Shown in pieces: positions 1-64,000 of a stretch of 64,000 nucleotides of DNA. How positions within the stretch are numbered: the first letter of the stretch is position 1; each line of letters begins with the position of its first letter. The notes beneath the pieces are model-generated. The model did no database searches, was not told the DNA's origin, and saw only the letters and a list, made by a program, of their open reading frames with translations. The stretch covers positions 750,035 through 814,034 of the forward strand of contig JAXMGN010000001.1 in the NCBI GenBank assembly GCA_046347205.1. Reading direction: 5' to 3'. Both the position numbers and the translations under genes were made by a program. Origin of the DNA: Pseudomonadales bacterium (GTDB lineage: Bacteria > Pseudomonadota > Gammaproteobacteria > Pseudomonadales > UBA7239).

Positions 1-1052
1 GGTAAAATTTCTTTTAAGGCGATACTGCGCGGCACATTCCAGTAGGGGCTGAATACCAAACTGCTCAAGGTTTTCGTCATTAGCGGTGTTTGATTTTTGG
101 GTGCCTTTCCCACCACCACAGGCATTTGTAGCACAGGTTTGGTTTGCCCGCTGGCATCGGGTGCGTAAGCCCACAAGGTAAATTGCGGCACGTTGATTAA
201 TAAGTAACGCTTTTGTGGAATGTTATCGTCTAGCCAGCGCAGTCGCTCCATTGATAGCTCAATTTGTTGTACACGTTCAGGTAACGCGACTAACAAATTT
301 TCATACGTTTGTTTGCCGAGTACGCCATCAGGAATTTGACCGTGCTGTTGCTGAAACCGCTTAACACCGTCCACCACAGCGCCGTCATACAGTGACGTAG
401 CCGCCGTGTTCGCGGGAAGATCGCCCAATGTAATGAGCCACGCAGCTAACGCCGTTGTCCCGCTCCAATGTTCTTGCGGATTGAGTTTTTTGCTCGGCAA
501 GGGCGGCAGGGCGGGTGATGAAGGGTGCTGCTCTGCCAAGGTGCGGTACTGCACCAACAAGCGGCGCAAATTAGCGTATGGAGGAAAGGCGGGGCGCACC
601 GCGGCAATGGCGCCGGTTAAATCATTTGCGGTTAGTACGGCGGGCAGTTGTTGAAGGAACATGGCGCGCTTGGCGGATGTGTCTATTGCCATGCCCAAGT
701 TGCGTGGGTCTACGCGGCCGACGTGGAGATCACTGGCAAACCGTGCCACTGCTTTGCTCAGAGCTAGATCAAACTGAGCTTGTTGCACATCGTTGGCGTT
801 CGCAGGCAGTGAGGTCACGCTGTAGTCTCGACTGTTCAGACCATCAAAAGCGGCTTGGCTTAGCAGAGTTAATGCTTGGTTTGCGCGTGCAGAGGGTTGG
901 TGATTTTCCAGCCACAACGGCGCAAATTGGCGTGCTTCATAAATGGCACGCAAAGGCGGCTGCACTTGCTGGGCGATTTCCGTAGCAGGATCCGCAAACA
1001 ATGTTGTTGATGACAGCAGAAGTGAGAAACCAAACAGCAGCGAGCGTGGCAC
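1..1052 (-). CDS. L,D-transpeptidase, YcbB/LdtD-like (3' end runs off the window)
   Basis: Absent from the ORF track because it has no stop in the window. The minus-strand frame is open from 1052 to 1. GTG at 1052 is preceded by AAGGA. The N-terminus MPRSLLFGFSLLLSSTTLFA/DP looks like a signal peptide. RFQQQHGQIPDGVLGKQTYE is a peptidoglycan-binding-domain motif. The last residues VVVGKAPKNQTPLMTKTLSSLVFSPYWNVPRSIALKEIL match the entry into the YkuD catalytic domain of YcbB-type enzymes. Track ORFs 406..654 and 578..985 (+) are antisense shadows. Confidence 0.75.
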   Translation of the reverse strand, partial: MPRSLLFGFSLLLSSTTLFADPATEIAQQVQPPLRAIYEARQFAPLWLENHQPSARANQALTLLSQAAFDGLNSRDYSVTSLPANANDVQQAQFDLALSKAVARFASDLHVGRVDPRNLGMAIDTSAKRAMFLQQLPAVLTANDLTGAIAAVRPAFPPYANLRRLLVQYRTLAEQHPSSPALPPLPSKKLNPQEHWSGTTALAAWLITLGDLPANTAATSLYDGAVVDGVKRFQQQHGQIPDGVLGKQTYENLLVALPERVQQIELSMERLRWLDDNIPQKRYLLINVPQFTLWAYAPDASGQTKPVLQMPVVVGKAPKNQTPLMTKTLSSLVFSPYWNVPRSIALKEIL

Positions 1053-1152
1053 GAAGAGGCATCCTTGTTCTTAAAGTGAATGGTGCGTGACGATCATAGC
1101 GCAAACAGCGGCGTGGCTGGTAAAATTACAAGCGCTAAAGCGAGAGGTCACT

Positions 1153-1908
1153 ATGAGCAAACCCTTCACAACAAGTATTGACAGCCATGGCATTGCTGAG
1201 TTGATTTTTAATAAACCGCCGGTTAATGCGTTTACTTCACAAGGTTGGGCTGATATAGCCGCAGAGATTGAAGCGCTGGGAAAAAATGCTGCCGTGCGTG
1301 TGATTATTATCGCAGCCGAAGGTCGTGGGTTTTGTGCTGGTGTGGATATCAAAGAATTGGCAGCGGACGGCAATTTAATTACCAAAGTGAACAAAGGTAA
1401 TTACGACACCTTCCAAGCGATTCACCGCAATTCTAAACCGGTGATTGTGGCGGTACACGGTTTTGTGTTGGGTGGTGGCATTGGTATTTCTGGTGCGGCA
1501 GATATTATTGTTGCTTCCGAATGTGCCACGTTTGCCGTGCCGGAAGTAGACCGCGGCGCGATGGGCGGCGGTGCGCATTTGCAGCGCATGTTCCCCGTAC
1601 AAAAAGTGCGCTATATGTATTTCACCGGCGAAGCAATCACCGCACAGGAAGCTTATCGTTTAGGTGCGGTAGAAAAAGTAGTGCCCAAAGAACAACTGCG
1701 CGAAACCGCGCGTGAGATTGCGTTAAAAATTGCTGAGAAAAGTCCGGTGATGATCGCGTTGGCAAAAGAAGCGCTGACCGGCATTGAAGATGGCAACTTA
1801 GAAGATAAGTATCGCTGGGAGCAGGGTTTTACTTTGCAGGCGTACAGCGATAAAGACTCACAAGAAGCGCGTGATGCCTTTGTGGAAAAGCGTGACGCAA
1901 AATTCTGA
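1153..1908 (+). CDS. enoyl-CoA hydratase/isomerase (crotonase) family protein
   Basis: Crotonase-fold motifs are present: NKPPVNAF, AAEGRGFCAGVDIKE, VHGFVLGGGIGISGAADI. I chose the ATG at 1153 (MSKPF..., preceded by AGAGG) over the track start at 1087. Confidence 0.85.
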   Translation: MSKPFTTSIDSHGIAELIFNKPPVNAFTSQGWADIAAEIEALGKNAAVRVIIIAAEGRGFCAGVDIKELAADGNLITKVNKGNYDTFQAIHRNSKPVIVAVHGFVLGGGIGISGAADIIVASECATFAVPEVDRGAMGGGAHLQRMFPVQKVRYMYFTGEAITAQEAYRLGAVEKVVPKEQLRETAREIALKIAEKSPVMIALAKEALTGIEDGNLEDKYRWEQGFTLQAYSDKDSQEARDAFVEKRDAKF

Positions 1909-1920
1909 TTGGTATCAGTG

Positions 1921-2577
1921 ATGAACAAACGTGTAGCAGTGGTGTTATCCGGTTGCGGCGTGTACGACGGCGCAGAAGTGTATGAAGCTGTACTGAGCTT
2001 GCTGCATCTTTCACAAGCGGGCGCGCAGGTGCAATGCTTCGCACCCGATATGCCGCAGCTGCATGTAGTCAATCATTTAACAGGCGAAGTGGCCGCAGGC
2101 GAAACGCGCAATGTGTTGGTGGAAGCAGCGCGCGTGGTGCGCGGGCAGATCAAACCCGTCACTGCTGCACGTGCGGAAGATTTTGATGCCTTGATTGTGC
2201 CGGGCGGTTTTGGTGCCGCAAAAAATTTGTGCGATTTTGCTAGCAATGGTGCCGCGTTGACCGTACAAAAAGATTTTCTGGCGTTTGCGCAGGCGATGCA
2301 CGCAGCAAAAAAACCGATAGGCTTGATTTGTATTGCACCCACCATGGCTGCTGCCATTTGCGGCGCTGGTACCAAAACCACCATCGGCAATGATGCAGAA
2401 ACCGCGGCAGCGGTGAATGCCACAGGTGCACTGCATTGTCCTTGCGAAGTGCAAGATATTTGCGTGGATCGTGAGAAGAAATTGGTCACCACACCTGCAT
2501 ACATGTTGGCACACTCCATTGTAGAAGCGAGTGCAGGTATCGGCAAATTAGTGACCGAGGTCTTGGCGCTGGTTTGA
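1921..2577 (+). CDS. elbB: ElbB-type DJ-1/PfpI family glyoxalase-like protein
   Basis: MNKRVAVVLSGCGVYDGAEVYEAVL..., LIVPGGFGAAKNL and KPIGLICIAP are typical of ElbB. The ATG at 1921 lies just after the upstream stop. Confidence 0.8.
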   Translation: MNKRVAVVLSGCGVYDGAEVYEAVLSLLHLSQAGAQVQCFAPDMPQLHVVNHLTGEVAAGETRNVLVEAARVVRGQIKPVTAARAEDFDALIVPGGFGAAKNLCDFASNGAALTVQKDFLAFAQAMHAAKKPIGLICIAPTMAAAICGAGTKTTIGNDAETAAAVNATGALHCPCEVQDICVDREKKLVTTPAYMLAHSIVEASAGIGKLVTEVLALV

Positions 2578-2578
2578 T

Positions 2579-3718
2579 ATGGAAATTCGGCAACAGAGTT
2601 TGCAGCCGTTGCCGGTATGGGATTCTGAACAGGTCTTTTTTTCTGCCACACAATGGTTTGCTGAATTGTTGGCAGGCATCAACTGCGCCACACAAACTGT
2701 TTATCTACAAACCTATATTTTTGCCTTGGATACCGTGGGCGAGCCGCTGTTGCAGGCTCTGTGTGCAGCGGCAGCGCGCGGTGTCCGTGTCTGCGTGATT
2801 GTTGATGGCGTGGGTTCGGCCAGTGCTGTGACGACTTTGCAAGCAAAGCTCACACACAGCGGTGCGCAATTGCATATTTATCACCCACTGCCTTGGGCGT
2901 GGGTATCCAGCCAGTTGGAGCGCAACGAAAATTTCTGGCAGTTTTTTAAGCGTTTGTTGCGTGTCAATAATCGTCAGCACAGCAAATTATGCTTGATCGA
3001 CAACCACTGCGCATGGATAGGAAGCTTTAATATCACAGACGATCACATGGAGAATAACGGGCGCGGCATGGATTGGAAAGACTGCGGCGTGCGCGTCACA
3101 GGTGAACGCAGTGAGTTGTTGCGCGAATTTTTTGAAGCCGTGTGGTTCGATGATGAAAAAAAACTATCTCCGCTTTTTCTTTTTCATTCCGTGACAAATT
3201 TCAGCCGACTTCTGCGTCGGCGACGTTTGCGCGTGATGCTACAAAGTCTATATACCGCTAAAAAACGCGTCTGGATTGTCAGTGCCTATTTTTCCCCGGT
3301 ACCATCTTTAGTGCGCGCGCTAAAGAAAGTCAGCCGCCGTGGTGTTGATGTGCGCGTTCTGGTGCCAGCATATTCTGATGTAAAGTTTTTCCCAGCGTTA
3401 TCCAGCACCTATTACGCCGATTTACTGCGCGCTGGCATCAAAATATACGAATACGAAGCGGGTATTTTGCACACCAAGTTAATGGTGGTGGATGATGATG
3501 TGCTGATAGGCAGCAGCAATATGAATCACCGCAGCATGTTGCATGATGTCGAGCTGGACGTGCAGGTTTTTTCTGAAGCGGTTAAAAAACATATCGTCGA
3601 TGATTTTCTTGCCAGCCTAGGAGATAGCAGGCAAATCACACAAAAAAATATCAGCCGTTTTTATGCTTGGCTGTTGGTGATAGGACAAATCCCGCGCCTG
3701 CTGCGCTACTGGTTGTGA
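2579..3718 (+). CDS. clsB: phospholipase D-family cardiolipin synthase, ClsB-like
   Basis: Two HKD motifs are present: HSKLCLIDNHCAWIGSFNI and HTKLMVVDDDVLIGSSNMN. There is no N-terminal TM segment. An EEP-family gene follows directly, as in E. coli clsB-ybhP. Confidence 0.75.
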   Translation: MEIRQQSLQPLPVWDSEQVFFSATQWFAELLAGINCATQTVYLQTYIFALDTVGEPLLQALCAAAARGVRVCVIVDGVGSASAVTTLQAKLTHSGAQLHIYHPLPWAWVSSQLERNENFWQFFKRLLRVNNRQHSKLCLIDNHCAWIGSFNITDDHMENNGRGMDWKDCGVRVTGERSELLREFFEAVWFDDEKKLSPLFLFHSVTNFSRLLRRRRLRVMLQSLYTAKKRVWIVSAYFSPVPSLVRALKKVSRRGVDVRVLVPAYSDVKFFPALSSTYYADLLRAGIKIYEYEAGILHTKLMVVDDDVLIGSSNMNHRSMLHDVELDVQVFSEAVKKHIVDDFLASLGDSRQITQKNISRFYAWLLVIGQIPRLLRYWL

Positions 3719-3727
3719 GTGGGTGTT

Positions 3728-4444
3728 ATGCGCGTGCTGTCCTATAACATTCATAAAGGTTTTGCGATGGGCAATCGCGCCTTGGTGTTGCAAGATATTC
3801 GCAAAGCGATTCGCACCACGCGAGCGGATATTGTCTGCTTGCAAGAAGTGGTGGGAGCCAATCAGCGTTACGCTGCACGCATGGAGCAGTGGATAGACGC
3901 GCAGTTTGAATTTCTCGCCGATCAAGTGTGGGATTACAAAACCTACGGTAAAAACGCTGTCTACGATCACGGACATCACGGCAATGCTATTTTAAGCAAA
4001 GTGCCTTTTACGCATTACGCGAATCACGACATCAGCGTGCTGCCCTTGTCGCAGCGCGGTGTGTTGCACGCCGTTACCGAAGACGGCGTGCATGTGCTGT
4101 GCGCGCATTTGGGTTTGTTGTCGCTGGAGCGTCGCTATCAAACGGCGCGCTTGCGAAAATTACTGGATGACATTCCAGCAACCGCACCACTGGTGTTAGC
4201 GGGTGATTTCAATGACTGGGATCGGCAAGTGCATCGCGGTTTATGCCGCTGGGGCCTGCGGGAGGCAACGCAGGAAGCCACAGGCTCGCTGCCCAAGACA
4301 TTCCCCGCACATTTTCCGTTGCTGTGCGTGGATCGCATTTACTACCGCCATCTCAGTTTGGTCAGCGCGGGCTGCGCGGCAGGGCAGCACTGGCAGCGGT
4401 TGTCAGATCACCGCCCGCTGTGCGCCGAATTCCGCTTGCGTTGA
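3728..4444 (+). CDS. endonuclease/exonuclease/phosphatase (EEP) family protein, YbhP-like
   Basis: MRVLSYNIHKG..., DIVCLQEV, GDFNDW and SDHRPL are EEP motifs. The start is ambiguous between GTG 3719 and ATG 3728. Confidence 0.75.
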   Translation: MRVLSYNIHKGFAMGNRALVLQDIRKAIRTTRADIVCLQEVVGANQRYAARMEQWIDAQFEFLADQVWDYKTYGKNAVYDHGHHGNAILSKVPFTHYANHDISVLPLSQRGVLHAVTEDGVHVLCAHLGLLSLERRYQTARLRKLLDDIPATAPLVLAGDFNDWDRQVHRGLCRWGLREATQEATGSLPKTFPAHFPLLCVDRIYYRHLSLVSAGCAAGQHWQRLSDHRPLCAEFRLR

Positions 4445-4551
4445 GAGCACTTAGCCTTGTGAGCATTAGGCGCTTTGCGTAAACTGGCAGACCGCGCTGA
4501 AGGCACGAGTTTTTGACTTTCAGCATCGCTCCATCCGTTAGGTGTTAAGCA

Positions 4552-4824
4552 ATGGCTCGAATCACTGTAGAAGATTGTCTCCCCCACGTTGAAAACCGCT
4601 TTGAGCTGGTGATGAAGGGCGCAAAGCGCGCGCGTCAATTGGCTGTGAAAGGGCGCGAACCTTTAGTGCCTTGGGAAAATGACAAACCGACCGTCGTGGC
4701 GCTGCGTGAAATCGAGTTGGGTCTGATTACTCCTGAAGTCTTGGAAGAGCCTTTGGAAGACCGCTTTAAGCACTTGGCCGAGCGTCCTTACGACAACAAC
4801 GCACCCGACGACGACACCGACTGA
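4552..4824 (+). CDS. rpoZ: DNA-directed RNA polymerase subunit omega
   Basis: [30 protein letters not shown] is the canonical RpoZ N-terminus. The gene sits directly upstream of spoT. Confidence 0.95.
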
Positions 4825-4843
4825 GGTTTTTAAGGGGGTCTGA

Positions 4844-6970
4844 TTGCAAACTATTGATACGTTCTGCCACGGGCTGTCCTCTTACTTACCCTCCGCACAG
4901 GTACAGCAGGTTCGCCGTGCCTACTACTACTCTGAACAGGCTCACGACGGTCAAACGCGCCGCAGTGGTGAGCCTTACGTCACCCATCCGCTAGCTGTTG
5001 CCGGCATTCTCGCGGATCAAAAACTCGATCATCACAGCCTGATCGCCGCGCTATTGCACGATGTCATCGAAGACACGGGCATCAGCAAAAACGCTTTGGC
5101 CGAGCAATTTGGCGATACGGTGGCAGACTTGGTGGATGGCGTCAGCAAATTGACGCAAATTGAATTTACCTCCAAGGCCGAAGCGCAGGCTGAGAACTTT
5201 CAAAAAATGGCGATGGCAATGGCGAAAGATATACGCGTCATCCTCGTCAAATTGGCGGATCGCCTGCACAACATGCGCACGCTCGGTGTGCTTAAACCGG
5301 AAAAACGCCGCCGCATTGCGCGCGAAACCCTCGAAATCTACGCACCGATAGCTAACCGGCTCGGCATGAACAGCTTGCGCGTGGAGTTCCAAAATTTGGG
5401 GTTTCAGGCGCTGTACCCGATGCGGGCATCGCGCATTGCTGCTGCGGTGCGCGCCGCGCGCGGGCATCGCAAAGAAGTCGTCAACAAAATTGAAGAAAAT
5501 ATCAAACGCTGTTTGGCGCAGGAAGGGCATGTCGCCGAAGTGATGGGGCGCGAAAAAAATCTGTACAGCATCTACATGAAGATGCGCAGCAAACACAAAT
5601 CATTTGCCGACATCATGGACGTTTACGCTTTCCGTATTGTGGTGGACAGCGTAGACAGCTGTTATCGCGTACTCGGCGTGATGCACAGCTTGTACAAACC
5701 CGTACACAGCGAGTTTCGCGATTACATCGCCATTCCCAAAACCAACGGCTATCAATCGTTGCATACGGTTTTAATTGGCATGCACGGTTTGCCCATAGAA
5801 GTGCAAATTCGTACGCGCGAAATGGACGTAGTGGCAGAGAGTGGCATTGCTTCACACTGGTTGTACAAAAGTGAAGATGAAAATAAACCCCCCGCCGGCG
5901 CTGTGCGTGCGCGTGAGTGGATACGTAATTTATTAGAAATTCAAAAAAGTACTGGCAATTCGTTGGAATTTATCGAGCACGTTAAAATCGACTTGTTTCC
6001 AGATGAAGTGTATATCTTCACGCCAACGGGAGAAATTATTGAGTTGCCTGTTGGTGCAACGGCTGTAGATTTTGCGTATGCCGTGCATACGGATATTGGC
6101 AATGCCTGTGTGGCGTGCCGTATCAATCGTCAGTTGGCGCCGCTGTCCCAACCTTTAGAGAGCGGGCAGGTAGTCGCTATTGTGACGGCGCCTGGCGCAC
6201 AACCCAATCCAGCCTGGCTGAATTTTGTTACCACTGGCAAAGCGCGTAGTGCCATTCGTCATTTTATGAAAACGCAACGGCATACAGAGTCTACAGATTT
6301 GGGACGTCGCCTGCTGGAAAAAGCACTACTGGGTATGGGGCAGCATTTGGAACAAATTGCTCCTGAAAAAATTCAAGAGTTATTACAGCAATCAAATGTT
6401 GAACACTTTGACGATATTTTAGAAGGTATCGGCTTGGGCAATCGCGTTGCTTATGTCGTGGCTAAGCGTTTGGTGGCGGATGAACACCAACAAGCCGTCA
6501 ACAGCAAACAAGCGCGGCGCGCACAAGCGCCCTTGATGATTGATGTGGCTGATGGCGCGGTAATCAGTTTTGCGCGCTGTTGCCGCCCCATTCCTGGTGA
6601 CCCCATCATTGCTCATATCAGTGCCGGACGCGGTTTGGTGGTGCATACAGATGTCTGCAAAAACATTGCAGATATTCGCGACAACACAGAAAAATGTTTG
6701 ATGGTGAATTGGTCGCCCGATGTCAGCGGCGAATTTATTGTGGATGTGCGCGTGGAAGTGAACAATGAGCGCGGCATTATTGCGCAGCTCGCGACGCGTA
6801 TTACCGACATGGAAGCCAATATTGATAAAATTGCATTTGAAGAAAAAGATGCCGGTTTTCGGGTGATTACCTTGTCTATTGCGGTGCGCAACCGTTTGCA
6901 TCTGGCCAATATCATGCGCAAGATTCGCACGCTGCCGCCAGTGGTGCGCACCGTTCGCGTAAAAAATTAA
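4844..6970 (+). CDS. spoT: bifunctional (p)ppGpp synthetase/pyrophosphohydrolase SpoT
   Basis: An HD domain (GEPYVTHPLAVAGILA...LLHDVIEDT), a RelA/SpoT synthetase domain, and TGS and ACT regions are present in 708 aa. The TTG start at 4844 is preceded by AAGGGGG. Confidence 0.95.
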   Translation: MQTIDTFCHGLSSYLPSAQVQQVRRAYYYSEQAHDGQTRRSGEPYVTHPLAVAGILADQKLDHHSLIAALLHDVIEDTGISKNALAEQFGDTVADLVDGVSKLTQIEFTSKAEAQAENFQKMAMAMAKDIRVILVKLADRLHNMRTLGVLKPEKRRRIARETLEIYAPIANRLGMNSLRVEFQNLGFQALYPMRASRIAAAVRAARGHRKEVVNKIEENIKRCLAQEGHVAEVMGREKNLYSIYMKMRSKHKSFADIMDVYAFRIVVDSVDSCYRVLGVMHSLYKPVHSEFRDYIAIPKTNGYQSLHTVLIGMHGLPIEVQIRTREMDVVAESGIASHWLYKSEDENKPPAGAVRAREWIRNLLEIQKSTGNSLEFIEHVKIDLFPDEVYIFTPTGEIIELPVGATAVDFAYAVHTDIGNACVACRINRQLAPLSQPLESGQVVAIVTAPGAQPNPAWLNFVTTGKARSAIRHFMKTQRHTESTDLGRRLLEKALLGMGQHLEQIAPEKIQELLQQSNVEHFDDILEGIGLGNRVAYVVAKRLVADEHQQAVNSKQARRAQAPLMIDVADGAVISFARCCRPIPGDPIIAHISAGRGLVVHTDVCKNIADIRDNTEKCLMVNWSPDVSGEFIVDVRVEVNNERGIIAQLATRITDMEANIDKIAFEEKDAGFRVITLSIAVRNRLHLANIMRKIRTLPPVVRTVRVKN

Positions 6971-7000
6971 ACCGTTTAATGTTCTGTTACTGGAAACACG

Positions 7001-7384
7001 ATGACTAACAAAGCCGTTATTCAAACCGAAAAAGCACCTGCAGCCATTGGCACTTATTCACAGGCAATCAAAGTGAATAACACAGTGTATTTGTCGGGGC
7101 AGATTCCCTTAGATCCTATCAGTATGCAAATGGTCGATGGCGATATGCGCGCGCAAATCACGCAAGTGTTTGAAAATTTATCTGCTGTGTGTGAAGCCGC
7201 TGGCGGCAGCTTAAAAGATATTGTCAAGCTCAATATTTTTCTGGTCGATCTCGCACATTTTGCGCTAGTGAATGAAGTGATGGCGCAATATTTCGCTCAG
7301 CCTTATCCGGCGCGTGCCGCTGTGGGTGTCGCCAGCTTACCGCGCGCAGCACAAGTGGAAATGGACGGTGTGATGGTGATTTAA
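7001..7384 (+). CDS. ridA: RidA family reactive enamine/imine deaminase
   Basis: 127 aa. [28 protein letters not shown] and [12 protein letters not shown] are YjgF/RidA signatures. The position after spoT matches Pseudomonas. Confidence 0.9.
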
Positions 7385-7402
7385 CACCGCCGTTCTTTGC
7401 CG

Positions 7403-8740
7403 TTATTTCTTCAGCAGTTTTAGCGCATCTTGTAATTGATTGTCTTCCGTTGATGTATTGCTGTTCGGCTTGATAGTCGCAGCAGGCGCAGCATTTTCTT
7501 CGCGCTTGGCATCGCTTTGATCGGATGTGGTTTTTTTCTTATTCTGTGCCTTGCTATTCACGATGTGTTTTTCAAGGCTTGCTTCGGAAGTGAGCGCTGA
7601 GGATTGCGCGGCGGAAATATTGTTATCGCTGTCTGCAATATCCGGCTTAATACCTTCAGCCTGTATTGAGCGACCGCTCGGCGTGTAATACAGCGCGGTA
7701 GTGAGTTTGATGGCTTTTTTCTCACTGATAGGAATCACGGTTTGCACCGTGCCTTTGCCAAATGTATTGGTACCGAGAATTTTTGCGCGGTGATTGTCTT
7801 GCAGTGCGCCCGCAACAATTTCCGCCGCTGACGCTGTGCCTTGGTTGACCAACACAATCATCGGTACTTGCGGCAGCATTTCGCCAGCGGTTGCGCTGTA
7901 GCGCGTATTGCTGCTGGGAATGCGGCCTTTGGTGTAAACGATCAAGCCTTTGTTGAGAAACACATCGGCAACGCCAACGGCTTCATCCAATAATCCGCCG
8001 GGGTTGTTGCGTAAATCCAATACCAAGCCGCGTATCTCACCTTGTTTTTGCAGCACAGCCAATGCCTGTTTCAATTCGTCGGTCGTGCTGGCCTGAAATT
8101 GCGCGATGCGTACATAGGCGTAACCAGGCGCTAACATTTTTTCTTTCACACTGCGCGTTTTAATGATTTCGCGCACGAGATTAAATTCCAGTGGCTGCTC
8201 TTGCTGGCTGCGCATAACAGTCAGTTTGATGGCTGTGCCCACGTCGCCGCGCATTAGGTTGACGGCATCATTCATGCTCATGCCTTGCACAGATTGCGTG
8301 TCAATTTTGATGATGATGTCGCCGGCGTGAATACCTGCGCGACTGGCAGGCGTGTCATCAACAGGCGCAATGACTTTAATCAAGCCATCCGCAGCGCCCA
8401 CTTCAATACCTAAGCCGCCAAACTCACCGGTGGTCATATTTTTCAGATCGTTGAAATCCGTTTCATCCAGATAGGCAGAGTGTGGATCCAGTTCGCCGAT
8501 CATGCCGCGTATAGCATTTTCCAGCAGTGTTTTATCGCTCACTGGCTCCACATAAGCTGCACGAATTTGCTCTAGCACCAAGGAGAAAGTGCGTAGGTCA
8601 TCCAGCGGTAACTGCCCTTCGGCGGTCGAGGCCGCCGCAGTGTCTTGGCTCGCTGCGCGTACATTTTCTGCGCTGCAAAAGAACACACCCAAACAAACGC
8701 TTAACGCGATCGCAGACAAACACCGAGAGAGCAGAGGCAT
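7403..8740 (-). CDS. S41 family carboxy-terminal processing peptidase
   Basis: It has a signal peptide, a PDZ region (GGLGIEVG...GDIIIKID), LVLDLRNNPGGLL and the catalytic block TASAAEIVAGALQD...GTNTFGKG. Confidence 0.9.
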   Translation of the reverse strand: MPLLSRCLSAIALSVCLGVFFCSAENVRAASQDTAAASTAEGQLPLDDLRTFSLVLEQIRAAYVEPVSDKTLLENAIRGMIGELDPHSAYLDETDFNDLKNMTTGEFGGLGIEVGAADGLIKVIAPVDDTPASRAGIHAGDIIIKIDTQSVQGMSMNDAVNLMRGDVGTAIKLTVMRSQQEQPLEFNLVREIIKTRSVKEKMLAPGYAYVRIAQFQASTTDELKQALAVLQKQGEIRGLVLDLRNNPGGLLDEAVGVADVFLNKGLIVYTKGRIPSSNTRYSATAGEMLPQVPMIVLVNQGTASAAEIVAGALQDNHRAKILGTNTFGKGTVQTVIPISEKKAIKLTTALYYTPSGRSIQAEGIKPDIADSDNNISAAQSSALTSEASLEKHIVNSKAQNKKKTTSDQSDAKREENAAPAATIKPNSNTSTEDNQLQDALKLLKK

Positions 8741-8812
8741 GCAGAGGGTTCCAAGAATGTCGATAGAATGAGCAGAGATGCTAACGGAAGTCTAGGAGCT
8801 TAACCAGTTGCC

Positions 8813-9250
8813 ATGAAAGCCTTAATTCAGCGCGTTTGCAGCGCGCATGTTGCGGTGCAGGATGAAACAGTGGGGGAAATTGCGCGCGGCGTGCTCGTGC
8901 TATTGGGTGTGGAGCGGCACGATGATCGCGCGCTGGCGCAAAAACTGTGCGACAAAATTTTACGTTACCGCATGTTTGCCGATGCAGAAGGCAAAATGAA
9001 TTTGTCGGTGCGCGATATTGCGGGTGGCGTGTTGGTGGTTTCGCAATTTACTTTGGCTGCCGACACCCGCAGCGGCTTGCGTCCGTCATTTTCTTCTGGC
9101 GCAACACCCGAGCAGGCGCGGGAGCTTTACGAATACAGCATCAATTATTTGCGCCAACAGCACGCGCCTATTGCCACAGGTATTTTTGCAGCCGATATGC
9201 AAGTGCATTTAATCAACGACGGCCCCGTCACATTTTTGCTGTCGGTCTAA
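8813..9250 (+). CDS. dtd: D-aminoacyl-tRNA deacylase
   Basis: 145 aa. MKALIQRV..., SQFTL and the GPVT motif near the C-terminus (NDGPVTFLL) are present. Confidence 0.95.
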
Positions 9251-9260
9251 CAGGAAATGC

Positions 9261-9749
9261 ATGATGAAAAAAGACAGCCACGGCAAACAATTTTCCGCAT
9301 CCATGAGTGATGCTGTGCGCGAGCAATTGTTGCAAGAACAAGACGAGTGTACGTTTATTTGGCAAGGGAAAAATGATGCGCTCGGCACCATCATGAGTTT
9401 TGTGTGGGCGGATGGCTGCGTGTGGTTAACCACCAACGATCAGCGCCCGCGCGTTAATGCAGTGCGCAGAACAGGCCGCGCTTCGGTGGTGATCTCATCT
9501 GCTGGCACAACGCTGGGCGATAGTCGCTGTATCAGCCTCAGCGGCGCGTGTACGGTGTTGGATGATGCGCAGACGCGGCGCTGGTTTTTCCCGCTCTTTT
9601 GTCAAAAATTATTGCCAGACAATAGCAAAGCACAGGCAACCATGCGCGATTTGCTGGATAGAGAAGGGCAAGTGATTCTGCGTGTAAAGCCCGACAAAGT
9701 GACCGCCTATGATGGCGACGCGCTGATGCGCCAGTTAGAGGCGCAGTAA
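9261..9749 (+). CDS. pyridoxamine 5'-phosphate oxidase-like (PPOX split-barrel) family protein, putative
   Basis: 162 aa. The pattern VWLTTNDQRPRVNAVRRTGRASVVISS resembles PPOX-class flavin/F420-binding proteins. This is a weak motif-level call only. Confidence 0.45.
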   Translation: MMKKDSHGKQFSASMSDAVREQLLQEQDECTFIWQGKNDALGTIMSFVWADGCVWLTTNDQRPRVNAVRRTGRASVVISSAGTTLGDSRCISLSGACTVLDDAQTRRWFFPLFCQKLLPDNSKAQATMRDLLDREGQVILRVKPDKVTAYDGDALMRQLEAQ

Positions 9750-9774
9750 ATAAAAACACTATTGTGATAGGCAT

Positions 9775-9805
9775 AAAAAAACCGGGTTGCCCCGGTTTCC
9801 TTTTT
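9775..9805. terminator. bidirectional intrinsic terminator between convergent genes
   Basis: The sequence aaaaaaACCGGGttgcCCCGGTttcctttttc forms a GC stem. It is flanked by an A-run on one side and a T-run on the other. Confidence 0.75.
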
Positions 9806-9821
9806 CATGCTGCACGCGGCG

Positions 9822-11078
9822 TTACGCTTTTTTGCCAAACGCTCCTTTGGCTTCCATCGCAGCGATTTTTGCATCGTCGTAATTCAACACGCGCTTGAGA
9901 ATTTCATCGCGGTGTTGTCCCGGTGTCGGCGCTTTAGTTGGCACTGGCAATTCTTCACCGACAAAATGCACGGGATAGCTCATCATGTCAGCACCGTGCG
10001 TTTCGTGCGGATACCATTTGAAGCGCGCTTTGAAATGCTCGTCTTCCATTACAGTTTCTGAGTTATAGACTGGCGCAATCGGCGTTTTCACTTCTACGCC
10101 CCAATCCATCCACTCTTTGATGGTTTTGGTTTTGAAAATTTGGGTCAACTCGCGCTGCATTTCTTTGTTGCCTGGCGCGTGGTCGGCGAGTTTTTTGCCC
10201 GGCCATTTTTCAAACATATCCATGCGATTGAGTGCTTCGCAGAAGTTTTTCCAGAACGATTGCTCGGATGCCATGAATAACACATAACCGTCTTTACATT
10301 CGTAGGCTTGGTAGCGCACGCCTTCTTTCAAACCAGCAGTGCCGACTGGGCGGCGGCGGAAATCATCGGCCGCGTTGCCGGTCACTTCCGATTGCGGGCG
10401 CTGATAGGCTTTGTAGCTCTCGATGCGATACCAGTCCATGTAGGCCGCGCCGTCGGACTGACCGATCTCTACCAAAGCGCCTTCGCCGGTGTCGCGCGCG
10501 CGCATTACCGCCGCCAGTGCCGCAAACGCGCCCAATAACGGGCCAGCGTGCATGCCGATAGACGCGTGTGCTGGCAAGTACACCATGCCCTCTTCGTCGC
10601 GCGCTGGCTCTACGCAGCCCGCCCAAGTGTCATAGGCCACACCGTGTGAAGGCATGTTTTCGTAAGGGCCGGTCATGCCGTAGCCGGAGACGCAGCAGAA
10701 CACGATTTTAGGGTTCACTTTTTTCAGATCTTCGAAGCCGAGACCCAAGCGATCCAGCGTGCCAGGCTTCATCGCTTCGATGATGATGTCAGCGTCTTTG
10801 ATCAGACCTTGGAAAATTTCTTTGCCTTCTGGTGTTTTCAGATCCAACTCAATGGATTTCTTGCCGCGCGCGATGTGCCAGTGCAGCAGAGAGATGCCTT
10901 CCACGATGGGCCAAGTCATCACGCGCACATAGTCGCCGCCAGGCACTTCAACTTTGATGACATCCGCGCCCAGTTCGGCGAAATGGTGAGCAGTCGCGCC
11001 AGGGCCGAGGATAGAAAAATCGATCACGCGCAGGCCGGCGAGGGGCGCAGGTTTTTGACCAGAGCTAGAAGTGCTCAT
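9822..11078 (-). CDS. CoA-transferase family III (CaiB/BaiF) protein
   Basis: LAGLRVIDFSILGPGA..., the GADVIKVE motif and overall length fit family III CoA transferases. The ATG at 11078 (MSTSSS) is preceded by GGAGA. Confidence 0.85.
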   Translation of the reverse strand: MSTSSSGQKPAPLAGLRVIDFSILGPGATAHHFAELGADVIKVEVPGGDYVRVMTWPIVEGISLLHWHIARGKKSIELDLKTPEGKEIFQGLIKDADIIIEAMKPGTLDRLGLGFEDLKKVNPKIVFCCVSGYGMTGPYENMPSHGVAYDTWAGCVEPARDEEGMVYLPAHASIGMHAGPLLGAFAALAAVMRARDTGEGALVEIGQSDGAAYMDWYRIESYKAYQRPQSEVTGNAADDFRRRPVGTAGLKEGVRYQAYECKDGYVLFMASEQSFWKNFCEALNRMDMFEKWPGKKLADHAPGNKEMQRELTQIFKTKTIKEWMDWGVEVKTPIAPVYNSETVMEDEHFKARFKWYPHETHGADMMSYPVHFVGEELPVPTKAPTPGQHRDEILKRVLNYDDAKIAAMEAKGAFGKKA

Positions 11079-11286
11079 GCAGTTCTCCATTGATTTCATA
11101 GGGATTTATGGGGCGGGGGTGCGCCCGCAAAGGGCTGGGCATTGTACTCGCTAGTTGCGGTTTTTTGCGGTGCGCGCGCGATTTTCACTGTGTCGGGCAT
11201 TCAGGTAAGATAGCCACCCCGCCTGCATGGGCGTTGTTCTACTTCCTTTCTGACATCGGAGATCGGCCACCGCCGACAGGAACACA

Positions 11287-12870
11287 ATGAGCGCAATCGA
11301 AGATACCAAGGTTTACAGCGAACTGACCTCAGCCGCATTGATTGAACAAGCACTGCTGCGCCGTGAAGGCACACTGACTAACACGGGCGCGCTGTTGATT
11401 ACTACAGGCAAACGCTCTGGGCGTTCTCCTAGCGACCGTTTTGTGGTGCAAGAGCCATCAACGGCAGACGCTATCGATTGGGGCAATGTCAATCGCCCGT
11501 TCCCGCAAGATAAATTCAATGCACTGTGGGATCGCGTTGAAGCGTATCTCGCGCAAAAAGATCGTTTCTCGTCACAGTTGCATGTCGGCGCGCACGACGA
11601 ACATTACATTCCCGTTAAAGTGAACACAGAAACCGCGTGGCAGGCATTGTTTGCACGCAACATGTTTATCCGCCCTGAAAAATACAATCCAAAAGGCAAA
11701 GAAGAGTGGACGATTTTGAATGTCGCTTCTTTTCAGTGTGATCCCGCACGCGATGGCACCAATTCTGACGGCATCGTTTGCTTGAATTTCGCCAGCCGCC
11801 GCGTGCTGATTGCTGGTATGCGTTACGCCGGTGAAATGAAAAAAGCGATGTTCTCGGTACAAAACTTTTTGTTGCCAGAAAAAGATGTCATGCCTATGCA
11901 TTGCTCGGCGAATGTCGGTGAAGCGGGCGATGTGGCCTTGTTTTTTGGGTTGTCTGGCACAGGCAAAACGACTTTGTCTGCTGACCCTGCACGCTATTTG
12001 ATCGGCGACGACGAGCACGGTTGGGCAAAAGGCGCTGTGTTCAATATCGAAGGCGGCTGCTACGCAAAAACTGTCGATTTGTCACAAAAAAACGAGCCTG
12101 TGATTTGGGATGCGATTCGTTTTGGCAGCATCGTGGAAAATGTGCATGTCGATAGCAGTCGCCAAGCGCATTACAGCAATTTAGAAATTACTGACACCAT
12201 CGACGGCCAAACGCGCAATGTGGAAAACGGCCGCTGCTCTTATCCCTTAGAGCATGTAGCGAAGCGCACTGTGGCGAATGCTGCCGGCGAACCGAAAGTC
12301 GTGATTTTCTTAACGTGCGATGTGTCTGGCGTATTGCCACCCGTTTCTATTTTGTCGAAAGAAGCAGCGGCGTATCACTTTTTGTCGGGCTACACCGCGC
12401 GCGTCGGCTCTACCGAAGTGGGCGCAGCTCCTGGCATTCAACCGGCATTTTCTACCTGCTTTGGCGCACCGTTTATGCCGCGTCGTCCGATGGAATACGC
12501 GAAGTTGTTGATGAAGCGCGTGGAAGATTTCGGCTCGCAAGTTTATTTGGTGAACACCGGTTGGACTGGCGGTGCCGGTGGTCCTGGCGGCAAAGGTCAT
12601 CGCTTCCCGATTCCGGTTACGCGCGCCATCGTCAACGCCTGCTTGAGCGGTGAATTGCTGAAAGGTGACACCGAACAGTTGGAGCATTTGAATCTGACGG
12701 TGCCTAAAGCCATTAAAGATGTGGATAGCAAATACCTCAACCCGCGCAACGCGTGGGCAGACAAAGCCGAGTACGATGCGCAAGCGAAAAAACTCGCTGG
12801 TCTGTTCCAAGAAAACATCAAAAAGTTTGATGTTAGCGAGGCGGTACTCAACGCGGGACCCAAGGCGTAA
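11287..12870 (+). CDS. pckA: phosphoenolpyruvate carboxykinase (ATP)
   Basis: 527 aa. It has the kinase-1a loop [19 protein letters not shown] and NIEGGCYAK. Confidence 0.95.
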
Positions 12871-12904
12871 CTGCCGCAACCTGCTGTTTAGGTTCTGCAC
12901 ACAA

Positions 12905-12934
12905 AACGCCCCGCATGCGGGGCGTTCTTGTTTC
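12905..12934 (+). terminator. intrinsic terminator after pckA
   Basis: AACGCCCCgcatgcGGGGCGTT is followed by cttgtttc. Confidence 0.8.
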
Positions 12935-12985
12935 TGGATGCCGCTATACTGCGCGTAAACCTATTTGTTGATGGTGCAATCCGTG

Positions 12986-14524
12986 ATGCGCAACTCCCAC
13001 CGTTTTTTTCTCGCTCTCTGCCTGCTATTTTTTGGTATTACTGCTGCGGTGCAAGCTGCACCTGATGACAAAGATGGCGATCGCCTCAGCGATGCATTGG
13101 AACAAACCGTGGGACGTAACCCAGAGCGCCCTGATTATCTCATCAGCACCGGCTATCGCCGCAGTTGTGCGCTGGATGACAGCGGCGTGCAGTGTTGGGG
13201 CGATGAACCGCGCATGGGTATCACGCCCGGATTTAGTCACCCGTTTGTACTCAGTGTTAGCAATACCCACGCCTGCGTGATTGGTGACAACGGCGTGCAA
13301 TGTTGGGGCGACAACACGCACGGCGAAACCACTGTGCCGCCACTCAACAAACCGGAAGCCGTGAGTGCCGGTTGGTATCACAGTTGTGCCGTTGATGCGA
13401 AAGGCGTGAAGTGTTGGGGCGATAACAGTCGCGGCCAATTGGATGTGCCGAAAAAATTAAAAAATGTAAAACAAATTGCCGCGGGTGGATTTCACACCTG
13501 TGCGTTGGATGAAAAAGGTGTGACCTGTTGGGGCGATAACTGGGCGCATCAATTGGATGTGCCGGCGTTGGTGAATCCACATCAAATTACATCAGGCAAT
13601 CATCACAGTTGCGCCTTGGATGATCGCGGTGTCGTGTGTTGGGGTGATATTTATTTTGATGAAACCGAACGCAATCCCGATGTGATGAAAAATTATAAAA
13701 CACGCGTGGTGCCATTGCTGCAAAATCCGCGACAAGTCAGCGCCGGTTTCGATCACACTTGCGCAGTGGATGACAGCGGCGTGGTGTGTTGGGGTGCGCG
13801 CGATCGCGGGCAGTCCGATCCACCGAAAGATTTATTAAAACCACCGGTGGCAGCGATCAGCGCGGGTTGGTACAGCACTTGTGCACTGGATGCGGTCGGC
13901 GTGAAATGTTGGGGCGACAACACCAATAAACAAACCGAAGTGCCGCCTTTGTTTTTTGATGCGGATCGCGATGGCATTCCCGACGACAAAGACAATTGCC
14001 CACATATCGCCAATCCGGATCAGCTGGACACCGACAAAGATGGACAAGGTGACGCCTGCGATCCTGATGACGATAACGACGGCGTAGCCGATGATTTGGA
14101 TAATTGCCCATTAGTGGCCAATCCAGACCAAAAAGATAGCGATGGCGATAAAGTGGGCGACGCTTGCGATGCTTTTCCCAATGATCCGACAGAGTGGTCT
14201 GACAGGGACGGCGACGGTGTCGGTGACAACCGCGACAACTGTCCTGATGTCGCCAATCCCGATCAAAAAGATACGGATGGCGATAAAATTGGCGATGCCT
14301 GTGACACCGATAACGACAATGACGGTGTGCCAGACGACAAAGACAATTGCCCTCTGGTTGCGAATCGCGATCAAAAAGATACTGACAAAGATGGGATGGG
14401 CGATGCTTGTGACGACGACGATGACAACGACGGCATTCCCGATAAGCAAGATAAAGAGCCGTTAAAACCGGCGAAAAAGAAAGCACCGACAAAAACAGCA
14501 GCAAAAATCGGTGTGTCGCAGTAA
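12986..14524 (+). CDS. secreted protein with RCC1-like beta-propeller repeats and C-terminal thrombospondin type-3 (calcium-binding) repeats
   Basis: Signal peptide is [26 protein letters not shown]. There are seven repeats centred on V.CWGDN..GQ..VP with HSCAL/HTCAL strands, an RCC1/ATS1-like pattern. Repeated D.D.DG..D..DNCP...N.DQ.D.D.D..GD.CD units follow. Upstream alternative starts exist at 12965 and 12971. Confidence 0.8.
13958..14452 (+). repeat. intragenic tandem coding repeats (TSP type-3 units)
   Basis: Units recur at DNA level, for example gacaattgccc...gccaatcc.gatcaaaaagata..gatggcgataaa.t.ggcgatgc.tg.ga. They encode the DNCPxxANPDQKDxDGDKxGDACD repeats. Confidence 0.8.
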
Positions 14525-14537
14525 CAAAAAAATAGCA

Positions 14538-16406
14538 TTAAAAAAAACTGCGCAGGGAGATCAGAAACTGGTCGCGTTGCGCAGCATACGTTTCCTGATG
14601 TGCGTATGAAAAATAAACCGACAGATCGCGCGTCAAGCGATAGCCCGCTTCTGTTTGAAAAGTCGTGAGCTTGTCGCTGTCATTGATTAAATAATATTGC
14701 TGACTCATATCGGCAGACCAACTCCAATACGGCGTTTGATACAGCAAGCCCGCGCGTGCGCCGGCGCGCATATCCCAAGCGTGATCGAGCGCGCTACCCG
14801 TGAGTGCGCCGCCGATAATTTCTGCATGACACAACAGGTTGCCACAGTTTTTGGTGATGCCGCGATAACCTTCGGCAATATTGACCAGTGATGTTTTCTC
14901 GTGAATCAACTCGCGTTGCCGCGCTGCTGACAGCCCCCACGAAGCATCTTGAAAAAAAACATCGGAAGGATTGTAAGACTGCACAGCAAACCAGCGTATG
15001 CGATCGAGACTGACGCGATCATCGTGTTGATACGGGTCTAGTCGCAGTTGAAAATCCAGCACTTCCAATTGCACGCCTTTTTGAAAGGCGGGCAGCGGAT
15101 CGTGAAAATCGTGATAGGCAAAACGCCCGCCAAGAACAAGATAATCTTTGCCGCTATCGTGCTGCCAACCCGTTTGTAAACGCAGCATGTCGTGCCCATC
15201 GGTGGTGGGTTCCGCTGCTGTGATAGGCGTTTTTACTGCTGGCACGGAGTTTTTTATTTGATACTGGTGCTGCACAAGTTGGTTCACTTGTAAATTGTGT
15301 GGCGCTTTTTTTGCAGGGTCTACTTGCACTTGAATACTGCGGTAATTTTCTGCCAGTGCCAACACTGTGCTGTCGTTAACATTGTCCAGTGTCGCAGGAG
15401 TTTTTAGCAGTTTTTTGAATGCTACTTGTTGTGAAGGCGTGAGCTGCGCCAGTTGTGCGTAAAAACGCTTTCTGGCGGAGGGAATGTATTGTGTATTAGC
15501 AATCAAGCCCTGTGCTTGCAATGCTTTGACGGTATCAACAGGAATAGTATGAGTGGTAAATTGTGTGCGTAAGTTATGCGTCGGTGTGATGACATCCAAC
15601 AAGGAAATTAAACGGTAAGAGCAATTTTCATCGAGAAAAAAATAATTGAAGCTGCTACCGCGTACCTCCCACACATGATCGACAAACAGGCGAACTTTTT
15701 CTGGCGTGAATGTAAGACGGTATTCGCGTATGTCGCGGTCTTGGTCGTCGCTGTAAGCGCGCAATTTTTCAAAGTAAGGTGCCAAATCAATAATGCCAGG
15801 AAAATGCCCAGTCAAACCTTTGGCGATATAGCGCACGGTACTGTTGTCTGCAGCGCCCACGTCAGCGTAGTAACTGATGGTTTGTGACAGTAATACGGGG
15901 TGAGTATTTTTGTCACGTGCGTCGATGCGCAAAAAGGTATGCCCGAAAATAGAGGCAATTTTTTTTAGATAAGGATCTGGGTACACCAGTGTAATTTCTT
16001 CGGCAGAAAAACGGCTGCGCCAGTAATCCAGAGCAGAGCAGTGCAGATTTTCTGGTTTGTGCAGAGAAAAATATTGTGTCAAAAACTGCGCGCGCGCTGG
16101 AAAACGACACCAAGCGCTGCCATTCCCTTCAATGGGTGAACGCAATGCCTGTAGTGTGGCATTCAGTTCTGCTTCACTGTCGTCTTTCTTGCCAGAAAGA
16201 AAAAAATCTTTAGCATCCACTTCGCTGTGATAAGTGCCGGTGAGCGCATTTTTTTGCATATGCAGCAGAGCCAACCATTGCGGTGCAGTAGCCAAGGACG
16301 CAAGAGCAGTCGGCGGCATCGTGCTTGCCTGTACGCGCGCACAACACAGCAAGCCCGGCGCAGCGCAAGCAAGGTATAGGCAGAATACGGTGAGGCAATG
16401 GCGCAT
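14538..16406 (-). CDS. DUF4105 (Lnb N-terminal periplasmic domain) family protein
   Basis: The block IFGHTFLRID...ISYYADV...YIAKGLTGHFPG...FFLDENCSYRL matches my recollection of DUF4105. I chose the ATG at 16406 (MRHCLTVFCLYLACAAPGLLCCARVQA, signal-like) over the GTG at 16451. Confidence 0.65.
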   Translation of the reverse strand: MRHCLTVFCLYLACAAPGLLCCARVQASTMPPTALASLATAPQWLALLHMQKNALTGTYHSEVDAKDFFLSGKKDDSEAELNATLQALRSPIEGNGSAWCRFPARAQFLTQYFSLHKPENLHCSALDYWRSRFSAEEITLVYPDPYLKKIASIFGHTFLRIDARDKNTHPVLLSQTISYYADVGAADNSTVRYIAKGLTGHFPGIIDLAPYFEKLRAYSDDQDRDIREYRLTFTPEKVRLFVDHVWEVRGSSFNYFFLDENCSYRLISLLDVITPTHNLRTQFTTHTIPVDTVKALQAQGLIANTQYIPSARKRFYAQLAQLTPSQQVAFKKLLKTPATLDNVNDSTVLALAENYRSIQVQVDPAKKAPHNLQVNQLVQHQYQIKNSVPAVKTPITAAEPTTDGHDMLRLQTGWQHDSGKDYLVLGGRFAYHDFHDPLPAFQKGVQLEVLDFQLRLDPYQHDDRVSLDRIRWFAVQSYNPSDVFFQDASWGLSAARQRELIHEKTSLVNIAEGYRGITKNCGNLLCHAEIIGGALTGSALDHAWDMRAGARAGLLYQTPYWSWSADMSQQYYLINDSDKLTTFQTEAGYRLTRDLSVYFSYAHQETYAAQRDQFLISLRSFF

Positions 16407-16469
16407 AAAGAATTGACAGAAAACACGAAGGCAGTATTGTAGCGATAACACAGCTTATGCAGAGATGTT

Positions 16470-16877
16470 ATGCGGCTTCATGGTTTTTTTCGTGCAATAG
16501 GGCTGCTGTGTGCAGGCGTGGCATCTTCTGCCGTAGCAGATAACTGTGTGTTGCGCCCCCTTGCCGAATCCATGCAGCGGCCCGCTGTGCGCGCCGATGA
16601 ACCGCAGCACACAGAATGGGAATACCGCCGCCAACTCCTGCGTTTTGCCAACGGTTTTTACGGTGCAATCTCACAAGATATTTTGCGTGGCAACGGAGAA
16701 TATTTACAAACTTTGCAGCAATTGATGGGTTCAGAAGGTGAGCCGTGTGTGCCTATGTACCGTCAGCTGTTGCTGCAAGAACCCAGCAGCCAAGATTTTG
16801 CTCTAGCGCTGTGGTCGTGGCGCATAAACCACGGTGCTAACACTGCGCCAGCGCAGGATTGGGGCAGCGTGCATTAG
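16470..16877 (+). CDS. hypothetical secreted protein
   Basis: 135 aa with signal peptide MRLHGFFRAIGLLCAGVASSAVA/DN. It is divergent from the DUF4105 gene. The segment RGNGEYLQTLQQLMG faintly recalls DUF3015, which is not enough for a call. Confidence 0.45.
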   Translation: MRLHGFFRAIGLLCAGVASSAVADNCVLRPLAESMQRPAVRADEPQHTEWEYRRQLLRFANGFYGAISQDILRGNGEYLQTLQQLMGSEGEPCVPMYRQLLLQEPSSQDFALALWSWRINHGANTAPAQDWGSVH

Positions 16878-16942
16878 CTCCATAGGCAAGCTATGAATAG
16901 GTGTGATAAGTTTCAAACCAATCATCAGAAAAAGGTTGTTTT

Positions 16943-17425
16943 ATGCCAGTGCAGTACGGAACCAAACGCAGAGTGCCGCCAACGAAAGTGCTGAATGGAA
17001 AGGCGGCGTTAGCTTATGTGGATGATGTCGCCATCATGATTACCACCATCGAAAAATGGACAGACAAAGACATTGTGCAATTAATGGAAGAGAGCGCGCG
17101 TCTGGGCAAGCGCGTTACTGCGCCGGCGGCGATTACGCATTTTATGGGCGAGACTTTGGGCGCAGCGGCTTCACAGCGCAAGTTAGTGGTGGACTGGATG
17201 GCGACCAATAATATCGACCCTACGCCGCGCACCATCACCATGACCGATTCTGCCTTGATACGCGCCGCGTTGACGGCGTATTCGTGGCTCACCAAAACCG
17301 AGATGAAAGCGTTCGCGCAAAAAGATTTGCTGACTGGATGTCAGTGGTTAGTGCGCGATTTAGAGACAAAACCTGAGGATGTTTTACAAGCTGTGCAGGG
17401 CTGTTACAAGTTATTAGGCAAATAA
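16943..17425 (+). CDS. uncharacterised ~160-aa protein, paralog 1 of 3
   Basis: Shares with the next two ORFs the blocks GKA..A.V.DV..I...I.KW, QRKL...W, R.ITM.DS.LIR..LTAYSWLTKTE.KAFA.KD and LLGK. Confidence 0.7.
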   Translation: MPVQYGTKRRVPPTKVLNGKAALAYVDDVAIMITTIEKWTDKDIVQLMEESARLGKRVTAPAAITHFMGETLGAAASQRKLVVDWMATNNIDPTPRTITMTDSALIRAALTAYSWLTKTEMKAFAQKDLLTGCQWLVRDLETKPEDVLQAVQGCYKLLGK

Positions 17426-17439
17426 AGCAGGTAACAATT

Positions 17440-17925
17440 ATGTCCAGTTATGATTATTCCAAGACAGTGGTTAAACCCACCTTGCTACTAAAAGGTAAAG
17501 CTTGTTTTGCACAGGTACATGATGTCACGTTGATCGTTAGTGATATTCCAAAATGGAGCAATGAGTTGGTGCTGGAATATCTCAATGGCATGATAAAAAT
17601 TGGCGGCGGTGTGTCTGTTCCTGCTAGCGCCGCCATTTTTTTGGGCGATAGCTTTGATGCCGGGCAGCGCAAATTGTCTGCAGACTGGATTGCCGAGAAC
17701 GGGTTTGAGCCGGCAAAACGCATCACCATGATTTCGGATTCGCTGTTAATTCGCGGCTCGTTAACAGCGTATTCGTGGTTGACGAAAACCGAAGCCAAAG
17801 CATTCGCCATGAAAGATCACGCGGCTATGTGCGATTGGATAGCTAGGGGAAGAATAGCTAAAGCAGAGGATATTCACGCGGCACTACTGGCATCTTTCCA
17901 GTTGCTAGGAAAGAAGTTGCCGTAA
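17440..17925 (+). CDS. uncharacterised ~160-aa protein, paralog 2 of 3
   Basis: 161 aa. The start lies 14 nt after paralog 1. By eye it is roughly three quarters identical to paralog 3. Confidence 0.7.
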   Translation: MSSYDYSKTVVKPTLLLKGKACFAQVHDVTLIVSDIPKWSNELVLEYLNGMIKIGGGVSVPASAAIFLGDSFDAGQRKLSADWIAENGFEPAKRITMISDSLLIRGSLTAYSWLTKTEAKAFAMKDHAAMCDWIARGRIAKAEDIHAALLASFQLLGKKLP

Positions 17926-17999
17926 CATTGGCCATTGCGTAAAAAAACGTCTCAGACTGATCGAACAACGAAATAAAAAATGCTGGGGATATTCGAGAA

Positions 18000-18488
18000 A
18001 TGCTGAGTGACGCTGAATACAGCAAAATAGCGGTTAAACCCACCGCCCTGCTAAAAGGCAAGGCGTGCTTTGCGCAAATACATGATGTCACCATGATTGT
18101 CAGCACCATTCCCAAATGGAACGATGCGCTGGTGTTGGAGTATCTCAACGAAGTTACCAAAGTGGGCGGAGGCGTGTCTGTGCCAGCCAGTGTGGCGATT
18201 TTTTTGGGCGATGTGTTTGACGCAGGGCAGCGCAAATTGGCGACAGAATGGACAACAGCTCAAGGATTTGAACCCGCAAAACGTATCACCATGATTTCTG
18301 ATTCCCTGCTCATTCGCGGCGCACTCACCGCGTATTCTTGGCTGACAAAAACTGAAGCAAAAGCATTTGCCATGAAAGACCATATGGCTATGTGCGAGTG
18401 GATTACACGCGACCGCATCGCCAAAGCACCTGATGTGCATGAAGCACTGGCAACGTCCTTTCATTTGCTGGGCAAAAAACTGGCATAA
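18000..18488 (+). CDS. uncharacterised ~160-aa protein, paralog 3 of 3
   Basis: 162 aa. Same conserved blocks as the other two copies. A strong terminator follows. Confidence 0.7.
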   Translation: MLSDAEYSKIAVKPTALLKGKACFAQIHDVTMIVSTIPKWNDALVLEYLNEVTKVGGGVSVPASVAIFLGDVFDAGQRKLATEWTTAQGFEPAKRITMISDSLLIRGALTAYSWLTKTEAKAFAMKDHMAMCEWITRDRIAKAPDVHEALATSFHLLGKKLA

Positions 18489-18520
18489 AAAAGCCGACGC
18501 GAAGTCGGCTTTTTTGTTTT
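18487..18520. terminator. bidirectional intrinsic terminator
   Basis: The sequence aaaaaaGCCGACgcgaaGTCGGCttttttgtttt lies between the convergent paralog-3 gene and the pterin-binding methyltransferase gene. Confidence 0.85.
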
Positions 18521-18539
18521 AACGCGGCGGCTAAATAAA

Positions 18540-19472
18540 TCAGCTTTCGCTGTTTTCCGCTTTAGCTGCACGGCGCGCTTCGCGTTCGGCTTTTTTGCGA
18601 GCTTTTTCTTCTTCCTGCGCTTTCTGTTCAGCCAGGCGCGCTTTTTGGTCGTCGCTCATTGGGGTGAGCAGCAAGCCATCGCGGTGCGCTTGGATATACT
18701 TGCCGCATTTCTCGTCTTCACCCATCAGCGCGCGAATGGCGTAAATCATGGCGCGCATTTCTTTCACGCGTGGGTTAATCATGAAGCCTTCCATGCCATT
18801 CGCTGCGAGCATCGCTACATAAGTGCGGTTCATCAGTGCGCGGTGTGGCATGCCGAAGCTGACGTTAGACAAACCGCAGAAGGTGCGCACTTGTGGGAAT
18901 TCGGCTTTCATCATTTGCAATAAATCAAAACTGATGGGGCCCACGTTGTCGTCTGTGCCCAGCGGCAGAATGAGCGGATCAATCCACAAATTGTGATCGG
19001 GCACGCCTGCATCGCGCGATTTCGCCACCAATTCTTTGCAGATAGCAAAACGGCCTTTGGCGGTGTGGTTGATGCCGGTGTCATCCAACAACAGGGCCAC
19101 AATGCCAGTGTTGTATTTGGCAGCCAGCGGCAACAAGTTTTGCGCGCTGCCTTTTTTATTGTTGATGGAGCTGAGTACTGGGTACTGACCTTTCCAATCA
19201 ATCGTTTCCATTGCGTGTTTGAGCGCGGGTGGGTTGGAGCTATCCAACACCATCGGAATATTAGTGACAGCGCGCACGCTTTCAATCATCCACGGCAAGT
19301 CAATCAACTCGTCGCGGCCGGTCACTTGTGCATTGAGATCCAAATAATCGGAATCTGCTTCCACTTGCTCTAAAGCAACTTTTTGGATGTAAGCAGTGTC
19401 ATGCGCTTTTACCGCATCACAAATTGCAGGAATGGTGGCGTTCAATGATTCGCCGATAACAACAACGGCCAT
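18540..19472 (-). CDS. pterin-binding methyltransferase (methyl-corrinoid:tetrahydrofolate methyltransferase, MtgA/AcsE/MetH-pterin-domain-like)
   Basis: MAVVVIGESLNATI...YLDLNA...MVLDSSNP...ICGLSNVSFGMP-type blocks are characteristic of the pterin-binding (DHPS-like) TIM barrel. GGAGAA sits 5 nt before the ATG. It carries an unusual Lys/Glu/Ala-rich C-terminal tail. Confidence 0.8.
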   Translation of the reverse strand: MAVVVIGESLNATIPAICDAVKAHDTAYIQKVALEQVEADSDYLDLNAQVTGRDELIDLPWMIESVRAVTNIPMVLDSSNPPALKHAMETIDWKGQYPVLSSINNKKGSAQNLLPLAAKYNTGIVALLLDDTGINHTAKGRFAICKELVAKSRDAGVPDHNLWIDPLILPLGTDDNVGPISFDLLQMMKAEFPQVRTFCGLSNVSFGMPHRALMNRTYVAMLAANGMEGFMINPRVKEMRAMIYAIRALMGEDEKCGKYIQAHRDGLLLTPMSDDQKARLAEQKAQEEEKARKKAEREARRAAKAENSES

Positions 19473-19510
19473 ACGGTTCTCCGTTTTCTTAACAATAAAA
19501 AGTGATAATG

Positions 19511-19545
19511 AAAATAAAAAAGGCTTCTCTCAATAGAAAGAAGCC
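19511..19545 (-). terminator. intrinsic-terminator-like hairpin inside the operon (possible attenuator/processing site)
   Basis: The minus strand reads GGCTTCTttctattgagAGAAGCC followed by TTTTTTATTTT. It lies in the 89-nt gap between the MtmB-like and pterin-binding genes. Confidence 0.55.
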
Positions 19546-19561
19546 TCGCTGTGGTGTGAAC

Positions 19562-20950
19562 TTATTTCAGCGCTTTCAGACCCATGTCATACAGTTCTTG
19601 TTTGACACGGTTGTAGTCTTCCATCAACGCTGGTTTCGGTTCGCATTTTTCGCAATCGTAAGCATCTTTGAAGTGGCGCGGGCCAGCACCGCTGGCTTTG
19701 TGTTTCTCTGTTTCTTCGTTGCGTTTGGCGAAGATTTTGTTCATCAAAATGTCCGCTTCTTTGGGGTCTTGTACTTCCAAAGTCGCCTGCATCACTTCGC
19801 CAACCAAACGGGTTTCCAAACCGGAGTGACCGCCGATCCACACATAACCCATGCCGTTGATAGTGTTGGACACTGTCATCGCCTGCGCCTGCCAGATACC
19901 GGCGTAAGTGCGCCAGTACGGCTCCATGCCGGCACACACTGAAGCGATCGGTAGTTTGACGTGGCGTTCAAACGCGCGTGTGGCAGCAGCAACAGCCCAC
20001 TGCGTTTCTTGATCGGACCAAGTACCGTCCAAGTGGTTGGCGAACATTTGCGTCATGCCGCCGTGGCCATAAGACAACTGACCGAGGGCGTTGCACACAA
20101 TGCCGATGGCCGTCTCTGCGCCGTCACGACAAATGGCGCCGGTGAGCGATACGCAAGATGTCCACGGCTCAATACCGCGATCTTGGCAATATTTCGCCAT
20201 CATGAACGCGTTCCAGTCGATTTTCATTTCAGGAATGATGTGGATGCCGATTTGTGTGTTCCATGTTTTGCGGCGATCAGGATTGTGATCATCGATGCAC
20301 GCAAAAGAAGCGGCGGCAGACGATGCGGTGCACAACAAACCTTGGTGCATACCAGGGCGACCTTCTTCGCGACAGATGCGTTGAATCTGTGCGCATTCCC
20401 ACTGTGCGGCGTACATTTCAGACAATGTGCCCGCTTTGGCAGAGTGACCGTGGATCACTTCGATACCGCCGGTAATGCCCATCGCTTTATTGGTTTTTTC
20501 TTTTACGAAAGAACGGATGTACGGGTCGTGCCAATCTTCACCGATAACACCGCAAGGACCGCCGGCAAGAATTGGCAATTTTTTCTCGAACGCTTTACGG
20601 TAGGTGTATTCGATACGATCTGCGCCTTCACCAAACTTCGATACGCGCGGATTCGAGTTGTAGAACTCTGCCGTGTCGCGAATTTCCTGTTCGGTCAGCG
20701 CGATAACGCGAAACGTGTTGTTGTGATAAATGCCGCACTCTGCCAACAATTTAACCGCCGCGTTGAAAACGCCGTCAGCAATCTCGTCAGAAATGACAGT
20801 ACTGTCCGGCGTGTATTTCACACCGAACTCTTCAGCGGCTTTGCGCAAGGTGCGTGACCACTTGATGTCAAACTTGCTGGATTTTTCAAATACTTCGCCA
20901 GTTTCAGCGCGGTTTTGAAACTCCATAATATCCATTAATTTACCGGCCAT
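19562..20950 (-). CDS. MtmB (monomethylamine methyltransferase) family protein lacking pyrrolysine; substrate:corrinoid methyltransferase of unknown substrate
   Basis: Several blocks resemble my recollection of Methanosarcina MtmB: KLLAECGIY, EEGRPGMHQG (cf. AGRPGMGV-Pyl-G), GLETRLVGEVMQAT, and the C-terminal ...YNRVKQELYDMGL. The ORF is uninterrupted, with no in-frame TAG. The ATG at 20950 overlaps the corrinoid-protein stop (TAATG) and is preceded by GGAGAG, so the track start at 20992 is rejected. Confidence 0.75.
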   Translation of the reverse strand: MAGKLMDIMEFQNRAETGEVFEKSSKFDIKWSRTLRKAAEEFGVKYTPDSTVISDEIADGVFNAAVKLLAECGIYHNNTFRVIALTEQEIRDTAEFYNSNPRVSKFGEGADRIEYTYRKAFEKKLPILAGGPCGVIGEDWHDPYIRSFVKEKTNKAMGITGGIEVIHGHSAKAGTLSEMYAAQWECAQIQRICREEGRPGMHQGLLCTASSAAASFACIDDHNPDRRKTWNTQIGIHIIPEMKIDWNAFMMAKYCQDRGIEPWTSCVSLTGAICRDGAETAIGIVCNALGQLSYGHGGMTQMFANHLDGTWSDQETQWAVAAATRAFERHVKLPIASVCAGMEPYWRTYAGIWQAQAMTVSNTINGMGYVWIGGHSGLETRLVGEVMQATLEVQDPKEADILMNKIFAKRNEETEKHKASGAGPRHFKDAYDCEKCEPKPALMEDYNRVKQELYDMGLKALK

Positions 20951-21609
20951 TATGCTGCTCTCCCAAAGTGTGCTGCCATAATATTTTTGCAAAGTGTGAC
21001 GGCTTCCATCGCGTTAGGTGCCCAGCCATCAGCGCCCATCATGTTGGATTTTTCTTGATTGGTTTCTGCGCCGCCCATCACCACTTTGAATTGATCTTGC
21101 AGACCCATGTCGTGCACATAGTTCACAACATCGCGGCAGTTGGGGATGGTAGTGACCAAGAACGCCGACAAACCGATGATATTGGCTTTCTTTTCTTTGG
21201 CGGCGTTGATGAATGCCATGGAATCCACATTCACGCCCAGTTGATGCACTTCAAAACCAGCGAGTTCCAATTGCTTGGCGACCAGGCCGTAACCGATGTC
21301 GTGCAAATCGCCAGACACCGCGCCGATCACCACCACGCCTTGGCGCTCGCCATCAGACGATTTAGGCAAATGCGGGTTGATGATTTTGATGCAGTTTTCA
21401 GCGAGTTCACCGCCCACCATCAATTCTGCAAGAAAATATTCTTTGGCTTCAAACAACTGACCAATTTTTTCCAAACCTTTGACGACACCATCTTTTAGTA
21501 CAGACACCGGATCCAAACCTGCGTCCAGACATTCTTGTACCAACTCTGCCGCTTCGTCGTCGAGATCGGCAATCAGTTCGGCAATTTCTGCAATATCGTT
21601 TTGATCCAT
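20950..21609 (-). CDS. cobalamin-binding corrinoid protein (MtmC/MtgC-like)
   Basis: 219 aa. An N-terminal helical cap domain is followed by a Rossmann B12-binding domain. It carries the DxHxxG motif (GAVSGDLHDIGYGLV) and downstream S.L and GG motifs. Confidence 0.85.
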   Translation of the reverse strand: MDQNDIAEIAELIADLDDEAAELVQECLDAGLDPVSVLKDGVVKGLEKIGQLFEAKEYFLAELMVGGELAENCIKIINPHLPKSSDGERQGVVVIGAVSGDLHDIGYGLVAKQLELAGFEVHQLGVNVDSMAFINAAKEKKANIIGLSAFLVTTIPNCRDVVNYVHDMGLQDQFKVVMGGAETNQEKSNMMGADGWAPNAMEAVTLCKNIMAAHFGRAA

Positions 21610-21653
21610 GGTGCTCTCCTCAGTATGTAGTGCGTGGTAATTTTGTTGGTCGA

Positions 21654-23729
21654 TCAGGCTGCTGTGCGTTCGCGGCGGCGGCGGCGTGATTCGGTGTCCG
21701 GTGGCGCGGGCTGAATACCATAGCGCGCCAGCGACGGAAATGCATGTTTTTTGTGGGGCAACAGCGTGGCATCGACAAAGTGCGGGACAAAGCTCGTCTC
21801 GTTGGTCAGTTCCACATAGTGAATGCGGCGTGCGATGTGTTCGGCCTCTTCGCGTTTTGCGCGATTCATCAGTGCCATGCGCGCGCCATCACCGGCGGCA
21901 TTGCCCACCGAGTGTGTGTTTTCAAAGCCAACATCTTGGAACAAGCCAATCATCAGCGAGCGCCGCAGATCAATGTGCGAGCCGAAGGCACCGGCGAGGA
22001 TGACTTTTTCCGGCTTGTCGCGCCCCAGTTTATCGAGCAGCACTTGGATGCCGGAGTACACCGCGGCTTTTGCCAACTGCACATTGCGCACGTCGTCAAT
22101 GGTCATGGTGATGTCGCGACCGAGCGCGGTTTCATTTGCCCATGCAATCACAAATTCGGGATCGCCGTCTTCACCACGCCGCAAACGCGGCGTTTCTATT
22201 TCCATATTGAATTTGCCATTCGTGGCGAGAATACCTGCTTTGTATAACTCACCTACGGCGTCGATGATGCCAGAACCGCATAAACCAATTGCACCAATAT
22301 CAGTCGCTTCTAAACGCGTATTCCACGCTTCTTTACCGATAACCTTAAAACGCACGTCGTAATTTTTTTCCACGCGTACTTTTTCAATCGCACCGCGTGC
22401 GGCGCGCACGCCGTATTTGATATTGGCACCTTCCAATGCGGGCCCTGTGGGGCAAGACGTAGAATAAATTTTGTCGCGGTTGCCCACCAAAATTTCACCG
22501 TTGGTGCCGATGTCCACAATCGCTACCAAGTCATCCGAGTTGTAAGGTTCTAGCGCAATCGCCACAGCGGTATTATCCGCGCCGACAAATCCCGCTTGGT
22601 TGGCCAACAAATGCACATTGATAGATGGCAATACATTCGTTAAATGTAAATCGCGCGCTTTCACGTTTACAGAATGTGCGATGCGTGGATTGAACGGCGA
22701 CTTGCCGAGCGAATCAGGATCCAAGCCGAGAAAAATATGGTGCATACAGGTATTCGCCACCAGCACAATTTCACTGATGTCTTCCGCTGCATAACCAGCG
22801 GATTGCGTCACGCGATCCGCTAATTCGCTCAACGCACCGGTGACTGCTTTTTGCATGCGATCCAGTTTTTCTGGATTATCACTCGCAGCGATGCGGTTCA
22901 TCACGTCGTCGCCGCCAATGCGAATTTGCGGATTCATTAATGATTCTGTTGCCAGTGTTTCACCGGTGTGCATATCACACAAATACGAAGCCATGGTGGT
23001 GGTGCCGAGATCAACCGCCAAGCCCAACCACTGCTGTGTGGTGTCGCCATTTTCAATGCGAATAATTTCACCTGCTTGATTTATTTCAGGTGTCCACACG
23101 GTAGCGGTGAGCTGCATCACTTTTGCGCGCTGTGGTTTGGCGAGATCGCTCAATTGTTTCAACGCAGTGAAATCGATACGCGCATCAATACCGTGTTCAG
23201 CTTTGAGTGCATCGCGCAGGCGTTCGAAATCGCCGCGATGATCTGCCAGTGTTGGTGCTGGTACGGTAACAAAATATTTGCGCGTCACAGGATCGCGCAC
23301 CGCCACCGGTTTACCTGCCGCTTTGCGCACAATCGCTTCGCGCACGCGTGCTTCTTCGGGAACAAAAACCACCGCGTCGCCGAGTACGCGTGTTTGGCAA
23401 CTGAGCCGTTCGCTGGTTTTGTACTGGTGTTTGCGCGCCAGTTTTTGTTCGTGTTCGCTGGCCGGTGTGACGTGTGATTCACGCGAGCGCAGCCCGTGGC
23501 GTGTGGCGGCCGTGACCATATGCCCCATCGACAATTCATGGCCTTCGTCGTCAAAGGTACCGTCCAACACTTGGCATTTGCATTTGGCACAAGCGCCGGT
23601 GCCGCCACAAATGGATTCAATGCCCACGCCCAATTCACGCGCAGCGGTGAGCAGCGGCGTACCAGCGGCAAACTGCCCTTTCTGACCGGAGGGCAGAAAC
23701 AGCACATCGTATTTCTCAACGGCACTCAT
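21654..23729 (-). CDS. RACo-type reductive activator of corrinoid proteins ([2Fe-2S] ferredoxin domain + ASKHA ATPase)
   Basis: The N-terminus is a plant-type ferredoxin (SICGGTGACAKCKCQV). The long C-terminal part has actin/sugar-kinase-like phosphate motifs (LAVDLGTTT, VDIGTNGE). Size (691 aa) and architecture match RACo/COG3894 rather than the RamA 2x[4Fe-4S] type. Confidence 0.8.
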   Translation of the reverse strand: MSAVEKYDVLFLPSGQKGQFAAGTPLLTAARELGVGIESICGGTGACAKCKCQVLDGTFDDEGHELSMGHMVTAATRHGLRSRESHVTPASEHEQKLARKHQYKTSERLSCQTRVLGDAVVFVPEEARVREAIVRKAAGKPVAVRDPVTRKYFVTVPAPTLADHRGDFERLRDALKAEHGIDARIDFTALKQLSDLAKPQRAKVMQLTATVWTPEINQAGEIIRIENGDTTQQWLGLAVDLGTTTMASYLCDMHTGETLATESLMNPQIRIGGDDVMNRIAASDNPEKLDRMQKAVTGALSELADRVTQSAGYAAEDISEIVLVANTCMHHIFLGLDPDSLGKSPFNPRIAHSVNVKARDLHLTNVLPSINVHLLANQAGFVGADNTAVAIALEPYNSDDLVAIVDIGTNGEILVGNRDKIYSTSCPTGPALEGANIKYGVRAARGAIEKVRVEKNYDVRFKVIGKEAWNTRLEATDIGAIGLCGSGIIDAVGELYKAGILATNGKFNMEIETPRLRRGEDGDPEFVIAWANETALGRDITMTIDDVRNVQLAKAAVYSGIQVLLDKLGRDKPEKVILAGAFGSHIDLRRSLMIGLFQDVGFENTHSVGNAAGDGARMALMNRAKREEAEHIARRIHYVELTNETSFVPHFVDATLLPHKKHAFPSLARYGIQPAPPDTESRRRRRERTAA

Positions 23730-24364
23730 GCCATTTCTCCCGTGCCGAGCATATGGCGCGCCACACGCTTCAACTCTTGTTTGTAGGTGTCTAGCCGCGC
23801 CACGGTTTCGCTATTGGCCAGTAGGGGCGCATCCATAATGAAGAACATCGACGCGCCGGCGAGAATCGACCAGAACTGCACGGGGTCGATGGCGCGGAAG
23901 GCGTTACTGCGACGACCTTCATCCAAAGTGCCGATCAAACGGGCAAACATGGGGTCGACAAACTGCTGCACCTCAGGGCGCAAACCGCCCTCGGAGCCAG
24001 CCACTTCGCGCATAAAAAGGCGCATCAGGGTGGGGCGCGCGCCTGCGAAGTCCAACCACGCTTCCACGGCTGCTTCTACACGGGCGGGCAGGTCGAGCGA
24101 GGAATCCAGCGCCGCGCTGATGCGGTCATTGAGCTGGGCAAATAGCCTCTCCAATACTGCGTTGTACAGCGTTTCTTTGTCTTGAAAATGATAGATCACT
24201 GCCGTGCGCGTAATGCCTACGTCTTCGGCGATGTCTTCTAAACGCGTGGGGTAAAAGCCGGTGGCGGCAAAGCGCAGCTCCGCCGCGCCGAGTATCAACT
24301 CGCGTGTTTCGTCCGCCTTAAGGGTAGTGCGGCGGGGGAGTGGGGCTACAGAACTTACTGACAT
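23726..24364 (-). CDS. TetR/AcrR family transcriptional regulator
   Basis: The N-terminal HTH reads ILGAAELRFAATGFYPTRLEDIAEDVGITRTAVIYHFQDKETLY. Its stop overlaps the start of the activase gene by 4 nt. Confidence 0.85.
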   Translation of the reverse strand: MSVSSVAPLPRRTTLKADETRELILGAAELRFAATGFYPTRLEDIAEDVGITRTAVIYHFQDKETLYNAVLERLFAQLNDRISAALDSSLDLPARVEAAVEAWLDFAGARPTLMRLFMREVAGSEGGLRPEVQQFVDPMFARLIGTLDEGRRSNAFRAIDPVQFWSILAGASMFFIMDAPLLANSETVARLDTYKQELKRVARHMLGTGEMA

Positions 24365-24372
24365 GCAAGTAG

Positions 24373-24388
24373 CTTACTCATGAGTAAG
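24373..24388. promoter_or_regulatory. perfect 16-bp palindrome, candidate TetR operator
   Basis: CTTACTCA|TGAGTAAG lies 9 nt upstream of the tetR ATG. On the minus strand it sits between a TTGCAA (-35, 24399-24394) and a TAAGCT (-10, 24376-24371) spaced 17 nt apart. A third half-site, CAGTAAG, lies at 24353-24360 inside the first codons. Confidence 0.5.
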
Positions 24389-24424
24389 TTTTGTTGCAAC
24401 TGGCGGAAGTGGATGAAAACGAGG

Positions 24425-25860
<1,436 letters not shown>

Positions 25861-25876
25861 TGCAGCTCAATCCAAT

Positions 25877-26560
25877 TCAAAGCGTGGACGGGTTGTAGTA
25901 GTGGCGGCCGTTGCGAATGGTCAGCATGTATTCCACCAGCGTGCGGTAATGTTGTGGATTGTTTGCTAAGTCGATTTCTGCTGCATTCACAATTAACAGT
26001 GGCGCATCGTTGTAGTAGTGAAAAAATTGCGTGTAGGCATCATTGAGTTGTTGTAAGTACTCCTGACTGATGCGTTGCTCCATGGAGATACCGCGTTGCC
26101 GAACACGCTTCATCAGAACATCAATCGGCGCTTGCAGATAGACGACTAAATCTGGCTTTGGTATTTCATGAATGAGTTGGTCATACACTTTTCTATAGAG
26201 ATTGTATTCATCGTCATCGAGTGTAACGCGTGCAAATAATGGGTCTTTTTCTAATAAAAAGTCGGCAACACGCAAAGGTGAAAACATATCATCCTGACGC
26301 AGTTCCTTAAATTGTTGGCTGCGTTGAAAAAGAAAATGCAGTTGTGTGGGTAACGCATTGTGCCGTCTATCTTGATAAAAACGCTCCAGAAAAGGATTTT
26401 CATCGGCGGCTTCTAGCAATGTTTGATAGCTAAAAGTGCCTGCGAGTCGTTTAGCCAAAGTGGTTTTTCCGACACCAATATTGCCTTCTACGGCCACAAA
26501 GCGCGGCAGCGTGCGATCTTCAAAATCAAAATGCAGATTAGCAAAAGGATCGTCGGTCAT
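25877..26560 (-). CDS. deoxynucleoside kinase family protein
   Basis: The P-loop is VAVEGNIGVGKTTLAKRLA, followed by dNK-like ERF and DR..Q blocks. The ATG at 26560 gives an ATGA overlap with the folK stop, so the track start at 26587 is rejected. Confidence 0.8.
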   Translation of the reverse strand: MTDDPFANLHFDFEDRTLPRFVAVEGNIGVGKTTLAKRLAGTFSYQTLLEAADENPFLERFYQDRRHNALPTQLHFLFQRSQQFKELRQDDMFSPLRVADFLLEKDPLFARVTLDDDEYNLYRKVYDQLIHEIPKPDLVVYLQAPIDVLMKRVRQRGISMEQRISQEYLQQLNDAYTQFFHYYNDAPLLIVNAAEIDLANNPQHYRTLVEYMLTIRNGRHYYNPSTL

Positions 26561-27063
26561 GTTTTGTTCGAGAGTGACAATGGCCACAACCCCTCAGTGG
26601 ATAGTGCGGGCAATAATGACGCAACACTGCACCCGTTGGGAAGCGTGAATTGCGGCGCAATGTCGGCGAGTGGCACGAGTACAAAGGCGCGTTCGTACAG
26701 GCGTGGATGCGGCAGGGTTAAACGATCATCGTGCATGCACACGCTGTCGTACAGCAGCAAGTCGAGATCCAGCGTGCGCGCACCCCAGCGTTCACGACGC
26801 ACGCGCTGCTGCTGCTGCTCGATAGTTTGCAGCGCATCCAGCAATGCATGCGGTGTTAGCGTTGTTTGGAGTCCGATCACACCGTTGATGTAATCGGGCT
26901 GATCGATTGGGCCGCCCACCGGATGGCTGCCATACCAAGGCGACACAGCCTGCACATGACAGAAAGGTAAGTTTTTCAGCGTGCTCACGGCGCGCTGCAC
27001 TTGCTGCAAAGGTTCGGCTAAATTGCTGCCGATACCCACATAAGCCGTTGCGGTGTGCGGCAT
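26557..27063 (-). CDS. folK: 2-amino-4-hydroxy-6-hydroxymethyldihydropteridine diphosphokinase
   Basis: 168 aa with AYVGIGSNL, RWGARTLDLDLLLY, LTLPHPR and the folK position after pcnB. Confidence 0.9.
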   Translation of the reverse strand: MPHTATAYVGIGSNLAEPLQQVQRAVSTLKNLPFCHVQAVSPWYGSHPVGGPIDQPDYINGVIGLQTTLTPHALLDALQTIEQQQQRVRRERWGARTLDLDLLLYDSVCMHDDRLTLPHPRLYERAFVLVPLADIAPQFTLPNGCSVASLLPALSTEGLWPLSLSNKT

Positions 27064-27067
27064 GCCG

Positions 27068-28444
27068 TTAGTGGGTGGTGGTTTTGCGCGAATTGCGGCG
27101 ACGGCGAGGATTGCGCGGCGCGCTGCTGTCGCGCTGAAGATTTTGACGCAGCTGCTCGCGTTCTTCGGGTGATGCCGTTTGATATTGCGTCCACCAAGAT
27201 CCCAAACCGTTTAACTCCTCGCCGACTTGTTCGCGCAATAGCAAAAAATCATAGGCCGCACGGAAACGCGGATGCTCCAATAATTTGTCTGCGCGACCAC
27301 CCTGTCTGCGCGTCAACTGCCATTGCAGTTCCCAAATTTCTTGCATCGGCAGCGTAAAGCGTCGAGGAATACCGATCAAACGCGTCTGTTCCCCTATCAC
27401 TTTGGGAATAATTTTTTGTAACGCTTGGTGTGGGTGTAAACCGTTGTGCTGTTCGCGTTGTTGCTCTTGTTGCAGCACCGGCCAGAGCAGTGCGGCGTAA
27501 AGAAAAGCTGGCGTAACACGCAAGTCGCCGCGGATGCGTGCATCGGTATTGGTTAGGGCTTGGCGAATCAAGCGATCCGTATAATTTTCCGCTTCAAAGT
27601 AACGCGCAGGCCCCGGAAACAATACATGAAACAAGCGGTACTGCACCATCAACGCAAATGTTTTGACGGCATAACCGGCCAGCAACAATTTGCTCATTTC
27701 ATCGAACAGGCGGGCATTGGAAATATCGCGCAATAGTGGTGCCAGTTGCGCAATGGGTGCGGCAGTATTTTTTTCGATAGAAAAATCGAGCTTGGCGGCG
27801 AGGCGTACAGCGCGCAGCATGCGTACAGGATCTTCACGATAGCGTGTGTCAGGGTCACCAATAATGTGAATGCGACGTTTTTCGATATCGCGTATACCGT
27901 TACAGAAGTCGCGAATGCAATGATCGGTGCCGTAGTACAGTGCGTTGACGGTAAAATCGCGTCGAATCGCATCTTCTTCAATGCTGCCATAGACGTTGTC
28001 GCGCAGTAGCAAGCCGCTGTCGTGCGCGATAGCTTCTTTGCCGTTGGAGGCATTGCTGTGGTGACCACGAAAAGTAGTCACTTCAATCACTTCACGCCCA
28101 AATAGCACATGCACGATGCGAAAGCGGCGGCCGATGATGCGCGAGTGGCGAAACACTTGCCGTACCTGCTCTGGCGTGGCACTGGTGGCTACGTCAAAGT
28201 CTTTGGGGCGCAAGCCTAGGAGTAAATCGCGTACGCCGCCACCGACGATGTGCGCGTCATAGCCAGCCTCTTGCAAGCGACGAATAACCTGCAAGGCGTG
28301 GCTGTTTATTTTTTGTTCAGGAATGCCGTGTTGCTGCGGCGTGATCACGGTAGCAATGGATGATTTGAGACCTTTTTTGCCCGTTTTCCTCGGAGCCTTG
28401 GAGGTTTGTGCGCTAGAAATGCGGCGTTTGATCCAATCGAGCAT
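27068..28444 (-). CDS. pcnB: poly(A) polymerase I
   Basis: 458 aa with IVGGGVRDLLLG, RPKDFDVAT and RRDFTVNALYY, the nucleotidyltransferase head of PcnB, plus a basic C-terminal tail. Confidence 0.9.
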   Translation of the reverse strand: MLDWIKRRISSAQTSKAPRKTGKKGLKSSIATVITPQQHGIPEQKINSHALQVIRRLQEAGYDAHIVGGGVRDLLLGLRPKDFDVATSATPEQVRQVFRHSRIIGRRFRIVHVLFGREVIEVTTFRGHHSNASNGKEAIAHDSGLLLRDNVYGSIEEDAIRRDFTVNALYYGTDHCIRDFCNGIRDIEKRRIHIIGDPDTRYREDPVRMLRAVRLAAKLDFSIEKNTAAPIAQLAPLLRDISNARLFDEMSKLLLAGYAVKTFALMVQYRLFHVLFPGPARYFEAENYTDRLIRQALTNTDARIRGDLRVTPAFLYAALLWPVLQQEQQREQHNGLHPHQALQKIIPKVIGEQTRLIGIPRRFTLPMQEIWELQWQLTRRQGGRADKLLEHPRFRAAYDFLLLREQVGEELNGLGSWWTQYQTASPEEREQLRQNLQRDSSAPRNPRRRRNSRKTTTH

Positions 28445-28659
28445 TGATATGTAGGTCAGAGGTAAGTTGCGACAACGAGGGAGTGTAGCACAGCGCTTCT
28501 GGGGTCATTGCGAGCGTGGTAAGCGAATTTGGAGAAATTATTGCATCAGGGAGTACAAGCGGAAAAAGGTTTGTGCTAGGCTAACGCAGTCCTCATTGGC
28601 AGGGGGGATTAATGAAGATCCTGCCGTAATATCAATTGATAAACCATGGAGTCTCTCTG

Positions 28660-28899
28660 ATGAAAACCACTCTGTTGAAAGCATCTGTTGTTGCTGCAAC
28701 TCTCGTTTTGGCTGCTGGCTGCGCAAGCAACGGCGACTTGGAAAAAGTGCGTGAAGAAGCTGCTGCTGCTCAGCAAACTGCTGACGAAGCAAAAGCTGCT
28801 GCTGCTACTGCTCAGTCTACTGCTGACGAAGCTAAGCAATTGGCTACCGACGCTAACACCAAAATCGACCGCGCCTTCAGAAAATCTATGTACAAATAA
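28660..28899 (+). CDS. lpp: Lpp/OprI-like major outer-membrane lipoprotein
   Basis: The lipobox is LVLAAG/CASN. An Ala/Gln/Glu-rich coiled-coil body follows, and the protein ends in a C-terminal Lys (..SMYK). The ATG at 28660 was chosen (track start is 28636). Confidence 0.8.
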   Translation: MKTTLLKASVVAATLVLAAGCASNGDLEKVREEAAAAQQTADEAKAAAATAQSTADEAKQLATDANTKIDRAFRKSMYK

Positions 28900-28953
28900 G
28901 TTTTGTGCACAGACGGGCTGCTGAGAGGTGACTCTTGGCAGCTTGGCGAGAAG

Positions 28954-28990
28954 CCCGCTACGCGTTGTGAAACGTTTAGCGGGTTTTTTA
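28954..28990 (+). terminator. intrinsic terminator after lpp
   Basis: CCCGCTAcgcgttgtgaaacgtTTAGCGGG is followed by TTTTTTATT. Confidence 0.75.
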
Positions 28991-29016
28991 TTGCAGGTTT
29001 ATTTTGCCGCCAAGCG

Positions 29017-29949
29017 TTATTCCCCAGCGACAACAGCCTTGGGACCAACCGCAACAGCCAACCCCGTGGCTTCAACGCGCGCCTGTTCAACTGCCTGCCA
29101 GTCTATGGGGTAATCCAGAAACTCTTGTGCGTGTTGCTGCACCAGTTGGTTGAGTGTGGTAGGGCTGCTTTTTTGATGGGCAGAAGCCCCTTCTTCCAGA
29201 GAGTGCACTTCAACGTAAAGCACACCTTCGTGCCAACCGACTTTGTAGGGCTGGTTGACGATGCGAACAGGCGTTCCTACCGGTACTTTTTGAAACAGCC
29301 GCTCAATATCCGGCGCGTACAAACGCATGCAGCCGTGAGTCACCTGCATGCCGATGCCATACTCGTTGTTCGTGCCGTGCAACAGATAGCCGGGGATACC
29401 CAAGTACAGCGCATATTTGCCCAGCGGGTTGTCGGGCCCTGGCGGCACAACCGACGGGAGTGGATCCCCTTTTTGCAGGTGCTCTTTGCGGATAGAGGCC
29501 GGTGGATACCAAGCGGGATTGGCCATTTTGCGCGCGATACGCGTCGTCACCAGCGGCGTGTTCCAATCGGTGCGGCCGATGCTCACTGGGTAGGTTTCAA
29601 CGGTGTTTGTGGCTTTGGGGTAGTAGTACAGACGCATTTCGGCGGTGTTGATAACAATGCCTTCGCGTGGCGCGTCAGGCAGGATGTGGACATGGGGCAG
29701 GATCACGGTTGAGCCATCAGCGGGCATCCACGGGTCGATGCCAGGGTTGGCTGCAGAAATCTCATCATAGCCAAAACCGTTTTGACGACCGATATCGATC
29801 AGCGTGTCTTTGCGTCCGGCATTGATGCGCACTTCTTTGCCAATCAAGCCGTCGTTGCCCTGCGGCAGTGAAAAAGTAGTGGCATGCAGAGAGCTTGAGG
29901 CCAGCAGGCTGAGTGCGAAGCTAGCGGCGAGGGGATAGCAAATTTTCAT
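29017..29949 (-). CDS. L,D-transpeptidase (YkuD domain; ErfK/YbiS/YcfS/YnhG-like)
   Basis: It has a signal peptide, a LysM-like N-terminal segment, and the YkuD catalytic motif LHGTNNEYGIGMQVTHGCMRL. Confidence 0.85.
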   Translation of the reverse strand: MKICYPLAASFALSLLASSSLHATTFSLPQGNDGLIGKEVRINAGRKDTLIDIGRQNGFGYDEISAANPGIDPWMPADGSTVILPHVHILPDAPREGIVINTAEMRLYYYPKATNTVETYPVSIGRTDWNTPLVTTRIARKMANPAWYPPASIRKEHLQKGDPLPSVVPPGPDNPLGKYALYLGIPGYLLHGTNNEYGIGMQVTHGCMRLYAPDIERLFQKVPVGTPVRIVNQPYKVGWHEGVLYVEVHSLEEGASAHQKSSPTTLNQLVQQHAQEFLDYPIDWQAVEQARVEATGLAVAVGPKAVVAGE

Positions 29950-30521
29950 GGGCGAATCTCAACAGAAGTGCCAACAGGCATAAGTTTCCACAGGCGATCC
30001 ATTTCCTGATTCGTAACGGCAACGCAGCCGTTGGTCCAATCGACCGAGCTGTGTGTGCGCCCTACCCACTCAAAGCCATTTTCTAGACCGTGAATAGCAA
30101 CGTTGCCACCGGGGCTACAATTTCTCTGTTTGGCAACGGCAATGTCATTGGCATTGGGATAATTTATTAGCAGTGAGCGATAGAAACGGGAGTTGGGATT
30201 TTGTGCCACGATTTTGTAGCGACCTTCTGGCGTTTTGTAGTCGCCCTCACAATTTTTGGCCCCCACTGGCTCACGTCCCAGCGCGATGCGGTAAGAGGCG
30301 ACGACCTGCCCGCCGGAGTAAACCGTCAGCGTGTGTTTACCCTTTTCAATAACGGCGTGGTCTATTTGTTTGATGGGCGGCTGCGGCAACTGGCGCACAA
30401 TTTTCTGTGGTGCGGCTTTTTTGTGGCGATACCAACCAGAGACAGATTCACAACCGGTCAGCGGCAGGAGGGACACAGAGAGCAGGAGCAGGAGCGAGCG
30501 GGAGTAGGAGCGTTCAATCAT
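29946..30521 (-). CDS. YkuD-fold lipoprotein, YafK(DpaA)-like
   Basis: The lipobox is LLPLTG/CES after MIERSYSRS.. (ATG 30521). The YkuD catalytic motif is IHGLENG...SVDWTNGCVAV. Small size and layout resemble YafK. Its start/stop overlaps the next gene (ATGA). Confidence 0.65.
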   Translation of the reverse strand: MIERSYSRSLLLLLSVSLLPLTGCESVSGWYRHKKAAPQKIVRQLPQPPIKQIDHAVIEKGKHTLTVYSGGQVVASYRIALGREPVGAKNCEGDYKTPEGRYKIVAQNPNSRFYRSLLINYPNANDIAVAKQRNCSPGGNVAIHGLENGFEWVGRTHSSVDWTNGCVAVTNQEMDRLWKLMPVGTSVEIRP

Positions 30522-30685
30522 GGATAAGTGTGCGACGCATTTGCGGCTGTAAAACGGGTGGCGGGATACCAAGTGCGTGCAGTTAACGCGCCATTATCCT
30601 CGCGCAAAGGATTGTCGCACAGACTGTCATGGCATTGCTATAAGCGGTATCCTTGCCGCCCCCTGAGATCAGCCCACGGTGTTTT

Positions 30686-31324
30686 ATGTTTGGTCGATTC
30701 ATGCCGCGCGAAGCGAAGTTCTTTGACATGTTCAATGCACATACCAAGGAAATTGTTCGCGGTGCTGATGCCTTGGTTGCTGTGATGGCGGCCTTGAATC
30801 AATCGCAAGCCGCTGCAGCAGCGCATGCCGACACCTTGGACGCCATCGAAGCGCGCGCGGACAAAATTGCCGACGAAACCATGGCGATGTTGCATGCCAC
30901 TTTCATCACGCCGCTGGATCGCGATGAAATTCACTTGCTGATGAAACATCTGGATGACGTGCTCGACACCATGCAGGATGCAGCGGGCACCGTCACCACT
31001 TACGACATCAACCGCGCCACGCCGCAGGCCATCCGCTTTGCCGAAATCATTCGCGCCTCCTGCCAAACCGTGGAGCGCGCCGTCGGCATGTTGCACAACA
31101 TGGACAACGGTCCTGCGATTCTGGAAGCGTGCAAAGAAATCAATCGCCTCGAATCCGAAGCGGATGTCGTGTTGCGCGATGCCATGTCAAAACTGTTCCG
31201 CGAAGAGCCTGATGTGCGCGAGCTCATCAAACTCAAAGCTATTTATGAATTGTTGGAAACAGTAACGGATTGTTGCAAAAACGTAGCGACAATTCTCGAA
31301 GAAATTGTGCTCGAAAACTCTTAA
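30686..31324 (+). CDS. DUF47/PhoU-like phosphate-transport accessory protein (YkaA/TIGR00153-like)
   Basis: MFGRFMPREAKFFDMF... is the typical N-terminus. The protein is all-helical and sits directly upstream of a PiT transporter. Confidence 0.8.
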   Translation: MFGRFMPREAKFFDMFNAHTKEIVRGADALVAVMAALNQSQAAAAAHADTLDAIEARADKIADETMAMLHATFITPLDRDEIHLLMKHLDDVLDTMQDAAGTVTTYDINRATPQAIRFAEIIRASCQTVERAVGMLHNMDNGPAILEACKEINRLESEADVVLRDAMSKLFREEPDVRELIKLKAIYELLETVTDCCKNVATILEEIVLENS

Positions 31325-31359
31325 TTTCTGACAACACTCACCGATAGCAGCCGCTCATT

Positions 31360-32367
31360 ATGGATCACATAACCATATCGTTTGGTGTCTTGGCCTTTCT
31401 GGTGTTGTTGGCGCTAGCTTTCGACTTCATGAACGGCTTTCACGATGCCGCTAACGCCATCGCCACGGTCGTGTCTACGCGCGTACTGAAGCCGCATCAA
31501 GCAGTGATGATGGCCACTTTTTTCAATTTTATTGCGATTTTTGTTTTTCACTTGAAAGTGGCCGCGATGGTGGGCAAGGGCACGATAGACCCATCCATTG
31601 TCGATCACTATGTGGTATTCGGCGCACTCGCCGGCGCCATTGCGTGGAATGTTATCACTTGGTATTACGGTATCCCTTCATCGTCTTCGCATGCACTAAT
31701 TGGTGGTTTGATTGGTGCAGCGCTAATTAAATCTGGCCCCAGTGCGCTCATTGCAGACGGCATTTTGAAAACCGTGGCGTTTATTGTGATTTCGCCGATG
31801 GTAGGTATGTTGCTCGGTGGTTTGTTGATGTTGTTGATTGGCTGGTTGTTTCGCCATCAAACGCCACGCCGCGTGGAAAATTGGTCGCGTCGGTTGCAGT
31901 TAGTCTCCGCGTCCGCTTACGCCTTAGGGCACGGCGGCAATGACGCGCAAAAAACGATCGGTATTATTTGGATGTTGTTGATCGCCGCAGGCGTCACTGG
32001 GCAAAACGATCATGTGCCGTATTGGGTCGTGTTTGCTTGTTACTCGGCGATTGGTTTGGGTACAGCATTTGGTGGCTGGCGCATTATTCGCCTGATGGGA
32101 CAAAAAATTACCAAACTTAGCCCTGTGGGTGGTTTTGCTGCACAAACAGCAGGGGCCAGCATGCTGTTTATTGCCACTACTTTGGGCGTTCCCGTTTCAA
32201 CCACGCACACCATTACTGGTGCGATTGTGGGTGTGGGAGCCAACCGGAAATTATCTGCCGTGCGTTGGGGTATTGCCGGCACTATCGTGTGGGCGTGGAT
32301 TTTTACTATTCCGTGCAGCGCATTGATCGCCGCTATTTTCTGGTTTATTGGCAAACATATTTTTTGA
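31360..32367 (+). CDS. inorganic phosphate transporter, PiT family
   Basis: 335 aa, polytopic, with duplicated PiT signatures GFHDAANAIAT and GGNDAQKTIG. Confidence 0.9.
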   Translation: MDHITISFGVLAFLVLLALAFDFMNGFHDAANAIATVVSTRVLKPHQAVMMATFFNFIAIFVFHLKVAAMVGKGTIDPSIVDHYVVFGALAGAIAWNVITWYYGIPSSSSHALIGGLIGAALIKSGPSALIADGILKTVAFIVISPMVGMLLGGLLMLLIGWLFRHQTPRRVENWSRRLQLVSASAYALGHGGNDAQKTIGIIWMLLIAAGVTGQNDHVPYWVVFACYSAIGLGTAFGGWRIIRLMGQKITKLSPVGGFAAQTAGASMLFIATTLGVPVSTTHTITGAIVGVGANRKLSAVRWGIAGTIVWAWIFTIPCSALIAAIFWFIGKHIF

Positions 32368-32373
32368 TGGTCG

Positions 32374-33363
32374 TCATGCCGTTGCGGTAATAATCGCACG
32401 GCGAGGGGCAGGGTAGCCCTCTATGGTTTTGCTGCTGTCGTTAGGATCGAGAAAATCACTCAGCGATTGAAAACGCATCCAATCGGTACTGCGCTGTTCT
32501 TGTGTGGTGGTTTGGCAAACATCCACCACACGCACATCGTTAAAGCGCATTTTTTTTAACCAATTTACTAACATAGCAGTGCTGGGAATAAACCACACAT
32601 TGCCCATGCGTCCGTAGCGTCCTTCCGGCACCAACACGGTATTTTCATCGCCGTCTATCACCAGTGTTTCCAATACCAATTGTCCGTCCGGTTTGAGCAA
32701 TTGTTTTAATTCCAATAGATGATCCATCGGTGAACGGCGATGGTAGAGCACGCCCATCGAAAAAACTGTATCAAAAGCTTGCAAGTTGGATGGCAAGTCT
32801 TCGCAGGCGGCAGGCACTACAAACACGTCATCATTTTGCAAAAAATGTTGCAGCGCCCAGTACTGCACGACAAACAGTGGAGAAGGTTCAATGCCGATCA
32901 CCAACTCAGCGCCTGCACCACGCATGCGCCATGCGTGGTAGCCACTGCCGCAACCGACATCCAACACCGTTTTGCCTTGCAGTGGCGCAATATGCGGCGC
33001 AAGGCGTTGCCATTTCCAATCTGAACGCCACTCAGTGTCGATAAAAATATCAGCGATACTGAAAGGGCCTTTGCGCCACGGATGCAAACCGCGCAACGCA
33101 GTTTCTACGTGCAATTTTTCTGTATCGCTCAGAGGATTTTTTGCGCGAAAAGAAACGGTGTCCGCATCAAGGCAAATACTTTCTGGCTCCAGAACGGGTA
33201 ACTGTGCAATGCAATTTAACCAGCGCGGCAAATCGCCCCAGCGTTCGCAGTTGAAGTGGCGTTCAATCGTGGCGGGCAGAGTCTCTAGCCACGGTGCCAA
33301 CGCCGTGTTTTGCAGGCGAGAAAACAACGGGGTGTAATCTGGTGCGGGAATGCGTGTTGTCAC
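32374..33363 (-). CDS. cmoB: tRNA U34 carboxymethyltransferase
   Basis: WRKGPFSI..IDTEWRSDWKW, LDVGCGSGYH, FSMGVLYHRRSP and LVLETLVIDGDENTVLVP are near-identical to E. coli CmoB blocks. The GTG at 33363 overlaps the cmoA stop (GTGA). The start is uncertain, and the track start is 33405. Confidence 0.9.
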   Translation of the reverse strand: MTTRIPAPDYTPLFSRLQNTALAPWLETLPATIERHFNCERWGDLPRWLNCIAQLPVLEPESICLDADTVSFRAKNPLSDTEKLHVETALRGLHPWRKGPFSIADIFIDTEWRSDWKWQRLAPHIAPLQGKTVLDVGCGSGYHAWRMRGAGAELVIGIEPSPLFVVQYWALQHFLQNDDVFVVPAACEDLPSNLQAFDTVFSMGVLYHRRSPMDHLLELKQLLKPDGQLVLETLVIDGDENTVLVPEGRYGRMGNVWFIPSTAMLVNWLKKMRFNDVRVVDVCQTTTQEQRSTDWMRFQSLSDFLDPNDSSKTIEGYPAPRRAIITATA

Positions 33364-34076
33364 TTGATCGCCACCAGCGAAATAAAATTGAAGCACTGAA
33401 ACCATACGCCGCTATTCCTGAAGCCTGCCGCGCGCAAACGTGCCTCGTGCGTGGCTGTTGTTTCAGGAATGAGTACGTTTTCTAGTGCAGTGCGTTTTTG
33501 GCTCACTTCCAGCGCTGAATAGCCATTGGTCATTTTGAAATCGTGATACAGATCGGTGGTGAGCTGTTGCATGGCGGGATTATCAAAACAGATTTTTTCT
33601 GACAACACCAACGCTGCGCCGGGCAACATCCCGTCATAAATATTTTTTATCACACGCTCACGATCTTGCTGTGGCACGAATTGCAGGGTGAAATTGAGTA
33701 CCACCATGCTGGCGTTATTGATCGCAATATCTTGCAAATTATTATTGAGCAATTGGTATTGTGCGACTTGCGCAGAAAAGCTGTCTGCACAGCGATTCAG
33801 CATCGCTGTGGAATTATCGACGGCAATAAACTCTATCGGCCGACCTTGCAAATTGTTCATCATGGCCAGTGTGGATGCGCCCAGCGAGCAGCCGAGATCG
33901 TAACAGCGCGTGTGATCTTGCGCGTGACGCGCGGCGAGCAAGCCCGTCATGGTGATGATGTTGCTGTAGCCAGGGATGGACCGTTGCAACATATCGGGAA
34001 ACACGGCGGCCACGGATTCGTCAAAACGAAAACCGGCGATATTGTCTAAATTGTCAGCGTAAATATTGTCGCGCAT
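33360..34076 (-). CDS. cmoA: carboxy-S-adenosyl-L-methionine synthase
   Basis: FRFDESVAAVFPDMLQRSIPGYSN, YDLGCSLGA and VLNFTLQF are CmoA blocks. The gene is paired with cmoB. Confidence 0.9.
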   Translation of the reverse strand: MRDNIYADNLDNIAGFRFDESVAAVFPDMLQRSIPGYSNIITMTGLLAARHAQDHTRCYDLGCSLGASTLAMMNNLQGRPIEFIAVDNSTAMLNRCADSFSAQVAQYQLLNNNLQDIAINNASMVVLNFTLQFVPQQDRERVIKNIYDGMLPGAALVLSEKICFDNPAMQQLTTDLYHDFKMTNGYSALEVSQKRTALENVLIPETTATHEARLRAAGFRNSGVWFQCFNFISLVAIK

Positions 34077-34090
34077 AAAATGTTTGTCTT

Positions 34091-34972
34091 TTATAAATCA
34101 GCGCCAGCGGCATTGATAACTAATTGCTCGATAGATTTGATGCCAGGGATCACACTGCTAATGGCGGGATGCTGCAAACACCAGGAGCAAGCCCAGCTCG
34201 CCGGCTCTACGCCCGCCGGCACTTGCTGCAACACTTGTAGCGCCTGTGCAATTTGCTGCGCATTCACTTCCGGTTTGCGCTCGGCGCGCACATCGTTGGC
34301 AGGAAAAGCCGCATCGGGTTGGTATTTGCCCGACAAAAAACCACTGGCCAGCGGCACGCGCGCCAGCACGCCGAGGTCTTGGCGCAGGCAAGAGGGCAGC
34401 ACGGTGTCAGCAGCTTTGCTGTTAATCGCGTTGTAAACGGTTTGAATCACGGAAACGCCGAGCGCAGTAGCGCGATCCACTTGGTACAACTGGCTCGGCT
34501 GCCCAATCGAGATACCCAGAAAGCGCACTTTGCCGGCCTGCACTTGCTTGCTCAACATCGTCCACAGCGCATCGTTGTCGAGCTGCTCGCGGGTGCCGGA
34601 GTGAAATTGGTACACGTCGATGTAATCCGTTTGCAGCGCGCGCAGCGAGGCCTCCAATTGTTGCAGCACCGATTCCGGCTGCCAGTGCGTTTCTGGCGGC
34701 GCATCGCTGGCGCGGTGGTGGCCAAACTTGGTGGCGATGATCCAGTGCTCACGCGTATTTTTTAGCGCCTCACCAATAAAAGCCTCCGACACATGGTGGC
34801 CGTAGCACTCGGCGGTATCGACCAAATTGATACCCAGCTCAGCACCCTTGGCAAAAATATCGTTGACCTCCGGCTGGCTGAAACTTTTGCCCCAGTGATT
34901 GCCGAGCTGCCAGGTACCGATGCCGACAGCGGATACCTGCAAGTTGGTTTTGCCGAGTCGGCGGTATTTCAT
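34091..34972 (-). CDS. aldo/keto reductase
   Basis: [21 protein letters not shown], the DTAECYG motif and the (beta/alpha)8 AKR pattern are present. Confidence 0.85.
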
Positions 34973-35061
34973 GCGCGCACACCCAAAAGAAGGAAAACAT
35001 TATTGAACCTATGCTGGCTGATGTAAACTTCGGCGCGTATCGCTTTTCTGTTGAGGTTTTT

Positions 35062-35550
35062 ATGCCGTCTTTTGATGTGGTGTCTGAATTAGATAAACAC
35101 CAAGTGACCAATGCCATCGATCAATCCAATCGCGTGGTCGCCAACCGTTTTGATTTCAAAGGCGTGGACGCGCGCTTTGAGTATGCAGACAAAGCGGTGA
35201 CGATGCGCGCCGAAGCGGATATTCAAATCCAGCAAATGTTGGATATTTTGCGCCAGACACTCGTTAAAGCGGGTATTGATCTGGCTTGCATGCAAGAAAA
35301 AGATATAGAACATAGCGGTAAAACCGTGAAGCAAGTGGTGTTGCTGCGCGAAGGTATTGAGCAAGAGCTGGCGAAAAAAATCATCAAAATGATTAAAGAC
35401 AGCAAGTTGAAGGTACAGGCAGCCATTCAAGGTGAACAAGTGCGCGTGACAGGAAAAAAACGTGACGACCTGCAGGAAGTGATAGCCTTCTTGCGCAGCG
35501 AAAAAGAAACCATTGCCATGCCGCTGCAATTTAATAATTTTCGCGATTGA
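35062..35550 (+). CDS. yajQ: YajQ family nucleotide (c-di-GMP)-binding protein
   Basis: [27 protein letters not shown] is the canonical YajQ start. The ATG at 35062 is preceded by TGAGG. Confidence 0.9.
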
Positions 35551-35556
35551 TGCATC

Positions 35557-36984
35557 ATGAATCCATCAATTCCGCTTTGTGTAGACATGGATGGCACGCT
35601 GCTAAAAACAGACACATTGCTGGAGTTGTTGTTTGGTGTATTAAAGCAAAAACCTTGGGTTTTGTTGCTTTTGCCCTTGTGGTGTTTGCGCGGCAAAGTG
35701 TTTCTCAAGCGCACGCTCTCGGCGCGTTACTCCTTAAATGTAGCGCTGCTGCCCATCAATGTCGACTTTGTCGATTTTCTGCATGCAGAAAAAACTAATG
35801 GTCGAGAGCTGTATTTAGCGACCGGCGCGTATTTGGATTTGGCGCAGCAAGTTGCGGCACATTACGGAGTTTTTTCTGGCGTATTGGCGACAAGCGACAA
35901 AAATTTAACCGGTCGTACGAAAGCAGAGGCGATGGTCGCCCAGTTTGGCGAAAAGGGTTTTGATTACGCCGGCAACAGTACGGTTGATAGCCCCTGCTGG
36001 GAGCACGCGAGGCAGTGTTATTTGGTAAACGCCAGCCCTGCTGTTGTTAAAAAAATGGTGGCTCTATTTTCTTTTGAAAAAATGTTTGATTTGCGTAGCA
36101 AGATTACGCTAGCTATTTTGTTGCGTGCATTGCGTATTCACCAATGGGCAAAAAATATTTTGGTATTCATTCCCTTGTTGGCATCACACAAGGCTTTAGA
36201 ATTTTCATTACTACAGAACACACTGCTGGCTTTTCTGGCGTTTGGTTGCAGTGCCTCGCTCTCTTATGTCATCAACGATATTGGCGATTTAGACGCAGAT
36301 CGACAGCATCGCAGCAAACACAAACGCCCCTTTGCTTGCGGTGAGCTTTCCATTCCCAATGGTTTGACCCTGGTGTTATTGCTGGCAGCCTGCGCCATTT
36401 TTCTTGTATCTTTTTTGCCGCTACGTTTTGCTAGCGCACTGCTGGCGTATTTGGTCATTACCAATTTGTACAGCATGCGTTTGAAAAACTTTCCTGTTTT
36501 AGATGTCGCTATTCTTGCCGGCCTGTATACGTTGCGCGTGGTGGCAGGTGGCTTGGCTACTGGCGTAGAAGTTTCATTTTGGTTATTGGCTTTTTCTGGT
36601 TTTATTTTCTTTAGCCTAGCGATAGTAAAGAGAGTGTCCGAATTGCTGACGATTGAGGTATCCGGCAATCAACCTGTCCAATGCCGTGGCTATTGGACCA
36701 GCGATATTCCGGTGCTGACCGGATTAGGCACTGCCAGTGCAATGATGGCGGTGTTGGTATTGGCTCTGTATATCAACAGCCCGAATGTGGTGGCGCTGTA
36801 CAGCAGCCCGCGCTATTTGTGGGTGCTGTGCCCAGTGATGGCGCTGTGGCTGGGGCGCGTGTGGCTGATTACCGGGCGCGGCGACATGCACGATGATCCC
36901 GTGGTGTTTGCCTTGCGTGATCGCATGAGTTGGCTGCTGTTTTTGTTGGCGGGCTCATTCATCGTGGTGGGAGCCAATATCTGA
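35557..36984 (+). CDS. HAD-like hydrolase domain fused to UbiA-family polyprenyl-phosphate phosphoribosyltransferase (Rv3806c-like)
   Basis: The N-terminal ~170 aa carry HAD motif I (CVDMDGTLLKTD). The C-terminal part is polytopic, with the UbiA motif YVINDIGDLDADRQHRSKHKRPFACGE and a second Asp-rich region. Confidence 0.8.
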   Translation: MNPSIPLCVDMDGTLLKTDTLLELLFGVLKQKPWVLLLLPLWCLRGKVFLKRTLSARYSLNVALLPINVDFVDFLHAEKTNGRELYLATGAYLDLAQQVAAHYGVFSGVLATSDKNLTGRTKAEAMVAQFGEKGFDYAGNSTVDSPCWEHARQCYLVNASPAVVKKMVALFSFEKMFDLRSKITLAILLRALRIHQWAKNILVFIPLLASHKALEFSLLQNTLLAFLAFGCSASLSYVINDIGDLDADRQHRSKHKRPFACGELSIPNGLTLVLLLAACAIFLVSFLPLRFASALLAYLVITNLYSMRLKNFPVLDVAILAGLYTLRVVAGGLATGVEVSFWLLAFSGFIFFSLAIVKRVSELLTIEVSGNQPVQCRGYWTSDIPVLTGLGTASAMMAVLVLALYINSPNVVALYSSPRYLWVLCPVMALWLGRVWLITGRGDMHDDPVVFALRDRMSWLLFLLAGSFIVVGANI

Positions 36985-38282
36985 TGGGTGTGCGTCATTC
37001 ATGGGGGCGTTATTTTCATTACACGCATGATGAGCGCACGATTTCTTGGCGCAACGAGGCATTACCAAAAACAGAAAATAAACTATTGCCACACGGATTA
37101 GGGCGCAGTTATGGCGACAGTTGCTTGAATAACGGCGGCACGCTGCTGCACACGTCTGCGCTAAATCATTGGATGGATTTCGATAAATCAACGGGCTTAT
37201 TGTGTTGTGAAGCAGGGGTATCGCTGGCAGATATTTTGGAACTCTGCGTGCCGCACGGTTGGTTTTTACCTGTGACACCCGGCACCAAATTTGTGACGCT
37301 CGGCGGTGCGGTAGCCAATGATGTGCACGGAAAAAATCATGTGGTGGACGGTACATTTGGCCGACACGTCACCGCGCTTGAGTTGTTGCGCAGTGATGGC
37401 GAGCGACTGCTGTGTACCTCAACAAAAAACGCGGATTTATTTTGCGCAACAATCGGTGGTTTGGGTCTGACAGGTTTGATTACCTGGGTCGAGCTGCAAC
37501 TGATCCCCGTCAAAAACGCTTTTGTGAATGACGATTCGTTTCAATGCGACAATCTCGATCACTGCTTGCAACATTTTGCACAGTCGCGCGAGACACACCG
37601 CTATCGCGTGGCGTGGTTGGATTGTTTGGCCACTGGCAGTGCATTGGGGCGCGGCATTTTTTCGCGCGCCAATCACTGCGAGAGCGACACTTTGCCCGCC
37701 GTGCATCAGCAGGGAAAAAAGTTATCTGTGCCGCTGACGTTTCCGCCGCATGTGCTCAATCGCTATAGCGTCAGTGCATTCAATGCCCTGTATTACCGCA
37801 AACTGCGCGCCAGAAAAAAATCGTCGCGCTTAAGCTACGACAAATTTTTTTATCCACTGGACAACATCCATCACTGGAATCGCATTTACGGACCGCACGG
37901 TTTTTTGCAATACCAGTGCGTAGTGACGCGTGATGTGCGCGACGCTTTGCAGGCGCTGTTAAAACGCATCGCCCAATCGGGGCAGGCCTCTTTTCTCAGC
38001 GTATTAAAAGAGTTTGGCGATTTGTCTTCGCCAGGCTTGCTGTCTTTTCCACGCAGCGGTTACACCTTGGCGTTGGACTTCCCTAACCTCGGTGACAGCA
38101 CACTGAATCTGTTAAATGATTTGGATGCCATCGTGCGCGAAGCCGAGGGTGCGATTTATCCGGCGAAAGATGCGCGTATGTCGCCCGCTATGTTTCGCGC
38201 CAGTTTTCCTCAAGTCGAGCAATTTATTCCCTATATGGACCCACAATTTTCTTCCAGTTTTTGGCGCCGCGTTTATTCGTAA
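36984..38282 (+). CDS. FAD-dependent oxidase, DprE1-like (polyprenylphosphoryl-beta-D-ribose 2'-oxidase)
   Basis: GLGRSYGDS, GTKFVTLGGAVANDVHGKNH, LFCATIGGLGLTG, FYPLDNIHHWNRIYGPHGFLQYQCVV and LSFPRSGYTLALDFP parallel DprE1 blocks. The ATG at 36984 overlaps the upstream stop (TGATG). Confidence 0.8.
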   Translation: MGVRHSWGRYFHYTHDERTISWRNEALPKTENKLLPHGLGRSYGDSCLNNGGTLLHTSALNHWMDFDKSTGLLCCEAGVSLADILELCVPHGWFLPVTPGTKFVTLGGAVANDVHGKNHVVDGTFGRHVTALELLRSDGERLLCTSTKNADLFCATIGGLGLTGLITWVELQLIPVKNAFVNDDSFQCDNLDHCLQHFAQSRETHRYRVAWLDCLATGSALGRGIFSRANHCESDTLPAVHQQGKKLSVPLTFPPHVLNRYSVSAFNALYYRKLRARKKSSRLSYDKFFYPLDNIHHWNRIYGPHGFLQYQCVVTRDVRDALQALLKRIAQSGQASFLSVLKEFGDLSSPGLLSFPRSGYTLALDFPNLGDSTLNLLNDLDAIVREAEGAIYPAKDARMSPAMFRASFPQVEQFIPYMDPQFSSSFWRRVYS

Positions 38283-38304
38283 TCACAAGAAAAAGAGGAT
38301 GGCT

Positions 38305-39042
38305 ATGAACATTGTTATTTTTGGTGCGACATCAGCCATTGCTCAGGCTTGGGCGCGTTTGCGCGCAGCCCAGCGGGACAGTTTTTATTTGCTGGGGCGT
38401 GACAACGCAAGACTAGAAGTCGTTAAACAGGATTTATTGGCGCGCGGCGCGCAGCAGGTGTATTGCCATGTAATAGATCTTGCGCAACCACAAGATTACA
38501 ACGCCTTGACCGCGCAAATTTATGCGCAGAGCGCATCGGTAGATATTGCTCTGTTTGCGCAGGGCAGTATGCCGGAGCAGCGTGAATTGGAAAAAAATGT
38601 CGCGGCCCTGCCAGTCATGTTTACCTTGAATGCACTGAGTTATTTGCAACCAGCCAGTGTGATGGCCGAGCGCATGGCGCAAACCAAAGCTGGCAGCGTG
38701 GTGTTGATTTCCTCACCGGCGGGTGATCGCGGCAGACAGAGCAATTATTTTTACGGCGCGAGCAAGGCGGCAGTGACCGTGTTTGCCGCGGGTTTGCGCA
38801 ATCGCATGGCAAAACATGCCGTGCAAGTGCTCACCATCAAACCAGGTTTTGTGGATACGCCGATGACGGCGGGTATGGATAAATCAGGTCCGCTGTGGGC
38901 GCAGCCTGAACAAATTGCCGTGTGTATCGAAAACGGCATTCAGAAAAAGAAGAATGCGATTTATGCGCCGTGGTTTTGGCAGTACATCATGCTGATTATT
39001 CGCCACATCCCTGAATCTATTTTCAAACGCTTGTTGCTGTAG
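38305..39042 (+). CDS. short-chain dehydrogenase/reductase, DprE2-like
   Basis: It has the Rossmann motif IFGATSAIAQA and the YGASKAA catalytic motif (YxxxK). The ATG at 38305 lies 6 nt after AAGAGG. The track start at 38116 would overlap the DprE1-like gene by about 170 nt. Confidence 0.75.
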   Translation: MNIVIFGATSAIAQAWARLRAAQRDSFYLLGRDNARLEVVKQDLLARGAQQVYCHVIDLAQPQDYNALTAQIYAQSASVDIALFAQGSMPEQRELEKNVAALPVMFTLNALSYLQPASVMAERMAQTKAGSVVLISSPAGDRGRQSNYFYGASKAAVTVFAAGLRNRMAKHAVQVLTIKPGFVDTPMTAGMDKSGPLWAQPEQIAVCIENGIQKKKNAIYAPWFWQYIMLIIRHIPESIFKRLLL

Positions 39043-39062
39043 CGTTGTTTAGTTGGGAAAGT

Positions 39063-39473
39063 TTAGTTGGGTAAATCAAATTGCACGGTGGCGCTGGTTT
39101 TTACGGCGGTGTCTGAGCTGAGGGTGATGGTAGCAGTGATGCGCTGCTGATCTTTGGCAGTGATTTCGCCGCGCACAATCATGGCATCACCAGGGCAGAA
39201 AGAATCTTTCATGCGAAAAGACATGTTGCGGATATCTGCTGCCGTACCCGCCCAATCCGTGATGTATTTTGTAATCCAACCGGCTTGTGAAGGCGAGTTG
39301 AGAATAATGCCGCGCAAGCCCGCCTTGGTCGCCGCTTCGTGATCGTGATGGATAGGTTGCCAATCGCGCGTAGCGGCGGCGGCGCTGATAATTTTTTGTG
39401 CCGATAGAGTGATATGCAATTCGGGAAGGGTATCGCCAATTTGTACCGCAGCAGCCGTGAGCGCAGCCATCAT
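39063..39473 (-). CDS. MaoC-like (R)-hydratase hotdog-fold protein
   Basis: 136 aa with a hydratase-2-like motif RDWQPIHHDHEAA. It is coupled to the upstream N-terminal-type subunit. Confidence 0.75.
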   Translation of the reverse strand: MMAALTAAAVQIGDTLPELHITLSAQKIISAAAATRDWQPIHHDHEAATKAGLRGIILNSPSQAGWITKYITDWAGTAADIRNMSFRMKDSFCPGDAMIVRGEITAKDQQRITATITLSSDTAVKTSATVQFDLPN

Positions 39474-39958
39474 CAGCTCCTGTTGTAGCCAAAAAAGTTT
39501 AGCGTTTCTACGCCGGCAATTTCATCGCGCTGATTTTTATAAGTGACATCAATCACCCAATTGCGGCCTGTGCCCAATTTATTGGTTTTGATGTCGCTCA
39601 CTTCGCGCAGTGATTGCTCGGCGCGCAGGCGATCGCCGACGCGCACCGGCACACCAAATTCAAACGACAATTCCACCACCACGCCGCGCGGCAATTGCAA
39701 TAAATCTTTCACGCGAAAATGCAATTCCAGTGGGCGATTGGCGGGTTTATCGCCGCGCGCCGGTGTCCACGGATGCGGGCGGTTGTAAGCACTCAACATG
39801 CCTGGTGGCGAAATGCCTTCCTGCCAATAGCGCGGGTTGCCGTCTTCCACGGCGGAGCAAAAGTTTTCGATCAGCGCTTGCTCGACGGCAACTTCCGCCT
39901 CATCGACAACAACGACTTGGCCTATCCACGCTTGAATTTGCTGCGGCAGATCCGACAC
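39473..39958 (-). CDS. MaoC dehydratase N-terminal-like (FAS1-type) hotdog-fold protein
   Basis: 161 aa with FCSAVEDGNPRYW. Its position between an acyl-CoA dehydrogenase and a MaoC subunit suggests a heteromeric hydratase. Confidence 0.7.
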   Translation of the reverse strand: MSDLPQQIQAWIGQVVVVDEAEVAVEQALIENFCSAVEDGNPRYWQEGISPPGMLSAYNRPHPWTPARGDKPANRPLELHFRVKDLLQLPRGVVVELSFEFGVPVRVGDRLRAEQSLREVSDIKTNKLGTGRNWVIDVTYKNQRDEIAGVETLNFFGYNRS

Positions 39959-39960
39959 GC

Positions 39961-41151
39961 TTACATCACCAGCGGCAATTCAAGACCGCGGCGTGCGATG
40001 ATATTTTTTTGCACTTCTGAAGTGCCGCCGCCGATGGTGTCCAGCGCGGTAGCGCGCAGCGAATGCTCCCATTTGCCGTGGCAGGGCGCGTGCTCCACAC
40101 CTTCGTGCAGCATACTAGAAGGGCCGAGAATATCGAGTGCAGCATTGGCGAGGCGTTGACCGAGTTGTGTGCTGTACAACTTGCACATTGCGGCTTCCAC
40201 CGTAGGTACGCCACCTTTTACGGCGGCAGCGATGACGCGGCGCTGCAACATCACCGCCGTTTCTAAATCGGTGCTGAATTGCGCGACCAGTTTGCGCACT
40301 TGCGGATCATTTTTCAGCGGCTGACCGTCACGCGTTTCCTGTTTAATCATGTCGATAAAGACTTCAAACTTTTTCTGCAAAGGGCCAACGGTGTACAGCG
40401 TGAAGCGTTCGTAATCGAGTGCTTCACAAATATAAATCCAGCCTTTGTTTAACTCGCCGACTAGCGCGTCTTCCGGCACAAACACATCATCAAAAAACAC
40501 TTCATTGGTGCGGTGGTCGCCCATGGTTTTGATTTCACGCACGGTGATGCCAGCGGAATGCATCGGAATCAAAAATAGGGAAATGCCTTTATGCTTTGCT
40601 GCTTCAAAGTCGGTGCGCGCGGCCAGCCAGTACCACTCGGCAAAATGCGCCGAAGTATTGAAGATTTTTTGACCGTTGACTTTCCAACCGCCATCCACTT
40701 TTTCCGCTTTCAGTTTCAGCGAGGCGAGATCGGAACCGGCGCCCGGCTCGGAATAGCCTAGGCAGAACTCGATATCCGCATTCAAAATTTGCGGCAGAAA
40801 TTCTTGTTTCTGTTTTTCGGAGCCGTGGCGAATCAGGGTTTTGCCCACGCAGCCCACGCCTTTGCCAATCAAGGGCGCACCCACTGAAGCCAGTTCTTCG
40901 TTGACGAGGTATTCAAAAATCCCTTCTTTGGCTTGGCCGCCGTATTCCACCGGCCAGCTCATGCCGAGGAAGCGTTTGGCGGCGAGCTGTTTGTTGAAGG
41001 TGCGGCGCTCAGGGCTGTCGGCCAGCATGGAATCGGCCTCGCGATCGGGGCTCATCACTTCTTTGGCGTAGGGCTTTTTCGCTTCGTCAGCGAGGAAGCT
41101 GCGAATATTGCCGATGAATTGTTGCTGTTCGGGGCTGAATTCGAAGTCCAC
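39961..41151 (-). CDS. acyl-CoA dehydrogenase
   Basis: 396 aa with FCLGYSEPGAGSDLASL, the C-terminal GGGTSEVQKNIIAR motif and an ACAD fold pattern. Confidence 0.9.
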   Translation of the reverse strand: MDFEFSPEQQQFIGNIRSFLADEAKKPYAKEVMSPDREADSMLADSPERRTFNKQLAAKRFLGMSWPVEYGGQAKEGIFEYLVNEELASVGAPLIGKGVGCVGKTLIRHGSEKQKQEFLPQILNADIEFCLGYSEPGAGSDLASLKLKAEKVDGGWKVNGQKIFNTSAHFAEWYWLAARTDFEAAKHKGISLFLIPMHSAGITVREIKTMGDHRTNEVFFDDVFVPEDALVGELNKGWIYICEALDYERFTLYTVGPLQKKFEVFIDMIKQETRDGQPLKNDPQVRKLVAQFSTDLETAVMLQRRVIAAAVKGGVPTVEAAMCKLYSTQLGQRLANAALDILGPSSMLHEGVEHAPCHGKWEHSLRATALDTIGGGTSEVQKNIIARRGLELPLVM

Positions 41152-41230
41152 GGTGGCTCCTGAGGCGGTACGGTTGCGGGGGCGCTATTTTCCCCTGATT
41201 GCCGCAGCAGTGCCAGCGGAACGAGCACTA

Positions 41231-41260
41231 AAAGAAAACAGGCTCCGCGAGGGAGCCTGT
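41231..41260 (-). terminator. intrinsic terminator after the TRL-like lipoprotein gene
   Basis: The minus strand reads ACAGGCTCCctcgcGGAGCCTGT followed by TTTCTTTT. Confidence 0.7.
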
Positions 41261-41279
41261 TCGTAGAGCGGCGTGTGGA

Positions 41280-41597
41280 TCAGTCGCCTTTAACGATTAC
41301 GCAAGTTTTACCGAAGAAGGGATAGAAGCCCTGTGTGTGGAAATCAACGGTGGAGACTTTGCTGATGCCGCCATTGGCTTTGGCTGCGGCGATAGAGGCA
41401 TCGCCACTGTTGACCAAGCCGATAATAGTAGAAGCGCAAGCTGTGCCGGTTTTGCTGGTGCCGCTGTATTCGGTCGCTGTAATAGGACCTTTAACGTTGG
41501 TGATTAAGCCCGTGCTGACAGGGGTGTAACCCGCGGCACAGCCACCCAGCAGGGCGACAGAAGACAGGGCTGCGATCGTTGCAATTTTCTTCATCAT
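41280..41597 (-). CDS. TRL-like family lipoprotein
   Basis: 105 aa with lipobox ALLGG/CAA. The pattern G.A........GDASI.AA...GGI.K...VD.......F....T.V.G fits the TRL-like family as I recall it. Confidence 0.6.
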   Translation of the reverse strand: MMKKIATIAALSSVALLGGCAAGYTPVSTGLITNVKGPITATEYSGTSKTGTACASTIIGLVNSGDASIAAAKANGGISKVSTVDFHTQGFYPFFGKTCVIVKGD

Positions 41598-41778
41598 GAG
41601 AGATTTCCTTTTGTCAGGTTGAGATGTCTTATTGCTTGTCTACCGATCTCGGTGACGGTTCCAGTAGACCACGCGAACCCAAGATTGCCAAGCACCATTT
41701 TCTCCATAGTGCTCTTTCAGTAAGATGGCGCAGCACAATCTACGCCCCTCTTGATTCAGATCACCCCAAGGAATTCCT

Positions 41779-43080
41779 ATGCCCGCCAGCAAAAAATCTG
41801 CCGCCTTATCGACGACTAAAAAAAATGCGTTCTATGCGCAATCGGGCGGTGTGACAGCGGTGATTAACGCCTCTGCCGCAGGTGTAATCGAAACCTGTCG
41901 CGCGCACAGCGACAAAATCGGCAAAGTGTATGCCGGAGCCAACGGCATCATCGGTGCGCTGCGCGAGGAGTTGATCGACACCAGCAAAGAGAGTGCGGCA
42001 ACGATTCACGCACTGAAACACACGCCGTCGGGCGCCTTCGGCTCCTGCCGTTACAAATTGAAAGGTTTCGATCAACACCGCGCGGAATACGAGCGTTTGA
42101 TTGAAGTGTTCCGTGCGCACAACATCGGCTATTTTTTCTACAACGGCGGCGGCGATTCTGCGGATACTTGCTTAAAAATTTCGCAGTTGTCCGAGACTAT
42201 GGGCTATCCGCTGCAAGCGATTCATGTGCCGAAAACCGTAGACAACGATTTGCCAATTACCGACAACAGCCCCGGTTTTGGTTCCGTCGCAAAATATGTG
42301 GCGGTATCCACCAAAGAAGCGGCGCTGGATGTGGCTTCCATGTGTGAAACCTCCACCAAAGTTTTTATTTTGGAAGTGATGGGTAGACACGCGGGTTGGA
42401 TAGCTGCTGCCGGCGGTTTGGCGGCAGAGCAAGAGGGCGATGCGCCGCATATTGTTTTGTTTCCAGAAATTGCTTTTGATAAAGCCAAATTTTTGAAGCG
42501 CGTAAAAGACACCGTGCAGAAAAATGGTTACTGCGTAGTGGTAGCCAGCGAAGGCGCGCAGTACAAAGACGGCACTTTTCTCGCCGATGCCGGCTCGGTG
42601 GATGCCTTCGGTCACAAACAATTAGGCGGCGTGGCACCGACACTGGCGCAAATGGTAAAAGAGGAATTGGGTTACAAATACCACTGGGCGCTGGCCGATT
42701 ATTTGCAGCGCGCAGCGCGTCACATCGCCTCAAAAACTGATGTCGAGCAAGCCTACGCCGTAGGCAAAGCGGCAGTGGAAATGGCGCTGAAAGGAAAAAA
42801 TGCGGTGATGCCAGCCATCACGCGCGGCACGGGCAAAAAATACAGTTGGACGATCACCGAAGCGCCACTGGCTAAAGTGGCCAATGTGGAGAAAAAAATG
42901 CCGCGCGCCTTTATCAGCAAAGATGGTTTTTCTATTACACAAGCCTGCCGCGATTATTTGGAGCCGTTAATACAGGGCGAAGATTATCCACCGTATAAAA
43001 ACGGCATACCGCAATACGCACGCTTGAAAAAAGTGATGGTGGCGAAGAAATTGAAAGCGGATTTCAAGGTGAGCAAATAA
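41779..43080 (+). CDS. 6-phosphofructokinase family protein (probably PPi-dependent type)
   Basis: SGGVTAVINAS, NGGGDSA, PKTVDNDL and EVMGRHAGW are PFK-A family blocks. Lys in PKTVDND occupies the position where ATP-dependent enzymes have Gly. Confidence 0.8.
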   Translation: MPASKKSAALSTTKKNAFYAQSGGVTAVINASAAGVIETCRAHSDKIGKVYAGANGIIGALREELIDTSKESAATIHALKHTPSGAFGSCRYKLKGFDQHRAEYERLIEVFRAHNIGYFFYNGGGDSADTCLKISQLSETMGYPLQAIHVPKTVDNDLPITDNSPGFGSVAKYVAVSTKEAALDVASMCETSTKVFILEVMGRHAGWIAAAGGLAAEQEGDAPHIVLFPEIAFDKAKFLKRVKDTVQKNGYCVVVASEGAQYKDGTFLADAGSVDAFGHKQLGGVAPTLAQMVKEELGYKYHWALADYLQRAARHIASKTDVEQAYAVGKAAVEMALKGKNAVMPAITRGTGKKYSWTITEAPLAKVANVEKKMPRAFISKDGFSITQACRDYLEPLIQGEDYPPYKNGIPQYARLKKVMVAKKLKADFKVSK

Positions 43081-43084
43081 ACTG

Positions 43085-43363
43085 ATGGCCGTGATAAAAA
43101 TCAGCCATGCACACGGCTTGCCTGAACGTGAAACGCGGGCAGTGTTGGAAGTGCTGGTGACAAAATTGCAGGATGAATACCAAATCAGCAGCGTGTGGCA
43201 GGGCAGTCATATCGAGTTTCATCGCAGCGGGGCTAGCGGTACCGTGGTCATGCATCCCCACAAGGTAGATATCGAAATCAAACTGGGCATGATGTTGTCA
43301 ATGTTTGAAAAGAAAATTCGCAGCGCGATTGCCGAGTTCTGCACAGAAAATCTGCCGCACTGA
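43085..43363 (+). CDS. polyhydroxyalkanoic acid system family protein (small, putative)
   Basis: 92 aa. The pattern I.I...HGL...E.R......L....Y.....W.G....F.RSGASG.V fits the TIGR02610-type family from memory. Confidence 0.55.
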   Translation: MAVIKISHAHGLPERETRAVLEVLVTKLQDEYQISSVWQGSHIEFHRSGASGTVVMHPHKVDIEIKLGMMLSMFEKKIRSAIAEFCTENLPH

Positions 43364-43452
43364 CATCACTTTGCTGACTTATTGACAATAATTTCACACG
43401 GGCTTTGTTGAAATGCCGCGCCGTCATTTCAACCCTTTCAGGAAAGTTTCCC

Positions 43453-44331
43453 GTGCCAATTCCCGCTGTGCTGCGCCAAAAAAATAGCCGTATTGTTTTA
43501 GGGGTGTTGGCTGCCGCTTTGCTACTGACGTATGGTGTTCTCGCTTGGTTGCGCTTTGCACCGGTGAAAGCAGCAGAAGGTTGGCAGTACAGCGAAGTGC
43601 AGAGCAATTTGGATCGTGTGGTTTCGCTGGCGCGGTTACCTGACAACAGTATTGTCGCCACTCTCTCTGCAAAGCAGCATCCGGGCGATACGGGGCGCGG
43701 GCAGTTAGTCAAATTGGATATAGCTGCCGGCAAATACACCGTGCTGGCAGATGGTCTGTATAAACCGGATGGTTTATTGCCGTATCAGGGCGGCATTATT
43801 TTGACACAAGAGTACTCAGATCAGCCGGTGTTGTGGTGGAAAGATGGCAAGGTGCAACCGCTGATGCTGTTGGCCAAGCCGGAATCTATTGCTGAAACCG
43901 CCGATGGAAAATGGCTGACGATAGAAGACTCGACCAACGGTCGCCTACTGGAAATTGACCCACACAATAACTACAGCGAAAAAGTATTAGCAGGGGGTTT
44001 TGCTGCGGGTGAAGGTGTGTGCGTGGATAAAAATCAACGCATTTTTATTGTAGACAACAAGAATCCTAATTTAATGGAATATCGCGATGGAAACATCGTG
44101 CAAATTCCCGCCAAGATGAGAGGGGCTGGATTTCTGCGCTGTACTGACAAAGGCATTTGGATTACAGAAGATGTGACCAACGATGGTCATTTGTGGTTTT
44201 ATGATTACAAAACTTTTCAGGTTGTTGCTTCACATTTGCATGCGCCACAGTCTGTACTAGAAGATGGGGATAATGCCATTTTTGTGGCTGAACAAGGACG
44301 ATCACGATTGTTGCGTTTTGTGCGACAGTAA
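43453..44331 (+). CDS. membrane-anchored beta-propeller-like protein (SMP-30/NHL-like), hypothetical
   Basis: It has one N-terminal TM helix (IVLGVLAAALLLTYGVLAWL). Repeated short strand motifs follow (..DG.L....GG.I.T., .IFIVDN., IWITED, IFVAEQG). The GTG at 43453 lies 7 nt after AGGAAA, and its stop overlaps the next start (TAATG). Confidence 0.5.
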   Translation: MPIPAVLRQKNSRIVLGVLAAALLLTYGVLAWLRFAPVKAAEGWQYSEVQSNLDRVVSLARLPDNSIVATLSAKQHPGDTGRGQLVKLDIAAGKYTVLADGLYKPDGLLPYQGGIILTQEYSDQPVLWWKDGKVQPLMLLAKPESIAETADGKWLTIEDSTNGRLLEIDPHNNYSEKVLAGGFAAGEGVCVDKNQRIFIVDNKNPNLMEYRDGNIVQIPAKMRGAGFLRCTDKGIWITEDVTNDGHLWFYDYKTFQVVASHLHAPQSVLEDGDNAIFVAEQGRSRLLRFVRQ

Positions 44332-46409
44332 TGACTTTATCAGGACAAACTATGACTACTGAACCCGCTTTGGCGCGCACATATCGACAAACCGTTTTAG
44401 GCCATGCCAGTTTTATGCTGTTGGCAATGCTGTCTCTAATGGTGCTATTTTCTGTGGCGCGTTTGGTTTTGTATTGGCATAACGCGGAGCTTGCCAATAC
44501 ATTATCACGCGACGCTGTATTCGTCAGTTTTGCTATCGGCTTGCGTTTTGACTTGATGGTGGTCTGTGCATTCTGTGTTCCATTATTGCTGGGTTTTTTA
44601 TTTCCTGCGTCAGTGGTTTTGCGAAAAATCTTGATTGTTTGGTTGTCTATTGCGTCATCAGTATCTATTTTCTTTTGTATCACTGAATTGGATTTTTACC
44701 GTGAGTTTCACCAGCGGCTTAACAGTTTAGTCTTTGAATATATTCGCCAAGACCCCAAAACCGTGATTAGCATGCTGTGGAATGGCTTTCCGCTGTTTCG
44801 TTATTTGTTGCTGTGGTTGCTGTGTTCATGGCTGATGTATTGCCTGTATGGAATATTGGATCGTTTGGCTTGTGCGATAGAGCAACGGTTTTTTGTCGCG
44901 CGCAAAGCAACGTCGATGGTGTGGCGTGTGATTAGCTGCGTATTGGTTTTTTTGCTACTGGTGCTGGGCGCGCGCGGCACTTTGCGCCAAGGACCTCCAC
45001 TGCGCTGGGGAGATGCTTTTCACGGGCAAAATTTGTTTGCCAATCATCTCGGACTCAATGGGATTTTTACTCTTTATAAGGCAACACGCACAGGCAATGG
45101 CAAGACCAATAAAAATTTCTGGCTGAATGCGATGCCTTTGGAGAAAGCAACGGCCATTACGCAGAACCTCTTGTTCACATCACAGGATAAGCCATCAACG
45201 GATAAGAACCTATCATTACTGCGCACACACCAAGGCGACACAAGTGTCGCGCAACGCTATGAGAAAAAGCCCAATGTCGTTGTTATTTTGATGGAAAGTT
45301 TCTCGGGTGTGTACACAGGCGCATTAGGCGATCCGTTAGGCATCACGCCATCTTTTGATCACCTTGCGCAACAAGGTCTGTTGTTCACGCGCTTTTTCTC
45401 CAATGGTACGCATACCCACCAAGGTATGTTTGCCACCTTTGCCTGCTTCCCCAATCTCCCTGGCTATGAATATTTAATGCAGGAACCGGAAGGAACGCAC
45501 AAATTCTCCGGTTTGCCTCTGCTGTTGCATCGCGAGGGCTATCAAAACATTTATGTATACAACGGCTCATTTTCTTGGGACAACCAAGAGGGATTTTTTA
45601 GAAACCAGGACGTTACTAAATTTGTTGGGCGCGATGATTTTGTGAATCCGGTGTTTATCAACCCAACGTGGGGCGTGTCGGATCAAGACATGTTTGATCG
45701 CTCGGTTGTTGAGTTAAATAAATTATCTAGTGATAGCGATAAACCGTTTTTTGCCATGCTGCAAACACTGTCTAACCACACGCCGTATGCCATGCCGAGC
45801 CCACTGCCGGTGCAGTCTGTGACAGATCAGGGTTTGTTAAACGAACATCTCACTGCAATGCGTTATGCCGATTGGGCGCTGGGTCAATTTTTTGCAAAAG
45901 TAGAAAAAGAGCCTTGGTACAACAATACGATTTTTGTGTTGGTGGGAGATCACGGTTTCGGCACAAACAATCAAGTTACGGATATCGATCTGCTGCGCTT
46001 TCGTGTACCACTGTTAATTATTGGTCCAAAAGTGCGCGAAATTTACGGCGCAACCACTGATCGTGTAGCTACGCAAAATGATATTGCGCCGACAATCATG
46101 GGTTTGCTGGGCGATTCATTTACGCACCAGTGCTGGGGGCGCGACGTGTTGTCGGTGAAAGATGCGGGCTTTGCGTTAATCAAACCATCGGGCAATGATG
46201 AAATTGTCGGTTTCTTGCGCGATGACCGCATTGTGGTGAAGCGTCCGAATGCGCCAGCGACGTTATACCGTTATGACGCTGCACAAAATGCGCATGCCGA
46301 ACCAATAAATGATCCGGCAGAAACGGCGCAAATGGCGACCACGTTGTCTGCGTTTGTTGAGCGTGCCACGCGCAGCCTGCTTGACAATACCGCAGGCGCG
46401 GGGCAGTAG
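44331..46409 (+). CDS. LTA-synthase/sulfatase-family membrane phosphotransferase
   Basis: The N-terminal region is polytopic. The periplasmic alkaline-phosphatase-superfamily domain has NVVVILMESFSG, FSNGTHTHQG and VLVGDHG. Confidence 0.75.
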   Translation: MTLSGQTMTTEPALARTYRQTVLGHASFMLLAMLSLMVLFSVARLVLYWHNAELANTLSRDAVFVSFAIGLRFDLMVVCAFCVPLLLGFLFPASVVLRKILIVWLSIASSVSIFFCITELDFYREFHQRLNSLVFEYIRQDPKTVISMLWNGFPLFRYLLLWLLCSWLMYCLYGILDRLACAIEQRFFVARKATSMVWRVISCVLVFLLLVLGARGTLRQGPPLRWGDAFHGQNLFANHLGLNGIFTLYKATRTGNGKTNKNFWLNAMPLEKATAITQNLLFTSQDKPSTDKNLSLLRTHQGDTSVAQRYEKKPNVVVILMESFSGVYTGALGDPLGITPSFDHLAQQGLLFTRFFSNGTHTHQGMFATFACFPNLPGYEYLMQEPEGTHKFSGLPLLLHREGYQNIYVYNGSFSWDNQEGFFRNQDVTKFVGRDDFVNPVFINPTWGVSDQDMFDRSVVELNKLSSDSDKPFFAMLQTLSNHTPYAMPSPLPVQSVTDQGLLNEHLTAMRYADWALGQFFAKVEKEPWYNNTIFVLVGDHGFGTNNQVTDIDLLRFRVPLLIIGPKVREIYGATTDRVATQNDIAPTIMGLLGDSFTHQCWGRDVLSVKDAGFALIKPSGNDEIVGFLRDDRIVVKRPNAPATLYRYDAAQNAHAEPINDPAETAQMATTLSAFVERATRSLLDNTAGAGQ

Positions 46410-46422
46410 GTTTTAAGCGAGG

Positions 46423-48348
46423 TTACAGCTCTGGGGTGTACACAATCGTCGCCATATAACCAAAACCTTCGGTGTTGTAGCGATCATTGAGTTGATATTG
46501 TTTATCCAACACATTGGTCAGTTTTAACTGCAATTTCACTTCTTTGCTGATGTTATAGGCGGCGCGCAGATTCACCAACCCATAACCGCCTTCGTCGATG
46601 GTGTTGCTGCGATCGCTGTAGCGTTTGGATTGCGCGATCAACTCGGTGCCAAATTCATAAGCGCCAAAGTTGCGGCTGATGTCGAGGTTCATGTTTTGGC
46701 GCGGGCGATTGATCAACACATTGCTGTGATCGGCGCCCTTGCCATCGTAGCGTGCATCAATGTAGCTGGCGTTGAAGGCGACATTCCACTCTTGAATGGC
46801 GGTGGTCAATTCAAATTCCACGCCTTGTATTTCGGCTTTGTCCACGTTGCTGGGTGTGTAAAACCACGAGCCTGGCGGCACTTCTGCCCACTCAATCAAA
46901 TCATCAATATTGTTTTCAAACACATTCACCGCCCAAGTGCCGAAAGCGGGCGTGCCTTTTAAGCCAATTTCATAGTTGACCGATTTTTCGGGTTTCAAAT
47001 TGGGATTGCCCGCAGACCACGGTGTAACCGGCCAGAACAAATCATTGAATGTTGGTGCTTTGAAAGCGGTACCGTAAGAAGCAACTACGCGTAAATCATC
47101 ACGCAGAGCGTAACCGTAGCTGACATTGCCGGTAGCGTTGTTGTTATATTGTTCGTTGTCATCATTGCGCAAACCGAGTACCAATTGGTGCTTGCCAATA
47201 TCCATTTGCTCTTGCATAAAAGTACCGAGATTGTCGCGTTCTTTTACGCGTTTGCCGTTGGCATCGGTGAGTATCGATGTGCTGGTAATTTCATCGTTGT
47301 AGTAATCTACGCCACCCGTAAACACATGGCTTACTGCGCCGGTTTGGAAAGTGAAATCATTTTGCCAACTGGCAGATTCACGACGCGTGTTGAATTTGCT
47401 GAAAGTGCTTTTGTTAAGATCATCAAAATCTTCCGAATTGTTTTTTGTTTCGCCCAATTGCACCGTGCTTTTCCACAGCTCGCTGATGACAGGCTGCTCC
47501 CATTTGAAACTGGTGGTCTCTAAACCGGAGCGTGTGTAAGGCTGCGTAGAAGGCAGAAAACCATTGTCGTATTCATTTTCGCTGTTGGATTTGTAATGCG
47601 ACAGTGAAAGATCGGTGCCGTTATCAAAACGATACCCGATAGACGCACTCGTGCTCGCATTGCGATAGGCGTCGCGATCAAAATTGGTGCCGCTGTCGTC
47701 AATTAAACTGTCGATGCCGTTGGTGTCGTAGTACGACGCAGAAGCGCTGCCACGAAAACCGTCTTTCGCGCCATTTACGCTCACCGTGGTTTGTTGCGTA
47801 CCGTTTTTACCAAATCCATAAGAAATTCGAGGATGCACACCCGCTTCACTGCCTTGCTTGGTAAAAATTTGAATCACGCCGCCGATGGCATCCGCGCCGT
47901 ACAAGCTAGAGCGCGGACCGCGCACAATTTCAATGCGTTCAATTTGATTAATATCCAAAGATTCCAGCGGATTGCTGCCAGACATCGCGCTGTTGATGCG
48001 TTGCCCATCGATCAAAAATAAAGTGTGGCTGGGATTGGTGCCGCGCAAGTACATGCTGCTGACCGAGCCGGGGCCGCCGGCATTGCTGAAACTGACGCTG
48101 GGGATGCGCTGCAACAATTCCGGCACGCTGTTGGCTTGAAATTGTTCGATATCTTCTTTGGTATACACCGTGGCGGGCGCGAGTGTTTTAGCCGTGGTTT
48201 CTTCAGTGCGCGTGGCTGTGACGAGCACGGTGTCCAGTGTGCTATCGGCGGTGTTGTTTGTGCTGTTGTCACCAGCCAGCGCAACTTGCGCAAGCGCAGC
48301 AGCCAAGGCGACGGGCAGCGTTTTTTTCAGGGAGTAAACAGTTTTCAT
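46423..48348 (-). CDS. btuB: TonB-dependent outer-membrane cobalamin receptor
   Basis: It has a signal peptide (MKTVYSLKKTLPVALAAALAQVALA), a TonB box (DTVLVTATR), plug-domain motifs, a C-terminal beta-barrel ending in ...YTPEL, and a cobalamin riboswitch in the leader. The track ORF extended to 48675 reads through the riboswitch and is rejected. Confidence 0.85.
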   Translation of the reverse strand: MKTVYSLKKTLPVALAAALAQVALAGDNSTNNTADSTLDTVLVTATRTEETTAKTLAPATVYTKEDIEQFQANSVPELLQRIPSVSFSNAGGPGSVSSMYLRGTNPSHTLFLIDGQRINSAMSGSNPLESLDINQIERIEIVRGPRSSLYGADAIGGVIQIFTKQGSEAGVHPRISYGFGKNGTQQTTVSVNGAKDGFRGSASASYYDTNGIDSLIDDSGTNFDRDAYRNASTSASIGYRFDNGTDLSLSHYKSNSENEYDNGFLPSTQPYTRSGLETTSFKWEQPVISELWKSTVQLGETKNNSEDFDDLNKSTFSKFNTRRESASWQNDFTFQTGAVSHVFTGGVDYYNDEITSTSILTDANGKRVKERDNLGTFMQEQMDIGKHQLVLGLRNDDNEQYNNNATGNVSYGYALRDDLRVVASYGTAFKAPTFNDLFWPVTPWSAGNPNLKPEKSVNYEIGLKGTPAFGTWAVNVFENNIDDLIEWAEVPPGSWFYTPSNVDKAEIQGVEFELTTAIQEWNVAFNASYIDARYDGKGADHSNVLINRPRQNMNLDISRNFGAYEFGTELIAQSKRYSDRSNTIDEGGYGLVNLRAAYNISKEVKLQLKLTNVLDKQYQLNDRYNTEGFGYMATIVYTPEL

Positions 48349-48419
48349 GTGAACCTCAATGCATTGAAAAGAGTGAATGCGTTTGAGGAGGGATACGGAA
48401 CAGGTGAGGCATCCTGCAC

Positions 48420-48655
48420 ACCAGCCGGATGAAGCCCTCCGCTCATCGTAGCTAACGGGAATTGGATTCCCTGGTGTTGCAGGTCGGTCTCCGGGCTCAC
48501 AGGTGGTTGAGATCAACCGCGTCAGCGCCTTCCCATGCATGCACAGTGGCGTATTGCTGACGTTTACCTGTTTACCGTTGCGGGGGCAGCGTTGGGATGA
48601 TCGCAAGCGATGGCACCAACTTCCCATTTCACCAGCGACCAGAAAGATCGCCGGA
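48420..48655 (-). promoter_or_regulatory. cobalamin (AdoCbl) riboswitch in the btuB leader
   Basis: The minus strand reads GGTGAAATGGGAAGTTGGTGCCA ... GCTGCCCCCGCAACGGTAA ... CCACTG ... GGGAAGG ... B12 box GAGCCCGGAGACCGACCTGC (48500-48479). Downstream, CCTCAA ... TTGAGG can sequester the SD (TGAGGT) 6 nt before the ATG at 48348. Confidence 0.85.
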
Positions 48656-48693
48656 ACCTGTAACAGCGCGCGCACTGTAGACGGGTTGGGCGC

Positions 48694-49683
48694 TTAGGGC
48701 AACCGCCGTGTAGCAAGAGCTACGGCCAGCCTCTCCCATTCCATTTCCTCAGCAGGCAAGCCAAACCGCAAGCTGGCGGGTTCAGAGTACAAACGAGTGA
48801 GAATGCCCAGTGTCGCCAAATGGTGATGGATAGCGGCAGCGGCGGGCGTTTGTATCCATTGAAACAGGGCGCAGCCACCAGCCGGAGCAAGACCGTTTTC
48901 AGTGAGCAACTGCGCCAAGCGCATGGATTGCTGCGGCAGCATTTCGCGCTGCTGCTGTTGCCATTCGCTGTCGCTCAGGGCGCGCTGAGCGGCGATGCGC
49001 GAAGGATGGCTGATGGGCCACGGTCCCAGTGTTTCGCGCAGTGCTGCCAGTGTTTTTTTTTCGGCAAACACAAAACCTACACGCGCACCGGCTAAGCCAA
49101 AAAATTTGCCCAGCGAACGCAACACTATCAAACCTGTTTGCCGTGCATCAGCAACCAAACTGTGTTGTGGGTCGCAATCGATAAACGCTTCATCGACAAT
49201 CAGCACGCCATTTTTTGCGATGAGTTGTGCATGCCATTGCAGTAACTGCGCGCGTGAAAAAACCGTACCGGTTGGGTTGTTGGGATTAACCAATAACAAA
49301 ACATCAAGTGTGTTGATATTTGCATCAATAGCCGTTTCATCCAGCGTAACAACCGTGTGGCCGGCGCGCTGCCAAGCGTGTGCATGTTCGTTATAGGTGG
49401 TTGCCAAAACACCGACGCGCTGCGGCGCAGTAAATAAAAAAGGCAAGGTTTGTATCGCCGCTTGCGAACCGGCCACCGGCAACAATAACTCAGCGCCGTA
49501 GTAACGCGCTGCAATCACTGGCAGCGCATCATCATCTTCTGGCAAGCGCTGCCACGTGGAGTAATGAATTTTTCCTACTGGGTAGGGCGATGGATTGAGT
49601 GCGGCAGACAAATCCAGCCAGTCTTCCAAGGGGATATGGTATTGCTGTACTGCTGCGCGCAGTTTTCCGCCGTGTTCAAGCAT
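48694..49683 (-). CDS. cobD: threonine-phosphate decarboxylase (Salmonella CobD / Pseudomonas CobC type)
   Basis: [11 protein letters not shown]...WLDLSAALNP, LLVNPNNPTG and SLGKFFGLAGARVG are class I/II aminotransferase-fold CobD blocks. The ATG is at 49683. Confidence 0.8.
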   Translation of the reverse strand: MLEHGGKLRAAVQQYHIPLEDWLDLSAALNPSPYPVGKIHYSTWQRLPEDDDALPVIAARYYGAELLLPVAGSQAAIQTLPFLFTAPQRVGVLATTYNEHAHAWQRAGHTVVTLDETAIDANINTLDVLLLVNPNNPTGTVFSRAQLLQWHAQLIAKNGVLIVDEAFIDCDPQHSLVADARQTGLIVLRSLGKFFGLAGARVGFVFAEKKTLAALRETLGPWPISHPSRIAAQRALSDSEWQQQQREMLPQQSMRLAQLLTENGLAPAGGCALFQWIQTPAAAAIHHHLATLGILTRLYSEPASLRFGLPAEEMEWERLAVALATRRLP

Positions 49684-50599
49684 AAAAAAAATAAAAAATA
49701 GCGTAGAGAAAAACCCACAGCCATGCGCTGTGCCGCACCAAACGCAAAGCACGTTCTATATCGAAAGCTGTCGGCGTTCTTCCTTCACCCATGAGTATTT
49801 TTTCTTTGACAATGCCGTGATAAACCGCTGCGCCGCCGAGCGTAATTTGCAATGCGCCGGCACCAGCTGTCATCACTACGCCGCCGTTAGGGCTTTCACA
49901 CAGTGACGCTTGTGCATGCCAACAATGCCATGCGCGTTGCGCGTTGCCGAGCAGAGAAAAAGTAATGGCGGTGAGGCGTGCGGGCAGCCAATTTAATACA
50001 TCGTCAAACTTGGCGGCAAAATAACCAAAGTGCAAATAGTGTGCGGTTTTATAGCCCCACATGGCATCCAATGTATTGGCAGCGCGCAACAGCACTGCGC
50101 CAGGGGCGCCAAAAACAAAAAACCAAAACAAGGTGGCGAATACCGCGTCATTGCCGTTTTCCAAAACAGATTCGATGGTCGCGCGCGTGATCTGTGTTTC
50201 GTTCATGGTTTGTGTGTCGCGGCTGACGATCATTGCCACCGCTTGTCGCGCTGCGGCGAGATCACCTGCAAATAATGGTGTGGCCACGGCGCGCGCGTGT
50301 TGGTGTAGGCTTTGTAAACCTAGGCAGCCGTACAGAATGATGATAGAAAAAATACTGCCGACCACCGGTAGCGCGCTGAGTACCCATGCCGCCAGCGTTA
50401 CAGGAATCATCAAAACCATCGCCGCCATAAAACCGCGCCATTGGCTTTTAACAAACGAACATTCCGCTGCGCCATAAAAAAAATGTTCTGCGCGCGTGAC
50501 GCACTGACCAAACAGCGCGAGTGGATGCCAGCGTTTAGGCTCGCCAAAAATTTTATCGAGCAGCAAGGCCAGCAGCGGCGCAAAAAAACTTAACGCCAT
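49676..50599 (-). CDS. cbiB: adenosylcobinamide-phosphate synthase
   Basis: [19 protein letters not shown] and the polytopic membrane pattern are typical of CbiB. Confidence 0.9.
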
Positions 50600-51342
50600 T
50601 TCAGTTTGTCGTGCAGTTTGACTACATCGCCGATGATAGTAAGTGTGGGCGCGGTGACATGTTCTGCGTGCACACGCTCGTTGATGGTGGCGAGTGTGGC
50701 AATCACCACGCGCTGCTGCGGCGTGGTGCCTTTTTCAATCAGCGCCACCGGTGTTTGTGGATCGCGCCCGTGTTGTATCAACTGCTCGCAAATTGCTTGC
50801 AAGCCGACCAAGCCCATATAAAAAACCAAAGTCTGCGTGGGGTCCATCAATTCAGGCCAGCGCAAATTCACCTCATCGTTTTTCAAATGACCGGTGATAA
50901 AGCGCACCGATTGCGCGTAATCGCGGTGTGTGAGTGGAATGCCGGCGTAAGCCGAGCAGCCACTGGCAGCGGTAATACCGGGCACCACTTCAAACGGAAT
51001 ATTGGCTGCGGCGAGCTCTTCAATTTCTTCGCCGCCGCGTCCAAAAATAAACGGATCGCCGCCTTTTAAGCGCAATACCTTGTGACCTGCGCGTGCTTCA
51101 TCCACCAACAGTTGATTGATATTGTCTTGCGGCACTGTGTGTTCGCTGCGCGCTTTGCCGACATAAATTTTGCGCAAAGATTCCGGCATCAGTGTCATGA
51201 TCGCCGGCGAAACAAGACGATCGTAAATCACCACATCACAAGTTTGCAGCAAGCGCAGCGCTTTTACCGTCAGCAAATCAGGATCGCCTGGACCTGCACC
51301 GACTAACCAAACTTTGCCGAGAGAGGGGAGTGTTTCGTTCAT
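50590..51342 (-). CDS. cobA: uroporphyrinogen-III C-methyltransferase (SUMT)
   Basis: [50 protein letters not shown] and VPGITAA are present. The ATG at 51342 gives an ATGA overlap with the ferredoxin stop. Confidence 0.9.
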
Positions 51343-51686
51343 GTGTTGCAACCGGAGCGGTGATAAATCAGTTCTTCAACAGGTGTGCCGCCAACAAAAT
51401 GTTCGCGAATAATGCGATCCATATTGGCGTCGGTGACATTGTAGTACCACACACCATCCGGCTGCACCGCCATCAGCGGTCCGCCTTTGCAGGTGGCGAA
51501 ACAGGAGGCGCGTGTGCGTTTCACGCGCAAAGCGCCTTTGTCGATGCCAGCCGCTTTGAATTTTTCGCCGAGGCTGTCGAACAGCATTTGCGATTCACCC
51601 TGCGTGCAGCGCGGGCCTGTGCACACCACCAAATGACGATGGTAGGCGCTCATGGATGGTTTTTCTCTGGCTATCAATTCACTCAT
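51339..51686 (-). CDS. thioredoxin-like [2Fe-2S] ferredoxin (CbiW-like)
   Basis: 115 aa with the Cys pattern VCTGPRC...SCFATC, typical of thioredoxin-like 2Fe-2S ferredoxins. It is embedded in the cbi operon. Confidence 0.7.
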
Positions 51687-51700
51687 AAAAATTGCTCAGT

Positions 51701-53065
51701 TTATTCGCTGTCATTTGCGTCGTCTGTGTCGTCATCTTCCGCAGACACGCTGTCTAATTGCAGTTGTGTTGCCAATTGCTCTGGCGAAAAATCGACGCTG
51801 TCGCAGGCGAGTAGTGAGCACAGCAATTGGCCTTTGTTGTCGATGCAATACAAGCCGTGAATTTTATTGTCTTTGGCAGCCAGCCACAGTTCAGTCACTT
51901 TTCCCCAGTGCAGATGCAAATGGAAAGTGTCGGTAATTAAATTTAACCACTCACCTTTTTGTGAAAAACGCGGTTGGCTAAACAACAATTCTGCAATCGC
52001 GCCGCCTTCCTGTCGCACCACGCCGCGCAATTTTCCCCAACTGGCGGCGAGTTCTAAAACTTTCATATCTTCTGTGCGCGCAATGTGCAGGCTGCGCCAC
52101 AAACATTCAGCTTCATCGTCATAGCGCGTGGCAACCGCCGAGAGCAATTCGCCCATCGGCATATCAAAATGCAGGGCGGCATCGCGCAGATTTTTTTGTG
52201 GGTTGTCGCGCAACCATTGGCGCGCGCAGGCTTTCCAACCCACCAAACCCATTTTTAGCGAGCGACCGGATTGTTCACCTGCATGCACAGCATCGCTGCC
52301 AATGGCCGTGGTGTATTTGTTGGCGTAGCCGCGCGGTGTCACCATCAGCCCTTCGCGCACAAAGGTATTGCTGTTGCCGATCAACACTGTAGTGAGCATG
52401 CCGATATCCGCTTCTGCCATTTTTTCCAGTGTGCTGAATTCAATATTTTGGCGGCGGCGATAAGCTGATTTCACCAAAGCCACCGGCGTTTCCGGTTTAC
52501 GGTACTGCAACAAAATGCGCTGTGCTTCCACAATTTGTTGCGTGCGTCTGCCACTTTTCGGGTTGTACAGTGCGATGACAAAATCTGCGCGCGCGGCTGC
52601 TTCAATGCGGCGCATGATTGTCGGCCACGGTGTTAATAAATCCGACAAAGAAATGGTGCAGGCATCGTGTGTCAGCGGTGCGCCAACCAATGCAGCGCAA
52701 CTGTTGATCGCCGAGCTGCCGGGCACGACCTCCACTTCTACGCCGTCGCCAGGTCTCCAACCGCTTTCTAATAACACTTCATAAGTGGGGCCGGCCATGC
52801 CGTATACACCGCTGTCGCCGGATGACACCAATGCCACATTTTTGCCTTCGCGCGCTCGCGCTAAGGCTTCGTGGCAGCGATCCAATTCTTCCGTCATGCC
52901 TTTGCGGATAACTTCTTTGCCGTCGATTAAATCCGCCACCAATTTAATGTAGGTGGTGTAGCCGATTACCGTGTCGGCTTGCGTGATGGCAGCGCGTGCG
53001 CGTGCCGTCATGTTTTCTTCGTTGCCGGGGCCGAGGCCCACAAGAAAAATTTTTCCAGTTTTCAT
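51701..53065 (-). CDS. cbiH: (cobalt-)precorrin-3B C17-methyltransferase CbiH/CobJ with C-terminal HemS/ChuX-like domain
   Basis: The N-terminal ~250 aa are a class III tetrapyrrole methylase (FLVGLGPGNEENMT, VSSGDSGVYGMAGP, VPGSSAINS, LSDLLTPW). The C-terminal ~190 aa contain KGEWLNLITDTFHLHLHWGKVTELW, which resembles the GWLNIFNPTFTLHL block of HemS/ChuS/ChuX. The protein ends in an acidic tail. Confidence 0.8.
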   Translation of the reverse strand: MKTGKIFLVGLGPGNEENMTARARAAITQADTVIGYTTYIKLVADLIDGKEVIRKGMTEELDRCHEALARAREGKNVALVSSGDSGVYGMAGPTYEVLLESGWRPGDGVEVEVVPGSSAINSCAALVGAPLTHDACTISLSDLLTPWPTIMRRIEAAARADFVIALYNPKSGRRTQQIVEAQRILLQYRKPETPVALVKSAYRRRQNIEFSTLEKMAEADIGMLTTVLIGNSNTFVREGLMVTPRGYANKYTTAIGSDAVHAGEQSGRSLKMGLVGWKACARQWLRDNPQKNLRDAALHFDMPMGELLSAVATRYDDEAECLWRSLHIARTEDMKVLELAASWGKLRGVVRQEGGAIAELLFSQPRFSQKGEWLNLITDTFHLHLHWGKVTELWLAAKDNKIHGLYCIDNKGQLLCSLLACDSVDFSPEQLATQLQLDSVSAEDDDTDDANDSE

Positions 53066-53457
53066 GTTGCTATCCTCGCGATGGATACCGTGACGTTTTT
53101 GCCGTCACTGCCTAAGAGTTTGTGTTTTTCAACCAATAAATGTGGCAGCGTGGTGTCTGCCGCCAACAGCGCCGCCGCTTCAGAAACTGCCGGTGTGCCC
53201 ATGTATTTGCGCACGGTTTCCGATGGGTTGGGCACAGCCACTTGTGCCAATTGTTCTGCGGTAAAAAACACCAGCATTTTGTTTTCTTGTTGCGCCAACT
53301 GTCGCATGCAGTGTTCATCATTTTTTTTATCGATGGTGGCAAACACGCGGATCTGCGCGCGCGTAGCCGCGATACTTTGCAGCGCGGCATCTAAAGCCGT
53401 TTCCAGTGTTTGTAACAGCGCGCCGCGATCACAGCCCAAACCCACCGCCAGATTCAT
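53062..53457 (-). CDS. cbiG: CbiG C-terminal domain protein (CobE-like)
   Basis: 131 aa with VGLGCDRG..., ATIDKK and SEAAALLAA, matching the CbiG_C/CobE pattern. ATGA overlaps occur on both sides. Confidence 0.7.
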   Translation of the reverse strand: MNLAVGLGCDRGALLQTLETALDAALQSIAATRAQIRVFATIDKKNDEHCMRQLAQQENKMLVFFTAEQLAQVAVPNPSETVRKYMGTPAVSEAAALLAADTTLPHLLVEKHKLLGSDGKNVTVSIARIAT

Positions 53458-54206
53458 GCGGCTTCCAGTGGTGGCCTATACACCACCAAACGCTCGTGCA
53501 GTTGTTGCCATAATTCATCGGAAATTGCGGCGTGCGTGACCCACAACACCGATTTGTAGCGCTGCAAATCCACGGCAGAAAAGTTGTCGAACAGATGGAT
53601 GTTGCTCGGCAGTGGCGTGGGGCGTATCCACCAATGCGGCGAACCGGCTTCCTGTACAAAGGCAATCAATTCACCGTTCACCACATCCGCCGACACGCGC
53701 GTGACATTAATTTTTGGCGCTTCCAATTTCCAACCGAGACCGCGCCCTAAAATATCCACGGGAATCGTTTTTCCCACATCGGATGCAGTTGTAAGAACCG
53801 CCGTGGCGCCGATCAAATCCGCCAGTTGTTCGGCGCAGGCATTCGCGCCACCAACGTGGCCGGATAACACCGGAATCACAAACTGTCCCGCGTCATCCAC
53901 CACGATCACGCCCGGATCTTCCTCTTTGGATTTCAGATACGGCGCAATCATGCGCACCACTACGCCCAAGGACACAAAAAAAACAATTTGATCGTAGTTA
54001 GCAAACAGCGGCGCAATTTCGTCTTTCATCGCCCCGCTGTAAATCGTGATTTTGTTCGTGGTCGCGCCTAATTCACTCGACACTTTTTCTGAAACTAAAA
54101 TCTCCGCGCGCGGCAAGGCAGGAGCCAGAGCTGCCACTTGTTTGGCGCCATGTTTGGTGATGGCGACCAAGGCCACGCGCACGGTATGTAAAGTGGGATC
54201 ACTCAT
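53454..54206 (-). CDS. cbiG: CbiG N-terminal/middle domain protein (cobalt-precorrin-5A hydrolase part)
   Basis: 250 aa with VALVAITKHGAKQ and IPVLSGHVGGAN, matching the CbiG_N and mid-domain pattern. Confidence 0.7.
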   Translation of the reverse strand: MSDPTLHTVRVALVAITKHGAKQVAALAPALPRAEILVSEKVSSELGATTNKITIYSGAMKDEIAPLFANYDQIVFFVSLGVVVRMIAPYLKSKEEDPGVIVVDDAGQFVIPVLSGHVGGANACAEQLADLIGATAVLTTASDVGKTIPVDILGRGLGWKLEAPKINVTRVSADVVNGELIAFVQEAGSPHWWIRPTPLPSNIHLFDNFSAVDLQRYKSVLWVTHAAISDELWQQLHERLVVYRPPLEAA

Positions 54207-54961
54207 GCGGATTTTTTCCTACAGCCTTTTTGAATTTCACCGCGCACACGCGCTGGGTTTTTAACTAGCATCAGCGATAGATAATTGACTTTCGTGCCGC
54301 GTAACTGGGTGATGTCATGCACGATACGCTCTTCATTCGCGCCCACTTTTTCAATGAATGTGCTGTGCGCCAGCAAGTGTTTGCGTTCCAGCAAATCGAC
54401 GATGTCGTCGAGGATTGGTTTTACTTTCATTAACACCAGTGTGTCGAAATCGGTCAGCAAATTTTCTACAAACGCCACGCCGTATGCAGCCGGCACGATG
54501 GCGATGGTGTCATCCACATCGGCCAGCGGTTGCCTGAGCGCGGCGCAAGCCGCGTTGTAGGCAGGTACACCTGGAATAGTGTCGATAACGATATGGTCTG
54601 CCAGACCGCGCAGCGTGCGCGCCAAGTGGCTAAAGGTAGAAAAAGTGGAGGCATCGCCTTCCACCAAAAACACCACATCGCGACCTGTGTTCAGCGTGGC
54701 TAAAACGCTGTTCGCTGCCTCCAACCAATAGCGCGCTAATTTTTCTGCGTCATGCGTCATGGGAAAAATAAGTGCCAGCGCATCCGCTGGCGTGGTGAGT
54801 TGCGCGCGTTGTGCAATGCCGAGCGCGTAACTGTCGCTGCCTTTTTTGCGTATCGGATACGCCCACTGCGCGCCACTGTGCAGTGCATCCCAAGCTTTGC
54901 GCGTGATGAGTTGCGGATCGCCAGGTCCGAGTGAAGCACCAATCAATTTGCCCTGTTTCAT
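54203..54961 (-). CDS. cbiL: (cobalt-)precorrin-2/factor II C20-methyltransferase
   Basis: LIGASLGPGDPQLIT, FLVEGDASTFSTF, IPGVPAYNA and VLMKV are present. The ATG at 54961 gives an ATGA overlap with the cbiET stop. Confidence 0.85.
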   Translation of the reverse strand: MKQGKLIGASLGPGDPQLITRKAWDALHSGAQWAYPIRKKGSDSYALGIAQRAQLTTPADALALIFPMTHDAEKLARYWLEAANSVLATLNTGRDVVFLVEGDASTFSTFSHLARTLRGLADHIVIDTIPGVPAYNAACAALRQPLADVDDTIAIVPAAYGVAFVENLLTDFDTLVLMKVKPILDDIVDLLERKHLLAHSTFIEKVGANEERIVHDITQLRGTKVNYLSLMLVKNPARVRGEIQKGCRKKSA

Positions 54962-56250
54962 GCGACCTCCGCTTTTTTCGCGCACACAATCCACACCGGA
55001 TTTTCAGCGGCGAGTCTGTGCATATCCAACACCGGTTTGCTGCGCGAACACTGCATCTGCGTGATGTCCCATTCAGCGCCTGACGCTTTTAACGCTGCAA
55101 TAGCGGCAGCGACATTTTCAAAAGTAACAAAGTTCATCACTAAACAGCCTTGCGGTTTTAAGCGTTGCAAGATAAGTGTGATGAGCGTAGCGAGTTCGCC
55201 GCCGGAGCCGCCGATAAATACCGCGTCTGGATCTGGCCAATTTTGCAAACCCTCCGGCGCTTTGGCGTGCAACAGCGTGTAGTTGTGCAAAGAAAAATAG
55301 TTGCGATTGGCGAGAGCGTTTTCACAATCGCCGGCGTTTTTTTCGACAGCGTACACATGACCTTGTGGGCACAGCCGCGCGGCTTCCACACCCACCGAAC
55401 CGGAACCGGCGCCGATGTCCCACACAACACTGTCACGTCGCAGTTGCATACGCGCCAGAGACACGGCGCGCACTTCGCGTTTGGTAATCAAACCTTTTTC
55501 TGGATAGCGTTGTTGAAACTGATCGTCGGCAATGCCAAAAATCGCTGCAGATTTTTTTATTGTATTGCGCCACAACAGCACCACATTGAGTTCGGCAAAG
55601 CGTCGCTGTGCGATGCTGACAATATCGAGATCGGTAATAATATTTTCGTCATCGCCACACAAGTTTTCAGCAATCGCCATCTGAAACTCGTGCTGCAAAT
55701 TGGCGGTCAGCAACAGACGCGCAATGCGATCTGGCGTATTTTCTGGGCTGGTGAGCACCGCGAGTTTGTCGTACTGCATTAAAGCGCGGCGCAGTGTGTA
55801 CAGACCGTGCTCTGGCGTGGCGCCTTCTTGCCATTCGCCAGCGTCTTTGCTGTGGATAGAAACAATGTGCAGGTCTTGCCAAGGCAGACCAACGCGCGCG
55901 CAAGCGAGTTGGATAGTTGAGGTGTTGGGCAAAATCTCCAGCGCATCAAAACACAGTTGCGCAGCGAGGTAATTGGCAATGCCGTGACACAGTGGGTCAC
56001 CGGTGGCGAGCACGGCGCAGCGCAAACCCTGCTGTTGTGCCGCGCGTATCCACTGTGGCACTTGTGTCATGTTTCCGGTGAGATCGTGCGTGGTGCAGTT
56101 GTCTTTCAGCACATTCGCAAACAAGTGCAAGGTGCGCGTGCCGCCGATAACCACATCCGCACAACGCAGTATTTTGTCGGCCTGCGCCGTTAAACCTTGC
56201 GTGCCGTTGTCCAGCACACCGATGACTGCACAGCGATGCATCGCGTTCAT
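54958..56250 (-). CDS. cbiE: fused precorrin-6Y C5,15-methyltransferase (decarboxylating), CbiE+CbiT (CobL-like)
   Basis: 430 aa. The N-terminal tetrapyrrole methylase (VLATGDPLCHG) is followed by a C-terminal SAM-MTase (WDIGAGSGSV). Confidence 0.85.
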   Translation of the reverse strand: MNAMHRCAVIGVLDNGTQGLTAQADKILRCADVVIGGTRTLHLFANVLKDNCTTHDLTGNMTQVPQWIRAAQQQGLRCAVLATGDPLCHGIANYLAAQLCFDALEILPNTSTIQLACARVGLPWQDLHIVSIHSKDAGEWQEGATPEHGLYTLRRALMQYDKLAVLTSPENTPDRIARLLLTANLQHEFQMAIAENLCGDDENIITDLDIVSIAQRRFAELNVVLLWRNTIKKSAAIFGIADDQFQQRYPEKGLITKREVRAVSLARMQLRRDSVVWDIGAGSGSVGVEAARLCPQGHVYAVEKNAGDCENALANRNYFSLHNYTLLHAKAPEGLQNWPDPDAVFIGGSGGELATLITLILQRLKPQGCLVMNFVTFENVAAAIAALKASGAEWDITQMQCSRSKPVLDMHRLAAENPVWIVCAKKAEVA

Positions 56251-57350
56251 TGAGAAACGGCCTCCGCAATTTTTTTACCGTCGAAATCACACACCAACAC
56301 GCGCAATTGAAATTTATTGGGGTAGCGTGCGAGCAGCGTGGCAATCACTTTTTCCGCCAACGCTAAATGAAATTCATAGGAAAGATGTAAGCTCGCCATT
56401 TGCTCACCGGCAAAGCGCGCGGTTTCGTTGTCGCGGATTGCCGCACACATAGCGTCCGGTGCGCCGAGCGACGCACAAATATCGGCCAGTAAGCCGGTAT
56501 CGACTTCTGCGCGCCCCGCGTGCGTAATGGTTTCGCCTTGCGCAATTTTGGTCAGTTTTCCCACCATGCCGCCGATCACCACTTCGCGTATTTTGCATTT
56601 CACGGCAGCGTCCAAGGCGTAGCGCAAAAAATCCCCCATTTGTACAAAACAGGTGTCGTTCAAATGCGGCAATTCCTGCATGGTGAACTTTTCTGTGCGC
56701 CCGCCCGTGGTGAGCACCACGGTATCATTGCCGGTTTTGGCAGCGACTTGTATGCCCTGCACCACGCTGGCGCGAAACGCGCTGGTGGAATACGGTTTGA
56801 CGATGCCGGTGGTGCCGAGTATAGAAATGCCACCCAAAATACCGAGGCGCGCATTGGTGGTTTTTTTTGCCATCTCTTCGCCGCCCGGCACAGAAATCGT
56901 GACCGAGAGGCCATGATGTTCTAACAATTCGCCAGCGACTTCGCGCAAATTTTCTGCAATATTTTTGCGTGGCACGGGATTGATAGCAGGGCCGCCCACT
57001 TCCAAGCCCAAACCGGGTTTCGTGACAACGCCCACACCGGCGCCGTTGTGAAATTCAATCCGCTCCGCTGCGTCTGGCAGTATTTTTAGTTGCACCGTCA
57101 TGTGCGCACCGTGCGTGGCATCGGGGTCATCGCCCGCGTCTTTGACTACCACTGCGTGCGCTTCAGTGGCTGAACAACTGCTGTCGTGAATTGCAAACAC
57201 CACACGCTGCCCATTCGCCAACAAGCATTCCACTTGCGAAGGCACTGCGCCGTGCAACAAGCCGAGCGCGGCTGCGCGCGCCGCTGCCGCCGAGCAGGCG
57301 CCGGTAGAAAAACCGGTGCGCAAACGCTTTTTGGCGGGGATTTTTTCCAT
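56247..57350 (-). CDS. cbiD: cobalt-precorrin-5B (C1)-methyltransferase
   Basis: LRTGFSTGACSAAAARAA, GILGGISILGTTGIV.P and 367 aa are typical of CbiD. Confidence 0.9.
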   Translation of the reverse strand: MEKIPAKKRLRTGFSTGACSAAAARAAALGLLHGAVPSQVECLLANGQRVVFAIHDSSCSATEAHAVVVKDAGDDPDATHGAHMTVQLKILPDAAERIEFHNGAGVGVVTKPGLGLEVGGPAINPVPRKNIAENLREVAGELLEHHGLSVTISVPGGEEMAKKTTNARLGILGGISILGTTGIVKPYSTSAFRASVVQGIQVAAKTGNDTVVLTTGGRTEKFTMQELPHLNDTCFVQMGDFLRYALDAAVKCKIREVVIGGMVGKLTKIAQGETITHAGRAEVDTGLLADICASLGAPDAMCAAIRDNETARFAGEQMASLHLSYEFHLALAEKVIATLLARYPNKFQLRVLVCDFDGKKIAEAVSQ

Positions 57351-57356
57351 CGCAAT

Positions 57357-58049
57357 TTACGACTGCGCTCGCTGTGCATTTTCTGCCAAGGCCAAGATCG
57401 CGTGTATTGCGGCCACCACCAGTGTTGAACCGCCTTTGCGCCCGTGCGTAATAATCCACGGCACGGTATTGCACTCTGCCAACAACTCTTTCGATTCGGC
57501 GGCAGAAACAAAGCCCACGGGCATGCCGATGATGAGTGCAGGTTTTGCGTTCTCTTCGCGCACCAAACGCAATATTTCTAGCAGTGCGGTGGGCGCGTTG
57601 CCAATACCGATAATTGCACCATCCAGCAATCCCAGTTTATGTGCTTTGCGCATGGCGAATACGGCGCGCGTGGAATCAGCAGCTTTTGCATCGTTAATCA
57701 CATCGTCATCGCTGATAAATTGATGCAGAGTCACGCCGAAGTGCGCCAAGCGCGGTTTGGATACGCCGACACAAATCATTTCCACATCAGCAATCAATGC
57801 CTTGCCCTGCAAAATAGCGTTGACACCGGCCGCAATGGCTTCTGGATGAAATTGCGTCAGGCCATTAAATTCAAAATCAGCCGTGGCATGAATCATGCGC
57901 CGCACCACCGGCCACTGCTCGGCCGTGTACGCGTGTTCCCCCGCTTCTTGATCGACCACCGCAAACGATTCGTGCTCAATTTGCTGACCGAGGCGTGTCA
58001 TTTGTTCGGTGGCGATATTGCTGTGCGATGTAGAGTTAGATGTGTTCAT
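57357..58049 (-). CDS. cbiC: precorrin-8X methylmutase
   Basis: RMIHATADF, GIGNAPTAL, IIGMPVGFV and GGSTLVVAAIHA are present. Confidence 0.9.
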   Translation of the reverse strand: MNTSNSTSHSNIATEQMTRLGQQIEHESFAVVDQEAGEHAYTAEQWPVVRRMIHATADFEFNGLTQFHPEAIAAGVNAILQGKALIADVEMICVGVSKPRLAHFGVTLHQFISDDDVINDAKAADSTRAVFAMRKAHKLGLLDGAIIGIGNAPTALLEILRLVREENAKPALIIGMPVGFVSAAESKELLAECNTVPWIITHGRKGGSTLVVAAIHAILALAENAQRAQS

Positions 58050-58819
58050 GCGATTTCTTCCTCCATAGCCGTTGCACGTTGATTCAACAGGGAAAAAATT
58101 TCCGGTTCAAAACCAAAATAAGTGCCGCAATGGAAACGCACTTGCGGATATTGCTGTTGTAAATGTTCGACTTGGCGCTGGATACGCTCTACCAAAACGC
58201 CGGTAAACAAATAATACGGCAGGATGGCAATTTGCATCATGCCAAGTTGAACGTGTCGCTGCACGACGCGCTCTAAACGCGGGTAAGTGATGCCGGTGAA
58301 AGCAATATCCACCAAGGTGTGTTGTGCATTTCGGTTGAAACAATCTTCCTGTAACCAGCGCGCCATTTTTGCCACTTCGCCGTTAGCGTGCATATCGGAT
58401 GAGCCGCGCCCTAACAAAATCACGCCGGTGGTGGATGGGTCTGGCATGTCTAAGTCTTTCATGCCCGCACTCAAGCGGCGGCGCAAAATTTGCAGAATAT
58501 CTTCACAAGCCCCTAAATGCGGTGCATACACAAATTCACACTGTGGAAATTTCGCGCGTGCATGATCGATATATTCAGGAATTTCTTCTTTTACATGACC
58601 GGCAGCATTGAGGATCAGTGGAATCACGATCACGCGCTGTGCCTGCTTTCCCACTTTTTCCAGCGTGTTGTCTAACAGCGCATCAGAAAACTCGATAAAA
58701 CAGAGTTCGATGTTCCACCGCGGATTACTCTCGCGCCACTGCTGTGTAAATTGTTCAATTTCCTGGTTGCCTGCAATATTGCGCGAACCGTGACCGACTA
58801 ACAGGATGGTGCTGTTCAT
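58046..58819 (-). CDS. cbiX: sirohydrochlorin cobaltochelatase, CbiX (two-domain form)
   Basis: There are two CbiX repeats beginning ILLVGHGSRN and VILLGRGSSD. The ATG at 58819 gives an ATGA overlap with the cbiF stop, so the track start at 58969 is rejected. Confidence 0.8.
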   Translation of the reverse strand: MNSTILLVGHGSRNIAGNQEIEQFTQQWRESNPRWNIELCFIEFSDALLDNTLEKVGKQAQRVIVIPLILNAAGHVKEEIPEYIDHARAKFPQCEFVYAPHLGACEDILQILRRRLSAGMKDLDMPDPSTTGVILLGRGSSDMHANGEVAKMARWLQEDCFNRNAQHTLVDIAFTGITYPRLERVVQRHVQLGMMQIAILPYYLFTGVLVERIQRQVEHLQQQYPQVRFHCGTYFGFEPEIFSLLNQRATAMEEEIA

Positions 58820-59610
58820 GGCGTGGAATCCTCGATGGACGCTTTGCGAAAGCGGTGGGTAAAACTGGCATCGTACAATTTGGATTTTTTGAGTTCTGGC
58901 CAGTGGCGTGCACCGAGTGTGGGGCTGGCAACGATCATCGCCTGTGCGGTAATGCCTTCGGTAATGCAACGCTCGCGAATATCCGCCAGTGTGCCGCGCA
59001 CAATTTTTTCCTCATTAGGCCAACTGGCTTTTTGCACCACCAAAATGGGCGATTGATCGCTCCAACCCGCCATCAACAATTCTTTGCGAATGGTTTTTAA
59101 CAGCGTGATGGAGAGATACATGCAGAGTGTGCTGTGATGCGCGGCGAGCTCGGCTAGCGATTCGCCCTCCGGCATCGGTGTGCGCCCTTCCACGCGCGTA
59201 AAAATGACTGTTTGTGTCACTTCCGGCAAAGTCAAACTTTCGCAGGCCGCCGCCATGGATGCCATGGCCGATGTCACGCCCGGCACTACACACACCGGAA
59301 TGTTTGCCGCATCCAAAGGTTGCACCATTTCGATTAATGCGCCGTACAAACCGGGGTCGCCGGTTTGCAAACGAATAACGGTTTCATGTTGTTGCGCGCG
59401 TGAAATTAACCACTCCACAATTTGCGTCAGCGTCATGTCTTTGGAGTCGGCAATTTCACAAGTGGCGGGCGCCCACTGCGTCGCCGCTTCCGACACCAGC
59501 GAACCGGCATATAAAATGGCACCGGCTTTGGCAATTAAATCGCGCCCTTTCAATGTTAATAACTGTGGATCGCCGGGGCCTGCGCCCACAAAAAATACGG
59601 TGCCGTTCAT
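58816..59610 (-). CDS. cbiF: (cobalt-)precorrin-4 C11-methyltransferase
   Basis: [29 protein letters not shown] and VPGVTSA are present in 264 aa. Confidence 0.9.
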   Translation of the reverse strand: MNGTVFFVGAGPGDPQLLTLKGRDLIAKAGAILYAGSLVSEAATQWAPATCEIADSKDMTLTQIVEWLISRAQQHETVIRLQTGDPGLYGALIEMVQPLDAANIPVCVVPGVTSAMASMAAACESLTLPEVTQTVIFTRVEGRTPMPEGESLAELAAHHSTLCMYLSITLLKTIRKELLMAGWSDQSPILVVQKASWPNEEKIVRGTLADIRERCITEGITAQAMIVASPTLGARHWPELKKSKLYDASFTHRFRKASIEDSTP

Positions 59611-60902
59611 GCGCCAAATAGCCTCGCAATAGCGGTGGGGTTGGATGGAAAATACATATGCAGATACGAAGCGAGTAATTTTTTATCGCGATACACGGGT
59701 TCTGCTTTGCCGCGCTTGCCTTGCGTCATCGTCAATGGCATTAGCGGTGACGTGGTTTGTGAGTGATGGAAAGTGTGACCGCGCACTTCGCCTTCCGGTA
59801 ATGTCACACTGTGCAAGCCAAGATTGGCGAGTTTGTTTTGCATCACGGCATCACCGCGCAGCAAGCCACACATCGCAGCCTGCTGGCCGTTTTTATCCGT
59901 CAATGTATCCAACAAATACAACAAGCCGCCGCATTCTGCGAGCAGTGGTTTGTGCTCTGCGTGATGTTTTTCAATAGACTGTTTTAGCGAGACATTGTTG
60001 GCTAAAACATCAAGATGCAATTCTGGATAGCCGCCAGGGAGATACACCGCATCGCAATCTGGCAGTGCTTTATCGTGCAGCGGTGAAAAATAAATCAGTT
60101 TCGCACCGAGCGCCGTTAAACAATCAGTGTTGGCGCGATACAAAAAGGAAAATGCGGCATCGCGTGCAATAGCAACGCGTTTTCCCGCCAATAATTGTTC
60201 TGGCGCGTGCTGTGGTTCGGCAGGATAAAAAACTACCGGCGGAGGTAATTCAGCAGAAGATGTTTTGGCGATGGCATCTGCCATGCTATCCAAACGCATA
60301 TCGAGATCGGCCAGTTCTTGCGCTTGCACCAAACCCAAGTGGCGCGCAGGCAAAGCGGCATTTTCTTCTTGCCGAAATACTGCGCCGTACCACGTCATGC
60401 TTGCGGGCAAGCTGTTGCGCAGCAGTTCCGCGTGACTGTCGCTGGCAACGCGGTTTGCCAACACGCCAGCAAAGGGCAGCCCCGCACGATACGTCGCCAA
60501 ACCGTGTGCCAGCGCACCGAAAGTTTGCGCCATCGCGGTGGCATTGATCACGGTCAGCACGGGAATGCCAAAACGCTGCGCGAGATCGGCGCTGGAGGGC
60601 TCGCCGTCAAACAAACCCATCACGCCTTCGATCAGAATCAAATCCGCTTCAGCCGCAGCGCGGTACAGCAGCTCGCGGCAGTGCGCCTCACCGCCCATCC
60701 ACAAATCCAGTTGGTACACCGGTTGCCCGCAAGCGCGCTCGTGGATCATCGGGTCGAGAAAGTCGGGGCCACACTTGAACACGCGCACACGCCGACCGGC
60801 ACGTGTATGCAAACGCGCCAGTGCGGCGGTAATGGTCGTCTTTCCCTGACCCGATGCAGGCGCCGTGATGAACAGCGCCGGACAGTGGCGAGGTGCGTTC
60901 AT
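59607..60902 (-). CDS. cbiA: cobyrinic acid a,c-diamide synthase
   Basis: ITAPASGQGKTT, GPDFLDP and the GATase-like C-terminus with ECGGLLYL are present. I chose the ATG at 60902 (MNAPRHCPALFI), 1 nt after the cbtA stop. Confidence 0.9.
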   Translation of the reverse strand: MNAPRHCPALFITAPASGQGKTTITAALARLHTRAGRRVRVFKCGPDFLDPMIHERACGQPVYQLDLWMGGEAHCRELLYRAAAEADLILIEGVMGLFDGEPSSADLAQRFGIPVLTVINATAMAQTFGALAHGLATYRAGLPFAGVLANRVASDSHAELLRNSLPASMTWYGAVFRQEENAALPARHLGLVQAQELADLDMRLDSMADAIAKTSSAELPPPVVFYPAEPQHAPEQLLAGKRVAIARDAAFSFLYRANTDCLTALGAKLIYFSPLHDKALPDCDAVYLPGGYPELHLDVLANNVSLKQSIEKHHAEHKPLLAECGGLLYLLDTLTDKNGQQAAMCGLLRGDAVMQNKLANLGLHSVTLPEGEVRGHTFHHSQTTSPLMPLTMTQGKRGKAEPVYRDKKLLASYLHMYFPSNPTAIARLFGA

Positions 60903-60903
60903 G

Positions 60904-61659
60904 TCAGTTGGCGGCACTCATTGCTGCGGTCGTGCTCGGTTGGTCGCCTTCCACCGCACTGCGGTTAGCGCGAATATAAAACCACGCACTGGCCGCACCC
61001 AGTACTAACCAAAACAGCGCGTTGAGCAGGGCTGAAGTCAGAATGAACTGATGTTGCAAGGCTTCTGGTGCCAGAGCCTCTTTCACGGCAGGCAGCGGCG
61101 CACCAATCAAATGCGGCAGAGCTATGAGTACAAAGCCAATTGCTCTCAGGCTCCATGAGCGTGTTAGTGCACACAAACTCAAGCCGGCTGCCGTGGCCAA
61201 CACCGTGCCTATCCACCACTCTTGTCTGCCCACCAGTTCGGCGGCCGCCGTACCGGGCAGCTCAGGGTGCAGACCCAGAGACGGTGCCACGAACACACTG
61301 AGGTAGCCCGCCGCGCCCCACGCCAATCCCGTCAACACATTTTTGGGTGTGCGAAAGCGGAACAACCCCATCAAAATCAAGGCATAGCCCACGCCCATCA
61401 CCACATTGGCGCTGGCGGTAGATAGCGTGCGCTGCCAGCCATTTTCCGGCTCCCATTCCTCTTCGGCTGCTGCATCGCTGTGATGATGATCGGCTGCGGC
61501 TGCATCGTGACTAGGCGCAGGTACGGGGGCTGATTCAGTGGCTTGCTCATACGTTTCCGCTTCTAAAATCAGCGGCACGGCAGTGAACATCTGCGCCACG
61601 GTCAAAATTACGGCGGCAAGAAACCCCGCCAGCAGTGCAGGCGTTATCCATGTTTTCAT
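60904..61659 (-). CDS. cbtA: cobalt transporter subunit CbtA
   Basis: 251 aa, multi-TM, with a His/Asp/Glu-rich loop (HDAAAADHHHSDAAAEEEWE). It is paired with cbtB behind a cobalamin riboswitch. Confidence 0.8.
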   Translation of the reverse strand: MKTWITPALLAGFLAAVILTVAQMFTAVPLILEAETYEQATESAPVPAPSHDAAAADHHHSDAAAEEEWEPENGWQRTLSTASANVVMGVGYALILMGLFRFRTPKNVLTGLAWGAAGYLSVFVAPSLGLHPELPGTAAAELVGRQEWWIGTVLATAAGLSLCALTRSWSLRAIGFVLIALPHLIGAPLPAVKEALAPEALQHQFILTSALLNALFWLVLGAASAWFYIRANRSAVEGDQPSTTAAMSAAN

Positions 61660-61671
61660 GTGAGCCCCCTG

Positions 61672-61854
61672 TCAGTGGCAGGGAAACGCGGCGGTGTGGC
61701 GCGTATCGTGGGCAGCGTTGTGCGCCACGCTCATGTGCGAGAAGCCGACCGCAAAGATCAGCAAGATACCGGCAGCGATAGACGACAGTGCAGGTAACAC
61801 GTCCGTTCGGGTAGCGGTGTGAATAGATACAGCAGTAGAAGTAACAGCAGTCAT
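61672..61854 (-). CDS. cbtB: cobalt transporter subunit CbtB
   Basis: 60 aa with one TM helix and the C-terminal signature HNAAHDTRHTAAFPCH. The ATG at 61854 is preceded by GGGGAA. Confidence 0.75.
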   Translation of the reverse strand: MTAVTSTAVSIHTATRTDVLPALSSIAAGILLIFAVGFSHMSVAHNAAHDTRHTAAFPCH

Positions 61855-61959
61855 GACAATTCCCCGTGCGATGCAGAGCAGCGGAGGATGGTGACGGAAA
61901 CAATCAAAGAGACCGCTCACTGCTCGCCCGCCGCGAGTCAAGTTATCGGTTGAGGCAGG

Positions 61960-62200
61960 ATGCCAAAACCGTGTGCGGCAGGCCGGTCTCCGGGCTCATG
62001 AGTGCGTAGCATCCTGTACGCTGACGGGCACCTTCCCATGTCGCGCCAGTGGCGCAGTACACAGTGGTTATTGCCGGTCTCTACTCATTTACCGTTGCGG
62101 GGGCAGCGCTGGAATTGTTGCTCGTAGAGCAAACGCACCAGCTTCCCGTTTCACCCTCGGAGCAGAAGCTCGTCGGGCACCTGAAGCAGGGCTGCACTGT
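61960..62200 (-). promoter_or_regulatory. cobalamin (AdoCbl) riboswitch in the leader of the cbtB-cbtA-cbi operon
   Basis: The minus strand reads GGGTGAAACGGGAAGCTGGTGCG ... CAGCGCTGCCCCCGCAACGGTAA ... CCACTG ... GGGAAGG ... B12 box GAGCCCGGAGACCGGCCTGC (62000-61977). It has the same architecture as the btuB element. Confidence 0.85.
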
Positions 62201-62232
62201 AGCGAGGTTGGCGGGAGGAGGCAACCTCGCGA

Positions 62233-62832
62233 CTACATCTCCACACCTTTCTGCGCGCGCACGCCAGCTTTGAACGCGTGTTTCACTTCGTTGATTTCGC
62301 TCACGGTGTCGGCGATATCGATCAGCTCTGGCAACGCGCCGCGCCCAGTGACGACAACATGCTGCATGGCAGGGCGCTGTTTGAGATCGGCGAGTACGGT
62401 GGCAAGGTCTAGGTATTTCAAACGCAGCACGATGTTCAATTCATCCAGCACAACGAGGTTGATGTTCTCATCGCGCAGAAACTTTTTTGCCTGCTCCCAA
62501 GCGGCTTCTGCTTTTTCAATGTCGCGCGTTTTGTCCTGCGTTTCCCAAGTAAAGCCTTCGCCCATCACGTGGTAGTCCACTTCGGGGAAGCGGCGGAAAA
62601 ATGTCTCTTCGCCCGTGCTCTGTGCGCCTTTAATAAATTGCACCACGCCCACGCGCATGCCGTGACCGAGTGCGCGCGCCACCATGCCAAACGCAGCGCT
62701 GGATTTACCTTTGCCGTTGCCGGTGTGCACTAACAGCACGCCGCGCTCTTCTTGCGCAGAAGCAATTTTTTTATCCATCACTTCTTTGCGGTGCTGCATT
62801 TTTTTCTGGTGGCGTGTGTTATCGGTAGACAT
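62233..62832 (-). CDS. cobO: cob(I)yrinic acid a,c-diamide adenosyltransferase
   Basis: LVHTGNGKGKSSAAFG, VVQFIKG and LDELN are CobO/BtuR blocks. Confidence 0.9.
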   Translation of the reverse strand: MSTDNTRHQKKMQHRKEVMDKKIASAQEERGVLLVHTGNGKGKSSAAFGMVARALGHGMRVGVVQFIKGAQSTGEETFFRRFPEVDYHVMGEGFTWETQDKTRDIEKAEAAWEQAKKFLRDENINLVVLDELNIVLRLKYLDLATVLADLKQRPAMQHVVVTGRGALPELIDIADTVSEINEVKHAFKAGVRAQKGVEM

Positions 62833-62834
62833 GA

Positions 62835-63683
62835 TTACTCCTGCTCTTGCATGCGCTCGCGGCGTTGCATTTCTTCTTTGATGGCAGCGTCGATTTCGCG
62901 CAGCACGCCGCGTACATCGGCTTTTTTAGTGGAATCCGCAAAGCGCCCTGTAAGTGCAGTTTCTGGCGTTAATTCGCCTTTAGCGTACAGCGACCAGATT
63001 TCTTTTCCGTAGCGTGTTTCTAATAATTCTGGGGCGAAGCGGCCAAAAAAATCGGCGAGGTTTTGCACATCGCGCTCTAACAAACTCGCGGCATGATTGT
63101 TCTGCGCGGCATCCACGGCTTGTGGAAAATCAATGATGATGGGGCCGTCGGCGGCGAGCAAAATATTAAATTCCGATAAATCGCCGTGTACCAAGCCGGC
63201 ACACAACATGCGCACCACTTCTTGTATCAAGGTGGTGTGATGCTGGCGCGCTTCATCGGCAGAAAACAGCACATCGTTGAGGCGCGGCGCGGGTTGACCG
63301 TCGGCATCCTCAATCACATCCATCAACAACACGCCTTCAAAAAAACCGTAAGTGCGCGGCACGCGCATGCCCACAGCCGATAGCCGATACAGCGCATCGG
63401 CTTCTGCGGTTTGCCATGCGGCTTCCTGCTCTTGCTTGCCGTAGCGCGAACCTTTTTCCATCGCGCGCGCGCGGCGGCTGTTGCGGGATTTGCGGCCTTC
63501 GGTGTATTCAGCCGCTTGGCGAAAACTGCGTCGCTCCACTTCTTTGTACACTTTGGCGCAGCGCACATGTTCACCGCGCTGCACGAGGTAGACGGCTGCT
63601 TCTTTGCCGCTTTTTAATTGGCGTAGCACGTCGTCGATGATGCCGTCTTCAATCAGCGGCTTGAGGCGTTCAGGAATTTTCAT
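62835..63683 (-). CDS. RIO1-like atypical protein kinase (PA4780-type)
   Basis: LKSGKEAAVYLV, the VHGDLSEFNIL catalytic loop and IIDFPQAV match the RIO-kinase layout. It ends 2 nt before the cobO start. Confidence 0.8.
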   Translation of the reverse strand: MKIPERLKPLIEDGIIDDVLRQLKSGKEAAVYLVQRGEHVRCAKVYKEVERRSFRQAAEYTEGRKSRNSRRARAMEKGSRYGKQEQEAAWQTAEADALYRLSAVGMRVPRTYGFFEGVLLMDVIEDADGQPAPRLNDVLFSADEARQHHTTLIQEVVRMLCAGLVHGDLSEFNILLAADGPIIIDFPQAVDAAQNNHAASLLERDVQNLADFFGRFAPELLETRYGKEIWSLYAKGELTPETALTGRFADSTKKADVRGVLREIDAAIKEEMQRRERMQEQE

Positions 63684-63755
63684 GGTGGCAGTGTACCTTA
63701 AGCTGTTTACTTTATACTGAGCCCTTCCTGTGATCTGAATGAAAGAGAGCTCGCT

Positions 63756-63950
63756 ATGTCCCGCATGATTGCCGCCGCTTTATTAACCGTATTGCTCGCC
63801 GCTTGCGGCCAAACCGGTCCGTTATATCTGCCAAAAGATGACCCGAATGCAACAGCAACACCGCAACCGCCAACGGCAGAAGAACAAACAGACGACACCG
63901 AAACGGTAGCGCCTGACGCAGCGGCACCTGCCGAAAACGAGACACCATAA
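63756..63950 (+). CDS. lptM: LptM (YifL) family lipoprotein
   Basis: The lipobox is LLAA/CGQTGPLYLP, followed by a Pro/Asp/Glu-rich tail. The gene sits directly upstream of a lysA-like start. Confidence 0.7.
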   Translation: MSRMIAAALLTVLLAACGQTGPLYLPKDDPNATATPQPPTAEEQTDDTETVAPDAAAPAENETP

Positions 63951-63951
63951 T

Positions 63952-64000
63952 ATGAGCATGCAGTTGCAAACCTTCACACGCCATCAAGGTGAGTTGCGCG
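63952..64000 (+). CDS. lysA: probable diaminopimelate decarboxylase, 5' end only
   Basis: An ATG at 63952 lies 1 nt after the lptM stop. Only 16 codons (MSMQLQTFTRHQGELR) are visible. The call rests mainly on the conserved lptM-lysA linkage. Confidence 0.35.
   Translation, partial: MSMQLQTFTRHQGELR

Follow-up and report, generated by a model that had tools for sequence, protein, structure and literature searches.

Three tandem paralogs from a Pseudomonadales bacterium are a very divergent branch of the SpoIIAA-like/DUF3478 (STAS-fold) family

A 64,000-nucleotide stretch of Pseudomonadales DNA (the window) carries three tandem genes whose products form a highly divergent branch, so far without annotation, of the SpoIIAA-like/DUF3478 (STAS-fold) family. 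Each protein is built on a single alpha/beta domain that is SpoIIAA-like (STAS superfamily) and belongs to the DUF3478/PF11964 type. With respect to function, analogy suggests, at a probability of roughly 0.5, that the proteins are sub-functionalised cytoplasmic STAS/DUF3478-type modules which bind a ligand or a partner, with the face formed by helices alpha2 and alpha3 as the functional site.

The features of the locus are presented in Table 1. The initial annotation described three head-to-tail genes for paralogs of about 160 aa, and this was confirmed by the coordinates of the open reading frames, their common strand and spacers of 14 nt (copies 1/2) and 74 nt (copies 2/3). A search of the remainder of the 64-kb window found no fourth copy. 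The absence of a signal peptide or transmembrane segment was also borne out, with a maximum Kyte-Doolittle value over 19 residues of 1.1–1.6 in the three copies and polar N-termini, and the three products are predicted to be soluble, cytoplasmic proteins. GC and GC3 of the array were those of the neighbouring genes, and horizontal transfer of the array was therefore rejected.

Table 1. Array genes, terminator and upstream gene, in window coordinates.
Feature	Position	Strand	Description
Copy 1 (A-type)	16943..17425	+	ORF, 160 aa, ATG start; STAS/DUF3478-like, most divergent paralog
Copy 2 (B-type)	17440..17925	+	ORF, 161 aa, ATG start; STAS/DUF3478-like paralog
Copy 3 (C-type)	18000..18488	+	ORF, 162 aa, ATG start; STAS/DUF3478-like paralog
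Intrinsic terminator hairpin	~18485..18517		14 pairs, core GCCGAC/GTCGGC, flanking A-run upstream and T-run downstream
Small secreted protein gene	16470..16877	+	ORF, 135 aa, N-terminal signal-like segment, no Pfam match

Copies 2 and 3 were 76–77% identical (77% by BLASTP, E 4e-95) whereas copy 1 was 42% identical to both copy 2 (BLASTP E 6e-45) and copy 3, in agreement with an earlier estimate by eye that the former pair share about three quarters of their residues and that copy 1 is much more diverged. The three-way alignment held 60 invariant columns, and similarity so far beyond chance identifies the copies, at the level of sequence, as true paralogs. The duplication which produced copies 2 and 3 had been regarded as recent, a dating that did not hold. 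It is old, since dS between the two copies was about 1.9, with 60 of their 123 identical residues encoded by differing codons, and it is older than the related lineages, since these carry separate orthologs of each copy. A history of gene conversion in this pair was likewise rejected from the same dS and codon differences and from the shortness of the identical runs, the longest being 15 nt; in the alpha3 block, where 35 of 37 residues are identical in the two copies, codons differed at 14 of the 35. The dN/dS between copies 2 and 3, a comparison suggested by the initial annotation, was 0.10, and values across this pair and all ortholog comparisons were 0.02–0.10. Purifying selection is strong on every copy and there is no diversifying selection, contrary to the earlier suggestion of diversification under selection. 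Dosage, also offered as a reason for the tandem copies, is at odds with paralogs which share the alpha2/alpha3 face and differ elsewhere.

Orthologs matched by position were found for all three window copies in MAGs of related Cellvibrionales/Pseudomonadales. Orthologs of copy 1 were 98% (locus L011), 90% (L012), 86% (L001) and 59% (L009) identical, with dN/dS of 0.02–0.05; those of copy 2 were 92% (L011), 85% (L001) and 83% (L012) identical, with dN/dS of 0.09–0.10; and those of copy 3 were 98% (L011), 93% (L001) and 62% (L009) identical, with dN/dS of 0.03–0.05. Gene order among the array orthologs is stable, the copy 1 type always heading the array in relatives, and the single-copy genes of other lineages most closely resemble the copy 3 type. 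Copy number varied from 1 to 5, with arrays of 3–5 genes in the lineage of the window, a tandem pair of family genes in a Sandaracinaceae MAG and one frameshifted array copy in L012. The subfamily is rare and mostly metagenomic: only 29 close relatives were recovered from 5.8 billion protein clusters, and an exhaustive search with the subfamily profile yielded 166 representative proteins with E<=1e-3, including 42 with E<=1e-10. Further word-index protein searches added few relatives, and a peptide-pattern scan of GTDB genomes recovered two loci only, too few for a broad taxonomic picture. Protein-cluster names of the relatives read only 'hypothetical protein'.

The single strong terminator annotated after copy 3 was confirmed as a hairpin, the folded 51-nt stretch at 18480–18530 having a minimum free energy of -19.9 kcal/mol (z -2.67). 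It lies 22 nt before the stop codon of a convergent minus-strand gene for a pterin-binding methyltransferase, and the symmetry of its A-run and T-run suggests a probably bidirectional terminator which also serves this minus-strand operon. A simple sigma-70/terminator scan gave background-level signal and missed the hairpin, probably because the T-run was absorbed into the stem, and an Rfam scan of 16300–18700 returned terminator-like matches only, all of them sub-threshold. Upstream of the array are genes for an RCC1/TSP3-repeat protein, an Lnb_N protein and the small secreted protein, the last of which ends 65 nt before copy 1 and is not part of the array's family. A sigma-70-like site was located at 16413–16440 (10/12 positions matched), and the secreted-protein gene may be co-transcribed with the array, although this is uncertain. 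This gene precedes the array in L001, L011 and L012 (63–90% identity) and is absent in L009, a more distant relative in which the DUF4105 (Lnb_N) gene is also missing beside the array; a functional tie to either neighbour, considered in the initial annotation, was thus not upheld. The array occupies a variable islet between conserved genes, and no conserved partner gene emerged from the ten kinds of neighbourhood analysed. Some loci had neighbours that give a weak hint of a lipid-related role, namely START-like or SRPBCC (L016, L021), patatin (L018) and LpxK (L015) genes; this hint is not relied on here.

PF11964 (DUF3478) is a widespread branch of the STAS superfamily with two crystal structures. 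Direct scanning of the three proteins with Pfam, NCBIfam, PADLOC and PHROG models gave no match at threshold, and PF11964 itself, the direct test of family membership, did not match any of the three even at E<=10. Marginal matches of copy 1 to DUF7469/Npun_F0813 (E 0.004–0.014) and of copy 3 to gnd were taken as noise. The subfamily profile matched family proteins P0060 (E 4.4e-12), P0064 (1.6e-11) and P0072 (2.1e-10) as well as P0084, P0093 and P0107, and these proteins scored 25.2–31.8 bits on PF11964, all above its gathering score of 25 bits. The proteins which link the window copies to PF11964 in this way are about 160 aa long. PF11964 was detected at E<=0.1 in 49 of 71 aligned family members (best 1.8e-8), and hhalign joined the close subfamily to the distant group over 154 columns (probability 99.9%, E 1.5e-37). 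These transitive profile links show that the window proteins are homologous to PF11964 members, so that a resemblance to SpoIIAA/STAS-like DUF3478 proteins, only tentatively raised before, proved right both here and in the fold comparison below. The family so identified is itself functionally uncharacterised. Sequence searches of the PDB with a 3-sequence profile, a 71-sequence profile and P0064 gave chance-level matches only (e.g. TPR, MCM9), and the link to solved structures accordingly comes through fold comparison alone.

AlphaFold (AF2) models of copy 1 (pLDDT 93.9; topology b-b-b-a-b-a-b-a-b-a-a) and copy 2 (pLDDT 93.4) consist of a core b1-b2-a1-b3-a2-b4-a3-b5-a4 with one further strand at the N-terminus and one further helix at the C-terminus. 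When these were compared with the PDB by Foldseek, the open form of the DUF3478 protein 2q3l was the top match of both (probability 0.99, TM 0.43–0.58), with modest E-values of 8e-3 to 1.6e-2. Later matches were RsbS, SpoIIAA, SiaC, stressosome STAS domains, alpha-TTP and Sec14, and those of the copy 2 model included MlaB (6xgz) and SiaC (6kko, 7e6g). The core topology is that reported for the DUF3478 structures, which form dimers, have alpha2/alpha3 in open and closed states and enclose a hydrophobic cavity of 1743 cubic angstrom (PMC2954212). The same study defined a structural cluster made up of Ala/Gly in beta4, Phe in beta5 and A-x-x-W-L in alpha4, proposed that the cavities hold large heterocycles, and likened DUF3478 to CRAL-TRIO/Sec14 as the basis for a proposed transport of nonpolar ligands (PMC2954212). 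A literature search for PF11964 or 'STAS SEC14 domain-containing' found nothing, and one for DUF3478 found only a TOPSAN note and an incidental mention; the relevant paper is PMC2954212.

The motif blocks GKA..A...DV, I.KW, QRKL...W, DS.LIR..LTAYSWLTKTE.KAFA.KD and LLGK were present in the copies as annotated, except that the register of the block given as R(I/T)ITM(I/T)DS was slightly off (copy 1 reads RTITMTDS, copies 2 and 3 RITMISDS). The subfamily signature is QRK...W, followed by TDSxLxRGAxTAxxWL and then AF...D...(A/C)..W. The invariant Q-R-K...W sits on alpha2, and the near-invariant segment DS-x-L-I-R-G-A-L-T-A-Y-S-W-L-T-K-T-E is predicted alpha3 with its flanks. Invariant polar or charged residues are R77, R94, D100, S101, R105, K116 and K120, which are no less compatible with an interface to a protein or an anionic ligand than with a pocket that is purely nonpolar. 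The paralogs diverge in alpha1, the C-terminus of alpha2 and alpha4-alpha5, and the alpha2/alpha3 face is kept. Across the wider family the consensus R.A..TDS ... AF ... A..WL is analogous to the DUF3478 structural cluster. By motif inspection, the window copies retain F122 and W133-(I/L)134, have Thr/Ile at the beta4 Ala and Cys131 at the alpha4 Ala, and read (G/S/N)QRKLxxxW in alpha2 with no AAWDD; the 'switch-region' residues of the Shewanella group (H6, G7, Y34, alpha2 A-A-W-D-D) were not recognisable.

The closest known proteins are the PF11964 'SpoIIAA-like' proteins (formerly DUF3478; SCOP Sfri0576-like), represented by 2q3l (Shew_3102 / YP_001095227.1) and 2ook (YP_749275.1). Common to both groups are the core topology and a small, single-domain, cytoplasmic form, and the C-terminal signature (beta4 'R.A..(T/G)DS', beta5 'AF', alpha4 'A..WL') looks analogous. 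In contrast, the window proteins are some 35–40 aa longer through the extra strand and helix, fall below threshold on the Pfam HMM, show, by motif inspection, an invariant QRK...W in alpha2 instead of the AAWDD 'switch' motif, and are encoded in arrays of 3–5 genes; conservation of alpha3 is much stronger here than among the Shewanella proteins, and in the narrow subfamily an invariant Cys replaces the alpha4 Ala. CRAL-TRIO/Sec14 proteins (alpha-tocopherol transfer protein, Sec14p) share only part of the fold (3w67, 7zg9, 9yv3; query-normalised TM 0.40–0.46). They are much larger eukaryotic domains (target-normalised TM 0.2–0.32), and neither sequence similarity nor a Pfam match to them was found; they would serve as an analogy for mechanism only.

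With the near-invariant alpha3 segment and the invariant alpha2 QRK...W, the alpha2/alpha3 face is the most likely functional site. By extension from the crystallised DUF3478 proteins, the window proteins would act as dimeric binding modules. In the crystal structures alpha2 and alpha3 are 'lid' helices, which would either give access to a cavity suited to a small ligand of nonpolar or amphiphilic character or offer a partner protein a surface on which to dock. To our knowledge no member of PF11964 has an experimentally demonstrated function, and the ligand-carrier idea is for this reason a hypothesis drawn from two crystal structures. Retention of the alpha2/alpha3 face amid divergence of the other parts fits sub-functionalisation and speaks against both dosage and an arms race; the paralogs might differ in their secondary contacts while binding a common ligand or core partner, or might assemble as hetero-oligomers. 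The mode of action would not be the phosphoserine partner switch of SpoIIAA.

The window proteins could instead be STAS-type regulators that are not phosphorylated, each binding a partner protein encoded elsewhere in the genome and modulating it, comparable to MlaB, which regulates the MlaF ATPase, or to RsbS, which forms the stressosome scaffold. The paralogs would then perhaps form a hetero-oligomeric hub, a reading we consider unlikely but one with several observations in its favour. The fold matches include RsbS, SiaC, MlaB and stressosome STAS domains, five of the invariant residues (R77, R105, K116, K120, D100) are charged or polar and lie on the surface, tandem multiplicity recurs in the related arrays and the Sandaracinaceae pair, and one single-copy homolog adjoins an MCP and Che-like cluster. 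SiaC (DUF1987) and MlaB are STAS-like regulators of a diguanylate cyclase and an ABC ATPase, respectively, so such modules can regulate diverse partners. However, the genes for SiaC and MlaB lie together with those of their partners (SiaABD, MlaFEDB), whereas the loci examined here hold no such partner genes and none conserved of any kind, and the top structural match is to the DUF3478 branch, not to RsbS or MlaB.

The position-stable A, B and C types, with a shared alpha2/alpha3 face and divergent outer helices, could also form a hetero-oligomeric STAS-like sensor or carrier which binds a specific small molecule of amphiphilic or anionic character, possibly feeding or sensing the neighbouring non-pyrrolysine MtmB/corrinoid methyl-transfer pathway or the envelope proteins encoded upstream; we attach a low probability to this. 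If true, it would be the first function for the DUF3478 branch of the STAS superfamily.

A role as classical, partner-switching SpoIIAA/RsbV-type antagonists of anti-sigma factors, in which an anti-sigma kinase would phosphorylate a Ser at the start of alpha2 and a PP2C phosphatase would reverse this, is disfavoured and has in our view a slim chance of being correct. The fold is common to SpoIIAA, RsbV and RsbS (PF01740; Foldseek probability 0.8–0.96 for 1th8/1til and 6jhk), and those proteins are also small, stand-alone, single-domain and often present as several paralogs. Nevertheless, PF01740 and PF13466 did not match any copy even at E<=10. Family members differ in the residue that precedes the invariant Q76-R77 (G/S/N/K/W/T/A), so alpha2 begins without a conserved phospho-acceptor Ser/Thr. 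The invariant D100-S101 pair is found where beta4 meets alpha3, like DUF3478 'A.VGd(s)' and unlike the SpoIIAA DSSG. No HATPase_c kinase or SpoIIE/PP2C phosphatase was found among the approximately 35 larger ORFs at window positions 1087–46409, and neither is consistently present in the loci of relatives.

The operon adjacent to the array encodes an MtmB-family methyltransferase, a corrinoid protein, a RACo activase and the pterin-binding methyltransferase. That the array serves this corrinoid-dependent system, e.g. by carrying or chaperoning a hydrophobic cofactor or substrate, is most improbable, even though array and operon adjoin each other in the window and in L001-L006, L009, L011 and L012, converging on a common terminator region, and though the heterocycle-sized cavities proposed for DUF3478 would suit such a role. 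Being convergent, array and operon are not co-transcribed, and the genomes with this arrangement are all close relatives (PEPCK 87–95% identical), so that the synteny is explained by descent. In L009 the array has evolved much faster than the operon (57–62% versus 82–91% identity), and genes of this operon are missing beside the single-copy homologs (L007, L013, L015) and beside distant members. The view that the array encodes immunity or antagonist functions, or is a diversifying cassette related to defence, is scarcely tenable, for although small tandem paralogs of variable copy number in a variable islet, one of them frameshifted in L012, might suggest it, the low dN/dS carries no diversifying signal, positional orthology is stable, PADLOC gave 0 matches and PHROGs nothing significant, the upstream genes include no toxin, Rhs, CdiA or secretion gene, toxin domains are absent from the neighbours, and the base composition is native.

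No new kind of system is revealed by these data, and the finding is real and fairly ordinary. The analysis defines a rare outlier subfamily which current annotation models miss and which tends toward old, selectively maintained tandem arrays. Its practical value is modest, in that a 'STAS/DUF3478-like' label replaces 'hypothetical'. The signature singles out the alpha2/alpha3 'lid' face as the probable site of function and supplies concrete residues for mutation, and the array offers a tractable three-gene set for the question of what DUF3478 proteins bind.

Copies 1, 2 and 3, the three tandem paralogs on the plus strand of the window, are cytoplasmic, single-domain proteins of the STAS superfamily and DUF3478 type, and are kept as distinct paralogs by selection. 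The three ORFs reported in the initial annotation were recovered at exactly the coordinates given there, and that observation as a whole was confirmed. The genes are separated by gaps of 14 nt (copy 1/copy 2) and 74 nt (copy 2/copy 3). Identity is 76-77% between copies 2 and 3 (BLASTP E 4e-95) and 42% between copy 1 and either of them (E 6e-45), and alignment of all three gave 60 invariant columns. The motif blocks described initially are real, with only R(I/T)ITM(I/T)DS placed slightly out of register. No TM segment or signal peptide was found in any copy, and GC and GC3 matched those of neighbouring genes. Folding of the 51-nt hairpin region downstream of copy 3 gave an MFE of -19.9 kcal/mol (z -2.7). 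The hairpin sits 22 nt short of position 18540, where the convergent gene has its stop codon, and its symmetry and position suggest a bidirectional terminator. No additional copy was detected by the family profile within the 64-kb window. A 162-aa ORF of similar size to the array copies had no Pfam match at E<=1e-5 and was ruled out as a fourth paralog, being undetected by that profile.

Coordinates of the array, its surroundings, related loci and predicted structural elements (L, loci from other genomes or metagenomes)
Feature	Location	Strand	Description
Copy 1 (A-type)	window 16943-17425	+	ORF, 160 aa
Copy 2 (B-type)	window 17440-17925	+	ORF, 161 aa
Copy 3 (C-type)	window 18000-18488	+	ORF, 162 aa
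Terminator hairpin	window ~18485-18517		3' of copy 3; 14 pairs, core stem GCCGAC/GTCGGC plus A-run/T-run pairs
Methyltransferase operon	window 18540-24364	-	convergent to array; TetR regulator, RACo-type corrinoid reductive activase (Fer2 + RACo), B12-binding corrinoid protein, MtmB-family methyltransferase, pterin-binding methyltransferase
Islet	window 12965-16877		upstream of array; variable gene content
162-aa ORF	window 9261-9749	+	between D-Tyr-tRNA deacylase and CoA-transferase genes
D-type copy	L011 6454-6945		between A and B copies
Split D-type slot	L012 6445-6944		Pseudomonadales MAG; overlapping fragments 6445-6750 and 6693-6944
Distant tandem pair	L018 6001-7065		Sandaracinaceae MAG; 166 and 170 aa, adjoining a patatin-like gene
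Single-copy homolog locus	L007 6477-16472		JGI 3300021182; homolog 56% identical to copy 2
Strands, models of copies 1 and 2	residues ~10-16, 21-26, 29-34, 62-67, 94-98, 118-122
Helices, models of copies 1 and 2	residues ~41-55, 74-86, 102-115, 124-135, 142-155

Searched directly against Pfam, NCBIfam, PADLOC and PHROGs, the three copies gave nothing reaching threshold, and sequence searches of the PDB gave no match. The family is rare. Only 29 close relatives, all unnamed and mostly from metagenomes or Cellvibrionales/Pseudomonadales MAGs, emerged when 5.8 billion protein clusters were searched by word index; the subfamily profile, run exhaustively as an HMM against 1.84 billion representatives, returned 166 proteins at E<=1e-3 (42 at E<=1e-10, nine at E<=1e-30), nearly all 145-185 aa long. 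The wider family consensus reads ...P.A.QR(K/R)... R.A..TDS.L.RGA.TA..WL ... AF...D...A..WL. PF11964, the SpoIIAA-like family formerly named DUF3478, was matched by 49 of 71 aligned members at E<=0.1 (best E 1.8e-8), and six tested distant members (P0060, P0064, P0072, P0084, P0093 and P0107) scored above its gathering score of 25 bits. The close subfamily and the distant group aligned over their full length in profile-profile comparison (99.9% probability, E 1.5e-37). Because of these results the transitive link to PF11964 is solid, although none of the window proteins reaches the Pfam cut-off on its own.

AlphaFold2 models of copy 2 (pLDDT 93.4, pTM 0.88) and copy 1 (pLDDT 93.9) had the same topology: three strands, helix, strand, helix, strand, helix, strand, helix, helix. 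For both models the first Foldseek match in the PDB was 2q3l (prob 0.99, E 0.008-0.016, TM 0.43-0.58), a DUF3478 protein of Shewanella loihica crystallised in the "open" form. It was followed by RsbS, SpoIIAA, SiaC, stressosome STAS domains, MlaB, alpha-tocopherol transfer protein and Sec14. The E-values are modest, yet the match list is coherent, came out alike for both paralogs and is consistent with the sequence data. Together with the transitive link, the matches to 2q3l bear out the early suspicion of a STAS/DUF3478 relationship. Both models comprise the SpoIIAA-like core described for DUF3478, b1-b2-a1-b3-a2-b4-a3-b5-a4 (PMC2954212), extended by an additional strand at the N-terminus and an additional helix at the C-terminus.

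Loci of relatives were obtained by exact-protein look-up and pattern scan. As in the window, their order was PEPCK, RCC1/TSP3-repeat protein, (Lnb_N, small secreted protein), array and convergent methyltransferase operon. Arrays held three copies in L001-L006 and L009, four in L011, and four plus one frameshifted copy in L012; single copies lay elsewhere in the genome in L007, L013 and L015. A neighbour-joining tree and identity matrix gave every window copy a position-matched ortholog, with identities of 98/90/86/59% (A-type, in L011/L012/L001/L009), 92/85/83% (B-type, in L011/L001/L012) and 98/93/62% (C-type, in L011/L001/L009; absent from L012). A further D-type copy occurs in L011 and L012 and is missing from the window. 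The window lineage has probably lost it, because L011, the closest relative here (flanking proteins 89-99%, array copies 92-99% identical), carries this copy where the window shows the 14-nt gap. The split slot in the five-slot L012 array reflects either an error of assembly or a pseudogene with a frameshift.

A recent duplication of copies 2 and 3 had been suggested. Their separate, position-matched orthologs, a dS of ~1.9 (Nei-Gojobori; dN/dS 0.096) and differing codons at 60 of 123 identical residues show instead that the B/C duplication is old, predating the divergence of the lineages represented by the window, L001, L011 and L012, across which PEPCK is 95% identical. The longest identical nucleotide run was 15 nt, and there is no gene conversion between the two copies. 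Strong purifying selection acts on every copy. Ortholog dN/dS was 0.02-0.10 (Nei-Gojobori), and these values, the lack of matches to defence models and the absence of a toxin gene disfavour an immunity or arms-race role; the initial suggestion of immunity or diversification is not supported. The paralogs nevertheless evolve faster than neighbouring genes, being 57-62% identical in L009, where PEPCK and the genes of the methyltransferase operon reach 82-91%, and the array itself belongs to an islet of variable gene content. Tandem duplication arose more than once in the family, since the distant members at L018 are also paired in tandem.

Upstream of the array lie PEPCK and the islet genes, which encode a secreted, very acidic (net charge -47) RCC1-repeat/thrombospondin-type-3-repeat protein, an Lnb_N/DUF4105 protein (Lnb_N/DUF7840/DUF7843) and a small secreted protein that matched no Pfam family. 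The islet diverges much faster than the flanking PEPCK, and in L009 lacks the Lnb_N and small secreted protein genes. In the convergent operon, the MtmB-family ORF (PF05369, E 1e-37) encodes a non-pyrrolysine MtmB homologue, since it has no in-frame stop. The operon is 82-99% identical in L001, L009, L011 and L012, and the locus has its relatives in Cellvibrionales/Pseudomonadales MAGs. The synteny of operon and array is limited to close relatives and the two are convergent; common descent explains it best. The remaining genes of the examined window have housekeeping roles (SpoT, PcnB, L,D-transpeptidases, Pit/PhoU and others). No neighbour gene recurred across ten kinds of neighbourhood of family members. 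At L007, a divergent MCP gene stands on one side of the homolog and a Che-like cluster (response regulator, CheX, response regulator, CheA-like, FimW_N) on the other, with two intervening genes (477 and 142 aa) that carry no annotation; the same contig carries a second dispersed copy, L013. A SpoIIAA-type phospho-switch is disfavoured, as the residue preceding alpha2 varies and neither a kinase nor a phosphatase is linked, with no anti-sigma Ser kinase or PP2C phosphatase in the examined window.

To our knowledge, no PF11964 member has an experimentally shown function, and the mechanism of the array proteins is therefore one that we infer. Conservation in the family is highest in the D100-S101 turn and helix alpha3 (SLLIRGxLTAYSWLTKTE, shared exactly by copies 2 and 3 and almost exactly by copy 1), with an invariant Q76-R77...W83 on alpha2. 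In DUF3478 crystal structures, which are dimers, alpha2 and alpha3 form mobile "lid" helices that on opening give rise to a 1743 cubic-angstrom hydrophobic cavity and were proposed to serve membrane association and ligand uptake (PMC2954212). Both of our models resemble the open form 2q3l, with long alpha2 and alpha3. Because of this conservation, the lid helices and the open-form match, we propose the alpha2/alpha3 face as the putative working surface, to which a small nonpolar or amphiphilic ligand, or else a partner protein, would bind. The paralogs, alike in this face and divergent in alpha1, the C-terminus of alpha2 and alpha4-alpha5, would be sub-functionalised variants, possibly hetero-oligomeric.

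PF11964/DUF3478 (2q3l, 2ook) is the closest known family. The window proteins share its core fold and an analogous C-terminal signature, but carry terminal extensions and another motif in alpha2, have a Cys where the alpha4 Ala stands, and occur as tandem arrays. Whether as outlying members or as a sister subfamily, they add a divergent branch to the already known, functionally uncharacterised PF11964.

Follow-up and report, generated by a model that had tools for sequence, protein, structure and literature searches.

EmtAB and AbeABC are cobalamin systems that attach or take off the angular methyl by which androgens differ from estrogens (10.1101/714501; PMC7448270; PMC11912376). EmtABCD is the estradiol methyltransferase of Denitratisoma sp. 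DHT3 and D. oestradiolicum (Wang et al., 2019/2020, 10.1101/714501; Jacoby et al., 2020, PMC7448270). In Denitratisoma extracts CH3-THF gave virtually no estradiol methylation, and Jacoby et al. concluded that exergonic methylation by SAM is needed as the driving force; 1-dehydrotestosterone, in contrast, can be demethylated in extracts with the corrinoid protein as acceptor (PMC7448270). AbeABC, together with a RACo, is the system of anaerobic bacterial estrogenesis in Phosphitispora sp. TUW77, AbeA being the androgen demethylase (Wang et al., PNAS, 2025, PMC11912376). MT2, which passes the methyl group on to tetrahydrofolate (THF), was assigned to the demethylating system by these authors (PMC11912376).

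The locus described here consists of five co-directional minus-strand genes (Table 1) within the window, the whole 64-kb stretch of DNA that was analysed. The original prediction had set out these genes and their junctions, and the ORF list and the sequence bear it out: the TetR stop and the RACo ATG overlap by 4 nt (ATGA), 44 nt separate RACo from the corrinoid-protein (CoP) gene, the latter overlaps MT1 at TAATG and 89 nt lie between MT1 and MT2. Pfam and NCBIfam searches returned exactly the domains predicted for all five proteins (TetR_N, Fer2/RACo, B12-binding_2 plus B12-binding, MtmB and Pterin_bind), and the three-component logic with an ATP-dependent reductive activase is upheld. A survey of gene neighbourhoods, which had also been called for, found the CoP-MT1-MT2 trio kept in every sufficiently complete related Pseudomonadales/Cellvibrionales MAG and metagenome locus, and the arrangement is therefore not due to chance. 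Across the clade the module occupies unrelated chromosomal sites, moving as a self-contained unit. The operon is real and is predicted to be a self-contained cobalamin-dependent methyl-transfer module.

Table 1. Features of the operon and its flanks
Feature	Position	Strand	Basis
Bidirectional intrinsic terminator (A-run, GCCGAC/GUCGGC hairpin, U-run)	18487-18515		Sequence and fold
MT2, pterin-binding methyl-corrinoid:tetrahydrofolate methyltransferase, 310 aa	18540-19472	-	Pterin_bind; PRK07535
Promoter-like site TTGAGA-17-CATTAT, overlapping the spacer hairpin	19505-19533	-	Scanner
Terminator-like hairpin, 12 bp, loop 4, then UUUUUUAUUUU	19520-19547	-	Scanner; fold
MT1, non-pyrrolysine MtmB superfamily, EmtA/AbeA lineage, substrate-specific component, 462 aa	19562-20950	-	PF05369
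Corrinoid (cobalamin-binding) protein, EmtB/AbeB-like, 219 aa	20950-21609	-	B12-binding_2 + B12-binding
RACo-type, ATP-dependent reductive activase for corrinoid proteins, 691 aa	21654-23729	-	Fer2 + RACo_linker + Raco_middle + RACo_C_ter
TetR-family regulator, 212 aa	23726-24364	-	PF00440 E 2e-9; TetR_C_29
Candidate -10, TAAGCT, 17-nt spacer from -35	24371-24376	-	Read from sequence
Candidate TetR operator, perfect 16-bp palindrome CTTACTCA/TGAGTAAG	24373-24388		Inverted-repeat search
Candidate -35 of operon promoter, TTGCAA	24394-24399	-	Read from sequence

In RACo an N-terminal [2Fe-2S] ferredoxin (CGGTGACAKC) is followed by linker and middle domains and by an ASKHA ATPase (DLGTTT, DIGTNGE). 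It matches RACo_C_ter (Pfam, E 8e-86), an AcsV-like NCBIfam model (414 bits) and the RACo of PDB entry 3ZYY (E 3e-103), and shares 49% identity with its counterpart at the Denitratisoma emt locus and 37% with that of TUW77. The corrinoid protein carries the His-on DxHxxG motif (GDLHDIGYG) and shares 57% identity with AbeB, 55% with EmtB and 67% with the corrinoid protein of the sister group; its best NCBIfam models, MtgC and MtbC, both fall under their cutoffs. MT2 has the motif GLSNVSFG and scores 261.9 bits against PRK07535 (cutoff 259). Its best solved relative is PDB entry 4O0Q (E 5e-42), MeTr/AcsE following at 1e-32, and it is 34% identical to AbeC, relative to which it has an extra charged tail; this C-terminal extension of about 40 residues is rich in Lys and Glu and is clade-specific in the tail alignment.

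The MtmB rather than MttB scaffold proposed for MT1 is borne out by a full-length match to PF05369 (E 9e-38); no NCBIfam model was matched. The 462-residue start is an ATG preceded by the Shine-Dalgarno sequence GGGAGAG. MT1 is 38% identical to EmtA (P0065 = B9N43_10325; E 5e-103), its closest characterised relative, 34% to AbeA, 50% to its sister group and about 25% to Pyl-MtmB (1L2Q; E 2e-24 over a full-length alignment). Gly204 aligns with Pyl202 of 1L2Q, and this column is Gly in all 116 members of the EmtA/AbeA lineage. Eleven signature residues (W184, G204, N231, Q233, H237, W246, W263, S265, Y294, R329 and W371) are the same in the window clade, EmtA and AbeA, and the signature is missing from the other MtmB-superfamily representatives compared. 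A phylogeny of MT1 against Pyl-MtmB had been proposed with the original prediction. In neighbour-joining (not maximum-likelihood) trees, from which MtqB was left out, the window clade falls within the MRCA group of AbeA and EmtA, on the EmtA side of their split and as sister to the P0015/P0030/P0038/P0039 group, each in 200 of 200 bootstraps. By homology and tree placement MT1 is assigned to the EmtA/AbeA steroid C-methyl lineage, far from Pyl-MtmB, and the parallel drawn earlier with MtmBC and MtgBCA, systems for methylamines and osmolytes, pointed to the wrong sub-family. Within the lineage the branch leading to the clade is long. Of 104 columns conserved to 90% or more across the lineage, the clade retains 89, and at positions strongly conserved elsewhere in the lineage it has the non-conservative replacements D54S, Q150K, G225N/D, A286C, S301Q, G392E and P459K; these seven changes could mark a shift of substrate.

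It had been stated that no characterised system has this composition. That claim fails, since AbeABC with its RACo has homologues of all four catalytic parts (PMC11912376) and the EmtAB locus combines TetR, RACo, CoP and MT1 (10.1101/714501; PMC7448270); MtqBC, moreover, is a characterised non-Pyl MtmB system (PMC13044021). The prior publication of an identical cluster had also been allowed for; homologous clusters are indeed published, but at 34-57% identity they are not identical. Judged from its sequence, the locus is a gammaproteobacterial variant of EmtAB/AbeABC, newly described here, and not an orphan.

The likeness to Abe extends over four homologous, clustered parts, the shared Gly at the Pyl position and signature, and the predicted direction, from substrate methyl via cobalt to THF. 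There are also differences. The Abe host, a strict anaerobe of the Firmicutes, has an oxidative Wood-Ljungdahl pathway, of which no genes were seen in this gammaproteobacterium. The abe order is MT2-CoP-MT1 and not CoP-MT1-MT2, the abe loci are embedded among OYE/FAD, SDR and ETF genes that the window locus does not have, and the abe locus lacks a TetR. Emt, from a wastewater proteobacterium, shares the TetR but has no MT2 and methylates its substrate, taking the methyl group from SAM. Its locus further contains EmtC (102 aa), a luciferase-like EmtD, a MetH-activation-domain-like protein, SHMT and MetH, none of which is found in the window. Strain DHT3 lacks most anaerobic B12 biosynthesis genes, whereas the window organism encodes a B12 biosynthesis cluster, 25 kb from the operon in the same window and with two cobalamin riboswitches. 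The CoP-MT1-MT2 adjacency recurs in environmental Abe-type loci (L041, L043, L057, L049 and L073), whose MT2 and MT1 are 38-43% and 36-42% identical to those of the window. The first four lie on the EmtA side of the lineage, and L073 is unplaced within the EmtA-side subtree. As neighbours these loci have two KstD-like flavoproteins, two OYE-like reductases and SDRs, which is never the situation in the window clade.

Other corrinoid systems offer further comparisons. The monomethylamine:CoM system MtmB/MtmC/RamA of Methanosarcina (1L2Q) resembles the locus in Pfam family and in its logic of MT1, corrinoid protein and ATP-dependent activase, but its MtmB has pyrrolysine at position 202 where MT1 has Gly, and its MT2 is MtbA, a URO-D-type protein using coenzyme M, rather than a pterin-binding protein. 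RamA contains two [4Fe-4S] clusters, as against the [2Fe-2S] cluster of RACo. CmuA/CmuB of aerobic methylotrophs, acting on chloromethane, follow the three-component corrinoid logic with a pterin-binding MT2 delivering methyl to THF, and such an MT2 likewise serves MtgB/MtgC/MtgA and the O-demethylase systems of Desulfitobacterium and acetogens; the MT1s of all these belong to unrelated families (MtaA/URO-D-like, MttB-like and MtvB-like). MtqB/MtqC is the tetramethylammonium/choline methyltransferase of Methanococcoides methylutens Q3c (Kashyap et al., 2026, PMC13044021). By its published description MtqB is, like MT1, a non-Pyl member of the MtmB superfamily with a cognate corrinoid protein, and it is a demethylase, but it is archaeal and CoM-linked, acts on quaternary amines and is reported to branch near the Pyl-MtmBs (PMC13044021).

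The candidate TetR operator lies 9 nt upstream of the TetR ATG, where it overlaps both the -10 and the promoter spacer; another half-site, CAGTAAGT, is found just within the TetR ORF. The palindrome is the sole match in the 64-kb window at up to two mismatches (0.04 expected), and in an alignment of eight loci its arms are invariant and its centre variable. Where TetR/RACo are absent or separated, it is located upstream of the corrinoid-protein gene (L002, 9211; L003, 489), as it is in the second copy of L004 (9206). This conserved 16-bp candidate operator thus travels with the methyltransferase genes. The TTGCAx...TAAGCT...ATG block is conserved in eight loci, and the DNA farther upstream is unalignable. 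Because the promoter candidate scores below the scanner threshold, the promoter itself is one that we infer; it would start transcription at or adjoining the TetR ATG and yield a leaderless transcript. TetR is presumed to be a ligand-released autorepressor of the operon. Its best solved relatives (2HYT, RutR and TtgR) are generic, and in the comparison with solved relatives there was no likeness to KstR-type steroid-responsive regulators above the family level.

At the other end, a terminator had been predicted, and a hairpin with a U-run is present (61-nt fold -18.5 kcal/mol, z = -2.8) that also closes a convergent ORF at 18000-18488. The MT1-MT2 spacer forms a second hairpin (-18.5 kcal/mol, z = -6.5), found among the loci compared only in the window and in L001; the others have GC-rich multi-hairpin inserts or a plain spacer of 27-44 nt. 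Since this terminator-like hairpin separates MT1 from MT2, coupled expression of MT2 is not assured, and it probably lowers or uncouples it.

Most other lineage members have steroid ring-A genes adjacent, for example the sister-group loci L017 and L035 (CoP-MT1-KstD x2). KstD-like, OYE-like, 3-beta-HSD/SDR and other steroid ring-A genes were found neither in the 64-kb window nor adjoining the module in at least four genomic contexts of its clade. The window also holds no MetVF/PurU genes and no transporter. In two clade members (L031 and L024) MetV-MetF lies 3-10 kb downstream of MT2, accompanied in L031 by PurU. This set is comparable to the metF/folD/purU genes with which CmuAB aerobes oxidise CH3-THF.

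With a probability of roughly 0.5, we regard the locus as a TetR-controlled module of the EmtA/AbeA lineage in the Abe-type (three-component, THF-linked) form, a steroid methyl being its likeliest substrate. TetR would sit on the palindrome CTTACTCnnGAGTAAG covering the promoter until freed by the substrate or a related ligand. With ATP and its [2Fe-2S] cluster, RACo would convert the corrinoid protein from inactive Co(II) to the reduced Co(I) state; MT1 would transfer the substrate methyl to Co(I) to give CH3-Co(III), and MT2 would pass it to THF. The resulting 5-methyl-THF might enter methionine/SAM synthesis or be oxidised to formate. The likeliest substrate would be a steroid 1,4-dien-3-one (androstadienedione or 1-dehydrotestosterone), which would lose the C-19 angular methyl borne by C-10 and become estrone or estradiol, with a phenolic A-ring. 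Demethylation, the direction favoured originally, is still the likely one because an MT2 is present, CH3-THF cannot drive estrogen methylation and MetV-MetF(-PurU) lies downstream in relatives. A steroid is the most likely substrate class because it is common to both characterised relatives, although the odds on a 1,4-dien-3-one are about even; as only two lineage members are characterised, this bracketing rests on two points. The locus may be a marker of estrogen-forming bacteria that have gone unrecognised in wastewater plants.

The shared machinery might instead have been neofunctionalised, with MT1 demethylating some other methylated compound of activated sludge (another cyclohexadienone- or terpenoid-type quaternary C-methyl, or an O-, N- or S-methyl compound) and THF receiving the methyl as a C1 or methionine source. 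The long branch, the seven replacements and the lack of KstD/OYE/SDR partners in every window-clade context are consistent with this idea, the movement between unrelated sites fits a stand-alone methyl-harvesting cassette, and MtqB shows that non-Pyl MtmB homologues accept quite different substrates (PMC13044021). Nevertheless, we consider it unlikely. The 11-residue signature is intact, down to the aromatic and His/Asn/Gln/Arg positions by which the lineage differs from other superfamily members, the clade is nested between two enzymes acting on the same steroid methyl, and we found no pointer to another substrate and no linked transporter or catabolic gene.

An Emt-like direction, in which estrone or estradiol would be methylated at C-10 to androgens and so enter an androgen degradation pathway, with MT2 loading 5-methyl-THF in place of SAM, appears improbable. 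It draws on the position of the clade on the EmtA side, on the emt-locus RACo as nearest relative, on the TetR heading both loci and on the reversibility in principle of corrinoid methyl transfers, EmtAB running backwards in extracts (PMC7448270). Because the EmtA side also holds MT2-bearing loci, however, the side of the tree does not predict direction; CH3-THF is virtually inactive for estradiol methylation, for which SAM is needed (PMC7448270), the Emt-specific proteins, including the MetH-activation-domain-like protein next to RACo, are absent, and no androgen catabolic genes occur near the operon. We give very little credence to an N-demethylase for methylamines, quaternary amines or osmolytes built on the MtmB scaffold, as in MtmBC, MtgBCA and MtqBC. 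Membership of PF05369 and the sub-cutoff MtgC and MtbC models would agree with it, as would MtqB, a non-Pyl homologue demethylating tetramethylammonium and choline (PMC13044021), although Kashyap et al. place that protein near the Pyl-MtmBs (PMC13044021). Against it stand the low identity to Pyl-MtmB beside that to EmtA and the steroid-context sister group, signature residues that are entirely different in non-lineage MtmB representatives, the closeness of the corrinoid protein to EmtB/AbeB, and a neighbourhood in which neither a BCCT or ABC osmolyte transporter nor amine-related genes were found.

The gammaproteobacterial host first proposed agrees with L001, a 97% identical locus in a Pseudomonadales MAG. 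The same contig type is present in an activated-sludge metagenome, and the host is an uncultured Pseudomonadales/Cellvibrionales bacterium of activated sludge. An identical MT1 protein is recorded in 47 blocks of a public assembly collection. The original prediction had missed the spacer hairpin, the palindromic operator, the Gly at the Pyl position, the EmtA/AbeA kinship and the cobalamin biosynthesis cluster. The host is probably aerobic, so that its Cob(I) chemistry needs explaining; CmuAB provides a precedent for corrinoid methyl-transfer chemistry in aerobes.

The five genes of the operon are arranged as originally predicted: all run in the same direction on the minus strand, and both the ORF map and the reverse-strand sequence show the junctions first described. 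Profile-HMM searches against Pfam and NCBIfam returned every domain that had been predicted for the five proteins. The reductive activase (RACo) carries four RACo domains and matches PDB entry 3ZYY with an E value of 3e-103. The corrinoid protein (CoP), which consists of a B12-binding_2 cap and a Rossmann B12-binding domain with the DxHxxG motif, is predicted from these features to bind cobalamin. The pterin-binding methyltransferase (MT2) scores 261.9 bits against the NCBIfam model PRK07535, for which the cutoff is 259. Residues 6-458 of the MtmB-family methyltransferase (MT1) align with positions 1-450 of the 450 in PF05369 (E = 9e-38, Pfam) and MT1 aligns weakly, over its full length, with the M. 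barkeri Pyl-MtmB structure 1L2Q (E = 2e-24; ~25% identity); the predicted fold is already settled by these two alignments.

Features of the window and of related loci, with positions in nucleotides of the respective sequence
Feature	Position	Strand	Remarks
TetR regulator	23726-24364	-	ORF map and sequence; PF00440 (N-terminal TetR HTH)
RACo	21654-23729	-	4-nt ATGA overlap with TetR; Fer2, RACo_linker, Raco_middle, RACo_C_ter
CoP	20950-21609	-	44-nt gap before; B12-binding_2 (PF02607), B12-binding (PF02310); GDLHDIG
MT1	19562-20950	-	TAATG overlap with CoP; GGGAGAG before ATG; MtmB domain
MT2	18540-19472	-	89-nt gap before; Pterin_bind, PRK07535
MT2 C-terminal tail	18540-18665		~40 aa, Lys/Glu/Ala-rich (…DDQKARLAEQKAQEEEKARKKAEREARRAAK…)
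Terminal hairpin and U-run	~18487-18515		Operon end
Palindrome (candidate operator CTTACTCATGAGTAAG)	24373-24388		Perfect, 16 bp, halves CTTACTCA and TGAGTAAG; 9 nt upstream of TetR ATG
MT1-MT2 gap hairpin	19520-19547		-18.5 kcal/mol, z = -6.5
RCC1-repeat / thrombospondin-type-3-repeat protein	12965-14524	+	519 aa
Lnb_N/DUF7843/DUF7840 protein	14538-16451	-	637 aa
Three tandem paralogous ORFs and a fourth ORF	16470-18488	+	~160 aa each, motif LTAYSWLTKTE(A/M)KAFA; fourth 135 aa, signal-peptide-like N-terminus
Acyl-CoA dehydrogenase, then two small MaoC-like hydratase ORFs	39063-41151	-	FAS1_DH_region, MaoC_dehydratas (annotation of locus L021)
Cobalamin biosynthesis and uptake cluster	46423-62199	-	Early-cobalt-insertion type; TonB-dependent receptor, CobC/D-like aminotransferase, CobD/CbiB, five tetrapyrrole methylases, CbiG, CbiD, CbiX, CbiA/CobB, CbtA
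Cobalamin riboswitches (RF00174)	48465-48676; 61964-62199		One precedes the TonB-dependent receptor
L031, four genes	15100-18196		MetV-like (PF12225), clostridial-type MTHFR, 276-aa MetH-activation-domain-like protein (weak similarity), PurU
L024, MetV-MTHFR	20539-21383
L020, unannotated gene by RACo	3255-3947
L026, two tandem MtmB-like genes, then two SDRs	6648-11004
L027, URO-D-type (MtaA-like) gene and FAD enzyme	4856-9458		Upstream of TetR, EmtC-like, CoP, MT1
L004, insertion between RACo and CoP	5462-9155		AAA_21 ATPase/DUF4276 pair (defence-system-like), Sel1-repeat protein, ORF of no known function
REP-like inserts in the MT1-MT2 spacer	L002 11390-11561; L003 2603-2747; L004 11390-11514; L006 11363-11539; L024 11384-11523; L031 11378-11502		Fold z -4.4 to -5.6

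The MT1 ORF is uninterrupted, with no in-frame amber codon, and Gly204 lies opposite Pyl202 of 1L2Q. In Pyl-MtmB, by contrast, pyrrolysine is encoded by an in-frame UAG and the partner is an MtbA-type (URO-D) CoM methyltransferase; no URO-D homologue was found in the 64-kb window, and MT1 is not a Pyl-MtmB. A homologue search with MT1 gave 123 relatives, among them P0065 (B9N43_10325, Denitratisoma sp. DHT3). This protein is EmtA, catalytic subunit of an estradiol C-10 methyltransferase that depends on cobalamin (10.1101/714501). P0115 and P0116 were also recovered; they are AbeA paralogues of Phosphitispora sp. TUW77, in which AbeABC converts 1-dehydrotestosterone to estradiol by demethylation, with transfer of the methyl group to THF (PMC11912376).

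Several lines of evidence bind MT1 to these enzymes. All 116 lineage members have Gly in the column of Gly204, and the window clade, by which we mean the MT1s closest to that of the window, retains 89 of the 104 columns that are at least 90% conserved in the lineage. A signature of 11 positions (W184, G204, N231, Q233, H237, W246, W263, S265, Y294, R329 and W371; WGNQHWWSYRW) is shared unchanged by EmtA, the two AbeA paralogues, the window clade and their sampled kin, apart from one substitution in P0121 and one in P0063. About 115 other superfamily representatives have a different set of residues here: the signature decays stepwise in the nearer outgroups and is absent elsewhere. An exhaustive HMMER search over 1.84 billion representatives yielded only 368 MtmB-superfamily clusters, of which 27 have E <= 1e-30. 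Neighbour-joining (NJ) trees were computed from the Kimura distances of 41 sequences, with M. barkeri MtmB as the root. All 200 of 200 NJ bootstraps place the window clade among the descendants of the ancestor shared by AbeA and EmtA, together with EmtA where these two part, and as sister to a group comprising P0015, P0030, P0038 and P0039. A first NJ tree, rooted with MtmB only, had placed the window clade basal to all other hits; given denser outgroups, we ascribe that position to long-branch or rooting effects.

One reading would place the system with the enzymes of methylamine or osmolyte demethylation. The similarity to Pyl-MtmB extends over the full length of MT1 but is only about 25% in identity, the signature is unlike that of the non-lineage MtmB representatives, and no NCBIfam model, MtmB-type models included, matched MT1; we have abandoned this as the main reading. 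MtqB, the non-Pyl MtmB of Methanococcoides for quaternary amines, has a conserved Met/Cys/aromatic pocket and its clade has been placed near the Pyl-MtmBs, the proteobacterial non-Pyl MtmBs being listed as of unknown function (PMC13044021, Kashyap et al.). By sequence, signature and phylogeny MT1 is assigned to the EmtA/AbeA lineage, and we put the probability that the window encodes a THF-linked, three-component system of this lineage above 0.85.

In pairwise comparisons MT1 is 38% identical to EmtA, 34% to AbeA and 50% to the L017-type sister group, the function of which is not characterised. The CoP shares 57% identity with AbeB and 55% with EmtB, the RACo 49% with that of the emt locus and 37% with that of TUW77, and MT2 34% with AbeC. 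The abe locus (L023) has the order OYE/FAD-RACo-SDR-SDR-AbeC (MT2)-AbeB-AbeA-OYE-ETF, so that AbeABC and RACo match the window operon in all four catalytic parts. The suggestion that no system of such composition had been characterised is thereby overtaken: the chemistry and the parts list are already known, and the novelty lies in the host, in how the genes are regulated, in their mobility as one compact unit, in the missing steroid redox partners and in the MT2 tail. This tail (see the table) is kept across the window clade and is not present in AbeC. The window RACo has a C-terminal tail as well, an Arg-rich one (RRRRRERTAA).

The emt locus (L020) is ordered TetR-PfkB-RACo-activation-domain-like protein and, further on, EmtD-EmtC-EmtB-EmtA-SHMT-MetH. 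It has no separate MT2, whereas the window operon has one. Loci of the Emt type place EmtC (~102 aa) and the luciferase-like EmtD beside EmtB and EmtA, and a MetH-activation-domain-like protein by RACo; homologues of these three are absent from the window and from the window-clade loci, except for an activation-domain-like gene in the MetF-PurU group of L031. Since MT2 is present and EmtC and EmtD are absent, the window system is not of the Emt type.

A metagenome scan with the family alignment gave 76 loci, which were then profiled by tblastn and fell into four types. Emt-type loci comprise TetR, RACo, EmtC, CoP and MT1 without MT2. In Abe-type loci (L041, L043, L057, L049 and L073) the genes on either side of CoP-MT1-MT2 encode two KstD-like flavoproteins, a pair of OYE-like reductases and SDRs. 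A third type (L017, L035) consists of CoP-MT1 and two KstD genes. The window clade (L029-L034, L001-L016, L024) forms the fourth, in which CoP-MT1-MT2 recurs, usually after TetR-RACo and never with KstD, OYE or SDR neighbours. Wherever a window-clade locus is long enough to show it, MT2 lies immediately 3' of MT1; RACo is adjacent in the window and in L001, L005, L006, L008-L010, L029, L031, L032 and L034, and unlinked in L002, L003 and L024. Loci with MT2 were found on both sides of the AbeA/EmtA split, from which it follows that the THF-linked form is widespread, and the Emt type looks derived. It has been stated that proteobacterial carriers of EmtA/AbeA lack MT2 (Wang et al., PMC11912376); the window clade is an exception, and a literature search returned no paper on a gammaproteobacterial, MT2-bearing form. 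The architectures of L026 and L027 suggest a third kind of MT2 partner in the lineage.

The identity of the substrate is a separate matter. Phylogenetic bracketing, the sole source of this assignment, would have the methyl group pass between the corrinoid and C-10 in ring A of a steroid (estradiol/estrone versus 1-dehydrotestosterone/ADD), and we consider the chances of a steroid 1,4-dien-3-one to be roughly even. MT1 is nested between two characterised enzymes that act on the same methyl group, it has kept the signature residues, its partners CoP and RACo resemble those of Emt/Abe systems, and androgens and sterol-degradation intermediates abound in the habitat. Genes for steroid ring-A redox enzymes accompany MT1 in most of the family, the sister group included; they are present in L017, L035, L041, L043, L049, L057, L064, L073, L082, L089 and the abe locus, and we treat them as typical of the lineage and not as strictly defining it. 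Each of these points favours a steroid. A substrate of another kind is favoured by the lack of just these partners in at least four genomic contexts of the clade and in 64 kb of the window genome: tblastn queries with KstD-like, OYE, SDR, HSD and SnoaL proteins gave no significant hit in any of the window-clade loci, the window included. The branch is also long, with seven non-conservative changes at conserved positions (D54S, Q150K, G225N, A286C, S301Q and G392E among them), and the TetR protein is generic, its matches offering no steroid sensor by similarity. The surroundings give no clue to the substrate, neither the housekeeping genes that flank the window operon (pcnB, folK, panB, PEPCK, spoT) nor those of L002 (beside mutY/AsmA), L024 (within an RM/Fic island) or the L004 insertion. 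Were the substrate not a steroid, this would be the first evidence of the EmtA/AbeA scaffold diversifying beyond steroids.

Estradiol methylation is not supported by CH3-THF or methylcobalamin but needs SAM as driver, and extracts readily move the methyl group of 1-dehydrotestosterone onto a protein-bound acceptor (Jacoby et al., PMC7448270). In the light of these results a THF-linked MT2 fits the demethylating direction, as in AbeABC, and the direction originally proposed, from substrate to THF, is probably right. TUW77 oxidises CH3-THF through the oxidative Wood-Ljungdahl pathway. Another possible outlet is seen in L031, a relative with 84% identity on an 856-kb contig, which has a set of four genes 3 kb downstream of MT2; together they would oxidise CH3-THF to formate. 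The 276-aa protein of this set is 40% identical to the gene by RACo in emt loci; over the Emt-type loci L020, L047, L052 and L056, in which that gene is unannotated, the identity is 33-41%. A MetV-MTHFR pair is also present in L024, lying in these two loci 3-10 kb downstream of MT2. No Wood-Ljungdahl, MTHFR or PurU genes were found in the 64-kb window; as the set is absent there, it is only a pointer for the window genome.

To our knowledge, EmtAB (2020) and AbeABC (2025) are the sole enzymes known for estrogen-androgen interconversion without oxygen. Emt and Abe systems have been viewed as rare, confined to denitrifying estrogen degraders (methylating, without MT2) and one fastidious Firmicute (demethylating, with MT2 and the Wood-Ljungdahl pathway). 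The window locus represents a third configuration, in which Pseudomonadales/Cellvibrionales carry MT1, CoP and MT2 (+RACo) as a small mobile cassette, presumably under TetR control. Metagenome assemblies contain it repeatedly, activated sludge being the source of at least one, and two relatives have a MetV-MetF-PurU C1-oxidation module nearby (PurU only in L031). The system is no longer an orphan, and in gammaproteobacteria of wastewater it is a candidate either for O2-independent estrogen formation or for a new substrate on this scaffold. Should a steroid be the substrate, bacteria in wastewater could turn androgens into endocrine-disrupting estrogens, and the MT1 gene and its operator could serve as molecular markers and as a biosensor part. 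A more far-reaching proposal, which we regard as speculative, is that an O2-independent and aromatase-independent 'estrogenesis' cassette is present in gammaproteobacteria that are common in activated sludge and probably aerobic or facultative. They would pass the C-19 methyl group of androgens or of sterol-degradation intermediates (ADD), released by their neighbours, to CH3-THF and on to MetVF/PurU-type oxidation or methionine, not to the Wood-Ljungdahl pathway, and would excrete estrone or estradiol. If true, this would constitute a previously unrecognised biological source of estrogen inside wastewater treatment plants, and would run counter to the assumption in the literature that proteobacteria with EmtA/AbeA are without MT2 and act solely as estrogen consumers. 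With four soluble proteins, a defined candidate operator and few candidate substrates, the system lends itself to direct testing in either case.

The palindrome upstream of the TetR gene is a candidate operator of the repressor, probably overlapping the repressor's own promoter. It is unique in the window, with a chance expectation of 0.04 matches when up to two mismatches are allowed, so that no regulon could be built from further copies there. It is conserved in 13 loci, and its arms are invariant across eight aligned loci in which the DNA further 5' is not alignable. Where TetR and RACo are unlinked or separated, the palindrome precedes the CoP gene (L002, L003 and a second copy in L004), which ties the regulator to the methyltransferase genes. 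The operator is thus duplicated in L004, with one copy for each half around the RACo-CoP insertion. A candidate promoter, TTGCAA-17-TAAGCT, overlaps the palindrome; it scores below the threshold of the promoter scanner and would give a leaderless TetR transcript.

The hairpin in the MT1-MT2 gap is strong and terminator-like, is overlapped by a promoter-like site and may lower the expression of MT2. It is restricted to the window and L001, the other relatives having GC-rich multi-hairpin inserts or a plain spacer of 27-44 nt, and we therefore regard it as a local feature and have discarded it as a conserved control element. The spacer is a hot spot for such REP-like inserts.

A scan of one genome per species gave 12 loci, all in MAGs of uncultured Pseudomonadales/Cellvibrionales, with MT1 identities of 81-97%. 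The exact MT1 protein occurs in 47 blocks of the assembly collection, and an activated-sludge metagenome is the source of one contig overlapping the window. The GC content is even across the locus. Given the cobalamin biosynthesis cluster in the window, the host can make its own corrinoid. The 750-aa ORF of the TonB-dependent receptor, with a GTG start, covers the riboswitch and is therefore over-extended.

Other genes of the window deserve mention. The arrangement at 39063-41151 recalls the hydratase pairs of steroid or branched-chain side-chain degradation. The plus-strand ORFs at 16470-18488, which have no Pfam match, converge on the operon terminator; they lie beside MT2 in L001, L005, L009, L011 and L012 and are absent where the module sits elsewhere. 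The adjoining RCC1-repeat and Lnb_N genes (12965-16451) form an unusual pair that is kept by the operon in its closest relatives.

What the first reader, a model, noticed from the sequence alone, without database searches (positions are those of the whole stretch)
19562..20950. MtmB homolog without pyrrolysine: a sense codon where archaeal MtmB has UAG
The 462-codon ORF is uninterrupted and has no in-frame TAG. No pyl genes are visible in the window. As I recall it, the archaeal active-site segment reads ..GRPGMGV-Pyl-GPETS... Here the matching segment is EEGRPGMHQGLLCTASS, so the Pyl position falls on Gly/Leu. In characterised MtmB enzymes, pyrrolysine is the residue that binds and activates methylamine. 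Pyl-free relatives with new substrates (glycine betaine, proline betaine, carnitine, gamma-butyrobetaine) have been characterised for the MttB superfamily. To my knowledge none has been characterised for the MtmB family. The substrate is therefore probably not free monomethylamine and cannot be predicted from sequence.
Basis: partly seen in the sequence, partly recalled or inferred. Interest (0 to 1): 0.85.

Follow-up and report, generated by a model that had tools for sequence, protein, structure and literature searches.

The report
Pyrrolysine-free MtmB homolog of EmtA/AbeA type
This gene is a genuine pyrrolysine-free relative of the archaeal methylamine methyltransferase MtmB, but it belongs to an already described bacterial branch (EmtA/AbeA) whose studied members move a methyl group on or off steroid hormones using vitamin B12, so it is an uncharacterised member of a known kind, not the first of its kind.

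Summary
Window 19562-20950 (minus strand) encodes an uninterrupted 462-aa full-length MtmB-family protein (Pfam E=9e-38; model TM 0.87 to M. barkeri MtmB). Gly204 sits where MtmB has pyrrolysine.

The novelty claim does not hold. Three Pyl-free MtmB homologs already have functions:
- EmtA, estradiol C-10 methyltransferase (Denitratisoma, 2019/2020).
- AbeA, androgen C-19 demethylase (Phosphitispora, 2025).
- MtqB, tetramethylammonium/choline (Methanococcoides, 2026).

The window protein groups with EmtA (38% identity) and AbeA (34%) at 100% bootstrap. It shares nine active-site-region residues that are invariant or nearly so across 120 clade members, but forms its own subclade (97%).

The gene lies in a cassette: TetR, RACo-type activase, corrinoid protein (57% identical to EmtB/AbeB), MT1, and a methyl-THF-type MT2 (about 35% to AbeC). 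The nearest outgroup (about 50% identical) is fused to Δ4- and Δ1-3-ketosteroid dehydrogenase genes.

Best reading: the substrate-specific subunit of an AbeABC-like corrinoid demethylase that passes a methyl group to tetrahydrofolate. The substrate is probably a steroid-like dienone but is unproven. The host is an uncultured Pseudomonadales bacterium that also encodes cobalamin synthesis. Verdict: new member of a known kind, moderate interest.

The parts
23726..24364 (-). TetR-family transcriptional regulator; first gene of the cassette
   Evidence: Pfam TetR_N plus TetR_C_29. It overlaps the activase gene by 4 nt (23726-23729; coordinates). It is conserved ahead of the cassette in relatives L008, L012, L013 and L016. 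It has no tblastn match (E<=1e-5) to the EmtA locus, including its TetR.
21654..23729 (-). RACo-type reductive activator of corrinoid enzymes, with an N-terminal 2Fe-2S ferredoxin domain (691 aa)
   Evidence: Pfam Fer2 + RACo_linker + Raco_middle + RACo_C_ter. NCBIfam AcsV-like E=1e-123. It is 49% identical to the RACo protein of the EmtA locus and 37% to one beside abeA in Phosphitispora.
20950..21609 (-). Cognate corrinoid protein (CoP, 219 aa; EmtB/AbeB homolog)
   Evidence: Pfam B12-binding_2 + B12-binding. DxHxxG motif GDLHDIG is present. It is 57% identical to EmtB and to AbeB1-4. Best PDB matches are 1Y80 and MttC of 7XCN. Its stop overlaps the MT1 start (TAATG).
19562..20950 (-). The finding: MT1, the substrate:corrinoid methyltransferase. 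A Pyl-free MtmB-family protein (462 aa) of the EmtA/AbeA superclade.
   Evidence: Gly204 is in the Pyl202 column. The signature G204 L205 T208 N231 Q233 H237 W263 S265 Y369 is shared with EmtA and AbeA. Identity is 38% to EmtA and 34% to AbeA. AlphaFold pLDDT is 95, and TM is 0.87 to 1L2Q.
19520..19547 (-). Terminator-like hairpin (12-bp stem followed by a T-run) in the 89-nt gap between MT1 and MT2. Possibly an attenuator or partial terminator.
   Evidence: Consensus scan only. Terminator-like sites were not clearly enriched in the region (15 found against 10.0 +/- 3.1 in shuffles). Function is not shown.
18540..19472 (-). MT2, the methylcorrinoid:tetrahydrofolate methyltransferase (310 aa; AbeC-like)
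   Evidence: Pfam Pterin_bind. NCBIfam PRK07535 methyl-THF:corrinoid methyltransferase scores 261.9 bits, above its cutoff of 259. Best PDB match is 4O0Q/4O1E, the MT2 of a Desulfitobacterium O-demethylase with bound methyl-THF (E=5e-42), followed by MeTr. It is 34-35% identical to the gene directly upstream of abeB in Phosphitispora, which is AbeC.

Best explanation
The gene encodes MT1, the substrate-binding methyltransferase of a three-component cobalamin-dependent methyl-transfer system of the EmtAB/AbeABC type.

Proposed mechanism:
1. The RACo-type activase reduces the corrinoid protein's cobalt to Co(I). This step is ATP-dependent by analogy with related activases.
2. MT1 binds a methyl-bearing substrate in its TIM-barrel pocket. 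There, pyrrolysine and the acidic residues of MtmB are replaced by a clade-invariant set: Gly204, Gln233, His237, Trp263, Ser265 and Tyr369. MT1 transfers the methyl group to Co(I).
3. The pterin-binding MT2 passes the methyl group from methyl-Co(III) to tetrahydrofolate for C1 oxidation or assimilation.
4. The TetR protein presumably gates expression.

Shown: family membership, clade membership, cassette composition, and homology of each part to the Emt/Abe parts.

Inferred: the direction (demethylation, methyl to THF) and the substrate. I think the most likely substrate is a steroid or steroid-like compound with a 1,4-dien-3-one A ring. Its angular methyl would be removed with aromatisation, as in AbeA. 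No assay or structure with ligand exists for this protein, so that identity is a prediction.
For: Family and fold:
- Pfam MtmB full length, E=8.9e-38.
- PDB MtmB E=1.8e-24.
- Model pLDDT 95, pTM 0.93.
- Foldseek best hit 1L2Q, TM 0.87/0.88, rmsd 2.8 A; MttB/MtgB only about 0.5.

Clade:
- P0065 is B9N43_10325, which is EmtA. P0115 and P0116 are AbeA paralogs.
- In an NJ tree (78 taxa, 448 columns, 60 bootstraps), window + EmtA + AbeA is supported at 100%. The window's own 15-tip subclade has 97%.
- G204, T208, N231, H237, W263 and S265 are invariant in 120 of 120 superclade sequences. L205 and Q233 are in 119 and Y369 in 117. The 68 other family members differ at these columns.

Cassette homology: CoP 57% to EmtB/AbeB, RACo 49% to the Emt-locus RACo, MT2 34-35% to AbeC.

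Direction:
- MT2 is a bona fide methyl-THF:corrinoid methyltransferase.
- Jacoby et al. found that methyl transfer onto the phenolic ring is endergonic, needs SAM, and is not supported by methyl-THF. They observed the reverse demethylation in extracts (PMC7448270).
- AbeC passes the methyl to THF (PMC11912376).
- Close relatives carry formate-THF ligase (L013) or MTHFR (L005) near the cassette.

Substrate:
- In the nearest outgroup (about 50% identity), MT1 is followed directly by two flavoprotein genes. One best matches 3-ketosteroid Δ4-(5α)-dehydrogenase (4AT0, E=4e-70). The other best matches 3-oxosteroid Δ1-dehydrogenase AcmB (7P18, E=3e-175). Together these enzymes would make the dienone ring that AbeA demethylates.
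- KstD-like, OYE-type and SDR genes flank MT1 in 28, 26 and 19 of the 70 loci in which an MT1 gene was called (78 loci fetched), including the characterised Abe loci.

Cofactor supply: an oxygen-independent cobalamin biosynthesis operon and two cobalamin riboswitches lie in the same window.
Against: - No steroid-catabolic or ring-dehydrogenase gene lies in the window, or within 10 kb of the cassette in any of the close (81-97%) relatives. The steroid link for this particular subclade therefore rests on bracketing by neighbouring clades.
- The protein is only 34-38% identical to the characterised enzymes. It sits in a separate subclade, and MT1 subunits are the specificity-determining parts.
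- Several genomes carry 3-6 paralogs, which argues for a range of substrates within the superclade.
- MT2-catalysed transfer is reversible in principle, so direction is inferred from thermodynamics reported for another organism.
- I could not read model coordinates, so I did no pocket analysis or docking.
- The roles of MtmB E205/E229/E259 near Pyl are recalled from the structure papers, not re-derived here.
- The tree is neighbour-joining, not maximum likelihood.
Confidence: 0.52

Rival explanations
1. The cassette mechanics are the same (MT1 to CoP to MT2 to THF), but the substrate is not a steroid. Candidates include a methoxylated aromatic, another phenolic or quinoid compound, or an unrelated C-, N-, O- or S-methyl compound specific to this Pseudomonadales lineage.
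For: No steroid-related gene lies beside the cassette in the window or its close relatives. The subclade is distinct (97% bootstrap). Identity to the characterised enzymes is only 34-38%. Multiple paralogs per genome elsewhere imply substrate diversification. MT2's best structural relative is the MT2 of an O-demethylase. The OYE-type neighbour in other loci best matches 2-naphthoyl-CoA reductase, which is not a steroid enzyme.
Against: Both functionally studied members of the superclade act on the steroid A ring. The nearest outgroup is physically linked to Δ4- and Δ1-ketosteroid dehydrogenase homologs. The nine-residue signature is fully conserved with EmtA/AbeA, which suggests shared chemistry.
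Confidence: 0.22
2. It is an EmtA-type enzyme working in the opposite direction. It methylates estrogens at C-10 to give androgens as the first step of anaerobic estrogen catabolism, with methyl-THF supplied through MT2.
For: The host is a proteobacterium, like the known Emt organisms. The TetR + RACo (2Fe-2S) + CoP + MT1 order mirrors the Emt locus. The RACo protein is more similar to the Emt-locus one (49%) than to Phosphitispora's (37%), and MT1 is slightly closer to EmtA (38%) than to AbeA (34%). PMC11912376 proposes that proteobacterial homologs perform retroconversion.
Against: The window has a dedicated MT2. It lacks EmtC, EmtD (luciferase-like), MetH and SHMT, which accompany emtAB. 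Methyl-THF did not support estrogen methylation in Denitratisoma extracts, where SAM is needed to drive the endergonic step. The window protein is outside the EmtA clade.
Confidence: 0.12
3. It is an MtqB-like quaternary-amine (choline/tetramethylammonium) demethylase that feeds THF instead of coenzyme M.
For: MtqB is a Pyl-free MtmB homolog with demonstrated activity (PMC13044021). Bacterial quaternary-amine demethylases of the MttB superfamily use the same CoP + THF-MT2 logic. This last point is general knowledge from the papers cited.
Against: The paper places MtqB near the Pyl-type MtmBs. The window protein is only 26-27% identical to the candidate MtqB-like or Asgard-type proteins P0150, P0165 and P0228, and groups instead with EmtA/AbeA at 100%. 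No betaine/choline-type transporter Pfam family turned up among the annotated genes near the cassette. I could not obtain the MtqB sequence itself, so this test is indirect.
Confidence: 0.05
4. It is a monomethylamine methyltransferase that works without pyrrolysine.
For: The public annotation is 'monomethylamine:corrinoid methyltransferase'. MtqB showed a trace of MMA activity.
Against: The Pyl column is Gly. The columns of MtmB E205, E229 and E259 are C, Q and S, invariantly or nearly so across the clade. No methylamine-related genes are nearby. Characterised clade members act on carbon-bound methyl groups of steroids.
Confidence: 0.02

Closest known systems
AbeABC of Phosphitispora sp. TUW77 (1-dehydrotestosterone C-19 demethylase; PMC11912376)
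   Same: Same three-part architecture: an MtmB-like Pyl-free MT1, a corrinoid protein, and a pterin-binding MT2 that hands the methyl to THF. CoP is 57% identical, MT2 34-35% and MT1 34%. The active-site-region signature is the same. A RACo-type activase lies nearby in one Abe locus.
   Different: The window protein is in a different subclade, and AbeA branches basally. The host is a Pseudomonadales MAG, not a Firmicute with the Wood-Ljungdahl pathway. The window has a single copy, whereas TUW77 has four paralogs. Its cassette has no adjacent OYE, KstD-like or SDR genes. The gene order also differs: in the window, TetR and RACo are fused into the operon. Activity is untested.
EmtABCD of Denitratisoma sp. 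DHT3 / D. oestradiolicum (estradiol C-10 methyltransferase; bioRxiv 10.1101/714501, PMC7448270)
   Same: MT1 is 38% identical and CoP 57%. A RACo-type activase with a 2Fe-2S domain is 49% identical. A TetR-family gene lies in the locus. Both are proteobacterial. EmtA was explicitly noted to lack the amber-encoded Pyl.
   Different: The Emt locus has EmtC, the luciferase-like EmtD, SHMT and MetH, and no dedicated MT2. It uses SAM as methyl donor and runs towards methylation. The window has MT2 and none of those genes, and lies outside the EmtA clade.
MtmB of Methanosarcina barkeri (Pyl-dependent monomethylamine methyltransferase; PDB 1L2Q/1NTH)
   Same: Same fold over the whole length (TM 0.87/0.88, rmsd 2.8 A). 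The GRPGM motif precedes the Pyl position. It partners with a homologous corrinoid protein (3EZX hit).
   Different: Identity is only 23%. Gly replaces Pyl202, and C/Q/S replace E205/E229/E259. The MT2 is THF-type, not the CoM methyltransferase MtbA. The host is bacterial and has no pyl genes.
MtqB of Methanococcoides methylutens Q3c (tetramethylammonium/choline methyltransferase; PMC13044021)
   Same: It is a Pyl-free MtmB homolog of similar length (459 aa) with an adjacent cognate corrinoid protein.
   Different: It is archaeal, coupled to CoM, and reported to branch near the Pyl-type MtmBs. Candidate relatives are 26-27% identical to the window protein and fall outside its superclade. The MtqB sequence itself could not be retrieved, so the comparison is indirect.

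Membership tests
MtmB family in the broad sense (Pfam PF05369; MtmB TIM-barrel fold) | Full-length match to the family profile above the curated cutoff | tested here: met
   130.7 bits against a cutoff of 25, E=8.9e-38, profile positions 1-450 of 450.
MtmB family in the broad sense (Pfam PF05369; MtmB TIM-barrel fold) | Three-dimensional fold matches solved MtmB better than other corrinoid methyltransferase families | tested here: met
   The model has pLDDT 95. 1L2Q gives TM 0.87/0.88 and rmsd 2.8 A. The next best hits, MttB/MtgB, give TM 0.45-0.51.
Pyl-dependent monomethylamine methyltransferase (MtmB sensu stricto) | In-frame UAG decoded as pyrrolysine at the position equivalent to residue 202 | tested here: not met
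   There is no in-frame stop. Gly204 occupies the column.
Pyl-dependent monomethylamine methyltransferase (MtmB sensu stricto) | Acidic residues around Pyl (E205, E229, E259 in M. barkeri; their role is recalled from the structure papers) | tested here: not met
   The columns hold C207, Q233 and S265. Q and S are conserved in 119 and 120 of the 120 clade members.
Pyl-dependent monomethylamine methyltransferase (MtmB sensu stricto) | Pyl machinery (pylTSBCD) and a CoM-specific MT2 (MtbA type) | tested here: not met
   No pyl genes or tRNA-Pyl were found in the window. The MT2 is pterin-binding and THF-type. The rest of the genome was not examined.
EmtA/AbeA lineage of corrinoid-dependent steroid methyltransferases | Monophyly with EmtA and AbeA to the exclusion of Pyl-type and archaeal non-Pyl MtmB homologs | tested here: met
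   100% bootstrap for the superclade in an NJ tree with 78 taxa. The window's subclade is separate from the EmtA clade and from AbeA.
EmtA/AbeA lineage of corrinoid-dependent steroid methyltransferases | Shared invariant residues in the remodelled active-site region | tested here: met
   All nine are present in the window protein: G204, L205, T208, N231, Q233, H237, W263, S265, Y369. Each is conserved in 117-120 of 120 clade sequences and absent from the 68 others. The signature is my own derivation, not a published definition.
EmtA/AbeA lineage of corrinoid-dependent steroid methyltransferases | Cognate EmtB/AbeB-type corrinoid protein and RACo-type activase encoded alongside | tested here: met
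   CoP is 57% identical to EmtB/AbeB and has DxHxxG. RACo is 49% identical to the Emt-locus protein.
EmtA/AbeA lineage of corrinoid-dependent steroid methyltransferases | Methyl transfer to or from C-10 of a steroid A ring | not testable with these tools
   This needs an enzyme assay or growth and induction experiments.
EmtA/AbeA lineage of corrinoid-dependent steroid methyltransferases | Genomic association with steroid ring-modifying enzymes | tested here: not met
   None lie in the window or within 10 kb in the close relatives. The feature is met in the sister group, which has Δ4-KSTD-like and AcmB-like genes, and in the Abe loci. The whole host genome was not searched.
AbeABC subtype (demethylase feeding THF) | Dedicated pterin-binding MT2 in the cluster | tested here: met
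   The 310-aa MT2 at 18540-19472 is 34-35% identical to AbeC. NCBIfam PRK07535 scores above its cutoff.
EmtABCD subtype (SAM-driven estrogen methylase) | EmtC, EmtD and SAM-regeneration genes (MetH, SHMT) in the cluster | tested here: not met
   These are present in L086. They were not found in the window.
MtqB clade (tetramethylammonium/choline) | Clustering with Methanococcoides MtqB (ACT9XH_RS04775) | tested here: inconclusive
   The MtqB sequence could not be obtained. The candidate relatives P0150 and P0165 are 26-27% identical and outside the superclade. The paper places MtqB near Pyl-MtmBs.
MttB superfamily (COG5598; MtgB, MtpB, MtcB, MtyB) | Sequence and fold match to MttB-type methyltransferases | tested here: not met
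   There is no Pfam or NCBIfam MttB hit. Foldseek TM is about 0.5 and identity 9-12%.

The most novel reading that the evidence does not exclude
An uncultured Pseudomonadales lineage, whose exact protein recurs on contigs from 47 blocks of public assemblies, carries a self-contained, THF-coupled AbeABC-like cassette that removes the angular C-19 methyl of dienone androgens. That would be oxygen- and aromatase-independent estrogen formation in a gammaproteobacterium. It would contradict the published expectation that proteobacterial EmtA/AbeA homologs lack MT2 and only run estrogen-to-androgen. Alternatively, this subclade has moved to a new, non-steroid substrate class, which would extend the chemistry of the lineage.
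Probability: 0.35. Interest if true: 0.65.

Novelty: new member of a known kind. Interest (0 to 1): 0.4.

Why it matters
The finding is not the first Pyl-free MtmB, but it is still useful. Only two organisms anchor the EmtA/AbeA lineage experimentally. This gene defines a separate, well-supported subclade in Pseudomonadales. It has a compact five-gene cassette (regulator, activase, corrinoid protein, MT1, MT2) that would be straightforward to express and assay.

If the substrate is an androgen, bacteria other than strict anaerobes with the Wood-Ljungdahl pathway could make estrogens. That bears on endocrine-disruptor budgets.

The wider pattern seen here may matter more. Many paralogs occur in Dehalococcoidia, Binatia and Desulfobacterota MAGs, wired to Δ1/Δ4-ketosteroid dehydrogenase homologs. 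This suggests that corrinoid-dependent removal or addition of angular methyl groups is more widespread than the two model organisms imply.

Tried and rejected
1. Recovering the MtqB sequence for a direct test. Source names for 20 archaeal-type hits gave no Methanococcoides entry. A mass and length fingerprint from the paper's proteomics table (459 aa, 49,382.1 Da) matched none of 348 retrieved proteins. A third database search seeded with the best candidate, P0165, returned no named Methanococcoides protein. The contexts of P0150 and P0228 were uninformative about organism. The MtqB comparison therefore stays indirect.
2. NCBIfam has no model matching MT1 at E<=0.01.
3. The promoter scan was uninformative, with 3 sites against 5.1 expected. 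No cobalamin riboswitch precedes the cassette.
4. I searched the window for steroid-catabolic, C1-oxidation or transporter genes that would name the substrate. I found only housekeeping genes, a CoA-transferase III about 8 kb away and the cob operon.
5. The three small paralogous ORFs beside the cassette have no significant family match, so they could not be tied to the system.
6. I rejected the idea that some 'full-length' archaeal hits with Q, C or K in the Pyl column are truly Pyl-free. Cluster 1 contains 202-aa and 244-aa halves of the same protein, so those are probably read-through or substituted Pyl genes.
7. Pocket inspection and docking were not possible, because model coordinates are not exposed to the script environment.
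Full report
**Observation**

The feature is real and sits at the stated coordinates, but on the minus strand. The reverse complement of 19562-20950 translates to 462 residues with no internal stop. A longer ORF from a TTG at 20992 is possible. The ATG at 20950 is the supported start for three reasons. It overlaps the TAA of the upstream gene (TAATG). A GGGAGAG ribosome-binding site lies about 9 nt upstream. Public gene calls give exactly this 462-aa protein on contigs from 47 blocks of the assembly collection, always in the same neighbourhood.

The protein matches Pfam PF05369 (MtmB) end to end, at E=8.9e-38 and 130.7 bits against a cutoff of 25. It also matches M. barkeri MtmB (PDB 1L2Q/1NTH) over the full length, at E=1.8e-24.

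MtmB reads GRPGMGV-X-GPETS, and the window protein reads GRPGMHQ-G-LLCTASS. Pyl202 falls on Gly204 in the pairwise alignment and in two family alignments.

An AlphaFold model built on a 31-sequence alignment is confident, with pLDDT 95.0 and pTM 0.93. Its best PDB match is MtmB (TM 0.87/0.88, rmsd 2.8 A). MttB and MtgB reach only about 0.5.

The second scenario, recoding, does not apply. There is no in-frame TAG. No tRNA-Pyl was found, and no pyl gene was found among the annotated ORFs. TAG is used as an ordinary stop.

**Surroundings**

The gene is the fourth of five co-oriented genes.

| Gene | Coordinates (minus strand) | Evidence |
|---|---|---|
| TetR regulator | 23726-24364 | |
| RACo-type corrinoid activase with N-terminal 2Fe-2S domain | 21654-23729 | |
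| Corrinoid protein (DxHxxG motif GDLHDIG) | 20950-21609 | |
| MtmB homolog (MT1) | 19562-20950 | |
| Pterin-binding methyltransferase (MT2) | 18540-19472 | |

MT2 reaches the NCBIfam cutoff for methyl-THF:corrinoid methyltransferase. Its best solved relative is the methyl-THF-binding MT2 of a Desulfitobacterium O-demethylase.

The flanks are housekeeping genes: gmk, panB, folK, pcnB, PEPCK and spoT. About 28 kb away lies an oxygen-independent cobalamin biosynthesis operon (CbtA, CbiA, CbiX, CbiC, CbiD, CbiG, CobD and several tetrapyrrole methylases). It has two cobalamin riboswitches. The organism can therefore make the cofactor this system needs.

The closest genome is a MAG named Pseudomonadales bacterium ABC1.141, with 97% protein identity.

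**Relatives and the key turn**

Database searches show a close group (80-94% identity, Pseudomonadales/Cellvibrionales MAGs). A group at about 50% follows (Desulfobacterota-type MAGs). A broad set at 34-45% comes from Dehalococcoidia, Binatia, Desulfobacterales and others, often with 3-6 paralogs per genome.

Two named hits decide the interpretation.
- P0065 is locus tag B9N43_10325 of Denitratisoma sp. DHT3. This is EmtA, the catalytic subunit of the cobalamin-dependent estradiol methyltransferase EmtABCD. It was established by gene disruption and extract assays (bioRxiv 10.1101/714501).
- P0115 and P0116 are AbeA paralogs of Phosphitispora sp. TUW77. There, AbeABC removes the C-19 methyl of 1-dehydrotestosterone to give estradiol and passes the methyl to THF (PMC11912376).

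[quoted passage not shown] A third Pyl-free MtmB homolog, MtqB (tetramethylammonium/choline), was characterised in 2026.

**Placement**

I built a neighbour-joining tree of 78 non-redundant family members (448 columns, 60 bootstraps), rooted on M. barkeri MtmB.
- The window protein, EmtA and AbeA form one long-stemmed superclade with 100% support.
- Inside it, the window protein belongs to a 15-tip subclade (97%).
- This subclade is separate from the EmtA-containing clade (80%) and from the basal AbeA branch.

Pairwise identities are 51% to the sister group, 38% to EmtA and 34% to AbeA. They are 26-27% to the candidate MtqB-like or Asgard-type proteins and 23% to M. barkeri MtmB.

Column analysis compared 120 superclade sequences with 68 other family members, and shows a clade-wide remodelling around the Pyl site.
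- G204 (Pyl202), T208, N231, H237, W263 and S265 (MtmB E259) are invariant in all 120.
- L205 and Q233 (MtmB E229) are in 119, and Y369 is in 117.
- MtmB E205 is C, A, S or P.
- The other family members differ at these columns.

Loss of Pyl is thus an ancestral property of a whole lineage, not a peculiarity of this gene.

The rest of the cassette is homologous too. The corrinoid protein is 57% identical to EmtB and to AbeB1-4. The activase is 49% identical to the RACo protein of the Emt locus. MT2 is 34-35% identical to AbeC. The higher conservation of CoP compared with MT1 fits MT1 being the specificity subunit.

**Mechanism and direction**

The parts specify the classic MT1-CoP-MT2 cycle with reductive reactivation.

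Direction is inferred. In Denitratisoma, methylating the phenolic ring from methylcobalamin is endergonic. It needs SAM and is not supported by methyl-THF, and the Emt locus has MetH and SHMT instead of an MT2. The AbeABC demethylase has an MT2 that loads THF.

The window cassette has the MT2 and lacks EmtC, EmtD, MetH and SHMT. Close relatives also carry formate-THF ligase (L013) or MTHFR (L005) near the cassette. I therefore read it as a demethylase feeding the THF C1 pool.

**Substrate**

No gene in the window names the substrate. Evidence comes from bracketing.

I clustered all ORFs from the 78 genome loci. An MT1 gene was called in 70 of them, and the families below recur next to it.

| Neighbour family | Loci |
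|---|---|
| Corrinoid protein | 36 |
| FAD_binding_2 flavoprotein | 28 |
| OYE + pyridine-nucleotide-disulfide reductase | 26 |
| MT2 | 22 |
| SDR | 19 |
| RACo activase | 14 |

In the sister group of the window's clade, MT1 is followed directly by two flavoprotein genes. One best matches 3-ketosteroid Δ4-(5α)-dehydrogenase (4AT0, E=3.7e-70). The other matches the 3-oxosteroid Δ1-dehydrogenase AcmB (7P18, E=2.8e-175). Together these enzymes would generate the 1,4-dien-3-one A ring, which is AbeA's substrate and EmtA's product.

The characterised Abe loci show the same OYE, KstD-like and SDR company. The window's subclade is thus bracketed by steroid-linked clades on both sides.

Against this, the Pseudomonadales cassette itself never has such neighbours. 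Identity to the characterised enzymes is low. The OYE-type neighbour elsewhere resembles 2-naphthoyl-CoA reductase, not a steroid enzyme. Paralog expansions also imply several substrates.

I put the steroid-type demethylase reading at about one half. The other readings are:
- a non-steroid substrate with the same mechanics, about 0.2;
- an Emt-like reverse direction, about 0.1;
- the amine readings, well below 0.1.

**Comparison and novelty**

The cassette works like AbeABC, and by sequence it belongs to the EmtA/AbeA lineage. It is not a Pyl-type MtmB, not an MttB-superfamily enzyme, and very probably not an MtqB.

One real difference from published expectation stands out. The 2025 paper states that proteobacterial EmtA/AbeA homologs lack MT2 and so probably perform estrogen-to-androgen retroconversion. 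This proteobacterial cassette has an adjacent MT2.

The MtmB family is small overall. There are 368 clusters at 50% identity with E<=1e-3 among 1.84 billion representatives, and 27 at E<=1e-30. Only 2 of 117 full-length representatives carry at least 8 of the 9 signature residues.

**Limits**

- The MtqB sequence could not be retrieved.
- The tree is distance-based.
- The roles of MtmB's acidic residues are recalled from the structure papers.
- The rest of the host genome was not examined.

**Verdict**

It is wrong on novelty. This is a new member of a known kind, and interest is moderate (0.4). That score reflects a distinct, easily testable subclade and an MT2-bearing proteobacterial architecture that the literature did not anticipate.

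Noticed in passing
window 48465-48676 (-) and 61964-62199 (-); operon about 48694-61659 (-): Two cobalamin riboswitches (RF00174, 104.6 and 93.8 bits). One lies ahead of a TonB-dependent receptor (ORF 46423-48675), whose called start overlaps the riboswitch and is therefore probably overcalled; the receptor is BtuB-like. The other lies ahead of an oxygen-independent cobalamin biosynthesis operon: CbtA, CbiA, a TP methylase, CbiX, CbiC, CbiD, further TP methylases, CbiG, CobD and an aminotransferase.
   Followed up: partly
window 16943-17425, 17440-17925, 18000-18488 (+); also 16470-16877 (+): Three tandem paralogs of 160-162 aa lie convergent with the cassette. A fourth, unrelated 135-aa ORF precedes them. 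None has a significant Pfam match. The paralogs are conserved beside the cassette in L008, L012 and L016 but not in L013. Function is unknown.
   Followed up: partly
window 27094-27180 (+): ARAGORN calls a tRNA-Ser(GCT) antisense inside the C-terminal arginine-rich region of pcnB (27068-28444, minus). The Rfam gathering scan reports no tRNA there, so this is probably a false positive.
   Followed up: partly
window 19520-19547 (-): A 12-bp hairpin followed by a T-run lies in the gap between MT1 and MT2, with a weak promoter-like match overlapping it. It could tune MT2 expression relative to CoP/MT1. The evidence is a consensus match only.
   Followed up: no
L020 11371-14814; L018, L021, L023; many Dehalococcoidia, Binatia and Desulfobacterales loci (L025-L085): EmtA/AbeA-type MT1 genes are expanded to 3-6 paralogs per MAG. 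They are wired directly to homologs of Δ4-(5α)- and Δ1-3-ketosteroid dehydrogenases (4AT0 E=4e-70; AcmB 7P18 E=3e-175), OYE-type reductases, SDRs, CoA-transferase III and DUF1638. This suggests that corrinoid-dependent methyl transfer on steroid-like rings is widespread in uncultured sediment and subsurface bacteria.
   Followed up: partly
L006 6085-11162 (protein P0150): A different Pyl-free MtmB type is 41% identical to M. barkeri MtmB, 459 aa long, and has the motif GRPGMGM-EIPEI. It sits between a creatinase-like M24 peptidase plus a 215-aa corrinoid protein on one side and an amino-acid permease on the other. This hints at a creatine/sarcosine-type or choline-type substrate, and it may be an MtqB relative.
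   Followed up: partly
literature (PMC13044021 versus bioRxiv 10.1101/714501, PMC7448270, PMC11912376): [quoted passage not shown] EmtA (2019/2020) and AbeA (2025) are earlier functionally studied Pyl-free MtmB homologs. The MtqB paper does not contain the term EmtA (it is absent from the full-text search for MtmB + EmtA).
   Followed up: yes
L013 1557-3257 (-); L005 20539-21383 (+): In relatives with 81% and 87% identical MT1, the cassette lies within 3-9 kb of formate-tetrahydrofolate ligase and of MTHFR (with the DUF5981/MTHFR C-terminal domain), respectively. The window has neither nearby.
   Followed up: partly
proteins P0121-P0123 and P0125-P0133 (one search hits): Some 'full-length' archaeal MtmB entries carry Q, C or K in the Pyl column. 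One cluster holds them together with 202-aa and 244-aa halves of the same protein. They look like Pyl genes whose UAG was read through or substituted by the gene caller, so they should not be counted as Pyl-free.
   Followed up: partly
window 35557-39042 (+) and 12965-14524 (+): There is a UbiA prenyltransferase + FAD_binding_4 + SDR trio (a DprE1/DprE2-like arrangement). Separately, there is a 519-aa protein with RCC1 and thrombospondin type 3 repeats. Neither is related to the finding.
   Followed up: no
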